Shown here: piece after piece, positions 1-64,000 of the stretch
How positions within the stretch are numbered: position 1 is the stretch's first letter
Layout of the letters: every line of letters starts with the position of its first letter
Assembly (NCBI GenBank): GCA_029565065.1
Contig: JAKQOW010000036.1
Location: 59,846-123,845 of the forward strand
DNA: 64,000 nt
Direction: 5' to 3'
DNA from: Acidobacteriota bacterium
GTDB taxonomy: Bacteria > Acidobacteriota > JAAYUB01
Notes under the pieces: model-generated
The model's input: only the letters and a program-made list of their open reading frames with translations
Database searches by the model: none
What the model was told of the DNA's origin: nothing
Program-made: the position numbers and the translations under genes

Positions 1-592
1 ACTTGATGCTCCGCCCGAGCGAGGAGATGATCCCGTGGCTCATGGTGCGGGTGAGTCCGAACGGATTGCCGATGGCGAACACGTGCTGGCCCACTTTCAG
101 ATCGGCCGACGTCCCCATGGGGAGCGGTTTGAGCTGGTCGGCCGGGGCCTTGATCCGGATGACCGCCAGGTCGTCAATTTCGTCAAAGCCCACCACCTCG
201 GCGGGATATTTCAACTTGTCCGTCAGGCTGACGAGGATCTGGTCGGCTTTCTCGATCACGTGGTGGTTTGTCAGGATATGGCCGTCGGTGTCCAGGATCG
301 AACCCGAACCGGTGCCCGATTCGCGGTACGGCTCGAAGAAAAAATCGTACGAGACCTCGGTGGTGGTGATGTTGACCACCGACGGGCTGAGCTGCTCGTA
401 GATGCGGATGCCCGTGGCTTCGTCCGGGGTGGGCGGCGCCGCGGCCGTGGCTTCCGCCAGGCGGGGCGGCTGATTGGGCCCGGGAACCGACGGGGTTTCG
501 GATTCGCCCAGATGGTAAAACAGCAAACCGGTGAACGCGCCGCCGATGAGGCAGCCGAGCACCAAGATGGCCAGCACGTAGCGTTTGGACAT
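1..592 (-). CDS. Trypsin-like serine protease, HtrA/DegP family (5' partial at window edge; C-terminal part lies outside window)
   Basis: Minus-strand translation from ATG (complement 590-592) gives MSKRYVLAILVLGCLIGGAF (signal/TM), then TEVSYDFFFEPYRESGTGSGSILDTDGHILTNHHV and GQHVFAIGNPFGLTRTMSHGIISSLGRSI, which are classic S1C HtrA motifs. Not in ORF track because the frame runs off the window. Confidence 0.8.
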   Translation of the reverse strand, partial: MSKRYVLAILVLGCLIGGAFTGLLFYHLGESETPSVPGPNQPPRLAEATAAAPPTPDEATGIRIYEQLSPSVVNITTTEVSYDFFFEPYRESGTGSGSILDTDGHILTNHHVIEKADQILVSLTDKLKYPAEVVGFDEIDDLAVIRIKAPADQLKPLPMGTSADLKVGQHVFAIGNPFGLTRTMSHGIISSLGRSIK

Positions 593-663
593 GACGGAAT
601 CACCCCGCAAAAAAAAGGGCCAGCTTATAAACTGGCCCGTTCATAGTCCGTGAGGCGGCGCGG

Positions 664-1530
664 CTATTTGGGAGCCGGCGCGGCCGGTTCAACCGGGGCC
701 TGCACTTCGACCGGCAGGTCGAGTTTCCATTTCTTGATCAGCTCGTCGAGCTCGCCGCTGTCCTTGAGCTTTTGGATGATCCGGTCCACTTCCGCCTTGA
801 GTTCGACGTCGTTGGGCCGGAACACCACCCCGTATTCCTCCTGGGTCAACAGCCCGCCCACGAGCTTCAGGTTGGTGAGCATCCGGATGTCGAACTGGAC
901 GGTGGGCGCGTCGCCGACCACCGCATCCAGGAGTTTCCGGTTCAACTCGAAAAGGGCGTCGTCGGGGGAGTCGAACTGGACGATCTGGAGCTCGCCGGGG
1001 CTCATCTTCATCAGGAACTGCTCGGCGGTGGTCTCTTTCTGCACACCGACCTTCTTGCCCTTCAGGTCAGCCGCCGACTTGATGTCCTCGTTTTCCTTCC
1101 GAACAGCGATGATCTGGCCGGTGGTGTAGTACGGGATGGAAAAGAGGAACGTCTTGGTTCGTTCCGGGGTGATGGTCACGGCGTTGACCACGACGTCCAC
1201 CTCGCCGGTCTGCAGGTACTCGAAGCACTGTTCGAACTGCTTCTTGATCCACTGGGTTTTGACGCCCATTTCCCTGGCCACCGCTTCAGCCAGCTCGTAG
1301 TCGAAGCCGGCCACACCGGTGCCTGAACCGAACTCGAAAGGCGGATTGACCGGGTGGGTGGCGATGATCAGCTTGCCTTCCTTCTTGACTTTTTCCAGAG
1401 TGTTTTTGGGAGCCCCGGGACCGCAGGCGGCCATGAGGACCAGCAGGGCCAAAACCAAGACAGGGGCTATGATTGCGAGCTTTTTCAAGTTGTCCTCCTC
1501 GACATCCCGACTCGAATCAGAAGGTGACAT
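664..1530 (-). CDS. Amino-acid ABC transporter substrate-binding lipoprotein (family 3 SBP, glutamine/polar amino-acid type)
   Basis: ORF 664..1548; lipoprotein signal LVLALLVLMAAC; SBP_bac_3-like sequence (LIIATHPVNPPFEF, GFDYELAEAVAREMGVK, NAVTITPER). ATG at complement 1528-1530 preferred over upstream GTG. Confidence 0.75.
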   Translation of the reverse strand: MSPSDSSRDVEEDNLKKLAIIAPVLVLALLVLMAACGPGAPKNTLEKVKKEGKLIIATHPVNPPFEFGSGTGVAGFDYELAEAVAREMGVKTQWIKKQFEQCFEYLQTGEVDVVVNAVTITPERTKTFLFSIPYYTTGQIIAVRKENEDIKSAADLKGKKVGVQKETTAEQFLMKMSPGELQIVQFDSPDDALFELNRKLLDAVVGDAPTVQFDIRMLTNLKLVGGLLTQEEYGVVFRPNDVELKAEVDRIIQKLKDSGELDELIKKWKLDLPVEVQAPVEPAAPAPK

Positions 1531-1558
1531 GTAACATACTCTCGCCACCGGGGCAAAA

Positions 1559-2044
1559 TCAAGACAAAAATGCCTGCGCCGGCGGCCCGGCCAACCGGCA
1601 GGACATGCACAGGGCGTCCTCGGGCGGCAAGGCGTAATACCCGGGCCGGATCCGATCCGGAGTGAAGCCGTGGCGGGTGTACAGAGCGATCGCCGGATGG
1701 TTTGAGACGCGGACCTCCAGATGGCAGACCGAGACGCCGGCGGCGGAAAGACCGGCCAGGGCGCCGCGCAGGAGGCAGCCGCCGAAGCCGCGCCGCTTGA
1801 ATTCCGGCAAAACGCCCATGTCGAAGATCTCGGCCTCGGGCGGGATCACCTGGTACAGGATGAATCCCACCGGATGTCGCGAAAGCAGGGGAACCAGCAG
1901 CAGGCGGATGCGGGTGGCTGGATGGCGCCGGAGGGTATGGATCTGGTTCAGCGTGGGGGGCGTCAGCCCGGTACGGACCGCGATCCGGCGGAGGCCGGCG
2001 GCGGCAGATACGTCCAGGGTGCGGTGGAAGCGGTGGGCCAGCAT
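1559..2044 (-). CDS. rimI: GNAT N-acetyltransferase, RimI-like (ribosomal-protein-alanine acetyltransferase)
   Basis: Motifs EIFDMGVLPEFKRRGFGGCLL and HLEVRVSNHPAIALYTRHGF; sits immediately downstream of tsaB as in the conserved tsaB-rimI pair. Confidence 0.7.
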   Translation of the reverse strand: MLAHRFHRTLDVSAAAGLRRIAVRTGLTPPTLNQIHTLRRHPATRIRLLLVPLLSRHPVGFILYQVIPPEAEIFDMGVLPEFKRRGFGGCLLRGALAGLSAAGVSVCHLEVRVSNHPAIALYTRHGFTPDRIRPGYYALPPEDALCMSCRLAGPPAQAFLS

Positions 2045-2051
2045 GATCGGA

Positions 2052-2756
2052 TCAGCCGGTGGTTTTCGGCCGGCGGATGTCAGGCGGCCGGATGTAGAAC
2101 GCCTCCGGCGCCTCCGCTCCGGCGAGCGCCGCCGGTCCGGCCCGGCCGATCTCCACGGCGAGGATGTCGACCGGCCCCAGCGGGTGTTGGCCGGCTGGGA
2201 AAGTTTCGGCGGTCACGTCCGGCTCGTGGAACCCCTGGATCAGGGACGCAGCGGAACCGATCAGCGCCGCGCCCGGATGCGCCGCCAGCACCGCTCGCGT
2301 CGCGTCGAGGTCGCGTTCGCCGTATGGCGCGCGCAGGGTCAGCCGTTCGCCGTCACGGTGGAACACCGCCCCGTAGATGTGGCCGCGACGAGCGTCCAGG
2401 AAGACCCCCACCGGGCCGTCCGACAGCGACGGGTGCCGGGCCAGCAGTTCCATGGCGTTGCGTCCGACGACCGGGATGCCCAGCGTGTCCGCCAGTCCCA
2501 GCGCGGTGGCGATGCCGATCCGGATGCCGGTGAACGAACCCGGGCCGGTGACCACGGCGACGGCGCCCAACTCCGCCAGGCGCCAACCGCTGAGCGCCAG
2601 CACGCGGTCGACGCTGGCCAGCAGCGTCTCGGCGTGCGGGGTGTCGGCGCGGAGCTCCAGCCGCCCACGGATCGCCGAGTCTTCGGCCGTGGCCAGCGCC
2701 TGGACGGGCGTCGTGGTGTCAAGAGCCAGAATCCGCAGCGGTGGCGCAACGTGCAT
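2052..2756 (-). CDS. tsaB: tRNA threonylcarbamoyladenosine biosynthesis protein TsaB (YeaZ)
   Basis: LRILALDTTT and VVTGPGSFTGIRIGIATALGLA are typical of inactive Kae1/TsaD paralog TsaB. Confidence 0.75.
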   Translation of the reverse strand: MHVAPPLRILALDTTTPVQALATAEDSAIRGRLELRADTPHAETLLASVDRVLALSGWRLAELGAVAVVTGPGSFTGIRIGIATALGLADTLGIPVVGRNAMELLARHPSLSDGPVGVFLDARRGHIYGAVFHRDGERLTLRAPYGERDLDATRAVLAAHPGAALIGSAASLIQGFHEPDVTAETFPAGQHPLGPVDILAVEIGRAGPAALAGAEAPEAFYIRPPDIRRPKTTG

Positions 2757-2789
2757 CGGTCCGCCTGTGGGGCGCCGGCGGGCGCCCGG

Positions 2790-3542
2790 TCAATCGGTGT
2801 GGAAACCCGCGGGGAAGCCTTTCTTCGGGAACGTCCGGTGCAGCGTGCGGGCGATCTCGCGGATTTCCTGAATATCGGTCAATGGCGTGCCATGCTCGGC
2901 CAGTTCGTCGAGTGAGACGGTGTGGGTCTGCGGAAACAGGAGGTTGCAGAATCGTCGCTCGAACGCGCTGACCCGGTGCAGCAGGAGCGTGATCATGGCG
3001 TTTTGCTGCCCCTTGCGCGCCATCTCGTTGTAGCGGCGCCGGATCTTGCTCCGGTCAAACTGGTCGTCGAGTTGCATCGGCAGGAGGAAGCTGAGGCGGT
3101 TGGCCAGGCCGCCGCTGAGCTTGTCGATATCCTCGAAGATGCCGCTCACGGGATACTCCTTGTACCGCTCCGGCGGCGACAACCGGAGATAGAGTGCTTC
3201 CCGTGCGGTTGTGACGAGCTTGGCGTTCGTGTTGAGCAGATCGTTGATGTAGATCCGGAACCGCCCGCGGAAGATCAGCCGGTCGCTCTCCGCCATTTCC
3301 GTCTCGCGCGAGTTGGCGCCGATCAGGGGCGCCAGCGAGTGGGACATGTAATCGTAGTACTGCTGGCGGAGGGTGGGGTTGACCTGGTAGAAGTCGTCCG
3401 GTTCGTCCAGCGCGGGCGGCACACACTCGTAGATGTCCTGAACGGCCGGCTGGACTTCGTCGACCGACCCCTGCGGGAAACCGGTCGATCCGATCCAGAT
3501 CCCCAACAGCAAGCCCGTGACGACGCGGCAGGTTTTCTTCAT
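2790..3542 (-). CDS. Hypothetical secreted protein (N-terminal signal peptide)
   Basis: 250-aa ORF with MKKTCRVVTGLLLGIWIGSTG signal; no recognisable domain. Confidence 0.5.
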   Translation of the reverse strand: MKKTCRVVTGLLLGIWIGSTGFPQGSVDEVQPAVQDIYECVPPALDEPDDFYQVNPTLRQQYYDYMSHSLAPLIGANSRETEMAESDRLIFRGRFRIYINDLLNTNAKLVTTAREALYLRLSPPERYKEYPVSGIFEDIDKLSGGLANRLSFLLPMQLDDQFDRSKIRRRYNEMARKGQQNAMITLLLHRVSAFERRFCNLLFPQTHTVSLDELAEHGTPLTDIQEIREIARTLHRTFPKKGFPAGFHTD

Positions 3543-3548
3543 GGGGCG

Positions 3549-4349
3549 TCAATCCTTCGGCCAGAAGATCAGAATCAGCGGCACGAGCGCCAGGCGGTAC
3601 CAGGCGAACGGCCGGAGCGTCGCGCGGCCCAGCAGGTGGATGAAGCCTTTGACCGCCAGCCACGCCGAGGCGAACGAGACCACGAAGCCGACGAGGAGAA
3701 ACAGCAGGTCGCCGGCGGAGAGCTGGTTCCAACTGCCGGCCAACTCGAAGCAGCCGGCCGCCAGCAGGAGCGGCACGGCGGCGATGAACGAGTACTCGGC
3801 CGCCAGCCGGCGGCCGGCGCCCAGGATCATGGCGCCCATGATGGTGGCGGCAGACCGGGAAAAACCGGGCCAGAGGGACAGGCACTGGAACAGGCCGATC
3901 CCGAGCGCCTGTTTGAAGTCCAGCTCGTCGAGGCTGGCGATGCGCGGGGCGGGCGGCCGGGCCTCGATGACCAAGATGGCCAAGGCGCCCACGGCCAGGG
4001 CCCCGGCCACGGTCAGGGGCGTGAACAGGTGCGTCTTGATCAGCCGATGGACCAGCAAGCCCAGCAGGGCGGCCGGTGCCGACGTGGCGGCGAGCAGCAG
4101 CAGCCCTCGCCAGCCGGAAAACCGGCTGGCCGGATCGGTGCGGAGCAGCCCGATGAAACGCGGCCAGTAGATTACGACCACCGAGAGAATCGCCCCCATC
4201 TGGATGACGATCTCGAACGTGGCGGCCTTGGGCCCCTTGAAATCGAGGAGATAACCGGCCAGAATCAGGTGGCCGGTGGAGGAGACGGGGAGGAACTCGG
4301 TCAGTCCTTCGACGATTCCCAGGATCACGGCGGCGGCGAGTGAGATCAT
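3549..4349 (-). CDS. uppP: Undecaprenyl-diphosphate phosphatase UppP (BacA)
   Basis: Diagnostic GLTEFLPVSSTGHL motif near N-terminus; polytopic membrane protein of 266 aa. Confidence 0.9.
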   Translation of the reverse strand: MISLAAAVILGIVEGLTEFLPVSSTGHLILAGYLLDFKGPKAATFEIVIQMGAILSVVVIYWPRFIGLLRTDPASRFSGWRGLLLLAATSAPAALLGLLVHRLIKTHLFTPLTVAGALAVGALAILVIEARPPAPRIASLDELDFKQALGIGLFQCLSLWPGFSRSAATIMGAMILGAGRRLAAEYSFIAAVPLLLAAGCFELAGSWNQLSAGDLLFLLVGFVVSFASAWLAVKGFIHLLGRATLRPFAWYRLALVPLILIFWPKD

Positions 4350-6163
4350 GCGGTGTTCTCCGATGTGCTCTTGGCCTGTTTGAGTTGCGCGTGGAGTTGC
4401 TTCACCTGGTTCAGCATCCGGGTGCGCTCGGGCACGTCATACTTCACACCGGCAAACCGGGCCTCATCGCAATTGTTCAGGACCTGGAAGACGCTGTCGA
4501 CGCCCTCGGCGTCGACGCCGCGACGGCGAAGGACATCCCGCAGCTCATCCTGAACCAGGGCGGCGGGCGTCACACCGGCGCTTTCCTGGATGGACCGGAT
4601 GAGTGCGTCCGACAGCAGGTCCCACAGTGAATCGGCTCCCCGATGGGCGGCCACCTCCTCGGCCTCCTTGAGCACGGCATCCACCGACGGCGGCCGCCGC
4701 TTGAGCGCCTTGACCCCGGGCGAACGGCGTCTGAGCCAGACACCGTAGCCGAGCATCGCCGCCAGGGTGGCTGTCAGGGCGACGAGGGTGCCGACGAGCA
4801 CAGGAGCGGGCGCCGCCGCCCCCCGGGCCGGCGCCTGGGTGTCGGCCAGCGAAGCGGCCGGGTTGTCCAGCTCCAGCACGTCGAAGCGCACCGGCTCCGT
4901 CGCCCGCCGTACATACTCCTGGCGGTCGGTGTCGAATGTCACGAACGCCACCGCGGGAAAGTGGATCTGCCCGAGCCGCTTCGGGTACAGGAGGATCTCC
5001 CAGATCTTTTCGCCGCCGAACCGCGTCCGCGGCGGATTGTCGGACTGGTCCACGAACGGCTGGAAGCTCGCGTGGACGGCGCGCACCGACACGATGTTGA
5101 AATCCGGGTTATCCATGGGCATTTCCGGCGGCATCAGGCCGCGGATGTTGCCGGAGCCCTTGATGGTCAGGTACAGGGGAAAAGCCTGGCCCAGTTTGAT
5201 TTTGGCGGAGGCGTAATTGAGCGCTAACTGGTAGGCGCCCACCTCGGTGCGTGCGCGGGCGGCATCGGGCGGCGCGGGCAGCGGCCGGACGCTGAACTGG
5301 AGCGGCTCGGTGTTCAGGATCCTGTCTTCAGCCACCGCGGCGCCGGGCGCGGACGATTCACCGAGGATCTTCCAACTGGCGGGCTCCACGGTGAACTGGC
5401 CCGTCTCCAGCGGGAAGAGCACAACCCGTTCCAGGATGAGCTGATGATAGGTGACTCCCTGACGGACGACGGTCTCGAGGGGATTGTCCGCCTGCAGGGG
5501 CAGCTGCTCGGCCCAGAAGTGCTTGAAATCAGGTTTTTTCACCTGGAGTGCCTTGCGCCCGAGCCCCCGGCTGGTGAGCAGCTTGTAGGTGACCAGGATC
5601 TGTTCGCCCAGGTAAGGTGACGAAGTGCTGGCTTCGACGATGAGCTTCAGCTCATCGCCGGGCAGGATGTCCACCCGCCGCTGGGCTGACGGCAGAGTGG
5701 GTGCGGCTGTCGCCGCCGCCAGGCGCCGCGGGTTTTCCGTGCCGTCGGTGTTCAGGATCTTGATGTCGATGGGTTTGGAGCGGAATTGGAAGTTCGGTAA
5801 TCGGACCTCGATGACGGGCACGGTGGTGACGCCGCTCTCCATCGGCACGTAAGACGCCACGAAACGGAACAGGGTGACGGTCTTGCCGCCGATCCCGAAG
5901 GGGACGACGGAGCTGGTCTGGTCCACCAGGATGCAGCCCGGGATCTTCGGCCACTGAGGCGAGGACAGGGCCGCCAGATTGACGCCCTTGATCTGCAGGG
6001 TGACGTTGAGCGTGTCCGAAGGTGTCAGCGTCATCTTGCTGATGGTCAGCCGCACCTCGGGTTTGGCCTCGGCGGCGGCGTCGGCCCGCAGCCAAACGGT
6101 GGGAATGGCCAGGGCGAGCAACAGCAAGGGGATAGACAACCTCGTGCGCATAGGTCCGCTCAC
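4346..6163 (-). CDS. batD: BatD-family protein (Bacteroides aerotolerance operon-like; signal peptide plus C-terminal TM)
   Basis: 605 aa; signal peptide; C-proximal TM segment (LVGTLVALTATLAAMLGYGVWL); overall BatD-like architecture; stop overlaps start of upstream VWA/TPR gene by 4 nt. Confidence 0.55.
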   Translation of the reverse strand: MSGPMRTRLSIPLLLLALAIPTVWLRADAAAEAKPEVRLTISKMTLTPSDTLNVTLQIKGVNLAALSSPQWPKIPGCILVDQTSSVVPFGIGGKTVTLFRFVASYVPMESGVTTVPVIEVRLPNFQFRSKPIDIKILNTDGTENPRRLAAATAAPTLPSAQRRVDILPGDELKLIVEASTSSPYLGEQILVTYKLLTSRGLGRKALQVKKPDFKHFWAEQLPLQADNPLETVVRQGVTYHQLILERVVLFPLETGQFTVEPASWKILGESSAPGAAVAEDRILNTEPLQFSVRPLPAPPDAARARTEVGAYQLALNYASAKIKLGQAFPLYLTIKGSGNIRGLMPPEMPMDNPDFNIVSVRAVHASFQPFVDQSDNPPRTRFGGEKIWEILLYPKRLGQIHFPAVAFVTFDTDRQEYVRRATEPVRFDVLELDNPAASLADTQAPARGAAAPAPVLVGTLVALTATLAAMLGYGVWLRRRSPGVKALKRRPPSVDAVLKEAEEVAAHRGADSLWDLLSDALIRSIQESAGVTPAALVQDELRDVLRRRGVDAEGVDSVFQVLNNCDEARFAGVKYDVPERTRMLNQVKQLHAQLKQAKSTSENTA

Positions 6164-7722
6164 CAGTATGGGCCGCTGGTGTCCAGCGGGCGATGGCGTG
6201 GCTGGGGCATGCGGGTCTGCTCCTGGTCCCGCAGGGAATCCAGCAGCCGGTCAAGCGGCTCGTCCGGCGGGGGAGGCTGCGGTGTGGGCGTCGTCGTCGG
6301 TTCCCGGTGGCGGAGCAGCAGTTCCAGGTTCCAGCGGGCCCCGAAATCCGCAGGGGCGCGCTCCAGGGCGAGCCGGTAGGCGGCCGCGGCCGGCTCGGAC
6401 CGGCCCTGGAGATGGCGGCAGCAGCCCAGATTGTATTGCAGGTCACCTGCGCGGGAGCCGGATCCATCCCGACGAACGGCCGTCTCCAGGACGTTGACGG
6501 CCGCGTCGAGCCGGCCGCCCATGGCCAGCGCCGCGGACAGGTTGGCGGCGGCCAGGGCGTGCGGTTCGCTGCCGGCGGGCGATGCCTCCAGGGAGGCCCG
6601 GTAGGCGGCCGCCGCCCGATCGTAGTCGCCGCTGCGGTAGAAGGCGTTGCCCGCCTCGATCTGCCCGGCCCAGCGGCTCACGTCGCCACAGCCGCCCAGG
6701 GCGGCGGGCAGGAGGATCACCAGGAGCGCCATTTCCGCCGCCGGCGCACGAAACTCGCGGTCCCGCAGCACGAGCAAGGCCCCGAGGATGAGCAGAGCGA
6801 GGCCGGCGGCCCAGGGCGAACGGTCGCGGGCCCGCCGGGCCTTGCCGAAGGTGCCGGACACCTGGTTTTTCAGGTTCTCGTTCAGAATTTCCCGCGCGGT
6901 GACTCCGACGGTTTCCAGCCGGTGGTAATCGCCGGCGAGGGACTGGGCCAGGGCCGTGAGGTGCTCTTCCTGAAGACGGGAGCGGACGTACCGGCCGTCG
7001 CGGTCCTTGATCCAGCTTTGGAAGCGGGTGCGCGGATCCTCGATGAATGAGCCATCGGTGGTGCCGATGCCGACCACGATCAGGTTGACGGCCTCCCGGC
7101 GCAGGGCTTCGATGACCCGGGGCGAGGGCGATTTGAAGGACTCGCCGTCCGAGAGGAAGACGACCGCCAGCTGGCGGCCCGACTCCCGCTTGGCGATCAT
7201 CCGTGACAGCGTGTCCATCGGGGCGTCGAAATTGGTGCCCTGACGGTTGAGCACCTCGGGGCTGATCTGGGCCAGCAGCCGGCCGATGATGTCCATGTCC
7301 GCGGTCATGGGGCAGACGGGGAATGCGCCGCCGGCGAACGCGATCAGGCCGGCGCGCGCCCCGGGCAGCTCCTTGAGGAGGCTCAGTGCGAGGAATGAGG
7401 CCGCCTTGAGACGGGACGGCGGCACATCGCGCGCGGTCATGCTGTAGGAACAGTCGAGTACGAAGTAGATGTCCAGCCCGCTCGTGTAAACGACCTGGAC
7501 CTCGTCGCCCCAGCTGGGTCCGGCCAGGGCGATCAGGATGGCGACGGCCGCGGCCGGGATCAGCCACGCCCGCCCGATCCCCGTGCGCCGCCGGCCCGGT
7601 GTCTGCGGCAGGAACCGGCGGCGCGCTGCGTCGGACCGCCGCCACTGCCAGTACAGCCAGGCCAGCCCGGCGGCCAGCGCCAGCCATACCCAACTTAGCA
7701 GGTAAGCGTTCCGAAACATCAT
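6160..7722 (-). CDS. BatA/BatB-like membrane VWA-domain protein fused to a TPR (BatC-like) domain
   Basis: N-terminal MMFRNAYLLSWVWLALAAGL TM (BatA/B-like), VWA MIDAS-like DxSxS (FVLDCSYSM); second TM then TPR-like repeats. Confidence 0.6.
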   Translation of the reverse strand: MMFRNAYLLSWVWLALAAGLAWLYWQWRRSDAARRRFLPQTPGRRRTGIGRAWLIPAAAVAILIALAGPSWGDEVQVVYTSGLDIYFVLDCSYSMTARDVPPSRLKAASFLALSLLKELPGARAGLIAFAGGAFPVCPMTADMDIIGRLLAQISPEVLNRQGTNFDAPMDTLSRMIAKRESGRQLAVVFLSDGESFKSPSPRVIEALRREAVNLIVVGIGTTDGSFIEDPRTRFQSWIKDRDGRYVRSRLQEEHLTALAQSLAGDYHRLETVGVTAREILNENLKNQVSGTFGKARRARDRSPWAAGLALLILGALLVLRDREFRAPAAEMALLVILLPAALGGCGDVSRWAGQIEAGNAFYRSGDYDRAAAAYRASLEASPAGSEPHALAAANLSAALAMGGRLDAAVNVLETAVRRDGSGSRAGDLQYNLGCCRHLQGRSEPAAAAYRLALERAPADFGARWNLELLLRHREPTTTPTPQPPPPDEPLDRLLDSLRDQEQTRMPQPRHRPLDTSGPYW

Positions 7723-7924
7723 GGGTGATCCTTCAAATCCTCCCCACTATAACATACCCCCCGGACTCCGACCAACGGACTTCCCGCCTCGGTCGGGAGT
7801 CGGACGGCCGCCGTACCATCTGACCCCGCTCGCGGCCTAGGCTTGACAGAAGCGGTAAGGTAGTCTATAAAAATGACACTTCTGAATGACACGGCGGCGA
7901 CATCCGTTGGGTGGGAGGCAGCCC

Positions 7925-8932
7925 ATGCTGTTCAACAAACGCAAGAAGACCATCATCACACTCGGGATCGGGCAGGCGCCTCAGGGAGTGGACGCACCGC
8001 CCGCCCGCAGAACTGACGCGCCCCAAGCCGAGCCGGCAAAAGCTCCGCCAGAACCCGGACTGCCGCTGCGCGCCGAGGAGCCCGCCGCGCCGCCGGTGGC
8101 GATCGCCGAAAAACCAGCGCCCGTGCCGCGGCCCGAGGCGACGCCGGCCGTGGTGCCCGTCCACCCGGCACCGCCGGCGGCGGTCCCGGCGGATGCGCCG
8201 GCGCCGGAATCCGTTGAGACAGCTGCTCCTCCGCAGCCCAGGGCCGAGATGTCGGCTGTCCAGGCGGAGGATATTCCCCAGCAGGGCCTGGAGGCGCCGC
8301 CCGCCGAGTTAGAGATTCAGGCAGAAGGGGTGCCGGGCGAGACGACGGGATTCATCCAGTGCCCGTTCTGCCTCAAGAACAGCCGGGTGGGACTGACCCA
8401 CTGCGAGTCATGCGGCAACCTGATTGAAAGCACGCGGTTGCCGGCGGAACCGGAGCCGGAAGCGGCGGTTCCGGAGCCGGCGGCGCCGGTCGCGTCCGGG
8501 GCTGCCCTGGTGGAGCGGCCCGACCAGGCGGACACCCATCGCCTGGCCCACCACCCCGTGCCCCAGATCCTCAAGGAAACCACGCTGTTCACTCCCGCCA
8601 TGCTCCGGCTGCAGCCGGAGCAGGGGCAGACCGGGGAAAAGATTTATAACCTGAACATCGGCGACAGCACCATCGGGCGCGGCATCGACAACACGCTGGC
8701 GTTCCCCGACGAGGAGTTCATCAGCCGGCGTCACTGCAGCATCGGCTACCACAAGTACCAGTATGTTCTGAAGGATTATGACAGCGCCAACGGGACCTAT
8801 GTGAATGACGTGCGGATCCGGGAGACCATCCTCCGGGACGGTGATTGCGTGCAGATCGGCTCGATGCGTTTCATCTTCGACGATCCCATGGAACGGATCA
8901 AAAAGAAGAAGGCCGCCGCCGGCGAGGATTGA
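7925..8932 (+). CDS. FHA-domain protein with N-proximal C4 zinc-ribbon and Pro/Ala-rich linker
   Basis: C-terminal FHA signature (TIGRGIDNTLAFPDEEFISRRHCSI, YVLKDYDSANGTYVNDVRI); CPFC...CESCG zinc ribbon; GGGAGG RBS 7 nt upstream of ATG 7925. Confidence 0.75.
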   Translation: MLFNKRKKTIITLGIGQAPQGVDAPPARRTDAPQAEPAKAPPEPGLPLRAEEPAAPPVAIAEKPAPVPRPEATPAVVPVHPAPPAAVPADAPAPESVETAAPPQPRAEMSAVQAEDIPQQGLEAPPAELEIQAEGVPGETTGFIQCPFCLKNSRVGLTHCESCGNLIESTRLPAEPEPEAAVPEPAAPVASGAALVERPDQADTHRLAHHPVPQILKETTLFTPAMLRLQPEQGQTGEKIYNLNIGDSTIGRGIDNTLAFPDEEFISRRHCSIGYHKYQYVLKDYDSANGTYVNDVRIRETILRDGDCVQIGSMRFIFDDPMERIKKKKAAAGED

Positions 8933-9045
8933 TCCGTTTCGGCGGCGGACCGGTCGGGCGAAGGCCATTTATTTTGTTGAAATGGCTGAATTGCATCGTG
9001 TAAGATGATCCTGTCGAATGAGTCAGACGGGATGAGGAGTCGCGG

Positions 9046-9546
9046 ATGGGACATTCGAACATCGTCCTGTACGAAGAGGAATACCAGCAGATCAAGACCA
9101 TCCTGGGCCGCCTCAATCAGGAGGCCAATGCCCGGGTGGTGTTCCTCGTGGACAAGAACGGCCAGCAGATCGCGGCCTGCGGCGAGATCGAGAACCTCGA
9201 TACGACCTCGCTCGCGTCCCTCACCGCCGGCAATGTCGCGGCCACCGACGGCCTGGCCAAGCTCATTGGTGAGAAGGAATTCTCCATCCTGTTCCACGAG
9301 GGCGAACGCGACAACATCCACATCTCCTTGGTGGGCAAGCGCGTAATCCTGGTTATCATTTTTGACGAACGGTCCTCGCTCGGCCTGGTCCGGCTGCGCG
9401 TCAAGCGCGCCTCGATCGAGCTGGAGCGGGTCTTCGACACGATCGTCAAGAAGGTGGAGATGGAACGCCAGGCTCAGGAGACCGGCACCGCTTCACCGTT
9501 CGCCGAAATCACGGACGAGGACATCGACAACCTGTTTTCCAGCTGA
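9046..9546 (+). CDS. mglB: Roadblock/LC7-domain protein, MglB-like (GAP partner of MglA)
   Basis: 166 aa Roadblock/LC7 fold; immediately upstream (24-nt gap) of mglA; promoter-like TTGAAA-17-TAAGAT upstream. Confidence 0.7.
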   Translation: MGHSNIVLYEEEYQQIKTILGRLNQEANARVVFLVDKNGQQIAACGEIENLDTTSLASLTAGNVAATDGLAKLIGEKEFSILFHEGERDNIHISLVGKRVILVIIFDERSSLGLVRLRVKRASIELERVFDTIVKKVEMERQAQETGTASPFAEITDEDIDNLFSS

Positions 9547-9570
9547 TTTTGCGGGTAAAAGGGACCGACT

Positions 9571-10161
9571 TTGACTTTCATCAACTACGCTTCGCGGGAA
9601 ATCAATTGTAAAATTGTATATTACGGCCCCGGCCTGGGCGGGAAGACCACCAATATCCAGTACATCTACGACACCACCAACTCCGACTCCAAAGGCAAGC
9701 TCATCTCGCTGGCGACCGAAACCGACCGCACCCTGTTCTTCGACTTCCTGCCGCTGGACCTGGGCACCATCCGCGGCTTCAAGACCCGCTTCCACCTGTA
9801 CACCGTACCGGGCCAGGTGTTCTACGACGCGTCGCGCAAGCTCATCCTCAAGGGCGTCGACGGCATCGTCTTCGTCGCCGACTCGCAGGACGAGCGGATG
9901 GACGCCAACATCGAGAGCATCTCGAACCTGAAAATCAACCTCGTGGAGAACGGGTTCGACATCAACGCCATCCCGTACGTCCTGCAGCTCAACAAGCGCG
10001 ACCTGCCCAACATCACGAACATCGACGACATGGTGCAGGAGCTCAAGGTTCGGGACGAGCCCATCTTCGAGGCGGTGGCCATCAAGGGCGTCGGCGTCAT
10101 GGAAACGCTCAAGGCGGTGGCCAAGCAGGTGATCATGGAACTCAAGCGGGGCGGCAAGTAG
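9571..10161 (+). CDS. mglA: Ras-like small GTPase MglA (gliding/polarity GTPase)
   Basis: KIVYYGPGLGGKTTN P-loop, LYTVPGQVFY switch II; 196 aa, size and motifs typical of MglA. Confidence 0.85.
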   Translation: MTFINYASREINCKIVYYGPGLGGKTTNIQYIYDTTNSDSKGKLISLATETDRTLFFDFLPLDLGTIRGFKTRFHLYTVPGQVFYDASRKLILKGVDGIVFVADSQDERMDANIESISNLKINLVENGFDINAIPYVLQLNKRDLPNITNIDDMVQELKVRDEPIFEAVAIKGVGVMETLKAVAKQVIMELKRGGK

Positions 10162-10193
10162 GCCGGCCACCCCACCTTATCCCTAGGCAAAAA

Positions 10194-10230
10194 GAATCGC
10201 CCGGCTTGCCGGGCGATTCGCATTTTCAGA
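10194..10230. terminator. Bidirectional rho-independent terminator between mglA (+) and membrane-protein gene (-)
   Basis: GAATCGCCCGGC-TTGC-CGGGCGATTC hairpin followed by ATTTTC. Confidence 0.6.
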
Positions 10231-10243
10231 GGACGGACGGCGG

Positions 10244-10846
10244 TCAGTCGATCTTGGGCGGCGGGATCACCTCGGGTGCCGCCGCGGCGGCGCTCCCGGT
10301 CAGGCTGCGGGCGAATTTTTCCGGCAGCATGAAGATGAGGATGATCACGGGATAGGGCAGGCCGCAGCAAATGCCTAAAAACGGTTTGAATTTCGCGGTC
10401 ATCACCATGGCGTTGACCATGTTCTCGTCCAGGCCGCTGGCCATGTAGAGATCCACCTCGGCCGGCATGATGGCCAGATAGTTGAAGGCGACGGAGATGA
10501 TGGTGTAGGCGATGCCGATGCCGGCGTACGCCAGGGAGAGGGTGCGCCCGGACGGCTGGTGCTTGAGCAGGTGAAGCCCGGCCACCACGAGCAGGACGGT
10601 CATGAGCACGCCGACGACGATGCCGATATACACGTTCGCCTTGACTGCGGGTATGGCCATCAGATCGTTCTGGATCTGCGTGATTTCCTCGGCGCCGGGG
10701 GCGTCGCCGCCAAAGGACATGCCGCTGCCGCCAGTGGCCAGGCTGATGACGCCGAATATCAGCATGATGGCGCCCAGTCCGGCAAAGACCAAATGGATGA
10801 TCCCGAACGTTTTCGCCACACCGGGCGAGGACACTTCCTCGTTCAT
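10244..10846 (-). CDS. Hypothetical integral membrane protein (4-5 TM)
   Basis: 200 aa, several hydrophobic helices; lies downstream of ECF sigma gene but lacks a recognisable anti-sigma N-domain. Confidence 0.5.
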   Translation of the reverse strand: MNEEVSSPGVAKTFGIIHLVFAGLGAIMLIFGVISLATGGSGMSFGGDAPGAEEITQIQNDLMAIPAVKANVYIGIVVGVLMTVLLVVAGLHLLKHQPSGRTLSLAYAGIGIAYTIISVAFNYLAIMPAEVDLYMASGLDENMVNAMVMTAKFKPFLGICCGLPYPVIILIFMLPEKFARSLTGSAAAAAPEVIPPPKID

Positions 10847-11047
10847 GACAACCTCCTATGAAAAATGATACCGGCTGAGTATACGTGCGGACCGCAACGG
10901 TGTTGCCGGGTGCGGTTGTGCGAAGCCGCTGATGGCCGATCAACGACAGTGTTTGGGTCGACACCTAAGTATATCACGCCCGCAGGCGATGAAAAAAAGA
11001 GGCTGCCGTGGTGCGGCAGCCTCGAAAGCCGGCGGTCATCCGTGCGG

Positions 11048-11641
11048 TCAGTTGCTTGGGGTGGCGTACTCCTGAATCTGGTCCCGCAGGAAGAGCCGGG
11101 CCCGGTGGATGCGGGACTTGATCGCCGCCACGCTGAGGTTGAGCATCTCGCTGACCTCTTCGTTGGAGTACTGCTTGAGGTCGCGGAGCTGGAAAACCTC
11201 GCGGTATTTATCGGGGAGCTGCTCCATGGATTGGAGCACCTTGTCCATGAACTCCCGCTCGATCACCGTTTCGTCGGCGAACTTCCGCTTGTCCGGAATG
11301 ATGGCGGTGAGCAGCGCCTCATCCCCGTCGGGCCGGCTGAACTCCTCGATGGGGATGTGCTTCTCTTTCCGCCGGGAGCGGAGTTTCATGAACGCATAGT
11401 TGACGGTGATGCGGTAGATCCAGGTGTAGAACGACGAGTTGCCTTTGAACGTGTGGATCTTCCGGTAGATGGTGAAGAACACATCCTGGGCGATTTCCTG
11501 GGCGTCGTTGTGGTTCTTGACGATGTTGTAGGCGGTGTTGTAAATCTTGGCGTTGTACTTCTCCATGATCTCCTCGAGGGCGGTCGCGTCGCCCTGGAGA
11601 AGCCTATCCACATAGATGCGATCCTGGTTCACTTTCTTCAT
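11048..11641 (-). CDS. RNA polymerase sigma-70 factor, ECF subfamily
   Basis: Region 2 (FYTWIYRITVNYAFMKLR) and region 4 HTH (EEVSEMLNLSVAAIKSRIHRAR) signatures. Confidence 0.85.
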   Translation of the reverse strand: MKKVNQDRIYVDRLLQGDATALEEIMEKYNAKIYNTAYNIVKNHNDAQEIAQDVFFTIYRKIHTFKGNSSFYTWIYRITVNYAFMKLRSRRKEKHIPIEEFSRPDGDEALLTAIIPDKRKFADETVIEREFMDKVLQSMEQLPDKYREVFQLRDLKQYSNEEVSEMLNLSVAAIKSRIHRARLFLRDQIQEYATPSN

Positions 11642-11939
11642 GGCCCCACCTCGAAGAATGTAAATCTTCCGTCAAGCGATTTCACAGATCGAATACTTGT
11701 ATAACTTACTTCACTATTATGAACCTGTCAACACTTTTTTTTCGTCGACCCGCACCCGGGCAGGTCATCGACCGGAGGGCCGGCAACCGGCGCACCAGCC
11801 GGAAGTGGGGAGAGAGAATCGGGCTAACATCAATTGGTAGTGCGCATTACGCTTTTTTCGAGGAGGGGTCAGATTCATCTTGACACTCGCTTCGGTCGCC
11901 TATTACACTGAGCCCGCAAAATTGCGTTAGGAGGTTCGC

Positions 11940-12110
11940 ATGGCACACGTTATCAGTGACGAATGCACGGCTTGTGGAACTTGCCAGCCGGAATGCCCGG
12001 TGGATGCGATCAGCGAAGGCGACATCTACAAGATCGATCCCGATATCTGCACGGATTGCGGCGCGTGCGCCGAGGTCTGCCCCGTGGGCGCCATCTCCCC
12101 GGGCGAATAG
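11940..12110 (+). CDS. 2x[4Fe-4S] ferredoxin (56 aa)
   Basis: Translation MAHVISDECTACGTCQPECPVDAISEGDIYKIDPDICTDCGACAEVCPVGAISPGE with two CxxCxxCxxxCP motifs; AGGAGG RBS 6 nt upstream; too short for the ORF track. Confidence 0.8.
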   Translation: MAHVISDECTACGTCQPECPVDAISEGDIYKIDPDICTDCGACAEVCPVGAISPGE

Positions 12111-12134
12111 CCGTTATTTTATCACCAGCCACAA

Positions 12135-12731
12135 CTAGCGGGGGCCGTCAGGCCCCCTTTTGTTTTCCCCTTGCGCCTGCCCCAGGAACGCCGCCTCATT
12201 GACCGCCAGCAACGCCGGCTTCACAATCTGCCGCAACGCCTGCCGGATGTCCTCGTGCGTCAGCACGAACGGATGCGCGTCCATGAACCGGCCCAGCAGG
12301 ACCAGGTTGGCGATGCGCGGCTGCCCGAGCCGCAGGGCGACGGCATCGGCGTCGTGGACAAACACACGGTAGCCGGCAGCCGCCAGCCGGCGGACCTCCG
12401 GTGCGTCCGGATCCGGATGATTCAGGACCACCTGTCCGCCGGGTCGCAGCTGTCGCAGGTGGGTATACAGTTCGGAGCGTTCCAGCACGAACAGGGTGTC
12501 CACGCTGCCCGGGAACAGCACGGGAGAGCGGAAGGCGCCGATCTTCAGTGAACTGTACACCGAGCCGCCCCGCTGACTCATTCCGTGTATCTCATACGTG
12601 AAGACGGGCCGGTCCTGGATCTGGGCGGCGGCGTACAGGAGCCGGCTCAGGAAGAGCACGCCCTGTCCGCCCAGGCCGGCGATGAGAATCTGGTGGTCCA
12701 CCCGCTCCTCCTTGAGAACCGGCGTGTTCAT
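12135..12731 (-). CDS. iorB: Indolepyruvate:ferredoxin oxidoreductase beta subunit IorB
   Basis: ILIAGLGGQGVLFLSRLL pyruvate/2-ketoacid oxidoreductase gamma-type domain; ATG (complement 12729-12731) overlaps iorA stop as ATGA. Confidence 0.75.
   Translation of the reverse strand: MNTPVLKEERVDHQILIAGLGGQGVLFLSRLLYAAAQIQDRPVFTYEIHGMSQRGGSVYSSLKIGAFRSPVLFPGSVDTLFVLERSELYTHLRQLRPGGQVVLNHPDPDAPEVRRLAAAGYRVFVHDADAVALRLGQPRIANLVLLGRFMDAHPFVLTHEDIRQALRQIVKPALLAVNEAAFLGQAQGENKRGPDGPR
12139..12168 (+). terminator. Rho-independent terminator after ferredoxin gene
   Basis: GGGGGCC-GTCA-GGCCCCC perfect hairpin followed by TTTTGTTTT; overlaps last codons of iorB on the opposite strand. Confidence 0.7.
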
Positions 12732-14550
12732 GGCTGCTCCCGGATCGCCCCGGACGGGCAGACGGCGATGCAGTTCCCGCACTGGGCGCAGATCCGGCGG
12801 TCAATGCCTGCCTTGCCGTCGGGGGTGGCGATGATCGCCGGGCACTGGAACACGTTCATGCAGACCTTGCAGCCGGTGCAGGCGGCCGGATCGACCGTCA
12901 CGGGACGTTTCACGGGCACGCCGCCCCTGGGATCGTTGAGTACGCACGGATGCCGGAAGATCAGCACGGCGACGCCGCCGTCGGGCTGCCGGGTGAATGC
13001 GTGCGCCGCCCGCAGCGCCTCGATGCACGCGTCCATCGCGTAGGGGTCGCGGATCTCCAGGAAGCGCACGCCGCAGCCCCGGACGGCCTCCTCGAGCCGG
13101 ACCGGCCGGCCCGGCGTGCCGTCGATCCGCGCGCCGGTGGAGACGGCGGGCTGCATGCCGGTCATCGCCGTCACCTCGTTGTCCAGGATGACCACGATGA
13201 TCCGGCTGTCGTTGTACACCGCGTTGGCCAGCTGCGGCAGGCCGGAATGCAGGAACGTCGAATCGCCGATGGTGGCCACGACGGGCTGCTCCCGGCCGTC
13301 CTGGCGGTAGGCCTGGTGGATGCCCATGGCCAGGCCGATGGAGGCGCCCATGACCAGCACCGTGTCCACCGCCTTCATGTTGACGCCCAGGGTGTAGCAG
13401 CCGATGTCCCCGGTGTAGATGCCCTTGGGCAGCGCCTTGCGGATGGCGTGGAACGAGTTGCGGTGGGGGCAGGCCGGACAGAGCGTCGGCCGCCGGGCCG
13501 GCGCCGGGGCCGGATTCTCCGGGACCGTGATCGACACGGCAGGCCGATCGAGGAACCGGCCGAGTATCTCGTCGAGCCGCTGGCCGTCGATCTCCCCTTC
13601 GGCGGGCACCCAGCCGTCGAGGCGGCCGGATATGCGGCCGCGATCGGCGATCTGTTGTTCGATCACCGGACCCGTCTCCTCCAGGACCAGCACCCGCTCG
13701 TGCTGGCCGATGAACGCCGCCACCGGTCCGGCGGGGAACGGAAAGGCGCAGCCCAAGTGGAGCAGGGGCAGCGACAGGCCGCGGCCCGCCGCCCAGTCCT
13801 GGATCATGCCGCGGAGCACCCCGCCGGCGATGATGCCGCGGGCGCCCTCGCCCGGGTCGGCCCAGGTGAGCGCCCGCTCGCTCTCGATATGGGCGCGGAT
13901 CGCCTCCAGCTTCCGGTTCAGCTCCCGGTGCAGCTCCAGGCGGTACTTCGGTGTGGCGGCCCACCGGTTGGGATTTTTGACGAACGCCGCCGGCGGGCAG
14001 GCGTCGATCGCAGTGTCCAGCGACACGGTCTGGCGGGCGTGGCACACCCGCAGCGAGGGGCGCAGGATCACCGGGATCTCGAAGCGCTCCGACAGGGCCA
14101 CCGCCAGCTTGGCGTAGGCGCAGGCTTCCTGCGGGGTGGCCGGGTCCAGGACCGGCACCTTGGCGAACTGGGCGAAAGCGCGCGTGTCCTGTTCGGTCTG
14201 GGAGGAATAGGGGCCGGGATCGTCGGCGCTAACGATCACGAAGCCGCCCTGGCACCCGGTGTACGCCGAACTCATGAGCGCGTCGGCGGCGACGTTGAGC
14301 CCCACCTGCTTCATGATCGTGGCGCTGCGCTTGCCAGCGTAGGAAGCCCCCAGGGCCACCTGGAAGGCGACCATCTCGTTGAGCGACCACTCGACGGCGA
14401 CCTCGGCGCCCAGCTCGGAACGGATGGCGAGGACGGCCGGGAGGATCTCGGAGCTGGGCGTGCCCGGGTACGAGGTCACCACCTGGCAGCCGCCGGTCGC
14501 CAACCCCCAGGCGACCGCCTCGTTACCCATGAGAACGCGTTGATCCGGCA
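12728..14550 (-). CDS. iorA: Indolepyruvate:ferredoxin oxidoreductase alpha subunit IorA (TPP-dependent, two C-terminal 4Fe-4S clusters)
   Basis: Start MPDQRVLMGNEAVAWG; TPP region GDIGCYTLG; C-terminal CTGCKVC...CPAII and CAQCGNCIAVCP ferredoxin motifs. Confidence 0.8.
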
Positions 14551-14683
14551 TCGGTGGCTCCTGAAGGACGATCTGAAACGGTCGGGGCGCGCTGGAAATC
14601 TCATTAAAACAGAACGCTGGGCCCAAACAAAGAAAAATATTGTTGCGATCCCGTCCCCCCGTTATCATACCTGCGGATCGGCC

Positions 14684-15511
14684 ATGCACCCAGACCTGAC
14701 CTCAACTTACCGGGACGTGATGCCCGGCGTCCGGAGCCGGTTGGACGCCGCCGAACTCCGGCGCCGCCTCGCCGCGGCGGACGTCGCTGTCCTGGACGTG
14801 GACGAGTGCATGATGCCCGGCTACGCCCAGATCGCCCTCGGCCACCGCCTGTTGCGGGATGCGCCGGGCGCCGGTGGCCCGGCCGGTCCGCGCGTCATCC
14901 GCGCCGGGCGGCTGATCGCGCTGGGAGCCTGTCTGTACGGGCTCAAGCTGCTGCCCGGCGACCCGGTCCGCAAGAACCTTCGCCTCCACACCCTGTACGG
15001 GCTAGCGCTCCGGGGCATCGAGCGCGCTGCGTTCCGACGGGTCATGCCGGACGTGTGGCGAACCGTGTACCCGGAGGTCCGGCCCTGCCTGCGCCGCCTG
15101 GCCGGACGGCGGCCCGTCGGCGTCATCTCGCTGGGCCTCGACTGCCTGCTCGACGGCCTCAGTGCGGCGCTGGCCGAGGGCGGGGAGCCGATCCCGTTCC
15201 GCTTTCTCGAGGGGAACCGCATCGTCTGGCTGAACGACCGGTTCGCCGGCCTGGCCGCGCCGATCTGCCACGGACCGCTGGACAAGGCGGCAGTCTACGA
15301 GACGGAAGCGGCGCGCCATGGCTGGCGCACGCCGCTGGTGATCGGCCACAACGCCGACGAGACGGAGCTGTGCGCCATCGCCGGTTCAGCCGGCGGACTC
15401 AGTGTCGGCATCGGCGCCCGGCCGGCCCACCGGGACCGGTTCCACGTGCTGCTGCCCCGGGGGGCGTGGGGCCTGCTGGAGGAATTCCTCCGCGCCTACG
15501 ATGTGGAGTGA
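14684..15511 (+). CDS. Hypothetical protein (275 aa), divergent from iorA
   Basis: C-terminal part of long ORF 12950..15511; only the segment from ATG 14684 is non-antisense; no recognisable motif. Confidence 0.45.
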   Translation: MHPDLTSTYRDVMPGVRSRLDAAELRRRLAAADVAVLDVDECMMPGYAQIALGHRLLRDAPGAGGPAGPRVIRAGRLIALGACLYGLKLLPGDPVRKNLRLHTLYGLALRGIERAAFRRVMPDVWRTVYPEVRPCLRRLAGRRPVGVISLGLDCLLDGLSAALAEGGEPIPFRFLEGNRIVWLNDRFAGLAAPICHGPLDKAAVYETEAARHGWRTPLVIGHNADETELCAIAGSAGGLSVGIGARPAHRDRFHVLLPRGAWGLLEEFLRAYDVE

Positions 15512-15530
15512 GCGGTCGTGCGATCGCTGA

Positions 15531-15570
15531 AAAAAAACAGGGCGGCCGGTGCGGCCGCCCTGTGGTTTTG
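15531..15570. terminator. Bidirectional terminator between hypothetical gene (+) and aor (-)
   Basis: AAAAAAAA-CAGGGCGGCCG-GTGC-GGCCGCCCTG-TGGTTTT. Confidence 0.65.
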
Positions 15571-15586
15571 GAGACAGGTCAATCGT

Positions 15587-17764
15587 TTAGCGCAGGTGGC
15601 GCTCCACCACGGCCAGGACCTCAGGCAGATCCATGCCGATCTTGCGGAGATGCTCGGGCGTGGGTACGCCTTCGGACGTCCAGCCTTTGCGCTTGTAGAC
15701 GGCATTCAGCAGGTGCTGGTACTGCTCCTCGCGGTAGTGGCGCAGGATTCTGAGTTTTTCCTCGCTGCTCTTGCCGGCGGGATCGACGCCCACTTTTTCG
15801 CGCAGTTGCTGATCGTACCGATCCTGCCGTGATTCATACTCCTCGACGGTGACCGGGCCCATCATGCGGAACGGCGGGATATCGTCGCTGCGTCGGCCGC
15901 GCCCCAGTCGCATGCAGAGGACTTTCTGGAAGTTGTACACGCGCTCCGATTGCAGGATCAGCTCCTTCTTGTTGAGGTTCCCGCCGGTGATGGCGTTGTA
16001 GATGTCGACGTAGTTCTGGACATGCTCCGGCACCTTGGCCGGTTCATCGGTCTGGGCGTTGTTGGCGGGTTCCACGTCGTTCCAGGGCAGCTTGCACAGG
16101 CCCTGCAGCCCGAACCAGGTCCGGAACATGGGGAAGTAGTGAAGCGCTTCGGCCTTGTCGGTGAAGGTGGGGATCTGGTTGTTGACCATGTCCATGAAGA
16201 TCAGCCAGGCCTCGTCGTGCTGCGGGCCCTTGAGCGCCATGCTGTAACCGCCCTGCTGGGCCAGCGATTCCTTGGAAACGTACTGGGAATATTCGAGGCC
16301 CTTGCACTCGCAGCCGATGTCCTGCATGAGCTGGGGATCGGCGTCGAAATGATCGATGAAATACTCCTTCATCTTCCGGGTTCCCAGCCCGGCGATGAGA
16401 CCGAACCCTTCGCCCCGGGCGATCTGGTGCATCATCTCCAGCGTGTCCCGCCAGTTCCCCCAGGTGAAATCCAGGCCGCCCGTGCGCTCGGCGTTGAGCA
16501 CGCCTTTCTCCCAGCATTCCATGATGAAGGCGGTCATCGTGCCGAAGGAGATGGTGTCCAGGCCGTAAGTGTCGCAGTAGAAGTTGATCTCCATGATGGC
16601 GCGGGGATTGAATATGCCGACGTTGGAGCCGCAGCCGCCCACGGTCTCGTATTCGGGGCCGTCGACGGTGACGCGCTGCCCCTGGTAGGGGCCGGTCACC
16701 AGCTCGAAGCCGTCCGCCGCCTTGGCGCAGGCCATGGTGCAGCCGAACCAGCAGCCGTCGGGCAGCCCGTGAGTGACGAGCTCGTAGAAGGCGTGCGAAT
16801 TGATTTTGGGCGAGTCGGCGTGCCGGCCGAACTTGAAGTTGTGCGTGGGCAGCAGATCGTACTCGTCCATGATCTCGACGAGGTGGGCGGTACCGATCTG
16901 GCGCATCCGGCATTGCTGGTCGTCCAGGGCGATGATCTCCTTGTGGAGCTTCAGGCCGGTGCGCTGGAGCGTGTCCAGGTCGGCGGGATCGTTGGACTTG
17001 CCCGACAGGCCCGAATACTTGACCACGACCGCCTTGATCTTCTTGTCGCGGAGCACCGTTCCGATGCCCCCGCGGCCGGCCTGCTTGAGCCGCGCCACCT
17101 TGCGGCGCCGGTCATAGAAGGAGAAGTTCAGGCACCCGATCAGGGCGTGCTCGGCGCCGCGGCCGGCGCTCACCGCGGAGATGTGCATTTTCTCAAGATC
17201 GTTGTCGGCGAACAGCTCCACCATCTGCTCGGCCAGGATGTGGCTGTCCACCGCTTCGGCGGGGGCCTCGAAGATCTGGATCAGCCCCTGGTTGCCGTCG
17301 ATGTACACGATGACGTCGCGCTCGGCCTTGCCCTGGATCTCGATGGCGTCGAAGCCGGAGAACTTCAGGTAGGGGCCGAAATAGCCGCCCACGTTGCTGT
17401 CGATGGGAATGTCGGTGAGCGGAGAGATCGAGACCACCAGCGATTTCCCCGAACCCGGGTAGTTGGTGTTGCCGCAGATGGGCCCCATGGCGATGTTGAT
17501 CTCGTTCTCGGGATCGTTCCAGCGAGTGGTGTCGGAGATCGCGTCCCAAAGCAGCTTCAGGCCGAAACCCTTGCCTCCGGTGAACTTCTGCTTCATTTCC
17601 TCGGAGACCGGTTTTTCCCGGATCTCGTTCGACGAGACGTTCACATACAGCGTGCGCATGTTGTAGCCGCGCACCACCGGCCGGAGCTCGTAGCGGAATT
17701 CCTTGAGCAGAACGTGCCGGGCCTTCAGGGCGTCGACGTCGGTGTGGATCTTGGTGTTGTTCAT
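15587..17764 (-). CDS. aor: Tungsten-containing aldehyde:ferredoxin oxidoreductase (AOR family)
   Basis: N-terminal AOR_N domain (MRTLYVNVSSNEIREKPV...KFTGGKGFGLKLLWD) starting at internal ATG complement 17762-17764; large AOR C-domain; 726 aa. Confidence 0.85.
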   Translation of the reverse strand: MNNTKIHTDVDALKARHVLLKEFRYELRPVVRGYNMRTLYVNVSSNEIREKPVSEEMKQKFTGGKGFGLKLLWDAISDTTRWNDPENEINIAMGPICGNTNYPGSGKSLVVSISPLTDIPIDSNVGGYFGPYLKFSGFDAIEIQGKAERDVIVYIDGNQGLIQIFEAPAEAVDSHILAEQMVELFADNDLEKMHISAVSAGRGAEHALIGCLNFSFYDRRRKVARLKQAGRGGIGTVLRDKKIKAVVVKYSGLSGKSNDPADLDTLQRTGLKLHKEIIALDDQQCRMRQIGTAHLVEIMDEYDLLPTHNFKFGRHADSPKINSHAFYELVTHGLPDGCWFGCTMACAKAADGFELVTGPYQGQRVTVDGPEYETVGGCGSNVGIFNPRAIMEINFYCDTYGLDTISFGTMTAFIMECWEKGVLNAERTGGLDFTWGNWRDTLEMMHQIARGEGFGLIAGLGTRKMKEYFIDHFDADPQLMQDIGCECKGLEYSQYVSKESLAQQGGYSMALKGPQHDEAWLIFMDMVNNQIPTFTDKAEALHYFPMFRTWFGLQGLCKLPWNDVEPANNAQTDEPAKVPEHVQNYVDIYNAITGGNLNKKELILQSERVYNFQKVLCMRLGRGRRSDDIPPFRMMGPVTVEEYESRQDRYDQQLREKVGVDPAGKSSEEKLRILRHYREEQYQHLLNAVYKRKGWTSEGVPTPEHLRKIGMDLPEVLAVVERHLR

Positions 17765-17769
17765 GGTTG

Positions 17770-18162
17770 CTACTCCTCGGTCACGATCTCGATCGCCTGA
17801 GTGGGGCAGCCCTTGACACAGACGCCGCATGCCACGCACTTGAAGGGATTCAACACGCCGTCGCACCGCCGCATGGCGTCGATGGGACAAACGGCCACGC
17901 AGGCGAAACAGCTGATGCACAGCTTCTTGTTGATCATCACCACGCCCTGCTTGTTGATGGTGATGGCCTGAGTGGGGCATTCATCGACGCATTTGCGGTA
18001 CTGCTGGTCGCAGACCACCAGGTGATACCCTCCGTCGGGCTTCTCGATGACCTGGATGGCCGACTTGGCGGGGATGTCCTCTTTGAAGAACGCCATGGAA
18101 CAGGCCGTCATGCACTGGTTGCAGCCGATGCATTTCTCGTCGTAGGTTTTGAGATACTTCAT
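17770..18162 (-). CDS. 4Fe-4S polyferredoxin (AOR-associated electron carrier)
   Basis: Multiple CxxCxxCxxxCP motifs (CIGCNQCMTAC, CISCFACVAVCP, CVACGVCVKGCP); ends 5 nt before aor start. Confidence 0.85.
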   Translation of the reverse strand: MKYLKTYDEKCIGCNQCMTACSMAFFKEDIPAKSAIQVIEKPDGGYHLVVCDQQYRKCVDECPTQAITINKQGVVMINKKLCISCFACVAVCPIDAMRRCDGVLNPFKCVACGVCVKGCPTQAIEIVTEE

Positions 18163-18298
18163 GGGGGCGGAACCTCCATTTTTAATGACATTTTATAATA
18201 TCGATCAGGGTGTAATAAGTCAACGGGATTTCCGCCTCTTGCGCCCGACTTCGGCCGGCGGTTATAATCACCGTGACAGGATGAGCGAGAGGTGTGGC

Positions 18299-18502
18299 AT
18301 GCGGCTGGTCATCAATAACCGAGACACCGACTTGACGGGCAGCCAACTCACCGTCCGTCAGATGCTGCAGCAGATGAAGTTCACCTTCCCGATGATCTTC
18401 GTCCGGGTCAACGGCGAGGTGATCCGGAAAGACCAGTACGACTCGTTCGTGATCCGCGAGGGGGACCGCGTGGACGCCATCCACCTGATGGGCGGAGGAT
18501 AG
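18299..18502 (+). CDS. ThiS/MoaD-family sulfur-carrier protein (C-terminal GG)
   Basis: 67-aa product MRLVINN...VRVNGEVIRKD...DAIHLMGGG ending in Gly-Gly; beta-grasp size typical of ThiS/MoaD; divergent from the ferredoxin-aor operon. Confidence 0.65.
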   Translation: MRLVINNRDTDLTGSQLTVRQMLQQMKFTFPMIFVRVNGEVIRKDQYDSFVIREGDRVDAIHLMGGG

Positions 18503-18557
18503 GGCGTTCGCCAGGGACGCCCGGTCATCCGGCCGTCCCCGCCCGGGTCGCGTCGTC

Positions 18558-20372
18558 TCAGGGCCGGCCGCCGGCCGCGGGCGGGAACCGGACCGGCAGA
18601 CCTTTCCGTTCCAGGCACTCCCAGACATCGATGACGGAGATGTTGGCCGCCAGCACCTGGCGCAGGCAGTCTTCGGGAATCTTGCCGGTCAGTTGTTGCC
18701 GGATGGCTTCCCGCTGCGCGCCCTGGGCCGCCAGGCCCAGATTGTGGCTGAGGCGTTCGATCTTTTCGTCGTCCAGACCCTGGCTGATGGCGGCGGCCAG
18801 GCTGTCGGTCGACAGGCCGGTCTGGATCCAGAACCGGATCAGGTGGCCGGCGCGGTCCACCGCGTTCGGCTCCGGCCGGGAGCGGAAATCCTGCGGTCGG
18901 CAGGGCGTGAGGCGATGCGTGGCCGCGGCGGCCCGGGCCGATTCCGGACAATCGGTGAGGCCGGTGACGGCATCGTAGAATCGCAGGGCCCGGTCACGAT
19001 CGCCGGCGACATCCCAGAGCTGCCCCGCCAGGAGCAGGCCGTCGGCCCAGGCCGAGGCGGGCAGCGCCGCGCGGAGCGACTCCGGACGGTCGGCGAAGTC
19101 CCGGATCGCGGCCTGCGCGTCAGCTGGCCGGTTGGCGCCGGCCAGAACCCGGGCCAGCATGTGCCGGCCCAGGGGCGACAGGTCGGTGCGCGGCTCCAGC
19201 ATCCGCACCCCGTCGGCGTAGAGTCCGGGCGTCAGGATCTCGTCCCGGAAGTTCCCCCAGACCAAGATCTCGCTCACCGGGAGTTGCTTCAGCCCCGCCG
19301 CCCACCGGGACCACAGCTCCGCCAGCGGGGCGCCGAAACAGGCGGGAAAGTCCTTGTCGAGGCCCTGGCCGCGTTTCCAGAATTCCAGATACTTCTCCCA
19401 GCCGACCTGATCCACCAGAAACGCCGTGAAGGAGCACACCAGGTCGAACACCCACGGGTTGTTCCGGTAGCAGTCGATCCGCTCCAGCTCGGCCAGCGTC
19501 GGCAGGTCCCGGGCCTGGACGATTCGGGCGGCCGGCTGATGCCATCGCTCCGGCTGCTCCCGCCGGTTGAGGTATTCGGTGAGGCCTTCGGTGATCAGAA
19601 ACGACGGGTAGTTGCGCCGGTTGATCCGCCAGACCAGCAGGTGCATGAACTCGTGGCGCAGGCGGGCCTCCGGCCACCCGTGGATGACCTGCTCCTCGAG
19701 CAGGATGAAGGTGTGGGGGGCGTCGGGCTGCACACGGCGGAACAGGGCCTCGTCGGGATAATAGTAGAAGTGGATTTGAGGATTCTCCGGCAGTTTGTGT
19801 TCCCGGCAGAAGGATTGCACGAGGGCCGTGTACTCCCCCTGGAGGCGATACACCACCGGCTCGATGTCGGCCTGCTCCGGATAATGGAATACGATCTGGG
19901 GGGTCGGCCGACTCCGCCAGCCGGCGAGCTCCTTCTCCAGCGTAATCTTGGCGGACAGCTCCTCGATCTGGCGCAGTTGCGCCGCGGGCAGCCTCGGCAG
20001 CCGGCGCGCCTGGGCGAACCAGCGGAGCGCGGCCTGGTAGTTGCCGAACTGGTAGTCGATCAAACCCAGCATGGTGAACGTCCGGGCCATGACCGGCGCG
20101 GTGACGGCGCCCTGGAGGGATTGATTGAGAACCGTGTACGCCTGCATGTAGTCGCGTTTCTCGAACAGGACCATGCCCAGTGCGTAGTACGCCGCCGGGC
20201 CCGGCTCCCGTTCCGCCCACTGCGTGGCCAGCGCCTCCGCCTCCGCCAACCGGTGTTCCCGGATCAGCTGGATGATCTGGTCACTGGGGTTGTTACCAGC
20301 CTCCGCCTGTTGGGCTATGCCGGCGATGGCGAGAACCGCCACCAGTATTCCGATCCCGACCAGTCGCACCAT
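18558..20372 (-). CDS. Secreted TPR-like protein with HEXXH zinc-metallopeptidase-like motif
   Basis: Signal peptide MVRLVGIGILVAVLAIAGIAQQAEA from ATG complement 20370-20372; HEFMH (HExxH) motif; TPR-like repeats at both ends. Confidence 0.55.
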   Translation of the reverse strand: MVRLVGIGILVAVLAIAGIAQQAEAGNNPSDQIIQLIREHRLAEAEALATQWAEREPGPAAYYALGMVLFEKRDYMQAYTVLNQSLQGAVTAPVMARTFTMLGLIDYQFGNYQAALRWFAQARRLPRLPAAQLRQIEELSAKITLEKELAGWRSRPTPQIVFHYPEQADIEPVVYRLQGEYTALVQSFCREHKLPENPQIHFYYYPDEALFRRVQPDAPHTFILLEEQVIHGWPEARLRHEFMHLLVWRINRRNYPSFLITEGLTEYLNRREQPERWHQPAARIVQARDLPTLAELERIDCYRNNPWVFDLVCSFTAFLVDQVGWEKYLEFWKRGQGLDKDFPACFGAPLAELWSRWAAGLKQLPVSEILVWGNFRDEILTPGLYADGVRMLEPRTDLSPLGRHMLARVLAGANRPADAQAAIRDFADRPESLRAALPASAWADGLLLAGQLWDVAGDRDRALRFYDAVTGLTDCPESARAAAATHRLTPCRPQDFRSRPEPNAVDRAGHLIRFWIQTGLSTDSLAAAISQGLDDEKIERLSHNLGLAAQGAQREAIRQQLTGKIPEDCLRQVLAANISVIDVWECLERKGLPVRFPPAAGGRP

Positions 20373-20544
20373 GCGGCACCTCCATGATCTGAAAAGGTGG
20401 CAGTATAGCACAGGCCCGTCGGCTGCGGACGGGAGAGTTCGCCCGGGCCGGAGTCCGCGGCCGGCAGCAGTTGCCATTGATTTGTCGAAGCGGTTCCGTT
20501 AAAATGGCGCCAAATTTTTGAGGTTCTCGTCGCGAGCAACCCCC

Positions 20545-22005
20545 ATGAACGACACGAATAACGAGATCCTGAAGACCCAACAGAACGAGATCGAGAAATT
20601 TCTGCTCGATCCGCGGATCCAGCGCGTGGCCGGATTCCTCAGCCGCGGCAACGGCGATCGCCGGACGCTGTTCGAACGGATGATGTTTTCCTACGACAAT
20701 CAATCGGCGCCCCGGTCCGACCGGCTGCTGTTCTATCCCCTGCACACGGTGTTCGAACACTTCATCCGGACCCGCGGCGCCAACGCCGACATGGTGAAGT
20801 TCAAGCTGTTCCACCACCGGCCCACGCTGCGGGCGCTGGTGAACACGTTCCGCAGCATCCATGCTTACGGTCTGACCGTGCCGCAGAAATTCCAGATGCC
20901 CCTCATGATCGTCTGGAACTTCACCCAGGCCTGCAACCTGAAGTGCATCCATTGCTATCAGGATGCCTGCAGCCGACCGCTCCCCGACGAGCTGGATCTG
21001 GAGCAGAAGCTGAAGGTCGTGGACGAAATGGGCCGGGAGTACGTCCCTTTCCTGGCGCTGGCCGGCGGCGAGCCTTTGATGGGCCGGTACTTCTGGGAGG
21101 TGCTGGAGCGGTGCCGGCAGTGGGGAATCCACGTCACCATCGCCTCCAACGGCACGATGCTGACTCCGGACATGACCGCCCGGCTGGTGCAACACGGCGT
21201 CAAGTACGTCGAGGTCAGCCTGGACTCGGTGGATCCGGACAAACACGACGCATTTCGCGGCATACCCGGCGCCTGGCGCCGCGCTGTGGACGGCATCCGC
21301 ACCGCCGCCGCGACACCCGGACTGCGGGTGGGGCTGGCCGCCTGCATCTCCCGAATCAATCTCGATGAAGCCGACCGGATCATCCAACTGGCGGTGGACA
21401 TGGGCTGTTCCACCTTTGTGCACTTCAATTACATCCCGGTGGGACGCGGGGTGCGGAACGACATCCACGACCTGGACCCCGAACAGCGGGAACAGCTGCT
21501 CCAAATCCTGGAGCGCCGGCTGCAGCGGAAAGAGATCAGCATCATGAGCACGGCGCCGCAGTTCGGCCGGGCCTGCTTCATGTATGCCGACATGGAGAGC
21601 CGGATGGCGCTCGGCCATGCCGGTTCGGGCTCCGGGTCCAAAACCCGCGTTCTGGCCAAGTACATCGGCGGCTGCGGCTCGGCCCGGTGCTACTGTTCCC
21701 TGCAGCCCAACGGCGACGTCACGCCGTGCGTCTACATCCCCCACCGCGTGGTGGGCAACGTCAAGCACCAGAGCATCCGGGAGATCTGGCAGACCAATGT
21801 CTACTTCGAAAAGTTGACGGACCGGGAGCTCCTGGGCGACCACTGCGGCGTGTGCGAATTCCGTCCCGTGTGCGGCGGCTGCCGCGCCCGCGCGGACGCC
21901 TACACGGGCGATATTCTGGCCGGCGATCCGGGCTGCATCCTCAATGCCGATTTGTGGGAGCGGCTCAGCGCGGTGACACCCGAAAGCGCGTCCGCGGACC
22001 GGTGA
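20545..22005 (+). CDS. Radical SAM/SPASM-domain protein with ~120-aa N-terminal extension
   Basis: CNLKCIHC (CxxxCxxC) radical SAM cluster motif, GGEPLM; C-terminal Cys-rich SPASM region (CGSARCYC...CGVCEFRPVCGGC). Start uncertain (20518 or 20545). Confidence 0.8.
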   Translation: MNDTNNEILKTQQNEIEKFLLDPRIQRVAGFLSRGNGDRRTLFERMMFSYDNQSAPRSDRLLFYPLHTVFEHFIRTRGANADMVKFKLFHHRPTLRALVNTFRSIHAYGLTVPQKFQMPLMIVWNFTQACNLKCIHCYQDACSRPLPDELDLEQKLKVVDEMGREYVPFLALAGGEPLMGRYFWEVLERCRQWGIHVTIASNGTMLTPDMTARLVQHGVKYVEVSLDSVDPDKHDAFRGIPGAWRRAVDGIRTAAATPGLRVGLAACISRINLDEADRIIQLAVDMGCSTFVHFNYIPVGRGVRNDIHDLDPEQREQLLQILERRLQRKEISIMSTAPQFGRACFMYADMESRMALGHAGSGSGSKTRVLAKYIGGCGSARCYCSLQPNGDVTPCVYIPHRVVGNVKHQSIREIWQTNVYFEKLTDRELLGDHCGVCEFRPVCGGCRARADAYTGDILAGDPGCILNADLWERLSAVTPESASADR

Positions 22006-22100
22006 TCCGCCGGACCGTCGCGGGGTGATGCCCGCCGCCGGATGCTCCGGACCGGCCGCCGCCGATGGCGGCGGCACCTTGCCGGGGAGACAGCCCCAAC

Positions 22101-23150
22101 ATGATCGCAGCGGCGATGATCCTCGCGGCCGGCTACGCCACGCGGCTGCGTCCGCTCAGCAACGAGATTCCCAAGGCCTGCCTGCCGGTGCTCGGCCGGC
22201 CGCTGGTTCACCACCTGCTCGACTGGCTGGGCCGGTGGGGCGTGGAGGATGTGGCCGTCAACCTCCATCACCTGCCCGACGCGGTGCGCCGGGCGGTGGC
22301 CGCCTACGACGGTCGCCCCTTCCAGTTCCATTTTTCCGAGGAGCCGGGGCCGATCCTGCTCACCGCCGGCGCGCTGGCGCCGCTGCGCGACTGCTTCACC
22401 GGCCGCGGCACGTTCCTTCTGGTCAACGCGAAGATCGTCACCACGATCGACCTGGCCCCGGCGCTGGACGCCCACCGCGCCGGCGGCAGCCTGGCCACGA
22501 TGGTCCTGACGCCGAACCGGCGGCGCGATCCGTTCACCCACGTGCGACTGGACGCCGACGGCTGCATCGGCGGCTACGTGCCGTTCGCCGAGGCGGACGG
22601 GCGGGCGGATCCGCTCCTGGCGTTCACCGGCATCCATCTGCTGGAGCCGCGGGTGCTGGATTTCATCCCCGACGGCCGGCCCTTCGACACCATCCGGCAC
22701 CTTTACCCCGCGCTGGCGGCGGCCGGCCACCCGGTGCGCGGGTTCGTCGCGGAGGGCGACTGGCTGGAATTCTCCACTCCCGGCCGGTACCTGCGCAACA
22801 GCCTGGAGCTGCTCCGGGCAGGCGGGCTGGACAACTGGACCACCTGGAACGTGATGCTCGATCCGGCCGCCCGAGTGCGCGAGACCGTGTTCGGCGAACA
22901 CGTGGTCGTGGACGCCGGCGCCGCGGTGGCGCGCAGCCTGCTCCTGGGCCGCAACACCGTGAGCGCCGGGGCGACGGTGGAGGACTGCATCGTGACGCCG
23001 GGCGTGGACGTGCCGCCGGGCGCGTGGCGCTGCGCGCTGCTGGCCTACGGGACCGACCGGACGGCGGGGACGACGCTGGAGCTGACCGCGCATCCGCTCG
23101 AGGCGGCGGCCGGCCCGGGCGCCGAAGCCGGCGGTTCGTCCGAGGGTTGA
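22101..23150 (+). CDS. Sugar-phosphate nucleotidyltransferase-like protein with C-terminal left-handed beta-helix
   Basis: MILAAGYATRLRPLSNEIPKACLPVLGRPLV matches NTP_transferase glycine-rich loop; C-terminal hexapeptide-repeat-like region. Confidence 0.65.
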   Translation: MIAAAMILAAGYATRLRPLSNEIPKACLPVLGRPLVHHLLDWLGRWGVEDVAVNLHHLPDAVRRAVAAYDGRPFQFHFSEEPGPILLTAGALAPLRDCFTGRGTFLLVNAKIVTTIDLAPALDAHRAGGSLATMVLTPNRRRDPFTHVRLDADGCIGGYVPFAEADGRADPLLAFTGIHLLEPRVLDFIPDGRPFDTIRHLYPALAAAGHPVRGFVAEGDWLEFSTPGRYLRNSLELLRAGGLDNWTTWNVMLDPAARVRETVFGEHVVVDAGAAVARSLLLGRNTVSAGATVEDCIVTPGVDVPPGAWRCALLAYGTDRTAGTTLELTAHPLEAAAGPGAEAGGSSEG

Positions 23151-23223
23151 GTGGAACCGCTGCCGGCGCCGGAACAACTTGTTTTGGGAGGTTGATTTCG
23201 CTGTGAGAGGCCGCGCGCTGTGG

Positions 23224-24276
23224 ATGCTCGCCGCCTGGCTGCTGGCGCTGACCGCCTGGGCGACCGGCCAGGCGGTTCGCGTCAAGATGAAGAACGGGGA
23301 TGTGCTCTCCGGCACGCTTGTGGCGCTGGACGGCTCGCGGGTGGCGCTCCGGACCGACTACGCCCCGTCGTTGGAATTGCCGCTGGAGCGGGTGGCCGAA
23401 GTGACGGGCAATGCCGCCGTCCAGCTGCAGCTTGACGACGACACCACGCTGCGGACCACGCTGACGGGCTGGGCGGACGGCGTGTTCCATCTGGCCAGCG
23501 GCGACCACACGTTCACCCTTGCCCCGACCCGGGTTCGGGGCATCGAGCTGGATCCGGCGGCCGCCGAACCAGCGACGGATCTCCGCGCGGTCGCCGTCCG
23601 GGTGGACGGGCTGGACGAAGTCCGGCCGAAGCGCTGGGGCGGCGCGGTCAATTTCGGCTATACCCTGGCGCGGGGCAACGCGTCATCCGACGATCTGTAC
23701 CTGCGGACCTCCGCGCGCTACGCTCGGCAGCGCGACACGTTTTCCGCCAGCGCCCATACGCTCTACGGCGTGCTGAACGAGGCCGCGTCACGGAACGAGG
23801 TGTACGGTTCGTTCCGGTATGACTACAAGCTGCCGAAACGGTATTTCGTGTTCGGCTCGGTGAGCGGGGAGTACGATGAAGTGGAAGGGATCGACCTGCG
23901 CCACACGTGGAACGCCGGCGTCGGTTACAGCCTGGTCGCCCGGCCGGCGCTGAGCCTGGACGTGGGCACCGGCGTCGGTTTTCTCCAGGAGGTCTACCCC
24001 AGCCTGTCCAACCGGAGCGACGGCAGCACCCTGCTCGAGGGACATCTGAACTGGAAGCTGAATGACCGCGTCGCGTTCACCCAGAACCTGCTGGTCATCC
24101 CATACCTGACCGGCGATTCGCGATACCGGACGATCCTGGACGCCACGCTGAACCTGACCGTGAATCGCATGTTCAAATTCAACATCGGCATGCTCAACCG
24201 GTACGATTCGCGACCGCTCCCCGACGTGGAGCACAACGATTTCACCATGTTCACGGGGGTCGGCTGGATCTTCTGA
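23224..24276 (+). CDS. DUF481-family outer membrane beta-barrel protein (YdiY-like)
   Basis: Signal peptide MLAAWLLALTAWATGQA; alternating amphipathic beta strands; C-terminal ...GVGWIF aromatic terminus typical of OMPs. Confidence 0.6.
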   Translation: MLAAWLLALTAWATGQAVRVKMKNGDVLSGTLVALDGSRVALRTDYAPSLELPLERVAEVTGNAAVQLQLDDDTTLRTTLTGWADGVFHLASGDHTFTLAPTRVRGIELDPAAAEPATDLRAVAVRVDGLDEVRPKRWGGAVNFGYTLARGNASSDDLYLRTSARYARQRDTFSASAHTLYGVLNEAASRNEVYGSFRYDYKLPKRYFVFGSVSGEYDEVEGIDLRHTWNAGVGYSLVARPALSLDVGTGVGFLQEVYPSLSNRSDGSTLLEGHLNWKLNDRVAFTQNLLVIPYLTGDSRYRTILDATLNLTVNRMFKFNIGMLNRYDSRPLPDVEHNDFTMFTGVGWIF

Positions 24277-24354
24277 CGGCGATCGGGTGCACCGTGGGCC
24301 GCGGTCCGGGACCGGGGCCGGCCGGAGCACCGCGCCGTCGGGCGGAGGGAACGG

Positions 24355-25116
24355 ATGACGCAGCCACCGCCGCTGTTCCGGCGCCAGCCGGACGCGTCAC
24401 CGCTGATCGGCGCCCACCGGGGCGCCCACGGCGGCGAGCGTCCCGAAAACACGGCGGCGGCCTTCCGGCGGGCGATCGAACTCGAGTGCGACCTCGTGGA
24501 GCTCGACGTCCGGCGGACCGCGGACGGCGAACTCCTCGTCTTCCATGACGCCGCCATCGGGGGACGAACGGTCGCGGCAATGACCGCGGCCGAAGCCCGC
24601 GGCGCCGCGGCGCGCCATGGCATCGACATTCCGACGCTGGACGAAGCGCTGGGCATCTGCGCCGGCCGGATCGTGGTGGACATCGAGATCAAGGACACGG
24701 TCGCGGCCGCCGCTGCAGCCGCGACGGCCGCCCGGCTGCTTCCGCCGGGCTCCTTTCTGCTTTCTTCGTTCTCCCTTCGGGCCCTGCGGATCGTGCGGCG
24801 AATGTTTCCCGCGCTGCCGCGAGGGTGGATCGTGGGACGCGCGGTCCCGGGCGGATGGCGAATGCTGGCGGGGCTGGCGACTGGACCGCTGGCCGGCCTG
24901 GCCGGCTGCCCGGCGTGCCTGATCCTCGACCACCGCCTGGCGGTCGCCGGCTCAGCCGGGGGCAGGGACGCCCCGGCGCTCCCCTGGCTGGCCTGGACGG
25001 TTAACGATCCGGCTGAAGCCGGCCGTTTGGCCGATCTCGGCGCCTGGGTGCTCATCACCGACGTCCCGGACACCCTGCTGGCGTGGCGCCGGGAGCGCCG
25101 GGGGGCGGGCCGCTAA
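24355..25116 (+). CDS. Glycerophosphodiester phosphodiesterase (GDPD family)
   Basis: IGAHRGAHGGERPENTAAAFRRAIELECDLVELDVRRTADGELLVFHD is the canonical GDPD active-site region. Confidence 0.8.
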   Translation: MTQPPPLFRRQPDASPLIGAHRGAHGGERPENTAAAFRRAIELECDLVELDVRRTADGELLVFHDAAIGGRTVAAMTAAEARGAAARHGIDIPTLDEALGICAGRIVVDIEIKDTVAAAAAAATAARLLPPGSFLLSSFSLRALRIVRRMFPALPRGWIVGRAVPGGWRMLAGLATGPLAGLAGCPACLILDHRLAVAGSAGGRDAPALPWLAWTVNDPAEAGRLADLGAWVLITDVPDTLLAWRRERRGAGR

Positions 25117-27722
25117 TTCCGCGGCACGGCCGACAGCAGCCGGGAATTGTTATCCAGGAACAGCTCGAACGCCACGACGGGTCCCGTGGCATCCAGGACC
25201 ACGTAGCCGCCCAGTTGCGGCCACGCCGCCGGGATGATGTTGCTGAGCAGCCCGAGGTAGCGGCTGTCAGCCTCCAGGTGAAGGACGTGCGTGCCGGTGA
25301 GCGTGCCGTCCTGACGGAAGATCCAGACGGTCGCGTCCACGGGGTAGGCGTTGAAATTGCACACGCTGATGCCGTTGAAGTACACCAGCGTCCCGTCGCC
25401 CACCGGGCCGTGCGCCACGTGGCTGAAAACAGCCTGCCGCGCGGGAGCGTTCTCCAGGGCCAGGCAGGATTCGAAGGCCGGCAGGGCGTTCAGCCCGTCG
25501 CCGAACACCACGTCGCCGAGGAGGCCGGCGCGATCGGACGTGATCTTCACGTTGCCGGTCACGTAGGTCGGCCGGGTGGCGGGATCCGGCAGGCTGAACG
25601 CCTGCCAGGCGGGGACGACGAGTTGCTGCCCGGCGGTGAGCGTGTAATTGGCTGAAGTGCTGGCGGTGTCGGCGTCGTCGGTGAAGGCGAGGGTCACCTG
25701 GGCCGTCTCCGCCGCCGTGTTGATCACGTGGAAGACGGTATCGTACGGATTGATGAACGCCGGCTGTTCCCCGCCGCTGGCCACGTGGGCGCTGTACAGC
25801 GTGTTCACTTTCGGATCCCACTGCAGCGGGACCGAGTGAACGGTGACGACTCCGCCCCCGGCGTTCAGGTGGCGGATCATGGCGAAACCAACCACGCCGT
25901 ACCCGTCGTCGGTGGTCCCCACGAGATAGCCGTCGGCCAGGTTCAGGAAGCTCTCGTTGCGGAAGAAGAGATCGTGCATCGTGCCCGTCAGCATGTGCCG
26001 GCCTTCCAGATCCGTCTCCATGAAGCCGATCTGCGTCCCGGTGGCGTTTCGGAGCGAGAGCTCCACGTGGATCGTGGCGTCGTACGGATTGAGGATGAAC
26101 AGCTCGGTCTGCACGGTGTAGACGCCGTCGTCGAAATGCTCCTGGACGTGGGTGACGGTATAGTCCTCGAACACGCCGTCGGTGGCGATCGTGCCGTCCA
26201 TGTAGTCGCCGGTCAGGTTGGTGTTCAGGAAGAACGCCCGGGCGGTGAGGCTGTTGCTGATCACCCGGAGCCAGCCGGTGTGGGTGCCGGCGGGCAGGCC
26301 GAGCTGGATGTCGCCGATGAAGGAGAACTGGGTCAGGGGCTCCATGAGCTGGGCGGCGCCGTTGTTGGTGCCGACGAGCAGCTCGCCGTCATTGTCATAA
26401 CCGAAGATCAGCAGGCTCTGCGAGCCGTTCACGGGATTGCTCACCCCGTAGCCGGTGAACTCGCCGGTGCCGGTGCGGAAGAACGGGAAGTCGATGATGG
26501 CGGGCGCCAGGCAGAAGATGGAGGTGCTGTCCTCGCCCAGGGCGCGGCCCACATTGAGTCCGGCCAGGAACTGCTCGTCGGGCGAGACGGCCAGGTCCTC
26601 CGGGGCCGGGCCGGTGTCGCGGAAGGAGTAGCCGCCGGTCAGGCAGTCGAAGATCATCAGCTCGTCGCTGCCCACCGAGTGGATCAGGCCCGTCCGGTTG
26701 TCCGACAGCACGGCGATGTTGTTGTATCCGTCGAAGTCGGCGAAGCCCAGGGCGTCGGTGATGGTGCGGAGGAGTTCCAGCGAGCCGGCGTCGATCACGT
26801 AGAGGCGGTTCAGCACGATCGACGACGCGACCAGGCGGGCGCCGTCGGGCGTGATGGCGATCCGGCTGAGGCTGGCATCCGGCGTGGCCTCGCCCGGGAT
26901 GTCCAGGTGCGGCTGGTTGGTGTAGTTGCCGATTTCGAAGGCGACCACGTTGTTGTACTGGGGATCGCAGACGAAGCCCCACCGGCTGTCGGGGGAGAAG
27001 ACGATGTTGTTGAGGCAAATGAAATCGGAGCCCGTGCGGTCGAAGTCGGCGTCCACCACCACGAAGGTGTGCTGGACGGCGAAAGTGGGCTCGTTGAACA
27101 GGTCGATGACGCTGATCTGGTCATCATCATTCCGCCCGTTGCAGAGCACGAACGCGCGCTGGCCGTCGGGGGAGACGTACGTCCGGGCGGGGCCGGTGCC
27201 CGTGTTGGCCCAGAGCGTCGCGTGATGCAGGTCGCCCGCCGCGGTGGTCACCCGGAACACGTAGATCTGGTTGACGGTGGTCCGGGCGTCGCAGACGAAG
27301 CCGAAGTTGCCGGTCGGGCTGAAGGCGATGTTGTTGTAGTAGGCGAAGTCGGTGAGGACCGGCGGTGTGTAGGTGGCGGTCTGGAAGTCGGCGAGGCGGA
27401 TGATGGTCACCGTGTTGCTGTCGATGTTCAGCACGCAGGCGTGCAGGCCGTCGGGAGTCAGGTAAATGCCGGCCGGCTCCTGGCCGGTGGCGATGTAGGC
27501 GAGGATGTTGTCGGTCCAGCGATAGGGATCGAAGACGATCACCCGCGAGTTCTGGGGATCGGTGATCAGCCCCAGCAGCCCGTCGGCCGTGAACACGGCG
27601 TTGTTGTAGAAGCCGAAATCCTCGTCGCCGGCGACGACTTCACCCATCAGGATTTGGGCCGCCGCCGTGGCGGTGAGACCGGCGATCAGGATCAGTCCGA
27701 TCAAGGCACGTTGACGGTTCAT
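25113..27722 (-). CDS. Large secreted beta-propeller repeat protein (YVTN/lactonase-like repeats)
   Basis: 869 aa, signal peptide; numerous repeated Y-x-S/T-PDG and NN[IV][AV] motifs consistent with multiple beta-propeller blades. Confidence 0.55.
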   Translation of the reverse strand: MNRQRALIGLILIAGLTATAAAQILMGEVVAGDEDFGFYNNAVFTADGLLGLITDPQNSRVIVFDPYRWTDNILAYIATGQEPAGIYLTPDGLHACVLNIDSNTVTIIRLADFQTATYTPPVLTDFAYYNNIAFSPTGNFGFVCDARTTVNQIYVFRVTTAAGDLHHATLWANTGTGPARTYVSPDGQRAFVLCNGRNDDDQISVIDLFNEPTFAVQHTFVVVDADFDRTGSDFICLNNIVFSPDSRWGFVCDPQYNNVVAFEIGNYTNQPHLDIPGEATPDASLSRIAITPDGARLVASSIVLNRLYVIDAGSLELLRTITDALGFADFDGYNNIAVLSDNRTGLIHSVGSDELMIFDCLTGGYSFRDTGPAPEDLAVSPDEQFLAGLNVGRALGEDSTSIFCLAPAIIDFPFFRTGTGEFTGYGVSNPVNGSQSLLIFGYDNDGELLVGTNNGAAQLMEPLTQFSFIGDIQLGLPAGTHTGWLRVISNSLTARAFFLNTNLTGDYMDGTIATDGVFEDYTVTHVQEHFDDGVYTVQTELFILNPYDATIHVELSLRNATGTQIGFMETDLEGRHMLTGTMHDLFFRNESFLNLADGYLVGTTDDGYGVVGFAMIRHLNAGGGVVTVHSVPLQWDPKVNTLYSAHVASGGEQPAFINPYDTVFHVINTAAETAQVTLAFTDDADTASTSANYTLTAGQQLVVPAWQAFSLPDPATRPTYVTGNVKITSDRAGLLGDVVFGDGLNALPAFESCLALENAPARQAVFSHVAHGPVGDGTLVYFNGISVCNFNAYPVDATVWIFRQDGTLTGTHVLHLEADSRYLGLLSNIIPAAWPQLGGYVVLDATGPVVAFELFLDNNSRLLSAVPRN

Positions 27723-27749
27723 GGCGCTGACCTCCCGGTTGTCTCGTCG

Positions 27750-29042
27750 TCAGGGATAAATCTTGTACAGCATGCGGGGGAAGGCGATGGTTTCCCGGAT
27801 GTGCTCCAGGCCGCACAGCCAGGCGACGCACCGCTCGATGCCCATGCCGAAGCCGCCGTGGGGGCAGGTGCCGTAGCGGCGCAGGTCCAGGTACCACTGG
27901 AACGCCGCCTCGGGCAGCCCGTGCTCGCGGATGCGCGCCTGCAGCTTGTCCAGGTCCGCCAGACGCTGGCCGCCGCCGATCACCTCGCCGTAGCCCTCGG
28001 GGGCCAGCACGTCCACGCAGAGGGCCTTGCCGGGATCGGCCGGGTCGGTCTCCATGTAGAAGGCCTTGACTGCGGCCGGGTAGCGGTGGACCATCACCGG
28101 GCGGTCGAATCCCTCGCTGACCAGGGTTTCGTCGGTGCCGCCGAAGTCGCCGCCGTAGACGAATTCGGTGCCCTTCCCCTCGAGCATCCTGGCGGCGTCG
28201 TCGTACGCCAGGCGGGGGAACGGCGCCCGGACGTTCTCCAGCTTGGATGTGTCGCGCTCCAGCACCTTGAGCTCCTCGCGGCGTGTGTCCAGGACGAAGG
28301 CGACGATGTGGCTGATGAAGTTCTCGGCCAGCTCCATCACGTCGTCGAGGGTGGCCCAGGCCATCTCCGGCTCGATCATCCAGAACTCCATCAGGTGGCG
28401 GCGGGTTTTCGATTTTTCGGCCCGGAAGGTGGGCCCGAAGCAGTACACCTTGCCGAACGCCATGGCCGTCGCCTCGTTGTAGAGCTGGCCGCTCTGGGTG
28501 AGATAAGCCTTGTCGTCGAAGTACTGCGTCTCGAACAGGGTGGTGGTGCCCTCGCAGGCGTTGGGCGTGAAGATGGGCGTATCCACCAGGGTGAAGCCGT
28601 TGGCGTCCAGGTAGTCGCGGCAGGCCTTGATGATGGCGTGGCGGATGCGGATCACCGCATGCTGGCGGCGGGAACGCAGCCAGAGGTGGCGGTTCTCCAT
28701 GAGGAACGCGGTTCCGTGCTCCTTTTTGGTGATGGGGTAGTCGGCGACCGCCTGGACCACCTCCAGGCCGGTGACGTCCATCTCGTGTCCGCCGGCGGCG
28801 CGGGCCTCGGCGCGGACGCGGCCGGTGACGATCAGGCTCGACTCCAGGCCGATCGCCTCGGCCTGCGCGAACACGTCCGGGGCGACGTTGTTCTTGGCCA
28901 TCACGCACTGCATGATGCCCGTGCCGTCACGCAGGATCAGGAACAGGATCTTGCCGCTGGAGCGACGGTTGTAGAGCCAGCCCTTGAGCGTGACCGTCTG
29001 GTCGACGAACCGGGCGGCGGTTTCGATGGTGAACGCGGACAT
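27750..29042 (-). CDS. asnS: Asparagine--tRNA ligase
   Basis: Class IIb aaRS: OB-fold N-domain; motif 2 [25 protein letters not shown]; motif 3 [14 protein letters not shown]; C-terminal ...AFPR typical of AsnRS. Confidence 0.8.
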
Positions 29043-29111
29043 GGTACCTCCGGCAGCGGGAGACGGATTTCACCGATGATAATCAAAGACGCGCCAAAAG
29101 ACAATGGCCGA

Positions 29112-31532
29112 TCAGCGTCCGGCGGCGGCGGGTTCCGCGAGGCGGGTGAGCTCGGGGTGGACCAGGCGGTAAAGCCGCATGTTGGCCATCACGTGGTTCA
29201 CATAGCCGCGGGTCTGGTGGAAGTGGATTTCCGGCGGCAGGTACAGGTCGGCCGGCTGGCCGGCCAGGCGAGTCCAGTACGCCGCCTGGCCGAGGCCGGC
29301 GTTGTACGCGGCGGCCGCGGCGGCGGGGGACTGGAGGCGGTCCAGCAGCTCGCGCAGGTAGCGGACGCCGAGCCGGATGTTCAGCCCCGGCTGGTACAGG
29401 GCGGCGCCGGCGTCGGGCAGCTCGATGCCGCTCCGGGCCGCCACCGCACGGGCCGTGTCGGGCATGAGCTGCATGAGTCCGCGGGCGGAGACCGGGGAGT
29501 GGGCGCGGGGATTGAACCGGCTTTCCTGGAGGATGATGCTGTAGATCAGGTAAGGATCGACGCCGGCCTCCCGGTTGGCGGCGCGAACGTCCTCCTGGTA
29601 GGGCGCCGGATAGCTGAGGCGGAGCAGTTCCGGGTTGATCATCGCCAGCGGCGTGCCTTCGGGGTAGCGCTCCAGGGCCAGGTAGGACCAGCGATACGCC
29701 TGGTGCGGGGCGCCGGCCCGCTCAAACAGGCGGGCCAGCGTCACGGCGCGCCGGATCCCGAGGTCGCGCTCGGAATCGCCGGTGTGCCGCGCCACGAACG
29801 CCAGCGGCGTGCGGCTGTACTCGAGGGCGGCCGGCTCCGCCAGCCCCAGCCGCTGGAAGGTCCGCGCGCGGAACAGCCGTCCCGCCGGCGTATCGACGGC
29901 GGATGCGGCGGGCGGGGTCATGGCGTCGGCCGGGAGCGACGGGATATCCGCCAGCTCGGCGATCCCCTCCCGGTACCGGGGCAGCTGCTGGATGCCCAGC
30001 CGCCAAGCGGCGGCGTCGCCGGTCAGGAAATACAGCCGGCCGTATTCCTCGTAGGCGGCCGGTTGGTCGCCCTGCGCGGCGAGGTCGGCCGCCCGGGTGC
30101 GGGCGGCGGCAGCGAGCGCCGTCCGCAGTTCCGGCCGGCCGGCCAGAACGGCTTCGGCCCGCTCCATGGACAGGAACGCGTACTGGCTGTGGCGGTGGTA
30201 CAGTTCGGCGGTCCACGTCTCCACCGCCCGCTGCGGGTCGCCCGCGCTCTCGTGGGCGAGGCCGAGGAAGAACCGGGCCTCGAGCCGGTCCGGCAGATTG
30301 CCGGAGGCGGGAGCGGCGAGCTGCGGCAGCAGCGCCTCGAGGATGGGGACGGCCTGCTTGGGCATTCCCAGTCGCAGGTGGAACAGGGCTTCCTGATATT
30401 CGAAGCGCCGGCGCTCCCGCCCGCTGAATTCGGCGGTGGCACGCTGCAGCCAGCCGAGCGGCGCCGCGCTCGGACCCGTGAGGCGGGTGACGTTGTAGAG
30501 GGTGGCATAGATGTCCGACCGCGTGGCCTCATCGTCCGCCAGCTCCAGCGCGGCGGCGTACACCGGTAGGGCCTCGGCTTCCCGGCCGGCCAGCAGGAGC
30601 GTCCGGCCCAGGGCGAGCCGGCTCTGGACCCGGAGGTCCTCGTCGTCGGCGCGTCCCGCCTCTTCGTAGAACTGGGCGGCGGCGGCGTAATCCCCCTGGA
30701 GGAAGCGGCAACGGCCCACCCAGAAGGTGTAGAGCGGCCGCTTGGCCGACTGGGGGAAGCGCTGGCGGAGTTCCTCGGCCAGCGGGAGCGCCCGGCGGGC
30801 TTCGCGGTTCTGCACCAGCACCGCCGTCAGACGGGCCAGGCGGTCCTCCGACTGGCGGACCCGGTTCATGAGCGGTTCGCTGTCGAGCAGGCCCAGCGCC
30901 GCGGCCGCCTCGGTGCGCGCCCGGCCGGAGGCCAGCGCCGGCCAGAGCAGCCCCCAGGCGGCGTCCCACTGCTTGAGCCGGGCGTGGATGCCGGCCGCCG
31001 CCAGCCGGGCCTCGTCGCGGCGCGACTTGTACTTGTGGGCGCAGTTCTGGAAGGTCTGCAGGGCCAGTTTGAGCTTGCCGCTGTCGCGGTAGCTGGCCGC
31101 CAGCAGGAAGTGGGCGTCCGGGGTGTAGGGGCTTTTCGGGTGGCTTTTGACCAGCGCGTACCAGTTCTTGCGGGCTGCGACGGGCGTCCCCGCCGCGTCG
31201 TGCAGGCGGGCCTGCTCCATGAGCATGTAGTCGGTGAAAAGGGGATCACGGGGGATCCAGGCGGCGTGGAGGGCGATCGCCTCCGCGCGCTGGTCGGACG
31301 ATTCGTGCAGCCAGGCCTGCAGCAGGTACAGCCGGTCGCGCCGGTAGGCCGCCGGATCCGATTGCCGCAGGGCCTCCACCTCGGCCAGCGCCTCCGGCCA
31401 GCGGCCGGCCTGCACGTGCGTTTCCACTTCGGGGATTCCGATGGACGCCCGAAGCGGAAGCAACCCCGCGCCCAGCAGGAGAGCGAGCGGGATCAGGCGA
31501 TATATCCAGGTGCGGGCCTTCGGTGTCTTCAT
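29112..31532 (-). CDS. Soluble lytic murein transglycosylase (Slt family; N-terminal superhelical TPR-like domain plus C-terminal SLT domain)
   Basis: C-terminal SLT catalytic region YSIILQESRFNPRAHSPVSARGLMQLMPDTA and AYNAGLGQ; signal peptide. Confidence 0.8.
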   Translation of the reverse strand: MKTPKARTWIYRLIPLALLLGAGLLPLRASIGIPEVETHVQAGRWPEALAEVEALRQSDPAAYRRDRLYLLQAWLHESSDQRAEAIALHAAWIPRDPLFTDYMLMEQARLHDAAGTPVAARKNWYALVKSHPKSPYTPDAHFLLAASYRDSGKLKLALQTFQNCAHKYKSRRDEARLAAAGIHARLKQWDAAWGLLWPALASGRARTEAAAALGLLDSEPLMNRVRQSEDRLARLTAVLVQNREARRALPLAEELRQRFPQSAKRPLYTFWVGRCRFLQGDYAAAAQFYEEAGRADDEDLRVQSRLALGRTLLLAGREAEALPVYAAALELADDEATRSDIYATLYNVTRLTGPSAAPLGWLQRATAEFSGRERRRFEYQEALFHLRLGMPKQAVPILEALLPQLAAPASGNLPDRLEARFFLGLAHESAGDPQRAVETWTAELYHRHSQYAFLSMERAEAVLAGRPELRTALAAAARTRAADLAAQGDQPAAYEEYGRLYFLTGDAAAWRLGIQQLPRYREGIAELADIPSLPADAMTPPAASAVDTPAGRLFRARTFQRLGLAEPAALEYSRTPLAFVARHTGDSERDLGIRRAVTLARLFERAGAPHQAYRWSYLALERYPEGTPLAMINPELLRLSYPAPYQEDVRAANREAGVDPYLIYSIILQESRFNPRAHSPVSARGLMQLMPDTARAVAARSGIELPDAGAALYQPGLNIRLGVRYLRELLDRLQSPAAAAAAYNAGLGQAAYWTRLAGQPADLYLPPEIHFHQTRGYVNHVMANMRLYRLVHPELTRLAEPAAAGR

Positions 31533-31719
31533 CGGTGCTTCGGCGGACCCGGGGCGCGGGGCCGGCCGCCCGGGGTCAACCGGCTATTGTACCGGAACCG
31601 GCCGTTTCGCCAAGCGGTTTTTGCAGATGGGGGCTGTGTTACAATAACAGGCAAGGCCGATTTGACAACGGTCATCAGGCCCGGGGCGGGGCGGGGAGGA
31701 GCGGGAGGCATGCCCAACG

Positions 31720-34700
31720 ATGAGCCAGACGACCGCCCAGCCATCGCGGCGTTCGAACGGTAGCCGGCCGGAACACGGCCCGAGCGCCCGTCTGCGGCTC
31801 GCGGGCGGCCGCCTCGGCGGGGCCGTGCTGCTCGCCCTGGTCCTCGCCGCCGCACCGGCGGCCCTCGATCCGGACAAGCTGATCACCCAGTACTCCCGCC
31901 GCGTGTGGAACATCGAGAGCGGGCTGCCGCAGAACTCGGTGAACGTCATCGTCCAGGACCGCCAGGGCTACCTGTGGCTGGCCACCCAGGAGGGGATGGC
32001 GCGGTTCGACGGCGCCGGCTTCAGCGTCTACGACAAGCTCACCACCCGGGCTCTGACCACCAACAACATCCGGACGCTCCTGGTGGACCGGGCCGGCACG
32101 CTGTGGGCGGGCACCAACAGCGGCGGGCTGCTCCGCTTCAAGGACGGCCGCTTCCGCGTGTTCACCACCCGCGACGGGCTGGCGTTCGACATCGTCACCG
32201 CCCTGGCGGAGGGGCCGGACGGCTCCATCTGGATCGGCACCTACGGCGGCGGCCTGAGCTGCCTGCGCGGGGATCGGTTCCGCACCTACACCACCCGCGA
32301 CGGCCTGGCTCACAACAGCATCCTGAGCCTGCTCGCCGACGCCGACGGCACACTCTGGATCGGCACCAATGGCGCCGGGATCGGCCGCCTGCGCGACGGC
32401 GTGTTTGATCGGCTGGACGAGCGGCACGGCCTGCCCAACCCCGTCGTGTACTGCCTGACGCGCGGCCGCGACGGCACGCTCTGGGCGGGCACCTACGGCG
32501 GCGGGCTGGCCCGCCTGGACGGCGACCGCTTCGCCGTGATCACCACCCGCGACGGCCTGTCCAGCAACCGGATCCTGGGGGTGTTCGAGGACCGGGCCGG
32601 CAACCTGTGGGTGGGCACGTTCGGCGGCGGTGTGTGCCGGCGGGCCCGCGGGCGCTGGTCCGTCTTTTCCCGGGCGGAGGGGCTGCCGTACGAGGTGGCG
32701 CGGGCGTTCTGCGAGGACCGCGAAGGGAACCTCTGGATCGGCACCGACGGCGGCGGGCTCGTCCGGCTGGCCGACGGCAGCTTCACCACCTCCAGCGTCG
32801 CCGAGGGACTCTCCAGCGCGTACATCATCGGGGTGCTAGAGGCACGCGGCGGCGACATCTGGATCGGCACCAACGGCGGGGGGCTGAATCGCCTTCGCGG
32901 CGAGCGGATCGAGCACCTGGACGTGCGCCACGGCTTTCCCCACGACCTGATCCGCTCCATGTGGGAGGCGCCCGACGGCGATCTCTGGGTGGGCACCGAC
33001 GGCGGCGGCCTGGTCCGCCTGCGCGACGGCCGGGTGGCGGCGCACGTCACGCGGCGCGAGGGGCTGTCCGGTGACCGGGTCATCAGCGTGTTGGGTGACC
33101 GCCGCGGCGTCATCTGGGCCGGCACCAACGGCGCCGGGCTCAACCGCCTGGAGGGCGGGCGCATCACCACGTTCTCGCGCCGCGCCGGCCGGCTGGCCGA
33201 CATGGTCAACCTGCTGTACGAGGACCGGTCGGGCCGGCTCTGGGTGGGCACCTACGGCGGGTTGTGGCAGTTTCGCGACGGCGAGTTCGTCGGCTTTCCC
33301 GGCCAGGAGGAGGTGGGCAACGCCATCGTCACCGACATTCATGAGGACGAGCGGGGCGTGCTCTGGCTCGGCACCATCGGCGCGGGCCTCCTGCGGCTGG
33401 AGGCGGGGCGGGTGGTGCGGATCGCCCGCGAGCACGGACTCTATGACGACATCGCCTATGAGGTGGCCGACGACGGCCGGGGCAGCCTGTGGATGAGCTG
33501 CAACCGCGGCGTCTACCGGGCGGCCATCGCCGACCTGGAAGCCTTCGCCGCCGGACGGAGCCCCCGGGTGACCTGCGTGGCCTACGGCAGCGCCGACGGC
33601 ATGAAGACCGCCGAGTGCAACGGCGGCTTTCAACCGTCGGGGGCGCGCACCCGCGACGGCCGCATCTGGTTCCCCACGTCCGACGGCGTGGCGGTGGTGG
33701 ACCCGGGCAAGATCCAGGTCAACCGGACGCCGCCGCCGGTGTTCGTGGAGCGGGTGATGGTCAACGGCCGGCTCGCGCCGGCCGGCGAGCGGCTGGTGCT
33801 CCCGCCGGGCCGGCACGACCTCGAGTTCCACTACACCGGACTGTCGCTGGTGGCGCCGGAGAAAGTCCTGTTCCGGTACCGGCTGGATGGGTACGACATC
33901 GCCTGGCGTGATGCCGGCAACCGGCGGATCGCCTACTACACCAACCTCCCGCCCGGTGAATTCAATTTTCACGTCATCGCCTGCAACAACGACGGTGTCT
34001 GGAACGAGCGCGGGGATCGCGTGGCGATGATCCAGCATCCGCGGCTCTGGCAGACCCCCTGGTTCCCGTTCCTCGTCGGCGGACTGGTGGTCCTGGCGGG
34101 CGCCGGCGCGGCGTGGGGACGGGAGCGGCGGCTCAAGACCCGGCAGCGGGAACTGGAACTGCTCGTGGACGAGCGGACGGCCCAGTTGCGATCGGCCAAC
34201 GAGCGGCTGGCGCGGCTATCCACCGAGGACCCGCTCACCGGCCTGGCCAACCGGCGCCGGTTCGACGACCACCTTGGCGCCCTGTGGCGGCAATACGCCC
34301 GGGTGCAGTCGCCCCTGGCACTGGTGATGGTGGACTTGGACGGCTTCAAGGATTTCAACGACCACTACGGCCACCCCGCCGGCGACGCCTGCCTGGTGCA
34401 GGTGGCCGGGGTGCTGGCCGCCGGCGCCAAGCGGGCCGGCGACCTGGTGGCGCGCTACGGCGGCGAGGAGTTCGTCCTGGTGCTGGCCGGGTCGGACGCC
34501 GCCGGCGCGGCCGGACTGGCCGAGGGGCTCAGGGCCGAGGTGGAGCGGCTGGCGATTCCCCACGAGCACGCCCCGCACGGCCGGATCCACGTGAGCATCA
34601 GCCTCGGCGTAGCCGCCGCGCGACCTGAGATCGGCGCGCCCTGGCGCGGGCTGGTGGCCCGCGCCGACGCCGCTCTGTACCGGGCCAAGGCGCGCGGCCG

Positions 34701-34755
34701 CAACCGGGTGGAGGTGGAAGGGGAGACCCAGGACGGTGCCGGACCCGCAGTTTGA
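31720..34755 (+). CDS. Diguanylate cyclase with periplasmic two-component-regulator beta-propeller repeats and Y_Y_Y domain, TM, GGDEF
   Basis: Repeated GT/LW(I)GT..GGL propeller motifs; Y_Y_Y-like region; TM (WFPFLVGGLVVLAGAGAAW); GGDEF core RYGGEEFVLVL. Confidence 0.85.
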   Translation: MSQTTAQPSRRSNGSRPEHGPSARLRLAGGRLGGAVLLALVLAAAPAALDPDKLITQYSRRVWNIESGLPQNSVNVIVQDRQGYLWLATQEGMARFDGAGFSVYDKLTTRALTTNNIRTLLVDRAGTLWAGTNSGGLLRFKDGRFRVFTTRDGLAFDIVTALAEGPDGSIWIGTYGGGLSCLRGDRFRTYTTRDGLAHNSILSLLADADGTLWIGTNGAGIGRLRDGVFDRLDERHGLPNPVVYCLTRGRDGTLWAGTYGGGLARLDGDRFAVITTRDGLSSNRILGVFEDRAGNLWVGTFGGGVCRRARGRWSVFSRAEGLPYEVARAFCEDREGNLWIGTDGGGLVRLADGSFTTSSVAEGLSSAYIIGVLEARGGDIWIGTNGGGLNRLRGERIEHLDVRHGFPHDLIRSMWEAPDGDLWVGTDGGGLVRLRDGRVAAHVTRREGLSGDRVISVLGDRRGVIWAGTNGAGLNRLEGGRITTFSRRAGRLADMVNLLYEDRSGRLWVGTYGGLWQFRDGEFVGFPGQEEVGNAIVTDIHEDERGVLWLGTIGAGLLRLEAGRVVRIAREHGLYDDIAYEVADDGRGSLWMSCNRGVYRAAIADLEAFAAGRSPRVTCVAYGSADGMKTAECNGGFQPSGARTRDGRIWFPTSDGVAVVDPGKIQVNRTPPPVFVERVMVNGRLAPAGERLVLPPGRHDLEFHYTGLSLVAPEKVLFRYRLDGYDIAWRDAGNRRIAYYTNLPPGEFNFHVIACNNDGVWNERGDRVAMIQHPRLWQTPWFPFLVGGLVVLAGAGAAWGRERRLKTRQRELELLVDERTAQLRSANERLARLSTEDPLTGLANRRRFDDHLGALWRQYARVQSPLALVMVDLDGFKDFNDHYGHPAGDACLVQVAGVLAAGAKRAGDLVARYGGEEFVLVLAGSDAAGAAGLAEGLRAEVERLAIPHEHAPHGRIHVSISLGVAAARPEIGAPWRGLVARADAALYRAKARGRNRVEVEGETQDGAGPAV

Positions 34756-34835
34756 TTTCCAAATCCCCGAATCACCGCAGTGGACACGGAGTCCACACGG
34801 GGAACCATTTGTCATTGGTCATCTGACATTTTTCA

Positions 34836-34892
34836 TTGGGCATTTCGGATTATTGGTTATTGGTGATTGCTAATATTTTATTGGCTATTTGG
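34836..34892. repeat. AT-rich degenerate heptamer block (TNATTGG)n
   Basis: gtcattgg...ttcattgg...attattgg ttattgg tgattgc...ttattgg c tatttgg seen directly. Confidence 0.5.
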
Positions 34893-34911
34893 AGACGAGT
34901 CCGTTCTTGCG

Positions 34912-35072
34912 GTTGATGGTTGATAGTTGATCGTTGATCGTGGGGAGCAGCTCCAAGATCCGAACCGCGAACCCCGAACCGCGAGACCCGATCTCCGAAG
35001 TCCGATTTCCGTGTCCGATTTCCGATGTCCGATGTCCGCACGGTGCGAGCGAGCCCTCAGCCTTTGCCTCGA
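34912..35072 (+). repeat. Composite ~160-bp repeat, copy A: (GTTGATN)4 - (CCGAAC-like)n - (GTCCGAT)n - GAGCC..CTCAGCC tail
   Basis: Same module order and orientation as copy B at 36410-36575. Confidence 0.7.
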
Positions 35073-35073
35073 T

Positions 35074-36207
35074 CTAAGGCGCGTTCCCCAGCGTCGAGCC
35101 TTCCCGTCGGTGATAACGCGAGAAGGCGATCCACGCTTTTTTCCCATCAAGCAGATAATGCACTTTCAACGTTTCCTGGCCTCTCTCGGGCTTGAAGGTG
35201 TGCTCGATGACGGCATCGACCCATATGCCCGGTTCCCGGTACCGGAAAGTGAAGAACTGGCCGTAATAATTGCCCGAAGCATCGCGCTGGTCGGCGAATT
35301 TCAGGAAGACGATCCCCTTGTGGTAACCCACGTAATAATCCGGAACGTGATCGTCATATTTTCGGGCGACGTAATATCCCCCTTCCCTGGAGATGACGGT
35401 CAAACCCTCCCGCCAGCTGCCGGTCAGGTCATTTGGAATGGTTGGCGGACTCGATGGCGGCGGATCGACGCGCTGGGTTGCGGCCAAGGTTCCCTTCGTC
35501 GCGGGCGAATCGAAGCCCGGTTCCAGGTTTAGACTGGCCAGCCGGACATCGTTTTCCAGGGTCCGGATCATTGCGTTGAATTCCCCAGTGGTTTTCAGGT
35601 TCGGAACATTCAGATTGTTCGCCTGAGCCTCGGTGAGAAAGGAACAGCCGAGCGAACCGCGCACCATTGTTCCCATGCTGAGGGCCTGATTGATTCCGCT
35701 TCTGGCCATCTCCAGGCGAATACTTTCCCCCACCTGGGTGGCGGCGACGGCCTGGCCGCTGTGGAATCCGAGATCGGCGACATATGTGTCGCAGGTGGAA
35801 AAGTTTTGGATGCCCTGATCGGACCTGAAGACCGTCGACATCGCCGTTTTCAAATTGGAGTGGCATCCCTCCAGATAAGCCATCTTCTGCCGGTTGTTCA
35901 TGCTGTCCGTCGCCTGGGGGAAGCGCCGCAGCAAGTCAACGATCCGGCGGATCTGGCCGGAATCGAAAGGGGGATCGAAGTACTGGTCGGCGAGCTGGTT
36001 CAGCATGGTGATGGCCGTGTTGATGTAGAGGTTGATGGAATTGGAATTTTCGGGAGTGATTCCCTGGTATTCGATGATCAGTGCGGTCATGCCGATGTTG
36101 CCCGCCGCGTTGAACACCAGGCGCTGGCGCTCGTTGGCTTTCAGTTGCTGGCCGCCCAGCCAAAGCAACAGGCAGGACACGATGAACAGGGCGGACCTGT
36201 TTCTCAT
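35074..36207 (-). CDS. Hypothetical secreted protein (377 aa), lower GC than surroundings
   Basis: Signal peptide MRNRSALFIVSCLLLWLGGQQLKA from ATG complement 36205-36207; visibly AT-richer codon usage; flanked by the two composite direct repeats. Confidence 0.6.
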   Translation of the reverse strand: MRNRSALFIVSCLLLWLGGQQLKANERQRLVFNAAGNIGMTALIIEYQGITPENSNSINLYINTAITMLNQLADQYFDPPFDSGQIRRIVDLLRRFPQATDSMNNRQKMAYLEGCHSNLKTAMSTVFRSDQGIQNFSTCDTYVADLGFHSGQAVAATQVGESIRLEMARSGINQALSMGTMVRGSLGCSFLTEAQANNLNVPNLKTTGEFNAMIRTLENDVRLASLNLEPGFDSPATKGTLAATQRVDPPPSSPPTIPNDLTGSWREGLTVISREGGYYVARKYDDHVPDYYVGYHKGIVFLKFADQRDASGNYYGQFFTFRYREPGIWVDAVIEHTFKPERGQETLKVHYLLDGKKAWIAFSRYHRREGSTLGNAP

Positions 36208-36304
36208 CCCGGCACCTCCGCTGGTCGGCGATCCTGGTGTTTCTAAATCGAAATGTAGGTTAATCACCGGTCGATGTCAATCGACAGTTGAATGGCAGGA
36301 TGGA

Positions 36305-36346
36305 GCCTGGGGTCTGGGACCTGGGACCTGGGTTTTTAGACCTGGG
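36305..36346. repeat. Tandem heptamer block (GACCTGG)n
   Basis: cctggg gtctgg gacctgg gacctgg ...gacctgg. Confidence 0.5.
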
Positions 36347-36409
36347 ATCTAGAGCGGGTTTTGGGAGCCGGGAACAAGGACCCAGCACCGAGGATCCAGG
36401 TCCGAGATA

Positions 36410-36575
36410 GTTGATGGTTGATCGTTGATGGTTGATCGTTGGGAGCGAGCCCCGAATCCCGAACCCCGAGCCCCGAACTCCGAGCCCCGAACCCCGAAGT
36501 CCGATGTCCGATGTCCGAACTCCGCAAGACGTGAACGAGCCTCCAGCCTCGAGCCTCGAGCCTCGATTCGGATGC
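36410..36575 (+). repeat. Composite ~160-bp repeat, copy B (direct repeat of 34912-35072)
   Basis: gttgatggttgatcgttgatggttgatcgtt - cccgaatcccgaaccccgagccccgaac... - gtccgatgtccgatgtccg - cgagcctccagcctcgagcctcgagcctcga. Confidence 0.7.
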
Positions 36576-36652
36576 GCCTTGACATTGTGCCGGTCGGCCG
36601 GTATCTTCGCGAGGATGACCATGCAATCCGGGTTGCGGAGTGCCCGCCCCGC

Positions 36653-37897
36653 ATGAACAAGCCCACGCCCCACTCCATGCGGCTGCCGGCGGCGGTGGTG
36701 GCGCTCGGGCTGGTGAGCTTCTTCACCGACCTGTCCAGCGAGATGATCTACCCGCTGCTGCCGCTGTTCCTGGCCACCACCATGGGCGCGGGCGCGTGGG
36801 TGATCGGGCTCATCGAAGGGGTGGCCGAGTCCACCGCCGCGGTCCTCAAACTGGTGTCAGGCATCTTCGCCGACCGGGTGCGGCGGCGCAAGCCCATGCT
36901 CCTCGCCGGCTACGGACTCTCCTCGGTGGCCCGGCCGCTCATCGGCCTGGCCCGCGCCTGGCCGGCGGTGCTGGCGCTGCGCTTCGTCGACCGGGTGGGG
37001 AAGGGCGTCCGCACTTCGCCCCGCGACGCGCTCATTGCCGATGTGACCGCGCCGGAGATCCGCGGCGCCGCCTTCGGCTTCCACCGTGCCATGGACCACG
37101 CCGGCGCGGTGGTGGGGCCGCTCGCGGCCGCGGCGCTGCTGGTGGGTGCGGGGCTGAAACTCGGACAGGTGTTCCTCCTGGCGGCGATCCCCGGTGTGGC
37201 GGTGCTCGTGACCCTTATCGTGGGGGTCCGGGAGCCGGCGCGGGGCACGCCGCCGGCGCCGCCGCGCTTGGACGTGCGTCGCGACTGGCAAGGCCTTGGT
37301 CGCCCCTTCCATCGGTACCTGCTGGCCATGCTGGTGTTCACGCTGGGCAACTCGACCGACGCCTTCCTCCTGCTCCGCTTGGCGCAGTCGGGTGTGCCCG
37401 AGGCGTGGGTGGCGGTGCTCTGGTCGCTCCACCACGTGGTCAAGATGGCCGCCACCTACATCGGCGGGCGCCTCTCCGACCGGCTGGGGCGGCGGCCCAT
37501 GGTGCTGGCCGGCTGGGCCGTCTACGCGGCCGTCTACCTGGTCTTCGCCGCCGGGCCGACGATGCCCGGGCTCATCGCCGCATTTATGATCTACGGCGTC
37601 TATTTCGGCCTGACGGAGCCGGTGGAGAAGGCCTGGGTGGCCGACCTGGCCCCGGCGGCGCTTCGCGGCTCGGCTTTCGGCTGCTACCATGCCGTAGTCG
37701 GACTGGGCGCGCTGCCGGCCAGCCTCATCTTCGGTCTGGTCTGGCAGGCGTGGGGCGCTCCGGCCGCGTTCGCACTCGGCGCGGCGCTGGCCGCCGCGGC
37801 GGCCGCTCTGCTCCTGCGCGTGCGCGACGATCGAATAATCGCGGCCGGTGGACAGAACCAAACGGCCGGAACCACGTACAACCCACCCAAGGAGTAG
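36653..37897 (+). CDS. MFS transporter
   Basis: 12-TM profile; MFS motif A-like GRLSDRLGRRPMVL. Confidence 0.75.
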   Translation: MNKPTPHSMRLPAAVVALGLVSFFTDLSSEMIYPLLPLFLATTMGAGAWVIGLIEGVAESTAAVLKLVSGIFADRVRRRKPMLLAGYGLSSVARPLIGLARAWPAVLALRFVDRVGKGVRTSPRDALIADVTAPEIRGAAFGFHRAMDHAGAVVGPLAAAALLVGAGLKLGQVFLLAAIPGVAVLVTLIVGVREPARGTPPAPPRLDVRRDWQGLGRPFHRYLLAMLVFTLGNSTDAFLLLRLAQSGVPEAWVAVLWSLHHVVKMAATYIGGRLSDRLGRRPMVLAGWAVYAAVYLVFAAGPTMPGLIAAFMIYGVYFGLTEPVEKAWVADLAPAALRGSAFGCYHAVVGLGALPASLIFGLVWQAWGAPAAFALGAALAAAAAALLLRVRDDRIIAAGGQNQTAGTTYNPPKE

Positions 37898-37901
37898 CGG
37901 T

Positions 37902-39341
37902 ATGGCGGAATCCCCCGAAATCCCCGAGAAGAAGAGCCCCTGGCGCGAGATCGTGGAGCCGTTCGTGAACCTGGCGCGGGCGCCCCAGGCGCTCTGGGCG
38001 GCCAACCTGAGCTACTGCCTCGAGGGGCTGGCCTACTTCGGGACGCTGGCCCTGCTCGCAATCTACTACAACGACTTCCTCGGCTTCGACGACCACGCCG
38101 CCGACTGGATGGTGGGCGTGCTCACGGGCGGCATCACCCTGGGCATGCTGTTCCTCGGCAGCATCCCCGACCGCTGGGGCGTGCGCCGGGCGCTGGTGGC
38201 GGCGATGGCGTTCGTCCTGGCCGGCCGGGCGCTGCTCGCGGCCGGGCCCACGTTCCTGCCGTGGTTCGGCGGCGCGGCGTCGCCGCTGTTCCTGGTGTCG
38301 CTGGCGGGGATCCTGTGCGTGGTGGTGGGCTGGGGGATGTACCAGCCGGCGATCTTCTCCGCCGTCAAGCACTTCACGAACGAGAAGACCGCGGCCATGG
38401 GCTTCGCCATGCTGTACGCGGTGAACAACCTGGGCGGATTCCTCCCCGGGCTCATTTCGCCCCGGGTGCGCGCCGCCACCAACGCCTTCTTCGAGGCCCA
38501 CGCGCCCACCGCCGGCCCCGGGCCTCGCGGCGAGATCCACTACGGCATCCTCGGGGTGTACTGGGTGTACGTGGCCCTGACCGTGGTGGGGCTGTTGGTG
38601 GTGGCGTTCCTGCTGAACCGGCGCGCGGTGGAGCGGGCCCGCCGGATCCTAGCCGGCGACTCGGCCGCCGGCGCGCCCCCCGCGGCGGAGGGGACCGGCC
38701 GGCCGCGGCGCACCCTGGGCGAGTACCTGCGCCAGCATCCGCTGCGCGACGGCAAGTTCACCTTCTTCGTCTTCGTCCTGATCCCGGTGCAGACGCTGTT
38801 CGCCCACAACTGGCTGACCCTGCCCCAGTACGTGGACCGCTGCTTCGGCCAGGGTGTTCGGGATAACATGGAGTTCTTCGTCAACTTCAGCCCGCTGCTC
38901 ATCTTCGTGCTCACGCCGCTGGTGGCCGCGCTCACCACAAAGGTGCCCGTCTACCGCATGATGATGCTGGGCACGCTGGTGATGGCCGCCCCCACGTTCC
39001 TGCTGTCGCTCGGCACCAACGTCTACCTCCTGGTCGCCTACATCGTGATCATGTCGGTGGGCGAAGCGATGTGGTCGCCCCGCTTCCTGCAGTTCATCAC
39101 CCAGATCGCGCCCGCCGGGCGCACCGGCGAGTACGTGGGCGTGGGGCAGTTCCCCTGGTTCCTGACCAAGATCCTCACCAGCCTGTACGCCGGCTTCTTT
39201 CTGGCCCGCTTCGTGCCCATCGACGGGCTGCGCCATCCCCAGACCATGTGGCTGGTGTACGGCGGCGTCGCCATGATCACGCCGGTGGCGCTGTTCCTGG
39301 CCCGCCGGCGGGTCAGCGGCAAGCTGGAGGAGAAAGGCTGA
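37902..39341 (+). CDS. MFS-type transporter (second, adjacent)
   Basis: AAGGAG RBS 8 nt upstream of ATG 37902; polytopic membrane protein of 479 aa. Confidence 0.65.
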   Translation: MAESPEIPEKKSPWREIVEPFVNLARAPQALWAANLSYCLEGLAYFGTLALLAIYYNDFLGFDDHAADWMVGVLTGGITLGMLFLGSIPDRWGVRRALVAAMAFVLAGRALLAAGPTFLPWFGGAASPLFLVSLAGILCVVVGWGMYQPAIFSAVKHFTNEKTAAMGFAMLYAVNNLGGFLPGLISPRVRAATNAFFEAHAPTAGPGPRGEIHYGILGVYWVYVALTVVGLLVVAFLLNRRAVERARRILAGDSAAGAPPAAEGTGRPRRTLGEYLRQHPLRDGKFTFFVFVLIPVQTLFAHNWLTLPQYVDRCFGQGVRDNMEFFVNFSPLLIFVLTPLVAALTTKVPVYRMMMLGTLVMAAPTFLLSLGTNVYLLVAYIVIMSVGEAMWSPRFLQFITQIAPAGRTGEYVGVGQFPWFLTKILTSLYAGFFLARFVPIDGLRHPQTMWLVYGGVAMITPVALFLARRRVSGKLEEKG

Positions 39342-39456
39342 CGTGACGGGCGCGCGGCGGCGCGGGCACCGGCCGCCGGCGCGCGTATAGATACGTGGAA
39401 CGGTTTCCGCGGCGCCGGTCCTGGCCCGCGAACCTTATTTCGACTGAGGAGGCGAC

Positions 39457-41592
39457 ATGCGCAACGCGACTATCCGCATCCTGCTGACGGCGGTCCTGGC
39501 GGCCGCCGGCATCCTGGGCGCTCTGGCGGCGGATCCGCCGGCGCTTCAGTATCCCAAGACGGCCACGGTGGACCAGACGGACGACTACCACGGCACCAAG
39601 GTGGCCGACCCGTACCGCTGGCTCGAGGACGACAAGGCCCCGGCCGTGGCCGCCTGGGTGCAGGAGCAGAACGCCCTCACCTTTGGCTACCTGGGCCAGA
39701 TCCCCTACCGCGACGCCATCCGCCGGCGGCTGGAGACGCTGATGAACTACCCCCGCTACAGCGCGCCGTTCCGCGCCGGGGACTACTATTTCTTCTCAAA
39801 GAACGACGGCCTCCAGAACCAGAGCGTGACCTACTACCAGAAGGGCCTGACCGGTGAGCCCAGGGTCTTCCTCGATCCCAACACGCTCTCGAAGGACGGC
39901 ACCACGCGGGCCGGCCTGGCCGGTTTCTCCGAAGACGATCGCTACGTCGTGGTCCGCTACTCGGCGGCCGGCTCCGACTGGGGCGAGCTGAAGGTCATGG
40001 GCGTGGCCAGCCGCCGCGAGCTGTCGGACCACCTGAAGTGGGTCAAGTTCTCCGGCGCGGCCTGGCGCGGCAACGGCTTCTACTACAGCCGCTACGACGC
40101 CCCCAAGCCGGGCGAGGAGCTCACCGCCCGGAACGAGAACCAGAAGATCTACTTCCACAAGCTGGGCGATCCCCAGGCCAAGGACCGCCTCGTCTTCGAG
40201 GACCCCGAGCATCCGCTGCGCTACCACGGCGCCGGCGTGACCGAGGACGGGCGCTACCTCATCATCTCCAGCTCCGAGGGGACCCACGGCAACGAGGTGC
40301 GCGTCCGCGACCTGAAGCGGAAGGGCAGCCAGTTCCAGGTGCTCTGCCCGGGATTCCAGTACAACTACTCGATCATCGACAACGTGGGCGAGCGCTTCCT
40401 CGTCCACACGGACCACGGGGCGCCCAACTACCGGGTGGTCCTGGTCGATCCGCGCCGGCCCGGGCCGGAGAACTGGCAGACCGTCGTCGCCGAGAAGAAG
40501 GACGTGCTGCGCGGCGCCTCGACCGCCGGCGGCAAGCTGTTCTGCACCTACCTTGTGGACGTGTCCACCCGCGTTTACCAGCACGCCCTGGACGGCCGCC
40601 TGGAGAAGGAGATCGAGCTCCCCGGCCTGGGCTCGGCGGGCGGTTTCTACGGCAAGCGGAAGGACACGACCCTGTTCTACACCTTCACCAACTTCACCTA
40701 TCCGCCGGTGATCTTCAAGTACGACCTGAAGACAGGCCGGAGCGAGCTGTTCCGCCGCACTGAGCTCCCCTTCGACTCGACCGGCTTTGAGGCGAAGCAG
40801 GTGTTCTATCCCTCGAAGGACGGCACGAAGATCCCCATGTTCATCGTGCACAAGAAAGGGTTGGCGCTCTCCGGCGACAACCCCACCTACCTGTACGCCT
40901 ACGGCGGCTTCAACGCCAGCATGACGCCGTCGTTCAGCGCCACGATGATGCTCTGGCTGGAAAGCGGCGGCGTCTACGCCATGGCCAACCTGCGGGGCGG
41001 CGGCGAGTACGGCGAGGCGTGGCACCAGGCCGGCATGCGCGAAAAGAAGCAGAACGTGTTCGATGACTTCATCGCTGCGGCCGAGTACCTGATCCGCGAA
41101 AAGTACACCTCGTCGAAGCGGCTGGCCATCGCCGGCGGCTCCAACGGCGGGTTGCTGGTGGGCGCCTGCATGACCCAGCGCCCCGAGCTTTACCAGGTCG
41201 CCCTGCCGGCGGTGGGCGTCATGGATATGCTCCGCTTCCACAAGTTCACCGTTGGGTGGGGCTGGACCGTGGAGTACGGCACCAGCGACGATCCCGCCCA
41301 GTTCAAGTACCTGCAGGCGTATTCACCGCTCCACAACCTGAAGCCGGGCGTGCGCTATCCGGCCACGCTGGTCACCACCGCCGACCACGACGACCGCGTG
41401 GTGCCGGCCCACTCGTTCAAGTTCATCGCCGCACTGCAGGCGTGCCAGGCCGGCCCGGACCCGGTGCTCATCCGCGTCGAGACCCGCTCCGGCCACGGCG
41501 CCTCTTCGCTCACCAAGGGCCTCGACCTCCAGGCCGACGCCTGGGCGTTCACGTTCTGGAACATGGGGGTGAAGCCCAAAATCGGTGAATAG
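39457..41592 (+). CDS. Prolyl oligopeptidase (S9A family), secreted
   Basis: Signal peptide; N-terminal beta-propeller region ([22 protein letters not shown]); catalytic domain [11 protein letters not shown] (Ser), [16 protein letters not shown] (Asp), RSGHGAS (His). Confidence 0.85.
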
Positions 41593-41616
41593 GTGAGTGG
41601 GTGAATCGGGAGGAGC

Positions 41617-41658
41617 AAACAGTGAACAGTAAACAGTAAACAGTAGACAGTGAATAGT
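41617..41658. repeat. Tandem heptamer array (RAACAGT) x6
   Basis: aaacagt gaacagt aaacagt aaacagt agacagt gaatagt. Confidence 0.7.
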
Positions 41659-41673
41659 GGGGAAAATTGGTAA

Positions 41674-41720
41674 ATCGGGCAGAGGGATCCGCCGGGACCC
41701 TCTGCCCGATTCATTTCTTG
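41674..41720 (+). terminator. Hairpin downstream of prolyl oligopeptidase gene (possible terminator)
   Basis: 13-bp stem ATCGGGCAGAGGG / CCCTCTGCCCGAT with 11-nt loop, then TCATTTCTTG. Confidence 0.45.
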
Positions 41721-41809
41721 CACCTGGAACCTGCGAACCTGAGAACCTGCGGACCTGCGACCTGGAACCTGCGAACCTGGAACCTGAGAACCTGGAACCT
41801 GTGAACCTG
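41721..41809. repeat. Tandem 7/8-mer array (N)GAACCTG x~12
   Basis: cacctg gaacctg cgaacctg agaacctg cggacctg cgacctg gaacctg cgaacctg gaacctg agaacctg gaacctg tgaacctg. Confidence 0.75.
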
Positions 41810-41942
41810 AGAATCGGTGAACGATGACAGGCACGATCGCCCGGCGGGCAGGCGGGAGGTACCGCGACCGGGAGGGAGCGGCGCGAAAGCCCACCCCGCG
41901 AAACCAGGGGAGCCCGCGACACCATTCCATCGCCCGCGGCAG

Positions 41943-41981
41943 CGAGTTTCACGGCGCCCGTCCGGCGGACGGGCGCTACTG
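41943..41981 (+). repeat. 39-bp direct repeat copy 1 (contains 9-bp-stem palindrome GCCCGTCCG-GC-GGACGGGC)
   Basis: cgagtttcacggcgcccgtccggcggacgggcgctactg; 38/39 identical to copy at 42121. Confidence 0.7.
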
Positions 41982-42120
41982 TGCCGTAGACTGCGTCACA
42001 GCGAACAGTAGGCCGCACGCCCGCCGGGCGCGGCCCGTCCCCAAGGCACGATTAAGCGATTCGCTCACAGGTTCGAGTCGCAGCGCGGCAAGGACGGATC
42101 AGACTCCCGCCACTTCTTGC

Positions 42121-42159
42121 CGAGTGTCACGGCGCCCGTCCGGCGGACGGGCGCTACTG
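42121..42159 (+). repeat. 39-bp direct repeat copy 2
   Basis: cgagtgtcacggcgcccgtccggcggacgggcgctactg. Confidence 0.7.
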
Positions 42160-42186
42160 CCATTGTGAGGCAACGCGATCGGGGAC

Positions 42187-42215
42187 TTGACAACTGTCAC
42201 GTGACACATTACACT
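42187..42215 (+). promoter_or_regulatory. higBA promoter-like TTGACA-17-TACACT with embedded 12-bp palindrome TGTCACGTGACA (candidate HigA operator)
   Basis: Seen directly; palindrome spans 42195-42206 between -35 and -10 elements. Confidence 0.55.
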
Positions 42216-42221
42216 TGAGGC

Positions 42222-42503
42222 GTGATCAAGAGCTTCGTTGACAAGCATACGGCGGAACTGTTCACGACCGGCCGGTCCAGGCGATTGCCGCCAGACATGG
42301 TGCGTCGGGCGAGAAGAAAGCTCGAGTCCGTCGATCTGGCCGCGCGTCTGGATGACCTTCGGGTTCCTCCGGGCAATCGCCTCCACAAACTCGGCGGAGA
42401 CCGGGAAGGACAGCATGCGATCACCATCAACGACCAGTGGCGCATCTGCTTCCGGTTCGTGGAGGGCGCTGCCTACGATGTTGAAGTGACGGATTATCAC
42501 TGA
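42222..42503 (+). CDS. higB: HigB toxin (RelE/ParE superfamily mRNA interferase)
   Basis: GTG start; product MIKSFVDKHTAELF...LHKLGGDREGQHAITINDQWRICFRFVEGAAYDVEVTDYH closely parallels plasmid/Vibrio HigB (MIKSF..., KLHPLKGDREGYWSI..., ...DYH). Confidence 0.85.
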   Translation: MIKSFVDKHTAELFTTGRSRRLPPDMVRRARRKLESVDLAARLDDLRVPPGNRLHKLGGDREGQHAITINDQWRICFRFVEGAAYDVEVTDYH

Positions 42504-42516
42504 AGCGAGGTGCGGG

Positions 42517-42831
42517 ATGAGCATCCTGAACACGAGACGGAAGATCGTTCGCCCCATCCACCCGGGGGAGATACTTCGGGAGGACTTCCTGCCTGACTAT
42601 GGCCTGACGGCTTCCGGTCTCGCGGCGGCGCTGGGCGTTTCGCGACAGACCGTGAATGAGCTGCTGCGCGAGCGTCGGTCGGTCAGCCCGGAGATGGCGC
42701 TCCGGCTTTCGCGTCTGTTTGGCAACTCCCCCGAGTTCTGGCTGAATGCTCAGCGTACGGTCGACCTCTGGGATGCAGCCCAATCTATCGGACGGGAGGT
42801 CGAGCGGATCAAGCCTTTGTCTGTGGCCTGA
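42517..42831 (+). CDS. higA: HigA antitoxin (XRE-family HTH)
   Basis: IHPGEILREDFL and HTH LAAALGVSRQTVNELLRERRSVSPEMALRLSRLFGNSPEFWLNAQ, typical HigA. Confidence 0.85.
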   Translation: MSILNTRRKIVRPIHPGEILREDFLPDYGLTASGLAAALGVSRQTVNELLRERRSVSPEMALRLSRLFGNSPEFWLNAQRTVDLWDAAQSIGREVERIKPLSVA

Positions 42832-42906
42832 CAACGACTTGCAGCGGATGGTCCACTGCGCGGCCCGCCGCTGAACCGGAGCGTTAGGCGGCTTACGACA
42901 TCATCA

Positions 42907-43848
42907 TTGCGGAGTATCGATTTGGAAGAAAAAACTGAAATTACGACCTTGCTTGAGAGAATTGCGATCGCGCTTGAGCGAATAGCAGACTTGCTTGCCA
43001 GACCAGACCAATCAGAAGATTCGTCTGGTCTGGTTGATTCAGAACCTCCTATTGCTCCCGAACCAACAGAACCTGCGCCTTCTACCAACGATATTACCTG
43101 GCTGCGGGACTTTCTTGCTTCACGGGGGATTTCAATAAAGACCATTCCTCAGGAGCAAGAGAGCGATGAAACTCTCGACAAGATAGCCTTGTTCATTGGG
43201 AACAGGCTAGAATCAGTCAATAGTGTTCTCGATTCCATCAAGGCGAATATGAATGTTGGGAGACCGTTCAGTCTGAATCTGAGAAACGAGTCCCAACAAA
43301 CCGTTGCAGATACAACCAATCTGTGTACAAATCTCTATAACATCGCCTTTCTTACAGCATACTACTATCAGAAATCCCCAGCCTATCAGCTTTATGCAAC
43401 CCCAAGCACATCGCCCAGAGCATTGAATTTTTATTCCGGACAATGGTTGGAGCGATTCATCAAGATCCAAGCCGTCTCGCTACTCAGAAGCAAATCGCTT
43501 GAATTCTCCTATATCTGCAATGCTCAAATTTCATTGCCAAAGGGGGATGATTTTGAACTGGATATGTTGTTTGAGGCAGAGGGAGAAGTGTTCTGGCTAG
43601 AAGCGAAAACTGGTGATTATAGAAGGCATATCGAAAAATATTCCAAGATGTCCAAGACTTTAGGTCTAGACCGCTCACATACCTTTATGATATTGGCGGA
43701 TGGCTCGGTAACTGACGCTCTGGCGCGCGACTTGGGTAATTTGTTTGGAATGACTGTGGCAAGGGTTGAGAAATTTGCAGAGCAATTGACCAAAGTGCTA
43801 CCCAAAAACCGCAATGAGACAGTTCAAGGTCGAGAAATATCACCATGA
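42907..43848 (+). CDS. Hypothetical low-GC protein with C-terminal PD-(D/E)xK nuclease-like motif
   Basis: No in-frame ATG near start (TTG/alternative start); Pro-rich linker; GDDFELDMLFEAEGEVFWLEAKTG fits D...E-x-K restriction-endonuclease-like core; GC well below genome average. Confidence 0.5.
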   Translation: MRSIDLEEKTEITTLLERIAIALERIADLLARPDQSEDSSGLVDSEPPIAPEPTEPAPSTNDITWLRDFLASRGISIKTIPQEQESDETLDKIALFIGNRLESVNSVLDSIKANMNVGRPFSLNLRNESQQTVADTTNLCTNLYNIAFLTAYYYQKSPAYQLYATPSTSPRALNFYSGQWLERFIKIQAVSLLRSKSLEFSYICNAQISLPKGDDFELDMLFEAEGEVFWLEAKTGDYRRHIEKYSKMSKTLGLDRSHTFMILADGSVTDALARDLGNLFGMTVARVEKFAEQLTKVLPKNRNETVQGREISP

Positions 43849-43965
43849 CCAGACGCCCAACAAGCGCTTGCAGCGGACGCTCGCTACGCTCGCAGCGCTG
43901 AAGCGCCAGCCGTTAGCCCGAAAGAGATTCGGGGCGACATGAGGACCAATGTGATATGAGTAAGG

Positions 43966-45432
43966 ATGACCATGTTTGAACAAGCTTTCAAGAATATTGA
44001 CGATGTGCTTTGGAAGGATGCCGGGTGTACCAGTGAACTGGATTACACCGAGCAGACTTCCTGGCTGCTATTCCTGAAATACCTCGATGCACTGGAGGCC
44101 GACCGTGCCACGGCTGCCGCCCTGAACGGCAAGACCTACACCCACATTCTGGATAAACCATACCGCTGGGGCTCCTGGGCCGCGCCGAGGGGCAAGGATG
44201 GCTCGATTGACCACAACACCGCTCTAACCGGCGACGACCTGATCCAGTTCGTCAACGGCAAGCTTTTCCCTTACCTGCACGGCTTCAAGCAGAAGGCTAG
44301 CGGGCCGAACACGGTCGAATACAAGATCGGCGAGATTTTCGGCGAGATCAAGAACCGCATCCAGAGCGGCTACAACCTACGCGAGGTCATTGACCAAATT
44401 GATGAACTGCGCTTCGCGTCGCAAGTTGAGAAGCACGAGCTTTCGCACCTGTACGAGGCGAAGATCAAGAACATGGGCAACGCCGGGCGCAACGGCGGCG
44501 AGTATTACACCCCGCGCCCGCTCATCCGCGCCATCGTGGCGGTGGTCGCGCCCAAGCTCGGCGAGACCATCTGCGACCCGGCGGTCGGCTCGGCGGGCTT
44601 CCTGTGCGAGGCATTCGAATATCTCAAGGCTCAGAACCCGAAGCGCACCACCGCCCAGGACCGCGCCTTGCAGGAGCGCACCTTCTTCGGCAAGGAAAAG
44701 AAGTCGCTGGCCTACGTCATCGCGATCATGAACATGATCCTGCACGGCATCGAGGCGCCCAACATCCTCCACGTCAACACGCTGGCCGAGAACCTGGCCG
44801 ACGTGCAGGAAAAGGACCGATTCGACATCATCCTCGCCAATCCGCCTTTTGGCGGCAAGGAGCGCAAGGAGGTCCAGCAGAACTTCCCAATTCGCACCGG
44901 TGAAACGGCTTTTCTCTTCCTCCAGCACTTCATCAAGGTACTCAAGGCCGGCGGCCGGGCGGGGATCGTCATCAAGAATACGTTTCTGAGCAACACCGAC
45001 AATGCCTCCGTAAGCCTGCGGCGGAAACTGCTGGAGGAATGCAACCTGCATACCGTGCTCGACTGCCCCGGCGGCACGTTCCAGGGCGCGGGCGTGAAGA
45101 CCGTGGTGCTGTTTTTCGAGAAGGGCGCGAAGACCAGGAAGGTGTGGTACTACCAACTCGACCCCGGCCGCAGCCTCGGCAAGACCAACCCGCTCAATGA
45201 TGACGACCTCGCCGAGTTCGTGCAGCTCCAGAAGACCTTCGCCGACTCACCCAAGAGCTGGAGCGTTGACGCCAATTATATTGATCCGACCACTTTCGAC
45301 CTCTCCGTGAAGAACCCCAACGGCGGCGAGACCGTGACCCACCGCAGTCCGCAGGAGATCATGGAAGAAATCGCCGTCCTAGACATCGAAAGCGCTGAGG
45401 TGCTGGAGAAGATCAGGGGGCTGCTGAAATGA
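43966..45432 (+). CDS. hsdM: Type I restriction-modification system, DNA methyltransferase subunit M (N6-adenine)
   Basis: HsdM N-domain; SAM-binding DPAVGSAGFL; catalytic NPPFG motif. Confidence 0.9.
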   Translation: MTMFEQAFKNIDDVLWKDAGCTSELDYTEQTSWLLFLKYLDALEADRATAAALNGKTYTHILDKPYRWGSWAAPRGKDGSIDHNTALTGDDLIQFVNGKLFPYLHGFKQKASGPNTVEYKIGEIFGEIKNRIQSGYNLREVIDQIDELRFASQVEKHELSHLYEAKIKNMGNAGRNGGEYYTPRPLIRAIVAVVAPKLGETICDPAVGSAGFLCEAFEYLKAQNPKRTTAQDRALQERTFFGKEKKSLAYVIAIMNMILHGIEAPNILHVNTLAENLADVQEKDRFDIILANPPFGGKERKEVQQNFPIRTGETAFLFLQHFIKVLKAGGRAGIVIKNTFLSNTDNASVSLRRKLLEECNLHTVLDCPGGTFQGAGVKTVVLFFEKGAKTRKVWYYQLDPGRSLGKTNPLNDDDLAEFVQLQKTFADSPKSWSVDANYIDPTTFDLSVKNPNGGETVTHRSPQEIMEEIAVLDIESAEVLEKIRGLLK

Positions 45433-46571
45433 AGAAGGGGTGGGAAACGAGGCGTATCGATGAGCTTTGCATAGTGGTCGCCGGGCAATCGCCGGAGGGG
45501 AAGTTCTATAACTCCGAGGGTCGGGGCCTTCCGTTCTATCAAGGTAAAAAGGACTTTGGGGAAAAGTTCATCGAGGCACCCACCACTTGGACAACGCAGA
45601 CGACCAAGATTGCCAAACAGGGCGATATCTTGATGTCCGTCCGCGCACCTGTTGGCCCTGTGAATTTTTCCACCGAGGAAATCTGCATTGGGCGCGGATT
45701 AGCTGCGATACGCTGCGGGACACAACTGAATCGAGATTTTCTTTTCTACCAGTTGCTCCACTTACAGCCTGAGATTGCTGGGAAAGAAGGCGCAGTGTTC
45801 GCATCAATCAACAAATCCGAAATCGAAGCCTTGCCGCTCGCGTTTACCCCGCTCCCCGAACAGCAGCGGATCGTGGGGGTATTGGATGAAACTTTTGCTG
45901 GTCTGGCCACCGCCCAAGCCAACGCCGAAAAGAACCTCCTGAACGCCCGCGCCCTATTCGAAAGCCACATGAATGACGTGTTCAGCAAGCGGGGCGAAGG
46001 GTGGGTGGAGAAGACGTTGGGGAAAATCGGCAAGGTCTCCATGTGCAAGAGAATCTTCAAGGAGGAGACGACAGCGACCGGAGACATTCCATTCTACAAG
46101 ATTGGGACTTTCGGAAAAGAGCCCGATGCATTCATTTCAAGCCAAACCTACAATGAATACAGGGCGAGATACCCCTTTCCTAAAAAAGGCGATATTCTTA
46201 TCTCGGCGTCGGGAACAATCGGGCGACGCGTCAGATACGACGGTGAACCCGCATATTTTCAGGACTCGAATATCGTCTGGATTGATAACGATGAAAGACA
46301 GGTGTCGAACGACTACCTGTATCACTTCTACGGAGCCTGTGAGTGGAACTCGACGAAAGGCGCTACCATATCGCGACTCTACAATGACAATCTGAGGCAA
46401 ATCGCTATTGCATTCCCTGAATCGAGTCAGGAGCAGCGGCGGATTGTCACCCAACTCGACTCCCTCTCCGCCGAAACCCGCCGCTTGGCCGCCATCTACG
46501 AGCGGAAGCTGGCGGCGCTGGAGACGCTGAAGAAATCGCTTCTACATCAGGCGTTTAACGGAGAACTGTGA
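45429..46571 (+). CDS. hsdS: Type I restriction-modification system, specificity subunit S
   Basis: Overlaps hsdM by ATGA; two target-recognition domains separated by a conserved central helix (LPEQQRIVGVLDETFAGLATAQANAEKN) and C-terminal helix (QEQRRIVTQLDSLSAETRRLAAIYERK). Confidence 0.85.
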   Translation: MKKGWETRRIDELCIVVAGQSPEGKFYNSEGRGLPFYQGKKDFGEKFIEAPTTWTTQTTKIAKQGDILMSVRAPVGPVNFSTEEICIGRGLAAIRCGTQLNRDFLFYQLLHLQPEIAGKEGAVFASINKSEIEALPLAFTPLPEQQRIVGVLDETFAGLATAQANAEKNLLNARALFESHMNDVFSKRGEGWVEKTLGKIGKVSMCKRIFKEETTATGDIPFYKIGTFGKEPDAFISSQTYNEYRARYPFPKKGDILISASGTIGRRVRYDGEPAYFQDSNIVWIDNDERQVSNDYLYHFYGACEWNSTKGATISRLYNDNLRQIAIAFPESSQEQRRIVTQLDSLSAETRRLAAIYERKLAALETLKKSLLHQAFNGEL

Positions 46572-46572
46572 C

Positions 46573-47496
46573 ATGAAAAGCTACTACCGAGTCATGTTGG
46601 GTGAAAAGAGCAAGTATGCCGAGGAGTGTTTTGCAGCGAACTGCATTGCCGCCGGCTTCATCCCTGATCAGAACTTGAAAGGAAAGTTGCCCGATCAATG
46701 GCGCACCTTCAATAAACAGTTTATTCCCGTGTTCCTCGCCGCTCATCCGGAGAAAACAAAAATCGGTGCAGGGCTAGCTTGTGGCGCGTTGTGGACGGTA
46801 TGCAAAGGGATGCAAAATGGCGATATAGTCTTATGTCCTGACGGCACGGGCAGATACCGGGCCGGTGAAATCAGTGGCGATTACTTTTATGAGCCCAGCA
46901 AGCACTTGTGCCATAGACGGCCTGTGACTTGGCTGAACGTGATGATTGACCGGGCCACGATGAGTGAGCCGCTGCGCAAATCCACCGGTTCAATCGGCAC
47001 GGTGAGCAACATCACGCTGCACCGCGATGAAATTGAAAAGCACACCGGCGGCGTTTCAACTCCGAAACTAATTTCCACCGACACCACAGTTGAGGACGCC
47101 TCTGCTTTCGCATTAGAAGAGCATTTGGAGGATTTCCTCGTCAAAAATTGGTCTCACACCGAACTCGGCAAAGATTACACAATTTACGAGGAGGACGGAG
47201 AGAAAGCACAGCAATACCAGACCGACACAGGACCGTTGGACATCCTCGCGATCAGCAAGGACAAAAAACATCTGTTGGTTGTGGAGTTGAAAAAGGGACG
47301 GGCCAGTGATCTGGTGGTCGGACAGACTCTCCGCTACATGAGCTTCGTCCAGGATGAATTGGCTGAGGAGGGACAGACAGTGCGGGGGTTGATAATCGCT
47401 CACGAGGACGATCAAAAAATCCGGCGCGCCCTCAGCATGACACCCAACATTTCCTTCTATCGCTACCAAGTCAGTTTCAAGTTAATGAAGGGATGA
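46573..47496 (+). CDS. Embedded cassette gene A: hypothetical protein with C-terminal PD-(D/E)xK (NucS/Mrr-cat-like) nuclease motif
   Basis: GPLDILAISKDKKHLLVVELKKGRASDLVVGQTLRYMSF ... VRGLIIAHEDD fits D-x(n)-E-L-K nuclease core; N-terminal ~150-aa domain of unknown function; starts 2 nt after hsdS stop. Confidence 0.6.
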   Translation: MKSYYRVMLGEKSKYAEECFAANCIAAGFIPDQNLKGKLPDQWRTFNKQFIPVFLAAHPEKTKIGAGLACGALWTVCKGMQNGDIVLCPDGTGRYRAGEISGDYFYEPSKHLCHRRPVTWLNVMIDRATMSEPLRKSTGSIGTVSNITLHRDEIEKHTGGVSTPKLISTDTTVEDASAFALEEHLEDFLVKNWSHTELGKDYTIYEEDGEKAQQYQTDTGPLDILAISKDKKHLLVVELKKGRASDLVVGQTLRYMSFVQDELAEEGQTVRGLIIAHEDDQKIRRALSMTPNISFYRYQVSFKLMKG

Positions 47497-47497
47497 C

Positions 47498-47593
47498 ATG
47501 AACGAAGCTGAAACGAGAGCCGAGCATATTGATCCCGCGCTGGCGGCGTTGAAGAAGTCGCTGCTGCTCCTGGCCTTTGCAGGAGAACTGTGA
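47498..47593 (+). pseudogene. Chimeric remnant: 51-nt hsdR 5' fragment (MNEAETRAEHIDPALAA) fused to 45-nt hsdS 3' fragment (LKKSLLLLAFAGEL-stop)
   Basis: 47498-47548 is 47/51 nt identical (all 4 differences synonymous) to hsdR start at 48391-48441. 47549-47593 parallels the hsdS 3' end at 46527-46571 (LKKSLLHQAFNGEL-stop). Confidence 0.8.
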
Positions 47594-48375
47594 TGAATAT
47601 GAAGAAATACTGCTACGACACAGAACCGATAGCCGGAATTGAGAAGCTGTGTGAGCGAATGACGGGGAAGGCGTTACAGTCTCCGTATCGTTCCACTGTG
47701 CCTTTACTGAGCCTCGTTGAACACAGTCAGCCTGAATGGCATTCGCTATTGGCGTCGTTGGGGACGCCGCCTGACCGAACGGTCCACTTTGAATACTGCA
47801 TCGCCTCGCCAAAGCCTGGAGGAAATCCGTCACAGACAGACGCCCTGCTGATGTCAGATTCAACTGTGTGGGCCGTTGAGGCGAAGTGGACAGAACCTCG
47901 GTATGAAACAGTGGCGAAAAGAATAAGCAAACCAGAGTCGGACGGCGCTGATCCGCGAACCACGGTTGATGGCTGGCTGAAATATCTCCAGCCGTTTACA
48001 ACACGAGATTTGCGCGTCGATGACTTTTTGGATGTGGTATATCAAGTATTGCATCGCGCCGCATCGGCGTGTGCTGTCGCAACCGATCTGCAACTCTCGC
48101 CGCACCTTGTGTATCTGCATTTTCATCCATCCCCGCTGGAGAGTTCCGCGACGACCGATCAGTATGTCTCGGACCTTCAGCATCTATATGCGTTGCTCGG
48201 CAATCCCTCCACCCTGAAGATCACCGTGGTTGAAATGCCGCTCAAGCCGACTGCGGAATTTGATGCCATCAAGGGTCTGGATAAGCGAGATCCAGGATCT
48301 GCCGCTGTGGTGAAAGCGGCGCTGTGCAAAGAGCCATTATTTACTTTCGGAAGCCCGATCATTACGCGATCATGA
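47593..48375 (+). CDS. Embedded cassette gene B: hypothetical protein with PD-(D/E)xK restriction-endonuclease-like core
   Basis: HFEYCIASPKPGGNPSQTDALLMSDSTVWAVEAKWTE contains E...D...E-A-K pattern; start overlaps remnant stop (TGATG). Confidence 0.55.
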   Translation: MNMKKYCYDTEPIAGIEKLCERMTGKALQSPYRSTVPLLSLVEHSQPEWHSLLASLGTPPDRTVHFEYCIASPKPGGNPSQTDALLMSDSTVWAVEAKWTEPRYETVAKRISKPESDGADPRTTVDGWLKYLQPFTTRDLRVDDFLDVVYQVLHRAASACAVATDLQLSPHLVYLHFHPSPLESSATTDQYVSDLQHLYALLGNPSTLKITVVEMPLKPTAEFDAIKGLDKRDPGSAAVVKAALCKEPLFTFGSPIITRS

Positions 48376-48390
48376 GGTCAGATCTCACGC

Positions 48391-50718
48391 ATGAACGAAG
48401 CCGAAACCAGAGCCGAGCACATTGACCCCGCGCTGGCGGCGGCGGGCTGGGGCGTCGTGGAGGGCAGCCGCGTGAGGCGGGAGTTTCCCATCACGCCGGG
48501 GCGCATCGAGGGGCTGGGCCGGCGCGGAAAGCCGCTGACCGCCGATTACGTTCTGGAATACCGCAACCGCAAACTGGCCGTAATCGAGGCCAAGGCGTGG
48601 GATCAAGAGTTGACCGAAGGAGTGGCGCAGGGCAAGAACTACGCGGGCAAGCTGCAGGTGCGCTTTGTCTATGCCACAAACGGGCGGGGCATCTACGCGA
48701 TAGACATGCAGACGGGCAAGGAAGGCGAGATCGCCGCCTACCCAACCCCGGACGAACTCTGGGCGATGACCTTTGCCGAGGAGAACGCCTGGCGGGACCG
48801 GTTCGCGGCGGTGCCGTACGAGGACAAGGGCGGCTCGCATCCGACGCGTTACTACCAGGACATCGCCATCGAGCGGGTGATGCAGGCCATTTCGGAGAAC
48901 CGGACGCGCATCCTGCTGACGCTGGCCACCGGAACGGGGAAAACCTTCATCGCATTCCAGATCGCGTGGAAGCTGTTCCATGCGCGCTGGAACCTCTCCC
49001 GCGAACCGACGCGCCGGCCGCGCATCCTGTTCTTGGCCGACCGGAACATCCTGGCGAACCAGGCTTACAACGCCTTCTCCGCCTTCCCCGAGGACGCGCT
49101 GGTGCGGATCGAGCCGGGCGACATCCGCAAGAAAGGCAAGGTGCCGAAGAACGGCAGCCTGTTTTTCACCATCTTCCAGACGTTCATGAGTGGTCCGCCC
49201 AAGGACGGCCGACCGTCACCCTATTTCGGCGAATACCCGCCGGACTTCTTCGACTTTATCGTGATTGATGAGTGCCATCGCGGCGGGGCGAACGACGAGA
49301 GCACCTGGCGTGGCATCCTGGACTACTTCGCGCCCGCCGTGCAGCTCGGCCTCACCGCCACACCCAAGCGCGATGAGAACGTGAACACCTACCGCTATTT
49401 CGGCGAGCCGGTCTATATGTATTCGCTCAAGGACGGGATCAACGACGGCTTCCTGACCCCGTTCAAGGTGAAGCAGATCCAGACCACGCTGGACGAGTAC
49501 GTGTACACGCCGGACGACACGGTGATCGAAGGCGAGATCGAGGAGGGCAAGCGGTACGAAGAGGCGGACTTCAACCGCATCATCGAGATCAGGAAACGCG
49601 AGGAATACCGGGTCAGAATCTTCATGGATCTGATCAACCAGAACGAGAAGACGCTGGTGTTCTGCGCGAACCAGGCCCACGCCCTGGCCGTGCGCGACCT
49701 CGTCAACCAGCTGAAGACCAGCAAGGACCCGAACTACTGCCAGCGGGTGACGGCGAACGACGGTGAGCTGGGCGAGCAGCATTTGCGCGACTTCCAGGAC
49801 AACGAGAAGACGATCCCGATGGTCCTGACCACGTCACAGAAGCTCTCGACGGGGGTGGACGCTCGGAACATCCGCAACATCGTCCTGATGCGGCCCATCA
49901 ACCGGCTCATCGAGTTCAAACAGATCATCGGGCGCGGCACCCGGCTCTATGACGGCAAAGATTACTTCACGATCTACGACTTCGTGAATGCGCACGAGCA
50001 TTTCAGCGATTCTGGGTGGGACGGCGAGCCGATGGCCCCGGAACCGCACGAGATCTATCCGCCGCACGAACCGAGCCTGGCAGGCGAAGTGCGGGAACCC
50101 AGGGAGAAATATCCAAAACGCCAGCGGGTGAAAGTGAAACTGGCGGACGGCAAGGAGCGCACCATCCAGCACATGATGATGACGAGCTTCTGGCATCCCG
50201 ACGGCACGCCCATGTCCGCGCAGCAGTTCATGGAACTGCTCTTCGGAAAGCTCCCGTACTTCTTCAAGGACGAAGCCGAACTCCGGGCCATTTGGAGTGC
50301 GCCTGACACGCGCAAAAAGTTATTGCAGGGCTTGGCCGAGAAGGGCTTCGGGCATGACCAACTGGCTGAGATGCAGACGATCATCGACGCCGAGAAGAGC
50401 GATCTGTTCGACGTGCTCGCCCATGTTGCCTACGCCTTGCCGCCCGTCACGCGTGAAGTCCGCGCCGCGAATGCGAGAGTTCACATCAATACCCGTTTCA
50501 GCGACAAGCAGAAGGTGTTCCTCGATTTCGTGCTCCAGCATTACATCACGGTCGGCGTGGAAGAGCTCGATCAAGAAAAGCTTACCCCGCTGCTCCTGCT
50601 CAAGTACCACAATTCCCTGGCGGATGCCGTTGCCGACCTGGGCGGCCGGCCCGAAGAGATAAGCAAAGCCTTCGCCGGGTTCCAGAAATATCTCTATCAG
50701 CAAACGTCTGCGGCATGA
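48391..50718 (+). CDS. hsdR: Type I restriction enzyme, R subunit (nuclease plus SF2 helicase)
   Basis: N-terminal nuclease motif LAVIEAKAW; Walker A LATGTGKT; DEAH-like VIDECHR; motif VI QIIGRGTRL. Confidence 0.9.
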   Translation: MNEAETRAEHIDPALAAAGWGVVEGSRVRREFPITPGRIEGLGRRGKPLTADYVLEYRNRKLAVIEAKAWDQELTEGVAQGKNYAGKLQVRFVYATNGRGIYAIDMQTGKEGEIAAYPTPDELWAMTFAEENAWRDRFAAVPYEDKGGSHPTRYYQDIAIERVMQAISENRTRILLTLATGTGKTFIAFQIAWKLFHARWNLSREPTRRPRILFLADRNILANQAYNAFSAFPEDALVRIEPGDIRKKGKVPKNGSLFFTIFQTFMSGPPKDGRPSPYFGEYPPDFFDFIVIDECHRGGANDESTWRGILDYFAPAVQLGLTATPKRDENVNTYRYFGEPVYMYSLKDGINDGFLTPFKVKQIQTTLDEYVYTPDDTVIEGEIEEGKRYEEADFNRIIEIRKREEYRVRIFMDLINQNEKTLVFCANQAHALAVRDLVNQLKTSKDPNYCQRVTANDGELGEQHLRDFQDNEKTIPMVLTTSQKLSTGVDARNIRNIVLMRPINRLIEFKQIIGRGTRLYDGKDYFTIYDFVNAHEHFSDSGWDGEPMAPEPHEIYPPHEPSLAGEVREPREKYPKRQRVKVKLADGKERTIQHMMMTSFWHPDGTPMSAQQFMELLFGKLPYFFKDEAELRAIWSAPDTRKKLLQGLAEKGFGHDQLAEMQTIIDAEKSDLFDVLAHVAYALPPVTREVRAANARVHINTRFSDKQKVFLDFVLQHYITVGVEELDQEKLTPLLLLKYHNSLADAVADLGGRPEEISKAFAGFQKYLYQQTSAA

Positions 50719-50790
50719 TAGGTGCGAGAAGATAATAGGTTAACAAACAGTTACAGCGGACGGCTCGCAGCGCGGCCCTCCGCTTAACCG

Positions 50791-51522
50791 ATGGATGAGT
50801 GTTCAGATGGGAAAGGAATGATAACAAAGTGGCTACATATCAGTGAACTGGGGGGCGATCCCTGGATTTTGCCGATCTGGACGGCTGTGAATGAAGCTGT
50901 GAAATCTGGTAAAGCCACCGATCTTCAGCCCGAAGTGTACCGTCTTGGATTACACGTCTCACTACGACTGAATATCTTGCCTCGGGTAGTCAAACGGGTG
51001 AATTCCAACACATTGCTCTTGTATAGAATCATCAGAGAACACGGACCCGAGTATGTTTCGACTGAAGCAATTAGGGGATACGCATTTCCTGTCGATGATG
51101 ATCTGAAGTACTCATTGTTAGCTGATATCGATGCCCTGCTCTTTGAACTCAATTCGGTTTGTGAACTTATGAAGAATCTTTTTGGGTTATTGCAGGCGCA
51201 TATTGGCCGGCCGATACATAAAGATAAGATTGGCAAAGCTTTAAATGATGTACTTTCTCAAAGTACCCGGAATGCAAATTGGTTTGCAATGTTGGATGAG
51301 CATAGAAATTTTTTTATGCACAATGGTGCTCCGTACATAGCCGTGGATCTTTCGAATGAGCCGGTGGAATTGGAAATTCTGATTATGAAAGAAAATATAA
51401 AGAGCTTTACAGATCCAGCAAAATTCGTTTCACTTTCGCAGATCAATTCTATTGTCCAAGGGTTTATAGATTCGAAACAAAAGCTGCAAGACTATTTGAT
51501 ATCACTCTTCAAACAGGAGTAA
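50791..51522 (+). CDS. Hypothetical AT-rich protein with Rx4H (HEPN-like) motif, downstream of hsdR
   Basis: Lowest GC in the window; EHRNFFMHNG contains R-x4-H; alternative start ATG 50818 with AAAGGA RBS. Confidence 0.45.
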   Translation: MDECSDGKGMITKWLHISELGGDPWILPIWTAVNEAVKSGKATDLQPEVYRLGLHVSLRLNILPRVVKRVNSNTLLLYRIIREHGPEYVSTEAIRGYAFPVDDDLKYSLLADIDALLFELNSVCELMKNLFGLLQAHIGRPIHKDKIGKALNDVLSQSTRNANWFAMLDEHRNFFMHNGAPYIAVDLSNEPVELEILIMKENIKSFTDPAKFVSLSQINSIVQGFIDSKQKLQDYLISLFKQE

Positions 51523-51541
51523 GCGCGAACCAGCAAATCCA

Positions 51542-52213
51542 GTGAACAGCTTTCAAATCCACCAGACCACGCGCCGCGTGGCGGTTGATTCTCGGCGTTT
51601 GAAGGCAGCTGCAGATATCATGTCTGACAACAAGCTTATTCTTCATCCCATCGATCCCATGGCAAGCCTACCGTCGGTGTCCGCGGTACGGATCCGCCTC
51701 TCTGAGATTGGTCTCATCGGGCCGCCCATCGAGTATTACGGAAAGACACATTATCTTCAGGGTCCGCGATTTGAAGCGCTCGTGCCGTTCGCCCATTCGC
51801 ATCGGTCCGTAGTCCTCACTTCAATTGATCCCACCTTCTTCACACCACGCATCACCGACAGTCGCAGCATCGTTTCCATAGAAATCTGCCAACCGACCGA
51901 CGCTATCGAATTTCTTGGGGCGGGCAACGTAGAAAGCCCCTGCTGTCCCTCGTGTGACTTCGAGATCAAGGATTGGGCGGCCTTGGTCTCGACGTGGTGT
52001 AACAACAAATGCACATACCAGTGGACTTGTCCGGGTTGTCAGCGCAGCTGGAGACCCTGGCATCTCGATTGGCGCGGCACGAACGGTTTTGGTCGCTTCG
52101 CCATTGCCTTCTGGAACGTCCATCAAAGCGAAGCCATACCCAGCCAGGAACTTCTAGAGGTTGTTCACGAAGTCTGCGGCACGCCGTGGACCTTCTTCTA
52201 CTATCGGCTTTAG
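51542..52213 (+). CDS. Hypothetical protein with C-terminal Cys-rich (zinc-binding-like) region
   Basis: CCPSCDF...CNNKCTYQWTCPGCQRSW; start uncertain (51542 or 51620). Confidence 0.4.
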   Translation: MNSFQIHQTTRRVAVDSRRLKAAADIMSDNKLILHPIDPMASLPSVSAVRIRLSEIGLIGPPIEYYGKTHYLQGPRFEALVPFAHSHRSVVLTSIDPTFFTPRITDSRSIVSIEICQPTDAIEFLGAGNVESPCCPSCDFEIKDWAALVSTWCNNKCTYQWTCPGCQRSWRPWHLDWRGTNGFGRFAIAFWNVHQSEAIPSQELLEVVHEVCGTPWTFFYYRL

Positions 52214-52669
52214 GTCCTGCAATATGTTCCAGGCATGCAGTGAACTGCCACTGTTGACTGGCAGAAGGTCGTATTTATGGAACCCATGCAATTCAATACT
52301 ATCGCGGTCAGAACGACTTCGTCGTGATGCTATCAATGTGAGCCGGCGGTTGCTGAGAGACGCTGACGGAGTGGCGTGTCATCTCAGGTGAGGCGCCGCG
52401 AGGACCCCTCCCGCGTCGACGCCGCTACCACTCCAACAACAGTCGTCTTCGCAGTAATGGTTGGGAAGATGCAGTGCGGGTTGACACGGATGGGTTCAGA
52501 TGGTAAAGGACGATAACGATATGGCCATACCTGATTTTGGGAGTGCGATCTGTACACGTCTGATGTTTTGAGCTGACTGTAAGGATCACGCCGACCATGA
52601 GGCGCCCGACGCACTCGCTCTTGGAGCAACCTACCTGAGGATGGATTAAAGACGTGATGGAGACATGAC

Positions 52670-53200
52670 ATGCGCAAGGAGTACGGGAAAGCGCTCCGGC
52701 AGTATTTCGCCAAGCAGATGAAGGAGCGACTCCCGGAATTCAAAGAGGAGACGGTGCAGTCCGTGTACCTGTGGCCCGGGCAGCGGGCGTTCGGCCGGTC
52801 CGTCTCCGGTTCGCTGAAGTGCTGGATCGTGCTCAGCCCCAGCCCCAAGGACTACGACGAGTTCACGGTCCTGATCGGATGGTCGACGTGGGGGCGCTAT
52901 CCGGAGCTATCGGTGATCCCGTCCATCCAATCGCCGTCGCCGGACCGGGCGGAGTTCAGCCAGCCGGAGTACCTCACGCGACTCCCGCAGCTCTGGACCC
53001 AGCGGGACGAATGGTGGGTGATTCAGAAGTTCGAGCCGGCGCTCACCGTGGAGCAGATGACGGCCCGGATGGCGCCCATCCCGGCGCCGGCGGCCGAGGC
53101 GAAAGTGATCCCTCGCGTGGACGACGCCATCGACCAGGTGATCAAGATCGGCATCCCTTATCTTTCCGAGTTCGTCAACACAAGGGAAGGAAGCGAATGA
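52670..53200 (+). CDS. Hypothetical protein (176 aa)
   Basis: High-GC ORF with consistent codon usage; no recognisable motif. Confidence 0.45.
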   Translation: MRKEYGKALRQYFAKQMKERLPEFKEETVQSVYLWPGQRAFGRSVSGSLKCWIVLSPSPKDYDEFTVLIGWSTWGRYPELSVIPSIQSPSPDRAEFSQPEYLTRLPQLWTQRDEWWVIQKFEPALTVEQMTARMAPIPAPAAEAKVIPRVDDAIDQVIKIGIPYLSEFVNTREGSE

Positions 53201-53285
53201 CCCGAAGTATCCGGCGGCGCGCCCGGCGCGCGCCGCCGCGGCGCCGGCGTCGGTCCTCAACTCAGACTGAAGGAGTGACACATCC

Positions 53286-53954
53286 ATGGCCATGACTCTC
53301 CAGGAAGCGCTGGCGCGGCTCGAGGCAATGGGGGACGAGAAGGTGCGGAAGCACAACCGCAAGAGCGGCGCCGGCGACGACCAGTACGGCGTCCGGCTGG
53401 GCGACATCCGCAAGCTCGCTGCGACGATCAAGGCCGACCATGCACTCGCCCTGGCGCTCTGGGAAACGGGGAACATCGACGCCCGGCTCCTGGCCGTCCT
53501 GCTGCTCAAGCCGAAGGAACTGTCCCGCGATCAGGTGGACCGGCTGGTGCGCTCCGGCGACTTCGCCCAGTTGGCCGACTGGCTGAACGCCTACGTGGTC
53601 CAGAAACATCCCGAGAAGGAATCGCTCCGCCAGCGGTGGCTGGCGGACGCCGACCCGTGGGCGGCGCGCGCCGGCTGGAGCCTGACCTACGAACGGATCA
53701 CCCGGGATCCGGCCGGGCTCGACCTGCCGGCGCTCCTGGACCGGCTCGAGGCGGAGATGGGGGGCGCCCCGCCGCCCGCGCAGTGGACCATGAATTTCTG
53801 CCTCGGCGGGATCGGCATCCACTTCCCCGAGCATCGCCGGCGGGCGGTGGCCATCGGCGAGACGCTCGGGCTCTACCGCGACTACCCGGTCTCCAAGGGC
53901 TGCACCTCGCCGTACGTCCCGGCCTGGATCGCCGAGATGGTGCGCCGGCTTTAG
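53286..53954 (+). CDS. DNA alkylation repair enzyme (AlkD/AlkC-like HEAT-repeat glycosylase family)
   Basis: GAAGGAG RBS; helical repeat protein with ...DIRKLAATIKADHALALALWETGNIDARLLAVLLL... characteristic of the DNA_alkylation family. Confidence 0.65.
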   Translation: MAMTLQEALARLEAMGDEKVRKHNRKSGAGDDQYGVRLGDIRKLAATIKADHALALALWETGNIDARLLAVLLLKPKELSRDQVDRLVRSGDFAQLADWLNAYVVQKHPEKESLRQRWLADADPWAARAGWSLTYERITRDPAGLDLPALLDRLEAEMGGAPPPAQWTMNFCLGGIGIHFPEHRRRAVAIGETLGLYRDYPVSKGCTSPYVPAWIAEMVRRL

Positions 53955-54303
53955 ATAGCGCGGGCCGGCCGCGGCCCGCGCTCTGGAGTGCGGCGGCTGG
54001 ACGCCGCTTTGGATTCCGGAACAGATTACGGATTTGAGAGTGCGAATATCGGAAGGTAGCCAAAGACGCGACCCGCGTCCATCCAGAGCGCAGTCGAGCC
54101 TGCGCACTCCAGAGCGCTCGCGCGCTATCCAAAGCGCAGTTGGGCCTGCGCCGGTTGCCTGTGTGCCTGACCAAGCCGGTGAACCTGAAATCCCCCGATC
54201 ATGGGTTGAACTCCGCGGCTGCGGCGCAGCCGAACCGGCGTGCGGATTTGCGGCCTCAACACGAGATGGGCTCAAATTCCTGTCACCCAGATGAGGTCAG
54301 GAT

Positions 54304-54354
54304 TGGACAACAGATGTTCCTCCCTTATAATGAACCTACCGTCGAAAAATCGAC
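54304..54354 (+). promoter_or_regulatory. Near-consensus sigma70 promoter TTGGAC-17-TATAAT followed by palindrome GTCGAAAAATCGAC (candidate redox-regulator operator) upstream of peroxiredoxin
   Basis: -35 at 54304-54309, -10 at 54327-54332, inverted repeat at 54341-54354. Confidence 0.5.
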
Positions 54355-54394
54355 ACGCCCGATGCGTGCACAACCTCACTTCCGAGGAGGCGAC

Positions 54395-55111
54395 ATGGCG
54401 GACAAAAAACCACAAGGCTGCGTGCAGCCGGCGGCGGGGCCCATCGCCCCGAAGCCCGGACCCGAGGCGGTTCCGGCGGCCGGCGAAGCGCCGCGAAAGG
54501 AGGCGACCGTGAGCGTGATGGTCGGCAAGCCGGCCCCCGATTTCGAGGCGTCGGCCTTCCACGAGGGGAACTTCAAGAACATCAAGCTGTCCGACTTCAA
54601 GGGCCAGTGGGTGATGCTCTGTTTCTACCCCGGCGATTTCACCTTCGTCTGACCCACCGAATTGGCGGCGGTCGCCGCCAAAGCCGACGAATTCCGCAAG
54701 CTGGGCGTCCAGGTGCTCTCCTGCAGCACCGACAGCCGGTTCATCCACAAGATGTGGCAGGAGCACGAGCTGGCCAAGATGGTGCCGGGCGGCTTCCCGT
54801 TCCCCATGCTCTCCGACGCCGGGGGGCGGATCGGGACGATCTACGGGATCTTCGACGAGGCCGGCGGCGTGGACGTGCGCGGCCGCTTCCTCATCGATCC
54901 GGACGGCATCGTCCAGGCCATCGAGATCCTGACGCCCCCGGTGGGCCGCAAGATCACCGAGGCCATCCGGCAGGTGCACGCCTACCAGCACGTCCGGGCC
55001 ACCGGCGGCGCCGAGGTGTGCCCCGCCGGCTGGGAACCGGGCCAGCCCACTCTCAAGGTGGGTCCCGACCTGGTGGGCAACGTCTGGAAGATTTGGAAGC
55101 CCAAGGAATAG
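54395..55111 (+). CDS. 2-Cys peroxiredoxin (AhpC/Prx1 family) with in-frame TGA at the peroxidatic Cys position: predicted selenocysteine-containing peroxiredoxin (PrxU-like)
   Basis: ORFs 54140..54652 and 54662..55111 are in the same frame. Joined read-through gives ...[24 protein letters not shown]...; canonical motif is FTFVCPTE. Resolving Cys EVCPAGW retained. Alternative start ATG 54518 ([11 protein letters not shown]) with AAAGGAGG RBS. Confidence 0.75.
54664..54679 (+). promoter_or_regulatory. Candidate bacterial SECIS hairpin 12 nt downstream of the UGA
   Basis: GGCGGC-GGUC-GCCGCC; apical loop contains GU; spacing from UGA (54650-54652) consistent with bSECIS. Confidence 0.55.
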
Positions 55112-55180
55112 AAGAACCGCATTTTGCAAGCAAACGCCGCCCGGTCCCGGATCCCTGCGGGCAACGGACACGAGCGGGAT

Positions 55181-55218
55181 AAAAAAGCGGGGCCTGGCAT
55201 CCAGGCCCCGCTTGTTTT
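55181..55218. terminator. Bidirectional terminator between peroxiredoxin (+) and katG (-)
   Basis: AAAAAA-GCGGGGCCTGG-CATC-CAGGCCCCGC-TTGTTTT. Confidence 0.7.
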
Positions 55219-55273
55219 GGGTCAGCCGGCTGCGCCGCCCGGGGCGCAGCCCATGGGGACGGAACGATTGCGA

Positions 55274-57469
<2,196 letters not shown>

Positions 57470-57552
57470 CTACTATGTGTGATTTCAAAAAGCTGTATTT
57501 CGGTTCTGCCAGGCGTCCGTCGGGTCGGACGCCCGGTTGAAGCGCCGGATCG

Positions 57553-58011
57553 TCAGTCGCTCCCCTGGCAGTCCCGGCAGATCCCGAAGAAGTCCAGCCG
57601 GTGGGTGAGGATCCGGAAGCCCGTCTCCGCGGCGACCTCCTGGGTCAGGTCGTGCAGGCTGCTCAAGTCCGGATCGAAGATGGCGCCGCACCGCGTGCAG
57701 ATTAGGTGGGGGTGCGGGTACGGCCGGTGGCCGTCGTATCGATTGCCCCGGTCGGCAAACCCCAGTTCCAGCACCTCGCCGATTTCCTTCAGCACGGCGA
57801 TGGTCTTGTAGATCGTGGCCAGGCTGACGGTGGGGAAGCGGGCGTGGACCTTGGCGTAAACGGCCTCGACGCTGGGGTGGCCTTCGCTCCGGGACAGCAC
57901 CTCGAGCACCGCCAGGCGCTGCGGGGTGACGCGGAAACCCCGCGCCCGTAATTTCTCCAGCATCTGGCTGCGACGGGATCGGCTCTCGGATTCAGACTTG
58001 TGGGTGTGCAT
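57553..58011 (-). CDS. Fur-family transcriptional regulator (PerR-like, adjacent to katG)
   Basis: DNA-binding helix TPQRLAVLEVL; metal sites HPHLICTRCG and CRDCQG (Cys4); alternative start at internal MLEKLRARG (57963). Confidence 0.8.
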   Translation of the reverse strand: MHTHKSESESRSRRSQMLEKLRARGFRVTPQRLAVLEVLSRSEGHPSVEAVYAKVHARFPTVSLATIYKTIAVLKEIGEVLELGFADRGNRYDGHRPYPHPHLICTRCGAIFDPDLSSLHDLTQEVAAETGFRILTHRLDFFGICRDCQGSD

Positions 58012-58045
58012 GGTATCAAGCTATCAACTGGCAGATGATTAGTCA

Positions 58046-58073
58046 ATAATTATTATTTTAAAATAATTATTAT
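58046..58073. promoter_or_regulatory. AT-rich Fur/PerR-box-like inverted repeat upstream of the Fur-family gene
   Basis: ATAATTATTATTTT|AAAATAATTATTAT, 13/14 matched arms, in an otherwise GC-rich genome. Confidence 0.55.
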
Positions 58074-58474
58074 TTATAATACGGGGATTGAATCCTGCTG
58101 CTCCCGCGGGTTGAATTGCATTGTCTGCGGGGAGGGGTATTGAATAATCTGTTTGAAATAAAAAAACGGTGTGCTCATCGGCGTGATCGCCATCGTCCAC
58201 GTGTTCATGTCCCACGTCGCCTCAAGTTGTGGAAAATTTTCTCCGCCCCGCATCAGGCGTGACGGAAGCGTCCGACTGACGAGACGGAACCGGCCGAACG
58301 GATCATTCTCGCCATCCGGCCACCGGGCGGGGCTGGGATGCCGCAGCCCGCGGTGGCCCCGGGCTCCTATCCGCGCGGGCAATTAAAATTCGTGCGGACA
58401 AATCAACCGTTTACCGCTATGCTGAGGGCACATTCTGCGGTCGGAATGGAACCGTCTGACCTGGAGTTCATCGG

Positions 58475-60457
58475 ATGAGCGTGCTGGCCGATGGTCTCAT
58501 CGTCCTGGGGCTGGCGATCGCGGTGGCGGTCATCTGCCACCGCCTGCGCATTCCGGCGGTGGTGGGGTTCCTCCTGACCGGGGTGATCGCCGGTCCTTGC
58601 GGTCTGGCCCTGGTGCCCACCACCGCTGAGGTGGACCATCTCGCCGAGTTGGGCGTGGTCCTGCTGCTGTTCACCATCGGAGTCGAATTTTCCCTGACCC
58701 AGCTGCTGGCCATCCGCCGCTACGTCCTGCTCGGGGGCACGCTCCAGGTGGGGCTGACCGCCGCCGTGGCCGGCGCTCTCGCGGTCGGCCTGGGCCGGCC
58801 CTGGGGGGAGGCGGTGTTCATCGGCTGGCTGGTGTCGCTCAGCAGCACCGCGGTGGTGTTGAAGCTGATGCAAGAACGGGCCGAAGTGGACACGCCCCAC
58901 GGCCGGATGATCCTCGGCATCCTGATCTTCCAGGACATCATCGCGGTGCCCATGATGCTGGTCGCGCCGCTGCTGTCCGCCAGTCATGCCGGTGGCGTCG
59001 GCGCGATCGCCCTCCTCCTGGCCAAAGGCGTCGGCATCATCGCCGTCGCCGTCCTGGCGGCCCGCTGGGCGGTGCCCCGGCTGTTGCACCTCGTGGCGCG
59101 CACCCGCAACCGCGAGGTGTTTCTGCTGGCGGTGATCGCCGTCTGCCTGAGCGTGGCCTGGCTGACCGCGACGGCGGGCTTGTCGCTGGCCCTGGGCGCG
59201 TTCCTGGCCGGACTCATCATCTCCGAATCCGAGTACGGCCTGCAGGCGCTGGGGAACATCATCCCCCTGCGCGACGTGTTCACCAGCTTCTTCTTCGTCT
59301 CGGTGGGCATGCTGCTCGATACCGGTTTTGTCGTCCAGCATCCCCTCCTGGTGACCGTGGCGGTGATCGGTGTGATTTTCGTCAAGGGGATGCTGGCCGG
59401 CGTAACCGCCTGGCTGATGGGCGGCATCCTGCGGGCATCGGTCGGGGTGGGGCTGGCGCTGGCCCAGGTGGGCGAGTTTTCGTTCATCCTGGCCCGGGTG
59501 GGGCAGGCGAACGGTCTCATGGCGGATTGGGTCTTTCCGCTTTTTCTCGCGGCCGCGGTGGCCAGCATGGCCGCCACGCCCCTGACGATGGCCGCCGCGG
59601 ACCGTGTCACCGCCTGGCTCAGCCACCTGCCGCTGCCGGAGCGGGCGTGGTCCGGCCGCTTTCCGGCGCTCCCGCACGACGTCGGCAACCTGAGGGATCA
59701 CCTGGTGATCGTGGGTTTCGGCGTCAACGGCCGCAATGTGGCCGCGGCGGCCAGGCGGGCGGGCATCCCGTACATCGTGACGGAGCTCAACCCGGACACC
59801 GTCCGCCGCGAGCAGGCGGCCGGCGAGCCCGTCATCTTCGGCGATGCCAGCCGGGAGCTGGTGCTGGAGCACGCGGGTGTCGGCGCCGCGCGGGTGGTGG
59901 TGGTGGCCATCAACGATCCGGCAGCCACGCGGGCGGTGGCCGCCGCCGTGCGCCGGCTGCATCCGGCGGTCCACCTGATCGTGCGGACGCGGTACCTGCA
60001 GGAGGTCCAGCCGCTCGCGGCGATGGGCGTGAGCGAGATCATCCCCGAGGAGTTCGAGACCTCGGTGGAGATCTTCACCCGCGTGCTGTCCCACTACCTG
60101 GTGCCCAGCGACGCCATCGAGGAGCATGTGGCGGCGATCCGCGCGTCCGGATACGCGATGTTCCGCAGCCTGTCGACCGGGACGGCGCCGCTGCCCGCGC
60201 GACCCGAGATCAACATCGCCGCGGTGCGCCTGGAGGCCGGATCCGATCTGGCCGGGCAGACGCTGGCGGAGGCGCGGTTGCGCAACCGGTTCGGCGTGAC
60301 CGTGGCATCCGTCCAGCGAGGCGCCGAGACTCTCGATGCCGCCGCAGCCGATTTGCGGCTGCAGGAAGGGGACGTCCTATACGTGATCGGCGCCCCGGAC
60401 CGCGTGGCGGCCATGGGGCGGGCCTGCCGGGGCTGCCGGCCGGGTGATTCTCCGTGA
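58475..60457 (+). CDS. Monovalent cation:proton antiporter (CPA2 family, KefB/KefC-like) with TrkA-N (RCK) and TrkA-C domains
   Basis: 12-13 TM Na_H_exchanger core; Rossmann HLVIVGFGVNGRNVAAAARRAG; C-terminal TrkA-C. Confidence 0.85.
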   Translation: MSVLADGLIVLGLAIAVAVICHRLRIPAVVGFLLTGVIAGPCGLALVPTTAEVDHLAELGVVLLLFTIGVEFSLTQLLAIRRYVLLGGTLQVGLTAAVAGALAVGLGRPWGEAVFIGWLVSLSSTAVVLKLMQERAEVDTPHGRMILGILIFQDIIAVPMMLVAPLLSASHAGGVGAIALLLAKGVGIIAVAVLAARWAVPRLLHLVARTRNREVFLLAVIAVCLSVAWLTATAGLSLALGAFLAGLIISESEYGLQALGNIIPLRDVFTSFFFVSVGMLLDTGFVVQHPLLVTVAVIGVIFVKGMLAGVTAWLMGGILRASVGVGLALAQVGEFSFILARVGQANGLMADWVFPLFLAAAVASMAATPLTMAAADRVTAWLSHLPLPERAWSGRFPALPHDVGNLRDHLVIVGFGVNGRNVAAAARRAGIPYIVTELNPDTVRREQAAGEPVIFGDASRELVLEHAGVGAARVVVVAINDPAATRAVAAAVRRLHPAVHLIVRTRYLQEVQPLAAMGVSEIIPEEFETSVEIFTRVLSHYLVPSDAIEEHVAAIRASGYAMFRSLSTGTAPLPARPEINIAAVRLEAGSDLAGQTLAEARLRNRFGVTVASVQRGAETLDAAAADLRLQEGDVLYVIGAPDRVAAMGRACRGCRPGDSP

Positions 60458-60575
60458 TGTCCGCTCACCGCCGCACCCGACACTCGTAGCCCCTTACCGC
60501 CTGCGGCCAGCCGTCAAATCAATCCACCCGCCCGAGGTGAGACAACCGATCCAGCCCTTGCCGCCGCGGCCGGAT

Positions 60576-62816
60576 TCAGAGCGTCAGGTCGCCGCTGAGG
60601 CAGCCGCAGAGGATCATCAGGTCCTGCGTCGTCACGGCGGAATCGTCGTCCAAGTCCATGTTCACCCATCCCTGGGTGGTCAGGACGGCCTGCCCGGTGA
60701 AGTGGCAGAGACAGGCCAGCGCGTCCAGAATGTTCACGGTTCCATCGAGATTCGCGTCGCCCGGCAGTTCCGATGTTGCTTCCGAGTAGGTGATCTCCAG
60801 GTACGAGCGGCTGCCGGCGGAGTACTCACTGGCCTTGAGCTGGGTGATGGTGGCCGAGTCGTTGACCAGCAGGAAGCCGAAGTTGTCCTCGACGCCATCC
60901 ACCCATTGCTGGACCTGCGCGGTCACGTCAATGACCGGATAGAAGCAGTGGTCGCAGCCCTGGGTGATCTCCGAATGGCCCAGCCACTCGCCGTAGTCGC
61001 CGCCGGGCTGGGTCCAGCTCTGCCCGGACCATGCGCTGTTCCAGGTGGTCTGGGACTCCGACCAGGCGTGGGTGACCCGGTACAGGTCCATGTATTGGCC
61101 CGGCTGCCAGTTGCTCTGCCCCCAGCCATAGAAACCGACCGCCGCGGCCACGATCTGCCGGCCCTGCAGCTCGGCCGGCAGCGCGAACCGGATGATGAAA
61201 TGGTACAGGCGGGTGTAGGCCGTGTTGCCGAAATTCGTGTTGGGCTGGGTCGGATCCAGGAAGGCGTCCTCGACCTCGGAAGTGTCCTCCAGCCGGATGG
61301 TGTGGCTTTCGTTGGGCACGAAGACGACGGCCTCGTTGCTGTAGGCCGAATCGCCGAAGCCGTTCCGGGCTTTCACCCGGTAGTGGTAGGTGTGCAACAC
61401 CGCGGGATTGAGGTCCTGGTAGGTGGTGGTGTCGGCCGGCAGGGTGTCGTCCAAAATCACGAATGAGCCGCTGTCGATGGCTCGCTCCACCACGAAGTGA
61501 TCCTCGATGGTGGAGTTGTCGGTCCAGTTGAGGATCACGTGAACGCCGCTGAACGTAGCGCCCAGGCCGCTCGGGGCGGGCGGCGGCTGCGTCGCCAGCA
61601 CCGCGGTGTCAGCCGGAGACGGGGCGGAGGCGCACTCGGCGGTGAAGGCCACCACCCGGTACGTGTACGTGCCGTCGGGCAAAGGCCCGCCTCCGTGGTT
61701 GTTGTCCGTGTAGGCGGTGACGTCAGCGGCGACTTCGGCATAGTCGTCGTCCCAGGCGCCGCCGCCGTATTGGCGCTGGATCCGGAAGCCGGTTTCCTCG
61801 GGGTCGCTGGAGTTGTCGGTCCAGGTCAGCTGCACCCGGTGCTGGTACTGGTCCGGCGTGGCCTGGAGGCCGGAGGGGGCGGGCAGGCATTCGTCGCCGT
61901 CCCAGCCGGCCAGCCGGGCGAAGAGCCACCAGGCCGACCGGCCCTTGAGCACGCAGTTGAGATTGGCTGCGGCGGGATTGTCCGAATGGGCGCAGCCGCT
62001 GCAGCCGCTGTAGCCGGGCACACCGTTGCCGGTGGTCAGCAGCGCCAGTTCGGCCGTCGGATTTGCGGCGATCCACTGGGCGGCCCAGTTGCCGCCGCTG
62101 TAATCCAGGTTGTCATACAGCCCCAGGTCCCAGAAGTAATCGCCGTCCGGGTCGTAGGCCTCGATGTCGGCGAAGTCGAACAGCACCCGGCCATGATTCT
62201 GGCAGTGCTGGCGGATGTACTGGTTGTTGAAATGGACGTTGCCGTTGCCCGTGTCCGGATTCTGGTAGGCGTATTCTCCTTCGCCCTCCGCGTGACCGGT
62301 CATGAACACGAAGGTGACGTCCGGATACTCGCTGACCAGCTTCTCCATGTTGGTGACGTAGCGGGGTGCGTTGTGCCCGTTGATGCTGCACCAGGACCAG
62401 ATCACCACGTTGATGTGGCTGTTGGCCGGATTGTCCAGCAACTCGCGGGTGGCCACGACCCAGGGGGTGTCGCCATTTCCGTCCACCCAGTCTCCCTGGC
62501 TGAGGTCGGCGCAACCCGGGATGCCGTAATCGTCCAGATCCAGCGCGCCGGGAACGGCCCCAGCATCATCCCAGTCATACCGGGTCCCGAAAGGCGGATA
62601 GGCGCTCAGGCTGTTCATCCCGGTGATCAGCTGGCTGCCGTGCGAGGTGTGCTGATAGGCGATGTGAAGGTTCGATTTGGCCAGATCGAGCCAAGCTTCC
62701 GGAATCTGTGCCAGGTCCGTATTCCGGTGGCCGATCACCATGCCCTGTCCCAGGCACGAGGTTATCAGACATCCGCACAACAGGCAGTACCAAAGAAGTC
62801 GTGTCAACATCAACAT
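60576..62816 (-). CDS. Secreted multidomain protein: N-terminal putative hydrolase domain, two FN3-like domains, C-terminal dockerin-like Ca-binding repeats
   Basis: Signal peptide; FN3-like segments (LQATPDQYQHRVQLTWTDNSSD; LGATFSGVHVILNWTDNS); dockerin-like GDANLDGTVNILDALACL and DLDDDSAVTTQDLMIL. Confidence 0.6.
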   Translation of the reverse strand: MLMLTRLLWYCLLCGCLITSCLGQGMVIGHRNTDLAQIPEAWLDLAKSNLHIAYQHTSHGSQLITGMNSLSAYPPFGTRYDWDDAGAVPGALDLDDYGIPGCADLSQGDWVDGNGDTPWVVATRELLDNPANSHINVVIWSWCSINGHNAPRYVTNMEKLVSEYPDVTFVFMTGHAEGEGEYAYQNPDTGNGNVHFNNQYIRQHCQNHGRVLFDFADIEAYDPDGDYFWDLGLYDNLDYSGGNWAAQWIAANPTAELALLTTGNGVPGYSGCSGCAHSDNPAAANLNCVLKGRSAWWLFARLAGWDGDECLPAPSGLQATPDQYQHRVQLTWTDNSSDPEETGFRIQRQYGGGAWDDDYAEVAADVTAYTDNNHGGGPLPDGTYTYRVVAFTAECASAPSPADTAVLATQPPPAPSGLGATFSGVHVILNWTDNSTIEDHFVVERAIDSGSFVILDDTLPADTTTYQDLNPAVLHTYHYRVKARNGFGDSAYSNEAVVFVPNESHTIRLEDTSEVEDAFLDPTQPNTNFGNTAYTRLYHFIIRFALPAELQGRQIVAAAVGFYGWGQSNWQPGQYMDLYRVTHAWSESQTTWNSAWSGQSWTQPGGDYGEWLGHSEITQGCDHCFYPVIDVTAQVQQWVDGVEDNFGFLLVNDSATITQLKASEYSAGSRSYLEITYSEATSELPGDANLDGTVNILDALACLCHFTGQAVLTTQGWVNMDLDDDSAVTTQDLMILCGCLSGDLTL

Positions 62817-63219
62817 CCGCTCCTTGGGGTGAAATGGGTGAAAACAAACTATAGCAAAGTTGATGCCAAAATATCACGATATTGTTGCAGGTTCTCGCGG
62901 GGTTTGCCCAGCCTGTAGTTCAAAGTGCAATCTACTGATTAAATTGACGTTGGTGGAATTTGTGGAGTGTGGGACAGTGGAAACCGAATCCCGGCGAACG
63001 GGTTGAGCTCTTTCAAAAGTCACAAAATCCATCACCGGGTGATGCAATTTGTTACCAGCTTTGCGATCCGGGGAACTCGGCAGTGGCGGGGTGGGTTTCG
63101 AGCGTGCGGCCGCGTATGCTATGATGAGCTCGTCAGCAGACGGATGTAGCAGGCGAGCCGGAAGTCCATATCGGCTTCAGGCATCGGCCCGGTGAGCCGG
63201 ATCAATTCCAGGGGGTGCG

Positions 63220-63465
63220 ATGATGCACGAGGTGCCGGAGAACACCTTCAAACTGTACCGGATCTTCAAGGCGGCGGTGGAGGACGAGCGCAAGGCCCAG
63301 CAAATGTACCAGGACGCGCTGGCCCTCTGCGAGGACCCCATGGTCCGCGCGGCCATCGAGGGCTTGTACGCGGACGAGGTGCGACACGAGCGGGAGGTCA
63401 TCGGCCGCTACAACGATCTGCGCAAGCAGTACGCGGCGCTTGCGGCGGATAAAGACCCGGTCTGA
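63220..63465 (+). CDS. Small ferritin-like/rubrerythrin-like domain protein (81 aa)
   Basis: ExxH-type motif (ADEVRHERE) and ERKAQQMYQ helix reminiscent of diiron ferritin-like half-domain; weak. Confidence 0.4.
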   Translation: MMHEVPENTFKLYRIFKAAVEDERKAQQMYQDALALCEDPMVRAAIEGLYADEVRHEREVIGRYNDLRKQYAALAADKDPV

Positions 63466-63530
63466 CCGGGCGTTCGCCCGACGGTCGGCCACCGGCGCGG
63501 TTCAACGGGCGCCGCGCAGGCGGCCGGGGA

Positions 63531-64000
63531 TCAGAACCGGCGGGTCAGGGACACCGCCGCGATGAATCCGTCGTAGGCGCCGCTGGCGGCCGGGTTGTTG
63601 CTGACATAGCCCGCACGGGCCACCACCATCCAGTCGCTGAAGATCCCGAAGGAAGCCTCGGCGTTGACATCGCCGCCGAACCGGAATTCGGCCATCAGGT
63701 CGTCTTTCAGGACGCCGAAGGCGGCGTCGACGCTGAGCCCGACGTTTTCGCTGACCTTCCAGTAGGTGAATGCGGTGCCCGCGTACCGCTGATAGCGGCG
63801 GGGATCGTAGTAGCCGTTGTCCAGGTTTTTGTCGAAGCCCTGCCACCAACCGCGGAATCCCAGATCCAGGTTCATCAGCTCCCGCCGCAGCACGGACTTG
63901 CGGGGCGCCACGATGAACTCCCAGCGGCTGTTGTCGTCGGAGAAGGTGTCGTAACCGCCGATGGCGTCCACGTACCAGCCCAGCGCGGGGTTGAGCCGGA
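63531..64000 (-). CDS. Outer membrane beta-barrel protein, C-terminal part (gene continues beyond window end)
   Basis: Frame open to window edge; alternating amphipathic strands; C-terminal ...VSLTRRF aromatic terminus. Confidence 0.5.
   Translation of the reverse strand, partial: RLNPALGWYVDAIGGYDTFSDDNSRWEFIVAPRKSVLRRELMNLDLGFRGWWQGFDKNLDNGYYDPRRYQRYAGTAFTYWKVSENVGLSVDAAFGVLKDDLMAEFRFGGDVNAEASFGIFSDWMVVARAGYVSNNPAASGAYDGFIAAVSLTRRF

Follow-up and report, generated by a model that had tools for sequence, protein, structure and literature searches.

Behind the hsdR gene of a type I restriction-modification (R-M) operon in an Acidobacteriota genome lie two genes, A and B, which a first-pass annotation of the surrounding 64-kb window (the whole stretch of 64,000 nucleotides that was analyzed) had read as an HEPN RNase gene appended to the R-M operon and a gene for a zinc-binding protein, with the implication that the two work as a pair. 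The locus thus raises the question of what gene A encodes, and whether it belongs functionally to the R-M system, to gene B, or to neither.

Both open reading frames are present on the plus strand, and their coordinates and those of neighboring features are given in Table 1. The frames had been placed at 50791..51522 and 51542..52213; both are real, but both of these starts are too early. Alignment with homologs removes a 9-codon extension from gene A (start at M10) and a 26-codon extension from gene B (start at M27), neither of which is present in the homologs, and the lengths of the NCBI protein records of the MAG agree with the corrected starts. The hsdR gene lies directly upstream of gene A, with a 99-bp spacer between its stop and the gene A start, and a scan of this spacer for terminator-like or plus-strand promoter-like sites found none. 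The spacer contains a stable hairpin, which 3 of 200 shuffled sequences equal in folding, and which, as read from the sequence, does not have the canonical attC order RYYYAAC...GTTRRRY; apart from it, the spacers flanking gene A show no significant folding. An Rfam search of positions 50000-53500 gave no significant match. The 17-nt repeat abutting the gene A start recurs downstream of gene B, so that the two copies bracket both genes, with an estimated chance expectation of about 0.01 in 2.9 kb. The gene order hsdR, A, B and a gene for a 176-aa product is identical in the sibling contigs L008-L011.

Table 1. Features of the hsdR-A-B locus (positions in the window)
Feature	Position	Strand	Description
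hsdM	43966-45432		type I R-M operon
hsdS	45429-46571		type I R-M operon
hsdR	48391..50718	+	Pfam ResIII and EcoEI_R_C; PADLOC REase_I, E = 1e-137
Hairpin in the hsdR/gene A spacer	50748..50790	.	stable; -15.8 kcal/mol, z = -2.96, no T run
Direct repeat GTTCAGATGGGAAAGGA	50801..50817	+	17 nt, directly 5' of the gene A start
Second copy of the repeat	52494-52510		16/17 identical, 3' of gene B
Gene A	50818..51522	+	234 aa; unclassified HEPN-like protein, predicted metal-independent RNase
E110 codon of gene A	51145..51147	+	invariant acidic residue, second long helix (residues 94-128)
Rx4H motif of gene A	51304..51321	+	R163-N164-F-F-M-H168 (234-aa numbering); predicted active site
Gene B	51620..52213	+	197 aa; alpha/beta protein with inserted zinc ribbon
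Zinc ribbon of gene B	51944..52039	+	CPSC (C109, C112) ... CPGC (C137, C140), 197-aa numbering; invariant Cys

Gene A has a GC content of 41.6% (50818-51522; 41.7% over 50791-51522) against a window mean of 64.6%, which is the lowest among the genes checked, and the lowest-GC 700-bp segments of the whole 64 kb all fall within 50751-51750. This bears out the earlier remark that gene A is the most AT-rich coding region. The difference in GC content marks the gene as foreign, an AT-rich copy that landed 99 bp 3' of hsdR. The accompanying description of the two genes as low-GC applies fully to gene A and weakly to gene B, the GC content of which (55%) is under the window mean and close to that of hsdS and the inserted genes.

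Homologs of gene A number at least 249, all annotated as hypothetical, and are spread over the Proteobacteria, Desulfobacterota, Nitrospirota, Firmicutes, and Acidobacteriota; frameshifts or truncations affect several copies. Phage and viral collections contained no relative, and the plasmid collection contained one unannotated homolog, on a Cupriavidus necator megaplasmid, where it adjoins an ISL3 transposase. The window protein itself had zero matches in Pfam, NCBIfam, PADLOC, and PHROGs at E values up to 1. Since the family is absent from these libraries, library-based defense annotation would miss it.

The R-x4-H motif noted previously in gene A is present within the sequence EHRNFFMHNG (R codon 51304-51306, H codon 51319-51321). 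By our estimate a single R-x4-H occurs by chance about 0.3 times in a protein of this size; here it is meaningful because R and H never vary among 108 homologs, nor among the 24 sequences of a wider set. The residues invariant in the 108 homologs are W5, W16, R50, E110, W155, R163, N164, H168, P172, and Q224. In the wider set, which added members from Firmicutes, Cupriavidus, and Acidobacteria and reaches down to 25% identity, only E110, W155, R163, H168, and G215 remain invariant, and the motif Arg is nearly always followed by N, individual sequences having H, T, or G instead.

HEPN RNases, common suicide or dormancy effectors of phage defense, are metal-independent and leave a 2',3'-cyclic phosphate. 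In HEPN domains, helix 3 ends in an Rx4-6H motif whose Arg is followed by a polar N, D, or H, and helix 2 contributes a conserved acidic residue close to this motif, typically in the form Ex3[KR] (PMC3710099). The AlphaFold2 model of the gene A protein (pLDDT 90.7, pTM 0.85) contains long helices at residues 38-72, 94-128, 135-161, and 206-229, which form the all-alpha four-helix up-down bundle core of an HEPN domain. The conserved motif, with its polar residue after the Arg, begins in a short helix (163-166) that follows helix 154-161 and precedes a strand (173-177), and after the motif come a loop, a beta-hairpin (173-190), and the last helix; as judged from the predicted secondary structure, this placement matches the published HEPN topology. 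The acidic residue of helix 2 is E110, and the residue four positions further is not K or R, so that the Ex3[KR] form is not present. On the secondary-structure map, as distinct from coordinates, E110, R163, and H168 are predicted to lie close in space. Neither an HEPN-incompatible fold nor unconserved R and H residues, the two outcomes named beforehand as speaking against an HEPN assignment, was found.

In Foldseek comparisons with the PDB, HEPN toxins had the highest probabilities (0.5-0.6), none of them significant, and no match had E < 0.1. Searches of the PDB with gene A family profiles, built from the 108 sequences and from the widened 24, returned no HEPN chain; matches to a prefoldin and to an R3H-like protein were dismissed as chance. 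No curated HEPN model was matched by the family above its curated threshold. The Pfam family matched by the largest number of members was PF18730 (HEPN_Cthe2314), with 13 of the 108 homologs (best E = 0.0023) and 3 of 10 divergent members. These matches span helix 2 through the motif, as in member L039, whose residues 105-217 align with profile positions 51-163 of 174; every one of them is sub-threshold (best score 18.3 bits against a gathering cut-off of 27.1), and the window protein itself is unmatched. PF18730 is therefore at best a neighboring family, and membership of gene A in it is not implied. The Cthe_2314 family retains the Rx4-6H motif and has no detected gene associations (PMC3710099). 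The motif region of one further member was matched by PF18739 (HEPN_Apea). The same Pfam scan yielded matches of eight members to PIG-H, which are obviously spurious, and of two members to PF20278; a search of the literature on the ABC-3C CTD2 domain yielded nothing useful.

Comparison with known HEPN systems points to similarities and differences. DUF86/HepT-type minimal HEPN toxins (YutE 1ylm; HepT 5yep, 7ae2, 8xdj) share with gene A a motif of the R-N-x3-H type where helix 3 ends, and are likewise small, single-domain proteins. Gene A exceeds them by about 100 residues; it adds a conserved Trp-rich N-terminal segment (W5, W16, W21) and the beta-hairpin that separates the motif from the last helix, and no match to these toxins was found at the sequence level. 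In HEPN-MNT systems an MNT nucleotidyltransferase antitoxin is adjacent, whereas gene A is without one. The integron-cassette HEPN protein Vpc_cass2 (PDB 3jrt) has no detectable sequence similarity to gene A. Esos, an HEPN-only cassette of the Vibrio cholerae superintegron, resembles it by description; this single-gene cassette, which encodes only an HEPN-like domain, confers phage protection on V. cholerae (bioRxiv 10.1101/2024.07.02.601686). Both cassettes sit in integrons, whereas the window gene sits behind hsdR. PrrC and RloC are HEPN-type RNases encoded inside type I R-M operons or beside them, and a Ferrovum homolog of gene A occupies an equivalent slot; however, gene A lacks the large ABC ATPase domain found at the N terminus of PrrC and RloC (PMC3710099), and gave no NTPase match. 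Gene A probably represents a new family of the known HEPN kind, so that the earlier HEPN guess holds.

To search for a partner, all ORFs within 5 kb of about 41 gene A loci were compared against each other. No partner or antitoxin was conserved, and no neighbor cluster occurred in more than 4 of these loci. A permissive comparison of the directly adjoining same-strand ORFs likewise gave no partner, no upstream ORF was conserved across the loci, and direct comparisons of the 288-aa and 313-aa neighbors with each other, and of both with the 313-aa gene of the window, were negative. The neighboring families are mixed (GNAT, radical SAM, reverse transcriptase, helicases), with no nucleotidyltransferase family among the commonest. 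An integron-type integrase is located within 5 kb of the homolog in loci L007, L013, and L043; in L007 and L013, attC-like imperfect palindromes stand at both gene ends, with a tyrosine recombinase nearby. The window copy has no integrase nearby. The family also occurs beside toxin-antitoxin genes (HigB/Gp49, PIN, RES), and many loci are not obvious defense islands. In Ferrovum, the homolog fits tightly between hsdS and hsdR, with 3 bp separating it from the following gene, and in L016 a reverse transcriptase gene and a DUF2971 gene precede the homolog, which adjoins an R-M system. Linkage to R-M genes is seen in about 4 of about 30 full-length loci. The notion of an HEPN gene appended to an R-M operon thus describes the window and Ferrovum, but not most of the family, whose copies lie elsewhere, including integron cassette arrays; hsdR is context for gene A and stands outside any conserved unit of its family.

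Gene B belongs to a different and larger family (622 representative clusters at 50% identity), for which a confident structure model is available, without a functional clue. The CCPSC, CNNKC, and CPGC elements of the proposed zinc-binding cluster are all present in the window sequence. The four Cys of CPxC...CPxC (C135, C138, C163, and C166 in 223-aa numbering) are kept without exception in sets of 93 and 102 homologs and constitute a zinc ribbon with predicted metal binding; the CNNKC element is not conserved, and the earlier zinc-binding reading holds except for this part of the proposed cluster. Pfam Zn_ribbon_8 is weakly matched by 58 of the 102 family members, and many members match other zinc-ribbon models, also sub-threshold. 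Curated profile libraries gave nothing for the window protein, and a metagenome scan for relatives gave no confirmed match. A PDB match to tandem C2H2 zinc fingers reflected Cys spacing alone, and homology was rejected.

Genes A and B might constitute a toxin-antitoxin or abortive-infection module of two genes in which the zinc-ribbon protein is the antitoxin or a sensor: they are adjacent, co-oriented, 97 bp apart, bracketed by the direct repeat, and found together in the sibling contigs, although this synteny carries little weight because the contigs are near-identical. At about 30 other gene A loci, no B-like neighbor was found. Conversely, a 74%-identical gene B homolog has no A-like gene upstream, the DNA similarity being limited to the stretch between about 27 bp upstream of its ATG and its stop, so that it ends at the gene edges, and the three distant gene B family members examined each stand alone among housekeeping genes. 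A joint module appears largely refuted by these comparative data and is highly improbable, and the pairing implied in the first-pass annotation is not supported; gene B is unrelated to gene A and is neither its antitoxin nor its cofactor. Gene A could be a PrrC-like guard, minimal and without the PrrC ATPase, that is held inactive by HsdMSR and freed as an RNase by a phage anti-restriction protein. The short spacer behind hsdR, devoid of promoter-like or terminator-like sites, is consistent with this, as are the Ferrovum homolog embedded between hsdS and hsdR and tight against the following genes, the R-M helicase genes near the L016 and L051 copies, and the frequent occurrence of PrrC/RloC-type HEPN nucleases in R-M operons (PMC3710099). 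Nevertheless, R-M linkage is confined to a small share of the full-length loci, and R-M genes are missing from the 5 kb around integron-cassette and other copies, so that the protein must be able to function in the absence of an R-M system. The single-domain protein of 234 aa also has no ABC ATPase domain, and we regard the guard function as unlikely.

A further alternative concerns the purpose of the RNase. A function in stress-induced dormancy or in maintenance of a cassette or element by addiction, and not in phage defense, has been proposed for integron-borne HEPN domains (PMC3710099), and would suit a family found in integron arrays and next to HigB/Gp49, PIN, and RES genes, several copies of which are frameshifted or truncated, as costly genes would be. 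However, gene A has no antitoxin partner to make addiction work, and the same evidence does not separate this role from defense; Esos, the HEPN-only cassette that is the nearest precedent to have been tested, gave phage protection. We give this role little credence. It may also be asked whether gene A is an RNase at all, and not a generic helical-bundle structural or binding protein with a non-catalytic R and H. The sub-threshold scores of all curated HEPN models, the PDB sequence searches without an HEPN chain, and the non-significant Foldseek matches would agree with such a protein. Against it, the sole invariant polar residues at 25% identity are E, R, and H, with the spacing R-N-x3-H and at HEPN topological positions, and the most-matched Pfam family among 24,736 is an HEPN family, which makes a generic bundle very unlikely.

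On balance, we consider it probable, though by no means certain, that gene A encodes an unclassified HEPN RNase, which constitutes a partnerless mobile module with a latent role in defense or arrest, gene B being a passenger. The protein would be a helical bundle of about 234 aa in which E110, R163 (followed by N164), and H168 form a metal-independent RNase site. The family appears to move as a single-gene module without a dedicated partner; its copies are found as integron cassettes and within toxin-antitoxin and defense islands, a few of them lying inside or beside type I R-M operons, and the window copy is probably transcribed by read-through from the R-M operon. By analogy with proposals for other R-M-linked and integron-borne HEPN proteins, the R-M-linked ones having been proposed as suicidal RNases (PMC3710099), gene A is most likely a latent RNase that would cleave cellular or phage RNA upon infection or stress, leading to growth arrest or abortive infection. 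Points against this view are that a stand-alone RNase toxin without an antitoxin needs a control mechanism, that neither phage and viral collections nor PADLOC contain the family, and that many of its loci do not look like defense islands. A bolder version, which we put forward as a speculative possibility, is that gene A represents an uncharted one-protein anti-phage system, an antitoxin-less HEPN RNase that would silence itself, for instance with the invariant Trp-rich N-terminal segment or the hairpin insert serving as lid or sensor, and that would spread as an integron cassette and by insertion into type I R-M operons, in which it would be a back-up when restriction fails. Gene B would be an unrelated passenger from a large family of zinc-ribbon-bearing alpha/beta proteins, and adds that family to those awaiting a functional clue. 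For gene A, the HEPN assignment provides a further case of HEPN nucleases accompanying R-M systems and integrons and makes the protein a candidate, amenable to direct testing, for an RNase effector that is compact and encoded by one gene, and the restraint of an HEPN RNase that has no partner is the one part of its biology that could teach something new.

Gene A, the HEPN-like gene downstream of hsdR, has a GC content of 41.6%, the lowest in the window; the first-pass annotation had already singled it out as the most AT-rich coding region and had noted in its translation the peptide EHRNFFMHNG, which we found as described. Based on homologue alignments, its start was moved to M10, giving a protein of 234 aa (the numbering used here), the same length as the deposited protein record. 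This protein matches no Pfam, PADLOC, NCBIfam, or PHROG model, even at E = 1, and none of its 249 homologues, of about 232-236 aa, is named. Residues W5, W16, R50, E110, W155, R163, N164, H168, P172, and Q224 are invariant in 108 homologues. After the set was widened with Paenibacillus, Cohnella, Cupriavidus, Nitrospinota, and Acidobacteria members from genome contigs and one plasmid, at 25-45% identity, only E110, W155, R163, H168, and G215 remained invariant. The unchanging residues include one Glu and the Arg-x4-His pair, with Asn after the Arg in almost all sequences. Since R163 and H168 are invariant down to 25% identity, the objection that these residues might not be conserved in homologues is disposed of. 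Homologues were found in four cultured strains: Cupriavidus necator C39, Cohnella laeviribosi, and two Paenibacillus species. In C. necator C39, which would be a convenient experimental source, the 230-aa homologue with the motif CRNFVAH lies on plasmid p1 (locus L056, 6585-7693; an unannotated record), 23 bp after a 130-aa ORF and before an ISL3-type transposase.

The AlphaFold2 model of gene A, computed with the 108-sequence alignment as input, is confident (pLDDT 90.7, pTM 0.85). It starts with a Trp-rich, conserved but unstructured N-terminus and a short helix (18-29); then come two long helices (38-72 and 94-128) and a third, kinked one (135-147/154-161/163-166), and the C-terminal part consists of a beta-hairpin (173-190) and the final helix (206-229). 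A survey that counts 1ylm, 1wwp, 2hsb, and 3jrt as HEPN domains (PMC3710099) puts the Rx4-6H motif at the end of helix 3, with a polar N, D, or H behind the Arg and a conserved acidic residue in helix 2. The published motif placement fits the predicted position of residues 163-168 after helix 154-161, and the domain description fits both the Asn following R163, as read from the sequence, and the modelled location of E110 inside helix 94-128. According to the same survey, non-helical residues often distort helix 4, in 3jrt among others; this remark does not directly cover the hairpin insert of gene A, which lies in the loop that joins the motif to the last helix. PDB profile searches with the gene A family returned no HEPN chain, and a Foldseek search with the model gave no significant match.

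A Pfam scan of every family member yielded HEPN-model matches that were all below threshold. The family matched by most members was PF18730 (Cthe_2314-like HEPN), with 13 of 108 (best E = 0.0023) and again 3 of 10 divergent members; residues 105-217 of the L039 homologue align with profile positions 51-163 of 174, and residues 110-186 of another member, P0030, also match. Csx1_HEPN was matched by one member, and HEPN_Apea, over the motif region, by one divergent member. A spurious family, PIG-H, likewise gathers eight members, and we treat the sub-threshold HEPN matches as supporting evidence, not proof; that the single recurring Pfam family is a HEPN family still counts. The lowest Pfam E-value in the family (6.6e-05) belongs to PF20278, the CTD2 of ABC-three-component systems, in 2 of the 108 aligned members.

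As far as in silico checks reach, gene A shows the features that define the HEPN superfamily, and it falls outside every curated HEPN family. Unlike HepT toxins, it has no MNT partner, and unlike PrrC and RloC, it has no ATPase domain. On these grounds, it is best filed as a new family within the HEPN superfamily.

Genomic contexts were gathered for about 41 loci. Clustering of all ORFs within 5 kb revealed no neighbour conserved in more than four loci, and when the directly adjacent same-strand ORFs were compared permissively, no upstream gene proved to be shared and downstream just one pair matched. The neighbours are mixed, including GNAT acetyltransferases, radical SAM enzymes, reverse transcriptases, helicases, and histidine kinases, and in locus L004 HigB-like (Gp49), PIN, and RES genes. 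Three loci (L007, L013, L043) have an integron-type tyrosine recombinase nearby; in L007 and L013 attC-like imperfect palindromes (ATAAC...GTTAT) lie on both sides of the homologue, and the L007 site forms a significantly better fold than shuffled sequences. In Ferrovum, the homologue sits between hsdS and hsdR within the type I R-M operon, tight against the next genes, and in L016 it lies beside an R-M system, after genes for a reverse transcriptase and a DUF2971 protein. The earlier proposal of a gene appended to R-M operons therefore holds for the window and, inside the operon, for Ferrovum, but is no rule for the family, which has several landing sites besides R-M systems. Phage and viral collections contain no member of the family. 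Taken together, these contexts show gene A to be a module of one gene, self-contained and horizontally mobile. Broken homologues with frameshifts, stops, or truncation occur in L038, L041, L045, L047, and L050, the L038 copy stopping at residue 156, just short of the RNxxxH motif; the damage could be genuine, with a costly gene decaying, or an error of MAG assembly. The L016 segment (5779-8699), with co-oriented, closely spaced RVT_1 (PADLOC DRT/UG-type matches), DUF2971, and a 69%-identical homologue, could be a composite defence module.

An Acidobacteriota genome of 65% GC here contains a low-GC island, about 11 kb long, whose tail is the region of genes A and B.

Features of the low-GC island and its flanks in the window
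Feature	Coordinates	Remark
GC-rich palindromic element, 39 nt	41943-41981; 42121-42159	97% identity
Third copy of the palindromic element	40614-40652	64%-identical
Short tandem repeats, ACCTG(N)GAACC-type units	41722-41822	upstream of higB
higB/higA	42222-42831	toxin-antitoxin pair
313-aa gene	42907-43848	AT-rich
hsdM	43966-45432	type I R-M
hsdS	45429-46571	type I R-M
PADLOC PDC-S02/NucS-like nuclease	46573-47496	inserted gene
DUF6946	47590-48375	inserted gene
hsdS 3' end repeat	46515-46571; 47537-47593	77% identity
hsdR 5' start repeat	47497-47548; 48390-48441	92% identity
hsdR	48391-50718	type I R-M
Hairpin	50748-50790	between hsdR stop and gene A start
17-nt direct repeat	50801-50817; 52494-52510	flanks genes A and B
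Gene A	50791/50818-51522	
Gene B	51542/51620-52213	
176-aa ORF	52670-53200	without family
DNA alkylation repair, peroxiredoxin, katG	from 53286	high-GC housekeeping

The 99-bp spacer between hsdR and gene A contains a stable hairpin (-15.8 kcal/mol, z = -2.96), which lacks a T run and is neither a canonical attC site nor a terminator. As no promoter-like or terminator-like site was found on the + strand of this spacer, read-through from the R-M operon is the simplest reading of how gene A would be transcribed. The order hsdR, gene A, gene B, 176-aa ORF is retained in the near-identical sibling contigs.

Several other features of the island deserve mention. The sibling contigs (L008-L011) lack both genes found between hsdS and hsdR in the window, and in the window these two genes are flanked by duplicated junction DNA; the insert looks like a cassette-style gain at the hsdS/hsdR junction. 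The direct repeat GTTCAGATGG(G/T)AAAGGA, for which we estimate about 0.01 such pairs by chance, may mark the boundary of an insertion or be no more than a ribosome-binding region common to both sites. The 313-aa gene between higBA and hsdM (GC 44.9%, second most AT-rich in the window) has as sole matches weak ones to the PADLOC CARF4--CARF_PDDEXK and Csx1 models (E = 8e-06 and weaker), and may be another defence-island passenger. The 176-aa ORF, preceded by a 456-bp untranslated gap, is retained next to genes A and B in the siblings and matches no family in Pfam, PADLOC, NCBIfam, or PHROG. The palindromic element near higB resembles REP sequences and may mark where the island has its edge.

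Gene B has a GC content of 55%, and its start was moved by homologue alignments to M27, giving 197 aa, as in the deposited protein record. A word-indexed search found only six relatives, and a full HMMER search with a profile of those six recovered 622 representative clusters. All three Cys clusters previously taken as a zinc-binding module are present; alignments of 93 and 102 sequences show all four Cys of CPxC...CPxC to be invariant, whereas CNNKC lacks conservation. Zinc-ribbon Pfam models are matched below threshold by over half of the family members, and the AlphaFold model (pLDDT 90.2, confident except for loop 60-85) predicts an alpha/beta fold with an inserted ribbon. In the subclade of the window, PFAHSHR (residues 56-62, window 51785-51805) replaces the near-invariant TFLGCSP, found in about 90% of the family, and the near-invariant Cys at position 85 is absent; a possible second metal or catalytic site has been lost or remodelled. 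Relatives from sulfur-oxidising Gammaproteobacteria are solitary, often between oppositely oriented housekeeping genes. For a 74%-identical homologue, DNA similarity to the window spans only from about 27 bp before the ATG to the stop, and no A-like gene lies upstream of it. Gene B is therefore an independent gene, not a partner of gene A.

By analogy with established knowledge of the HEPN superfamily (PMC3710099), the most likely reading, which we consider reasonably probable, is that gene A encodes a metal-independent HEPN RNase, in which H168 would act as catalytic base, R163 and N164 would stabilise the transition state, and E110 would assist; like other HEPN enzymes, it probably forms a dimer. 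It probably serves to arrest growth or to abort infection; Esos, a HEPN-only integron cassette, has been shown to protect V. cholerae (bioRxiv 10.1101/2024.07.02.601686). A PrrC-like guard would fit the copies at R-M systems; set against the missing ATPase domain and the other landing sites, this reading seems unlikely. A dormancy or maintenance RNase we hold to be unlikely as well. Given the invariant Glu and Arg-x4-His, a non-catalytic bundle appears quite improbable, and joint action of the adjacent genes A and B as a pair, with gene B relatives found alone, very improbable indeed.

If gene A is the predicted RNase, it may be restrained by its invariant Trp-rich N-terminus, by the hairpin insert, or by low read-through expression; for copies embedded in R-M operons, a PrrC-like contact with the restriction complex is a further candidate. 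The finding is solid, yet unsurprising to a specialist, because a prediction of HEPN nucleases beside R-M systems and in integrons dates from 2013. What gives it moderate interest is how a predicted RNase that has no partner would control itself.

Follow-up and report, generated by a model that had tools for sequence, protein, structure and literature searches.

A predicted selenocysteine-containing peroxiredoxin of the PrxU family, encoded across an in-frame UGA codon in an acidobacterial peroxide-defence cluster

Results

A 238-codon frame with a single internal TGA

The stretch of DNA analysed here (the window; 64,000 nucleotides of contig JAKQOW010000036.1 from an Acidobacteriota bacterium) contains, at 54395-55111 on the forward strand, a single frame of 238 codons that runs to a TAG stop at 55109-55111 and in which in-frame translation reveals one internal stop, the TGA at 54650-54652. 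The list of open reading frames (ORFs) breaks this gene, prxU, into two pieces in the same frame, the first ending at 54652 and the second restarting at 54662; translation and list both confirm the initial annotation, which had described two ORFs separated by nothing but the TGA. The codon lies in the context FYPGDFTFV-[TGA]-PTELAAV, which is the peroxidatic motif FTFVCPTE with UGA in place of the Cys codon, also as first annotated. When the TGA was entered as Cys, residues 43-175 of the product matched Pfam AhpC-TSA (E = 1e-36), and a 1-cysPrx_C domain was found at the C-terminus of the read-through product. Read as selenocysteine (Sec), the UGA would supply peroxidatic residue 86 of a P-x-x-x-T-x-x-U motif (P79-G-D-F-T83-F-V-U86). 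The protein begins with an N-terminal extension (residues 1-41; 54395-54517, forward strand), covered by the PrxU profile described below, in which a G-C-x-Q-P motif contains Cys9 (codon 54419-54421), the CxxP cysteine of the family.

Sequences related to prxU were found in five acidobacterial lineages, 87-100% identical: L001-L003, which is the lineage of the window itself, L004-L009, L010-L013, L014 and L015. Upstream of the gene, a putative sigma-70-like promoter (TGGACA-16 nt-TATAAT; 54304-54331, forward strand) agrees with the consensus at 11 of 12 positions, and TTGGAC...TATAAT is kept in four of the five lineages. A Shine-Dalgarno sequence, GAGGAGG (54384-54390, forward strand), lies 4 nt 5' of the ATG; neither AGGAGG nor the ATG varies among the five lineages, in support of 54395 as the start of prxU. 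Downstream, a bidirectional intrinsic terminator at 55185-55213, with a 13-bp stem that includes 10 G-C pairs and a T-run on each strand, would serve prxU on the forward strand and katG on the reverse strand.

A conserved neighbourhood of oxidative-stress genes

The genes around prxU are arranged in the order 176-residue protein of unknown function, AlkD-like protein, prxU, katG and Fur-family regulator, with the last two on the reverse strand. The AlkD-like DNA_alkylation repair protein (53286-53954, forward strand) matches PF08713 with E = 1e-20. Convergent to prxU is a gene for the catalase-peroxidase KatG (55274-57457, reverse strand; TIGR00198, 1243 bits), which is followed by the gene for the Fur-family regulator (57553-58011, reverse strand; PF01475). 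We describe this regulator as PerR-like since PerR is its top NCBIfam match, with a score (122.7 bits) below the cutoff of 180. HOB51132.1 and HOB51133.1, both from an Acidobacteriota metagenome-assembled genome (MAG), have exactly the sequences of KatG and of the Fur-family protein, respectively. All members of the oxidative-stress cluster named in the initial annotation (AlkD-like, peroxiredoxin, KatG and PerR-like) are therefore present, the last with a score under its cutoff. A search for PerR boxes found no site at the prxU promoter; the only site, an AT-rich palindrome resembling a Per/Fur box (58047-58072), was located upstream of the regulator gene.

The core of the cluster is kept in those related lineages for which flanking sequence was available, and the position of katG beside prxU is conserved in related lineages. 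Wherever flanking sequence was available, an AlkD-like gene lies 5' of prxU; the two adjoin directly in the window, in L001 and in L004, and inserted genes stand between them in L010-L014. Contigs 103-483 kb long, assembled from several metagenomes, also carry the prxU region.

Membership in the PrxU family

The full-length read-through protein was compared with family profiles, and scored 379.9 bits against the NCBIfam equivalog NF040737 (peroxi_PrxU; cutoff 270), with residues 7-237 aligned to profile positions 2-232 of 233, N-terminal extension included. Against TIGR03137, which describes AhpC proper, it scored 186.6 bits, under the cutoff of 272, and neither the window nor its flanks (about 10 kb per end) contained an AhpF-like gene. 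The initial annotation had proposed a PrxU-type protein of a kind found in a few anaerobes; the assignment to PrxU stands, but the family is considerably more widespread than that. Among the best 120 database homologues, the peroxidatic residue is entered as 'W' in 79 and as Cys in 28. In the one such gene checked at the DNA level (P0001 contig), the 'W' corresponds to a TGA, and the tryptophan at this site is an artefact of gene callers that use a TGA-sense code. A scan of species-representative genomes found TGA at the peroxidatic codon in at least 36 PrxU-type loci, at 52-66% identity, and nearly all PrxU-type genome loci among the matches listed carry it. The TGA loci listed come from Syntrophales, several Desulfobacterota, Anaerolineae, Chloroflexia, Spirochaetes, Synergistales, Clostridia, Halanaerobiales, Pirellulales, Caldithrix and others.

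No exact database match to the read-through protein was found when residue 86 was entered as X, W or C. The window gene adds one more member, so far mis-annotated, to a selenoprotein family that is already known and common. Sec-containing peroxiredoxins with a TxxU motif are listed as experimentally verified by way of PrxU from Eubacterium acidaminophilum (PMC13188914), and the founding report on PrxU of Eubacterium/Peptoclostridium acidaminophilum is cited there as Sohling et al. 2001. A survey from 2006 counted 12 Sec-peroxiredoxin genes, and four selenoproteins in Acidobacteria (PMC1794560).

Conservation of the TGA and selection on both sides of it

In a protein search, five clusters of exactly 149 residues matched only the part of the product that follows the TGA, and each of these 149-residue ORFs is preceded on its contig by an 85-residue AhpC-TSA fragment. 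Automatic calls split the gene in this way (85 + 149 residues) on every contig, as would be expected if prxU were a pseudogene or gave a truncated product, with an inactive 85-residue peptide followed by a 149-codon ORF starting at TTG (54662) that is either untranslated or translated separately. It also fits such a reading that TGA is the usual stop codon here, terminating 27 of the 37 window genes, from which it follows that the code has not been reassigned. When the five lineages were read at the DNA level, however, the TGA was found at the identical codon in all of them, with no further stop or frameshift; close relatives sharing the interruption and carrying additional disabling mutations had been named at the outset as grounds for doubt, and the five lineages include none. 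For the core preceding the TGA, Nei-Gojobori estimates of dN/dS among the five lineages were 0.03-0.12, and the 152 codons following it gave 0.09-0.19; dS reached 0.6-2 in comparisons with L015. The N-terminal extension, which begins after the conserved Shine-Dalgarno sequence and ATG, had a ratio of 0.13 against L015, the most distant lineage, and is likewise under purifying selection. The low dN/dS past the UGA indicates that the downstream part is translated and constrained.

Two further points speak against a split gene. Termination at the TGA would cut the thioredoxin fold just ahead of its catalytic residue, and the TGA falls on one codon in at least 36 genomes of many phyla, which independent decay would not yield. 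The covarying hairpin described below, moreover, follows only the TGA forms. We regard the pseudogene or truncation reading as very improbable and close to refuted. The conserved TGA, purifying selection on both sides and a hairpin that covaries and is confined to the UGA forms instead point to a selenoprotein, as predicted in the initial annotation.

Since TGA is one base away from TGC or TGT, the codon might also be a sequencing or assembly error for cysteine. The identical TGA recurs across ENA, JGI, Logan and NCBI, in at least 15 contigs whose samples and assemblers were independent, which rules out sequencing error; this reading is refuted by the independent assemblies, and we give it next to no chance.

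A hairpin in constant register downstream of the UGA

In bacterial Sec decoding, SelB with Sec-tRNASec binds a hairpin, the SECIS element, when the ribosome meets the UGA. A predicted SECIS hairpin is located at 54662-54681 on the forward strand of the window, where an 8-bp stem, UUGGCGGC/GCCGCCAA (54662-54669 with 54674-54681), closes a GGUC loop (54670-54673) when the sequence is folded. The core of this structure, GGCGGC-GGUC-GCCGCC, begins at 54664, 11 nt past the TGA; it had been picked out in the initial annotation as a hairpin with GU in its loop, and is found here to extend to 8 bp. The conserved loop G-U occupies 54671-54672, placing the loop G (54671) 19 nt past the UGA. This geometry agrees with the rule for bacterial SECIS elements in general, a stem of 6-8 bp closing a loop whose conserved G falls about 20 nt past the UGA (PMC4605307).

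The folding energy of the hairpin was unremarkable (z = -0.12 against dinucleotide shuffles, in a sequence of 65% G+C), and because energy alone gives no support in DNA so rich in G+C, we relied on covariation. No SECIS family was detected with Rfam, either in the whole window at gathering thresholds or in 54300-55300 at E <= 10; weak matches to sRNA families in the latter interval were rejected as spurious, being explained by the terminator downstream of prxU. The ordinary z-score, together with the near-palindromic nature of the codons GCG-GCG-GTC-GCC-GCC, is what would be seen if the hairpin were a by-product of GC-rich codon usage for Ala-Ala-Val-Ala-Ala, as the error reading would have it.

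To score covariation, 39 distinct TGA-containing sequences were aligned without gaps from 9 nt 5' to 54 nt 3' of the TGA (alignment A2), and the structure tested consisted of a stem joining columns 22-29 to columns 34-41 and of pair 30:33, which flanks the loop. The hairpin is present in a common register in 38 of the 39 sequences, in line with the expectation that a bacterial SECIS lies directly 3' of the UGA, and 84.6% of cells pair in the tested structure. The loop is GGUC in 21 sequences and AGUU in 17; U32 is invariant, G31 is present in 38 of 39, and the bases flanking them covary. The covariation score was 0.431, compared with 0.153 +/- 0.019 for shuffled alignments, none of 500 reaching the observed score; kinship among sequences can exceed shuffles without any structure, but sliding the partners by 1-3 columns gave at most 0.151, and this control, like the nature of the substitutions, speaks against such an artefact.

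Much of the covariation falls between wobble positions. Pair 24:39, formed by the wobbles of codons +4 and +9, occurs as all four Watson-Crick types (GC in 14 sequences, UA in 8, CG in 7 and AU in 5). Pair 27:36, from the wobbles of codons +5 and +8, is GC in 25 and AU in 12, and pair 30:33, from the wobbles of codons +6 and +7, is GC in 21 and AU in 17. Watson-Crick covariation at synonymous sites cannot be put down to selection on the protein. The four most variable pairs were recovered independently by RNAalifold, and within the acidobacterial clade both L014 and L015 have replaced one G-C stem pair with U-A by changes in both arms.

AT-rich genomes keep the hairpin while building it from other codons (UCAGC-AGUU-GCUGA), which is not expected of a codon-usage by-product. 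To control for the near-palindromic codons of Ala-Ala-Val-Ala-Ala, we examined four Cys-form homologues: L101 (Aggregatilinea, TGC), L102 (TGT) and L051 and L052 (Holophaga, TGC). None of the four has the stem or the G-U loop, including L101, whose peptide at this position (T-A-V-A-S) is similar. Alignment with PrxU and Cys-containing orthologues therefore yields a TGA shared by the PrxU-type loci and a hairpin that is absent from the Cys forms. On this comparative evidence we conclude that the hairpin is a SECIS element, and predict that it is bound by SelB.

Selenocysteine genes and the identity of the inserted residue

The initial annotation supposed that Sec machinery is encoded elsewhere in this genome. 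Pfam scans of 30 window ORFs, among them every ORF of the size of SelA, SelB or SelD, detected no selA, selB or selD, and ARAGORN found no tRNA in the window. The same three genes and tRNA-Sec were absent from about 10 kb beyond each window end, and 39 related loci likewise contained no tRNA-Sec. Since these searches covered about 82 kb and the genome is several Mb in size, the absence of Sec genes neither supports nor weakens the case, and we infer that SelB and tRNASec are encoded in the genome. A scan of the window and the related loci for further genes interrupted by an in-frame TGA yielded prxU alone, and no second selenoprotein gene was detected in the window. Two other candidates for split genes proved to have true stops, with the next gene starting in the same frame.

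The comparative data demonstrate read-through of the UGA and a role for the hairpin, and do not distinguish between amino acids at this position. Decoding as Cys or another residue by a suppressor tRNA, either a tRNASec-like selC* tRNACys acting with a SelB paralogue or an acidobacterial allo-tRNA, would yield an ordinary Cys peroxiredoxin produced through recoding. It has precedents in that selC* tRNACys with an opal anticodon accompanies selB* in delta-proteobacteria, and allo-tRNAs in Acidobacteria have been proposed as possible nonsense suppressors (PMC5389517). In the same study, however, selC* was not reported in Acidobacteria, and where selC* was present the complete Sec apparatus was encoded too (PMC5389517). 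The founding PrxU is, in addition, listed as an experimentally verified selenoprotein (PMC13188914), and the loop of the prxU hairpin has the features seen in SECIS elements that SelB binds. Insertion of a residue other than Sec is accordingly improbable in our estimate, and insertion of selenium at residue 86 remains the reading we adopt.

Cysteines available for resolution

The canonical resolving cysteine is intact in the window protein (Cys209 in EVCPAGW; codon 55019-55021, forward strand) and is present in all five acidobacterial lineages. Its presence had been noted correctly in the initial annotation, where it was treated as expected; within the PrxU family it is unusual. Most PrxU members do not have the canonical residue (E-V-T-P-S-G-W) and carry Thr, Ala or Met there, the cysteine being kept in 1 of 35 TGA-type loci among the matches listed and in 3 of 79 'W' homologues.

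A different cysteine is conserved in the N-terminal extension of the PrxU family, in the motif G-C-x-[R/Q/K]-P. This CxxP cysteine is present in 29 of the 35 TGA-type genome loci among the matches listed, and in 56 of the 60 'W' homologues that have an extension (from the best 120). Cys9 and Cys209 occur together in the window lineage and in 1 of 35 genome loci among the matches listed (L030).

The distribution of the two residues raises the tentative possibility, which we think somewhat unlikely, that a cysteine of the Cys9 type is the physiological resolving residue of PrxU and forms a selenenyl-sulfide with Sec86, taking over from the C-terminal cysteine that is missing in most members. To our knowledge, a resolving cysteine in this N-terminal position is not known from any described peroxiredoxin subclass. 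Were the idea correct, the acidobacterial lineage with both cysteines would be either an evolutionary intermediate or a user of both routes.

Discussion

A model for prxU expression and function

We consider it very probable that 54395-55111 encodes a Sec-containing, thioredoxin-dependent peroxiredoxin of the PrxU type, whose UGA is decoded by means of the downstream hairpin and whose gene belongs to a peroxide-defence cluster with katG and a PerR-like regulator. According to this model, the prxU mRNA would begin at the sigma-70-type promoter and be translated from its strong Shine-Dalgarno site until the ribosome reaches the UGA. SelB-Sec-tRNASec, positioned on the hairpin through its N-G-U-N' loop with exposed G-U, would then insert Sec86, and translation would continue to the TAG at 55109. 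In the finished protein, Sec86, set in the P-x-x-x-T-x-x-U motif, is expected to attack peroxide and become a selenenic acid, which could be resolved by either Cys209 of the partner subunit or the N-terminal Cys9. Thioredoxin would presumably reduce the resolved Sec86, a step taken from the family name, which includes the term 'thioredoxin-dependent'. Together with KatG and the PerR-like regulator, PrxU would form a conserved peroxide-defence cluster.

Implications for annotation

The public gene calls that we saw either split prxU into 85 and 149 residues or read the TGA as Trp, and the predicted selenoprotein is thereby hidden. Such misannotation masks a probable selenium dependence of peroxide defence in Acidobacteriota from anaerobic digesters and sediments, and correcting it extends the host range of PrxU to Acidobacteriota. 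The PrxU SECIS is well defined, with a 6-bp core stem, an N-G-U-N' loop and covarying flanks; it has no match in Rfam, and a covariance model built from it could serve to detect genes of this type. What is known of Sec decoding and of peroxiredoxins is left unchanged by these results, which are useful for annotation and would not surprise a specialist.

Comparison with known systems

The window protein shares with other members of the PrxU family (NF040737) a full-length match to the profile, UGA at the peroxidatic position and an N-terminal extension with Cys. Its SECIS hairpin lies in the common register, and the GGUC loop is that of 21 of the 39 aligned sequences (AGUU in 17). It differs from other PrxU proteins in its host phylum, Acidobacteriota, in retaining the EVCPAGW resolving Cys that most members have lost, and in having katG and a PerR-like gene as neighbours, an arrangement specific to the window lineage. 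With the typical 2-Cys peroxiredoxins of the AhpC/Prx1 type (PF00578, TIGR03137), the protein has in common the fold, the active-site motif, the 1-cysPrx_C domain and the resolving Cys of E-V-C-P-x-G-W. In contrast to these, it has a predicted Sec in place of the peroxidatic Cys and a 41-residue N-terminal extension, and there is no AhpF gene nearby.

The hairpin can likewise be set beside the SECIS of Escherichia coli fdhF, for which we used a sequence checked against 5,419 E. coli genomes. Both are hairpins located directly 3' of the UGA, inside the coding sequence, and both have a GGUC apical loop. The loop G-U of prxU is one nucleotide nearer to the UGA (G22 U23, compared with G23 U24 in fdhF, counting from the U of UGA), and the prxU stem is a perfect 8-bp helix that has no bulged U. 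Outside the loop the two elements share no sequence similarity.

Annotation of prxU genes in databases

When public gene calls for PrxU-family peroxiredoxins were examined, the genes were found either cut into pieces of 85 and 149 residues, or intact with the TGA rendered as tryptophan (FTFVWPTE). The database proteins affected in this way, whose counterpart in the window is prxU (54395-55111), were P0010, P0126, P0001, and 78 further matches with tryptophan at the peroxidatic position. With residue 86 written as X, W, or C, the exact read-through PrxU had no match in a collection of 15 billion sequences. The same 85-residue N-terminal fragment (P0131, in a 90% identity cluster) was located on an NCBI contig of 5,003,342 bp, which is essentially the complete genome of a close relative.

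Among the matches listed, every TGA-type PrxU locus except L047, from a Syntrophaceticus MAG, has the consensus hairpin, the predicted SECIS directly 3' of the TGA. In L047 the sequence downstream of the TGA reads UUGUCACA-CAUA-GCUGUACG, with the G-U missing from the loop, and this prxU may be a gene in decay, or may be served by a different SECIS.

Genomic surroundings of prxU

An AT-rich palindrome, TAATTATTATTTTAAAATAATTATTA (58047-58072), lies upstream of the Fur/PerR-like regulator gene, and contains two overlapping matches to the PerR box (0.02 expected by chance), as defined by the Bacillus consensus. The position of this PerR-box-like site, upstream of the regulator's own gene, suggests that the gene is autoregulated. 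A search with the same consensus found no PerR-box-like site at the prxU promoter. In the related acidobacterial loci L004 (13537-16124) and L010 (13556-16143), a gene for cytochrome bd oxidase subunit I and its partner gene directly follow the Fur/PerR-like gene; this pair is missing at the corresponding place in the window's lineage (about 58012-58474).

The window also carries an anaerobic oxidoreductase cluster (12135-17980), encoding 2-oxoacid:ferredoxin oxidoreductase subunits (POR, POR_N/TPP_enzyme_C/Fer4) and an aldehyde:ferredoxin oxidoreductase of 797 residues, extended at its N-terminus by about 100 residues. Together with a rubrerythrin in the right-flank sequence (L096, 14823-15329), this cluster suggests that the host lives anaerobically or as a microaerophile. 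Elsewhere in the window is an MglB/MglA-like pair (9046-10161), in which the gene for a Roadblock/LC7 protein precedes that for a small Arf/Ras-like GTPase; the pair is adjoined by an FHA-domain protein (7886-8932).

In the window and in L001, from the same lineage, the interval between a peptidase S9 gene and the gene for a 176-residue protein is occupied by a type I restriction-modification system (HsdM, HsdS, DUF8426/NucS-like, DUF6946, HsdR; about 43966-50718). Because this system is missing from the same place in L004 and L010, this region is a variable defence island.

Cysteines of PrxU

The N-terminal extension of PrxU (54395-54517) contains Cys9 (codon 54419-54421), and the canonical resolving cysteine is Cys209 (55019-55021). 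Cys9 may be an alternative resolving cysteine. Across the PrxU family, the G-C-x-[R/Q/K]-P cysteine of the extension is conserved, and the canonical resolving cysteine is gone from most members; both are kept in the window's acidobacterial lineage, and also in only one of the 35 genome loci among the matches listed.
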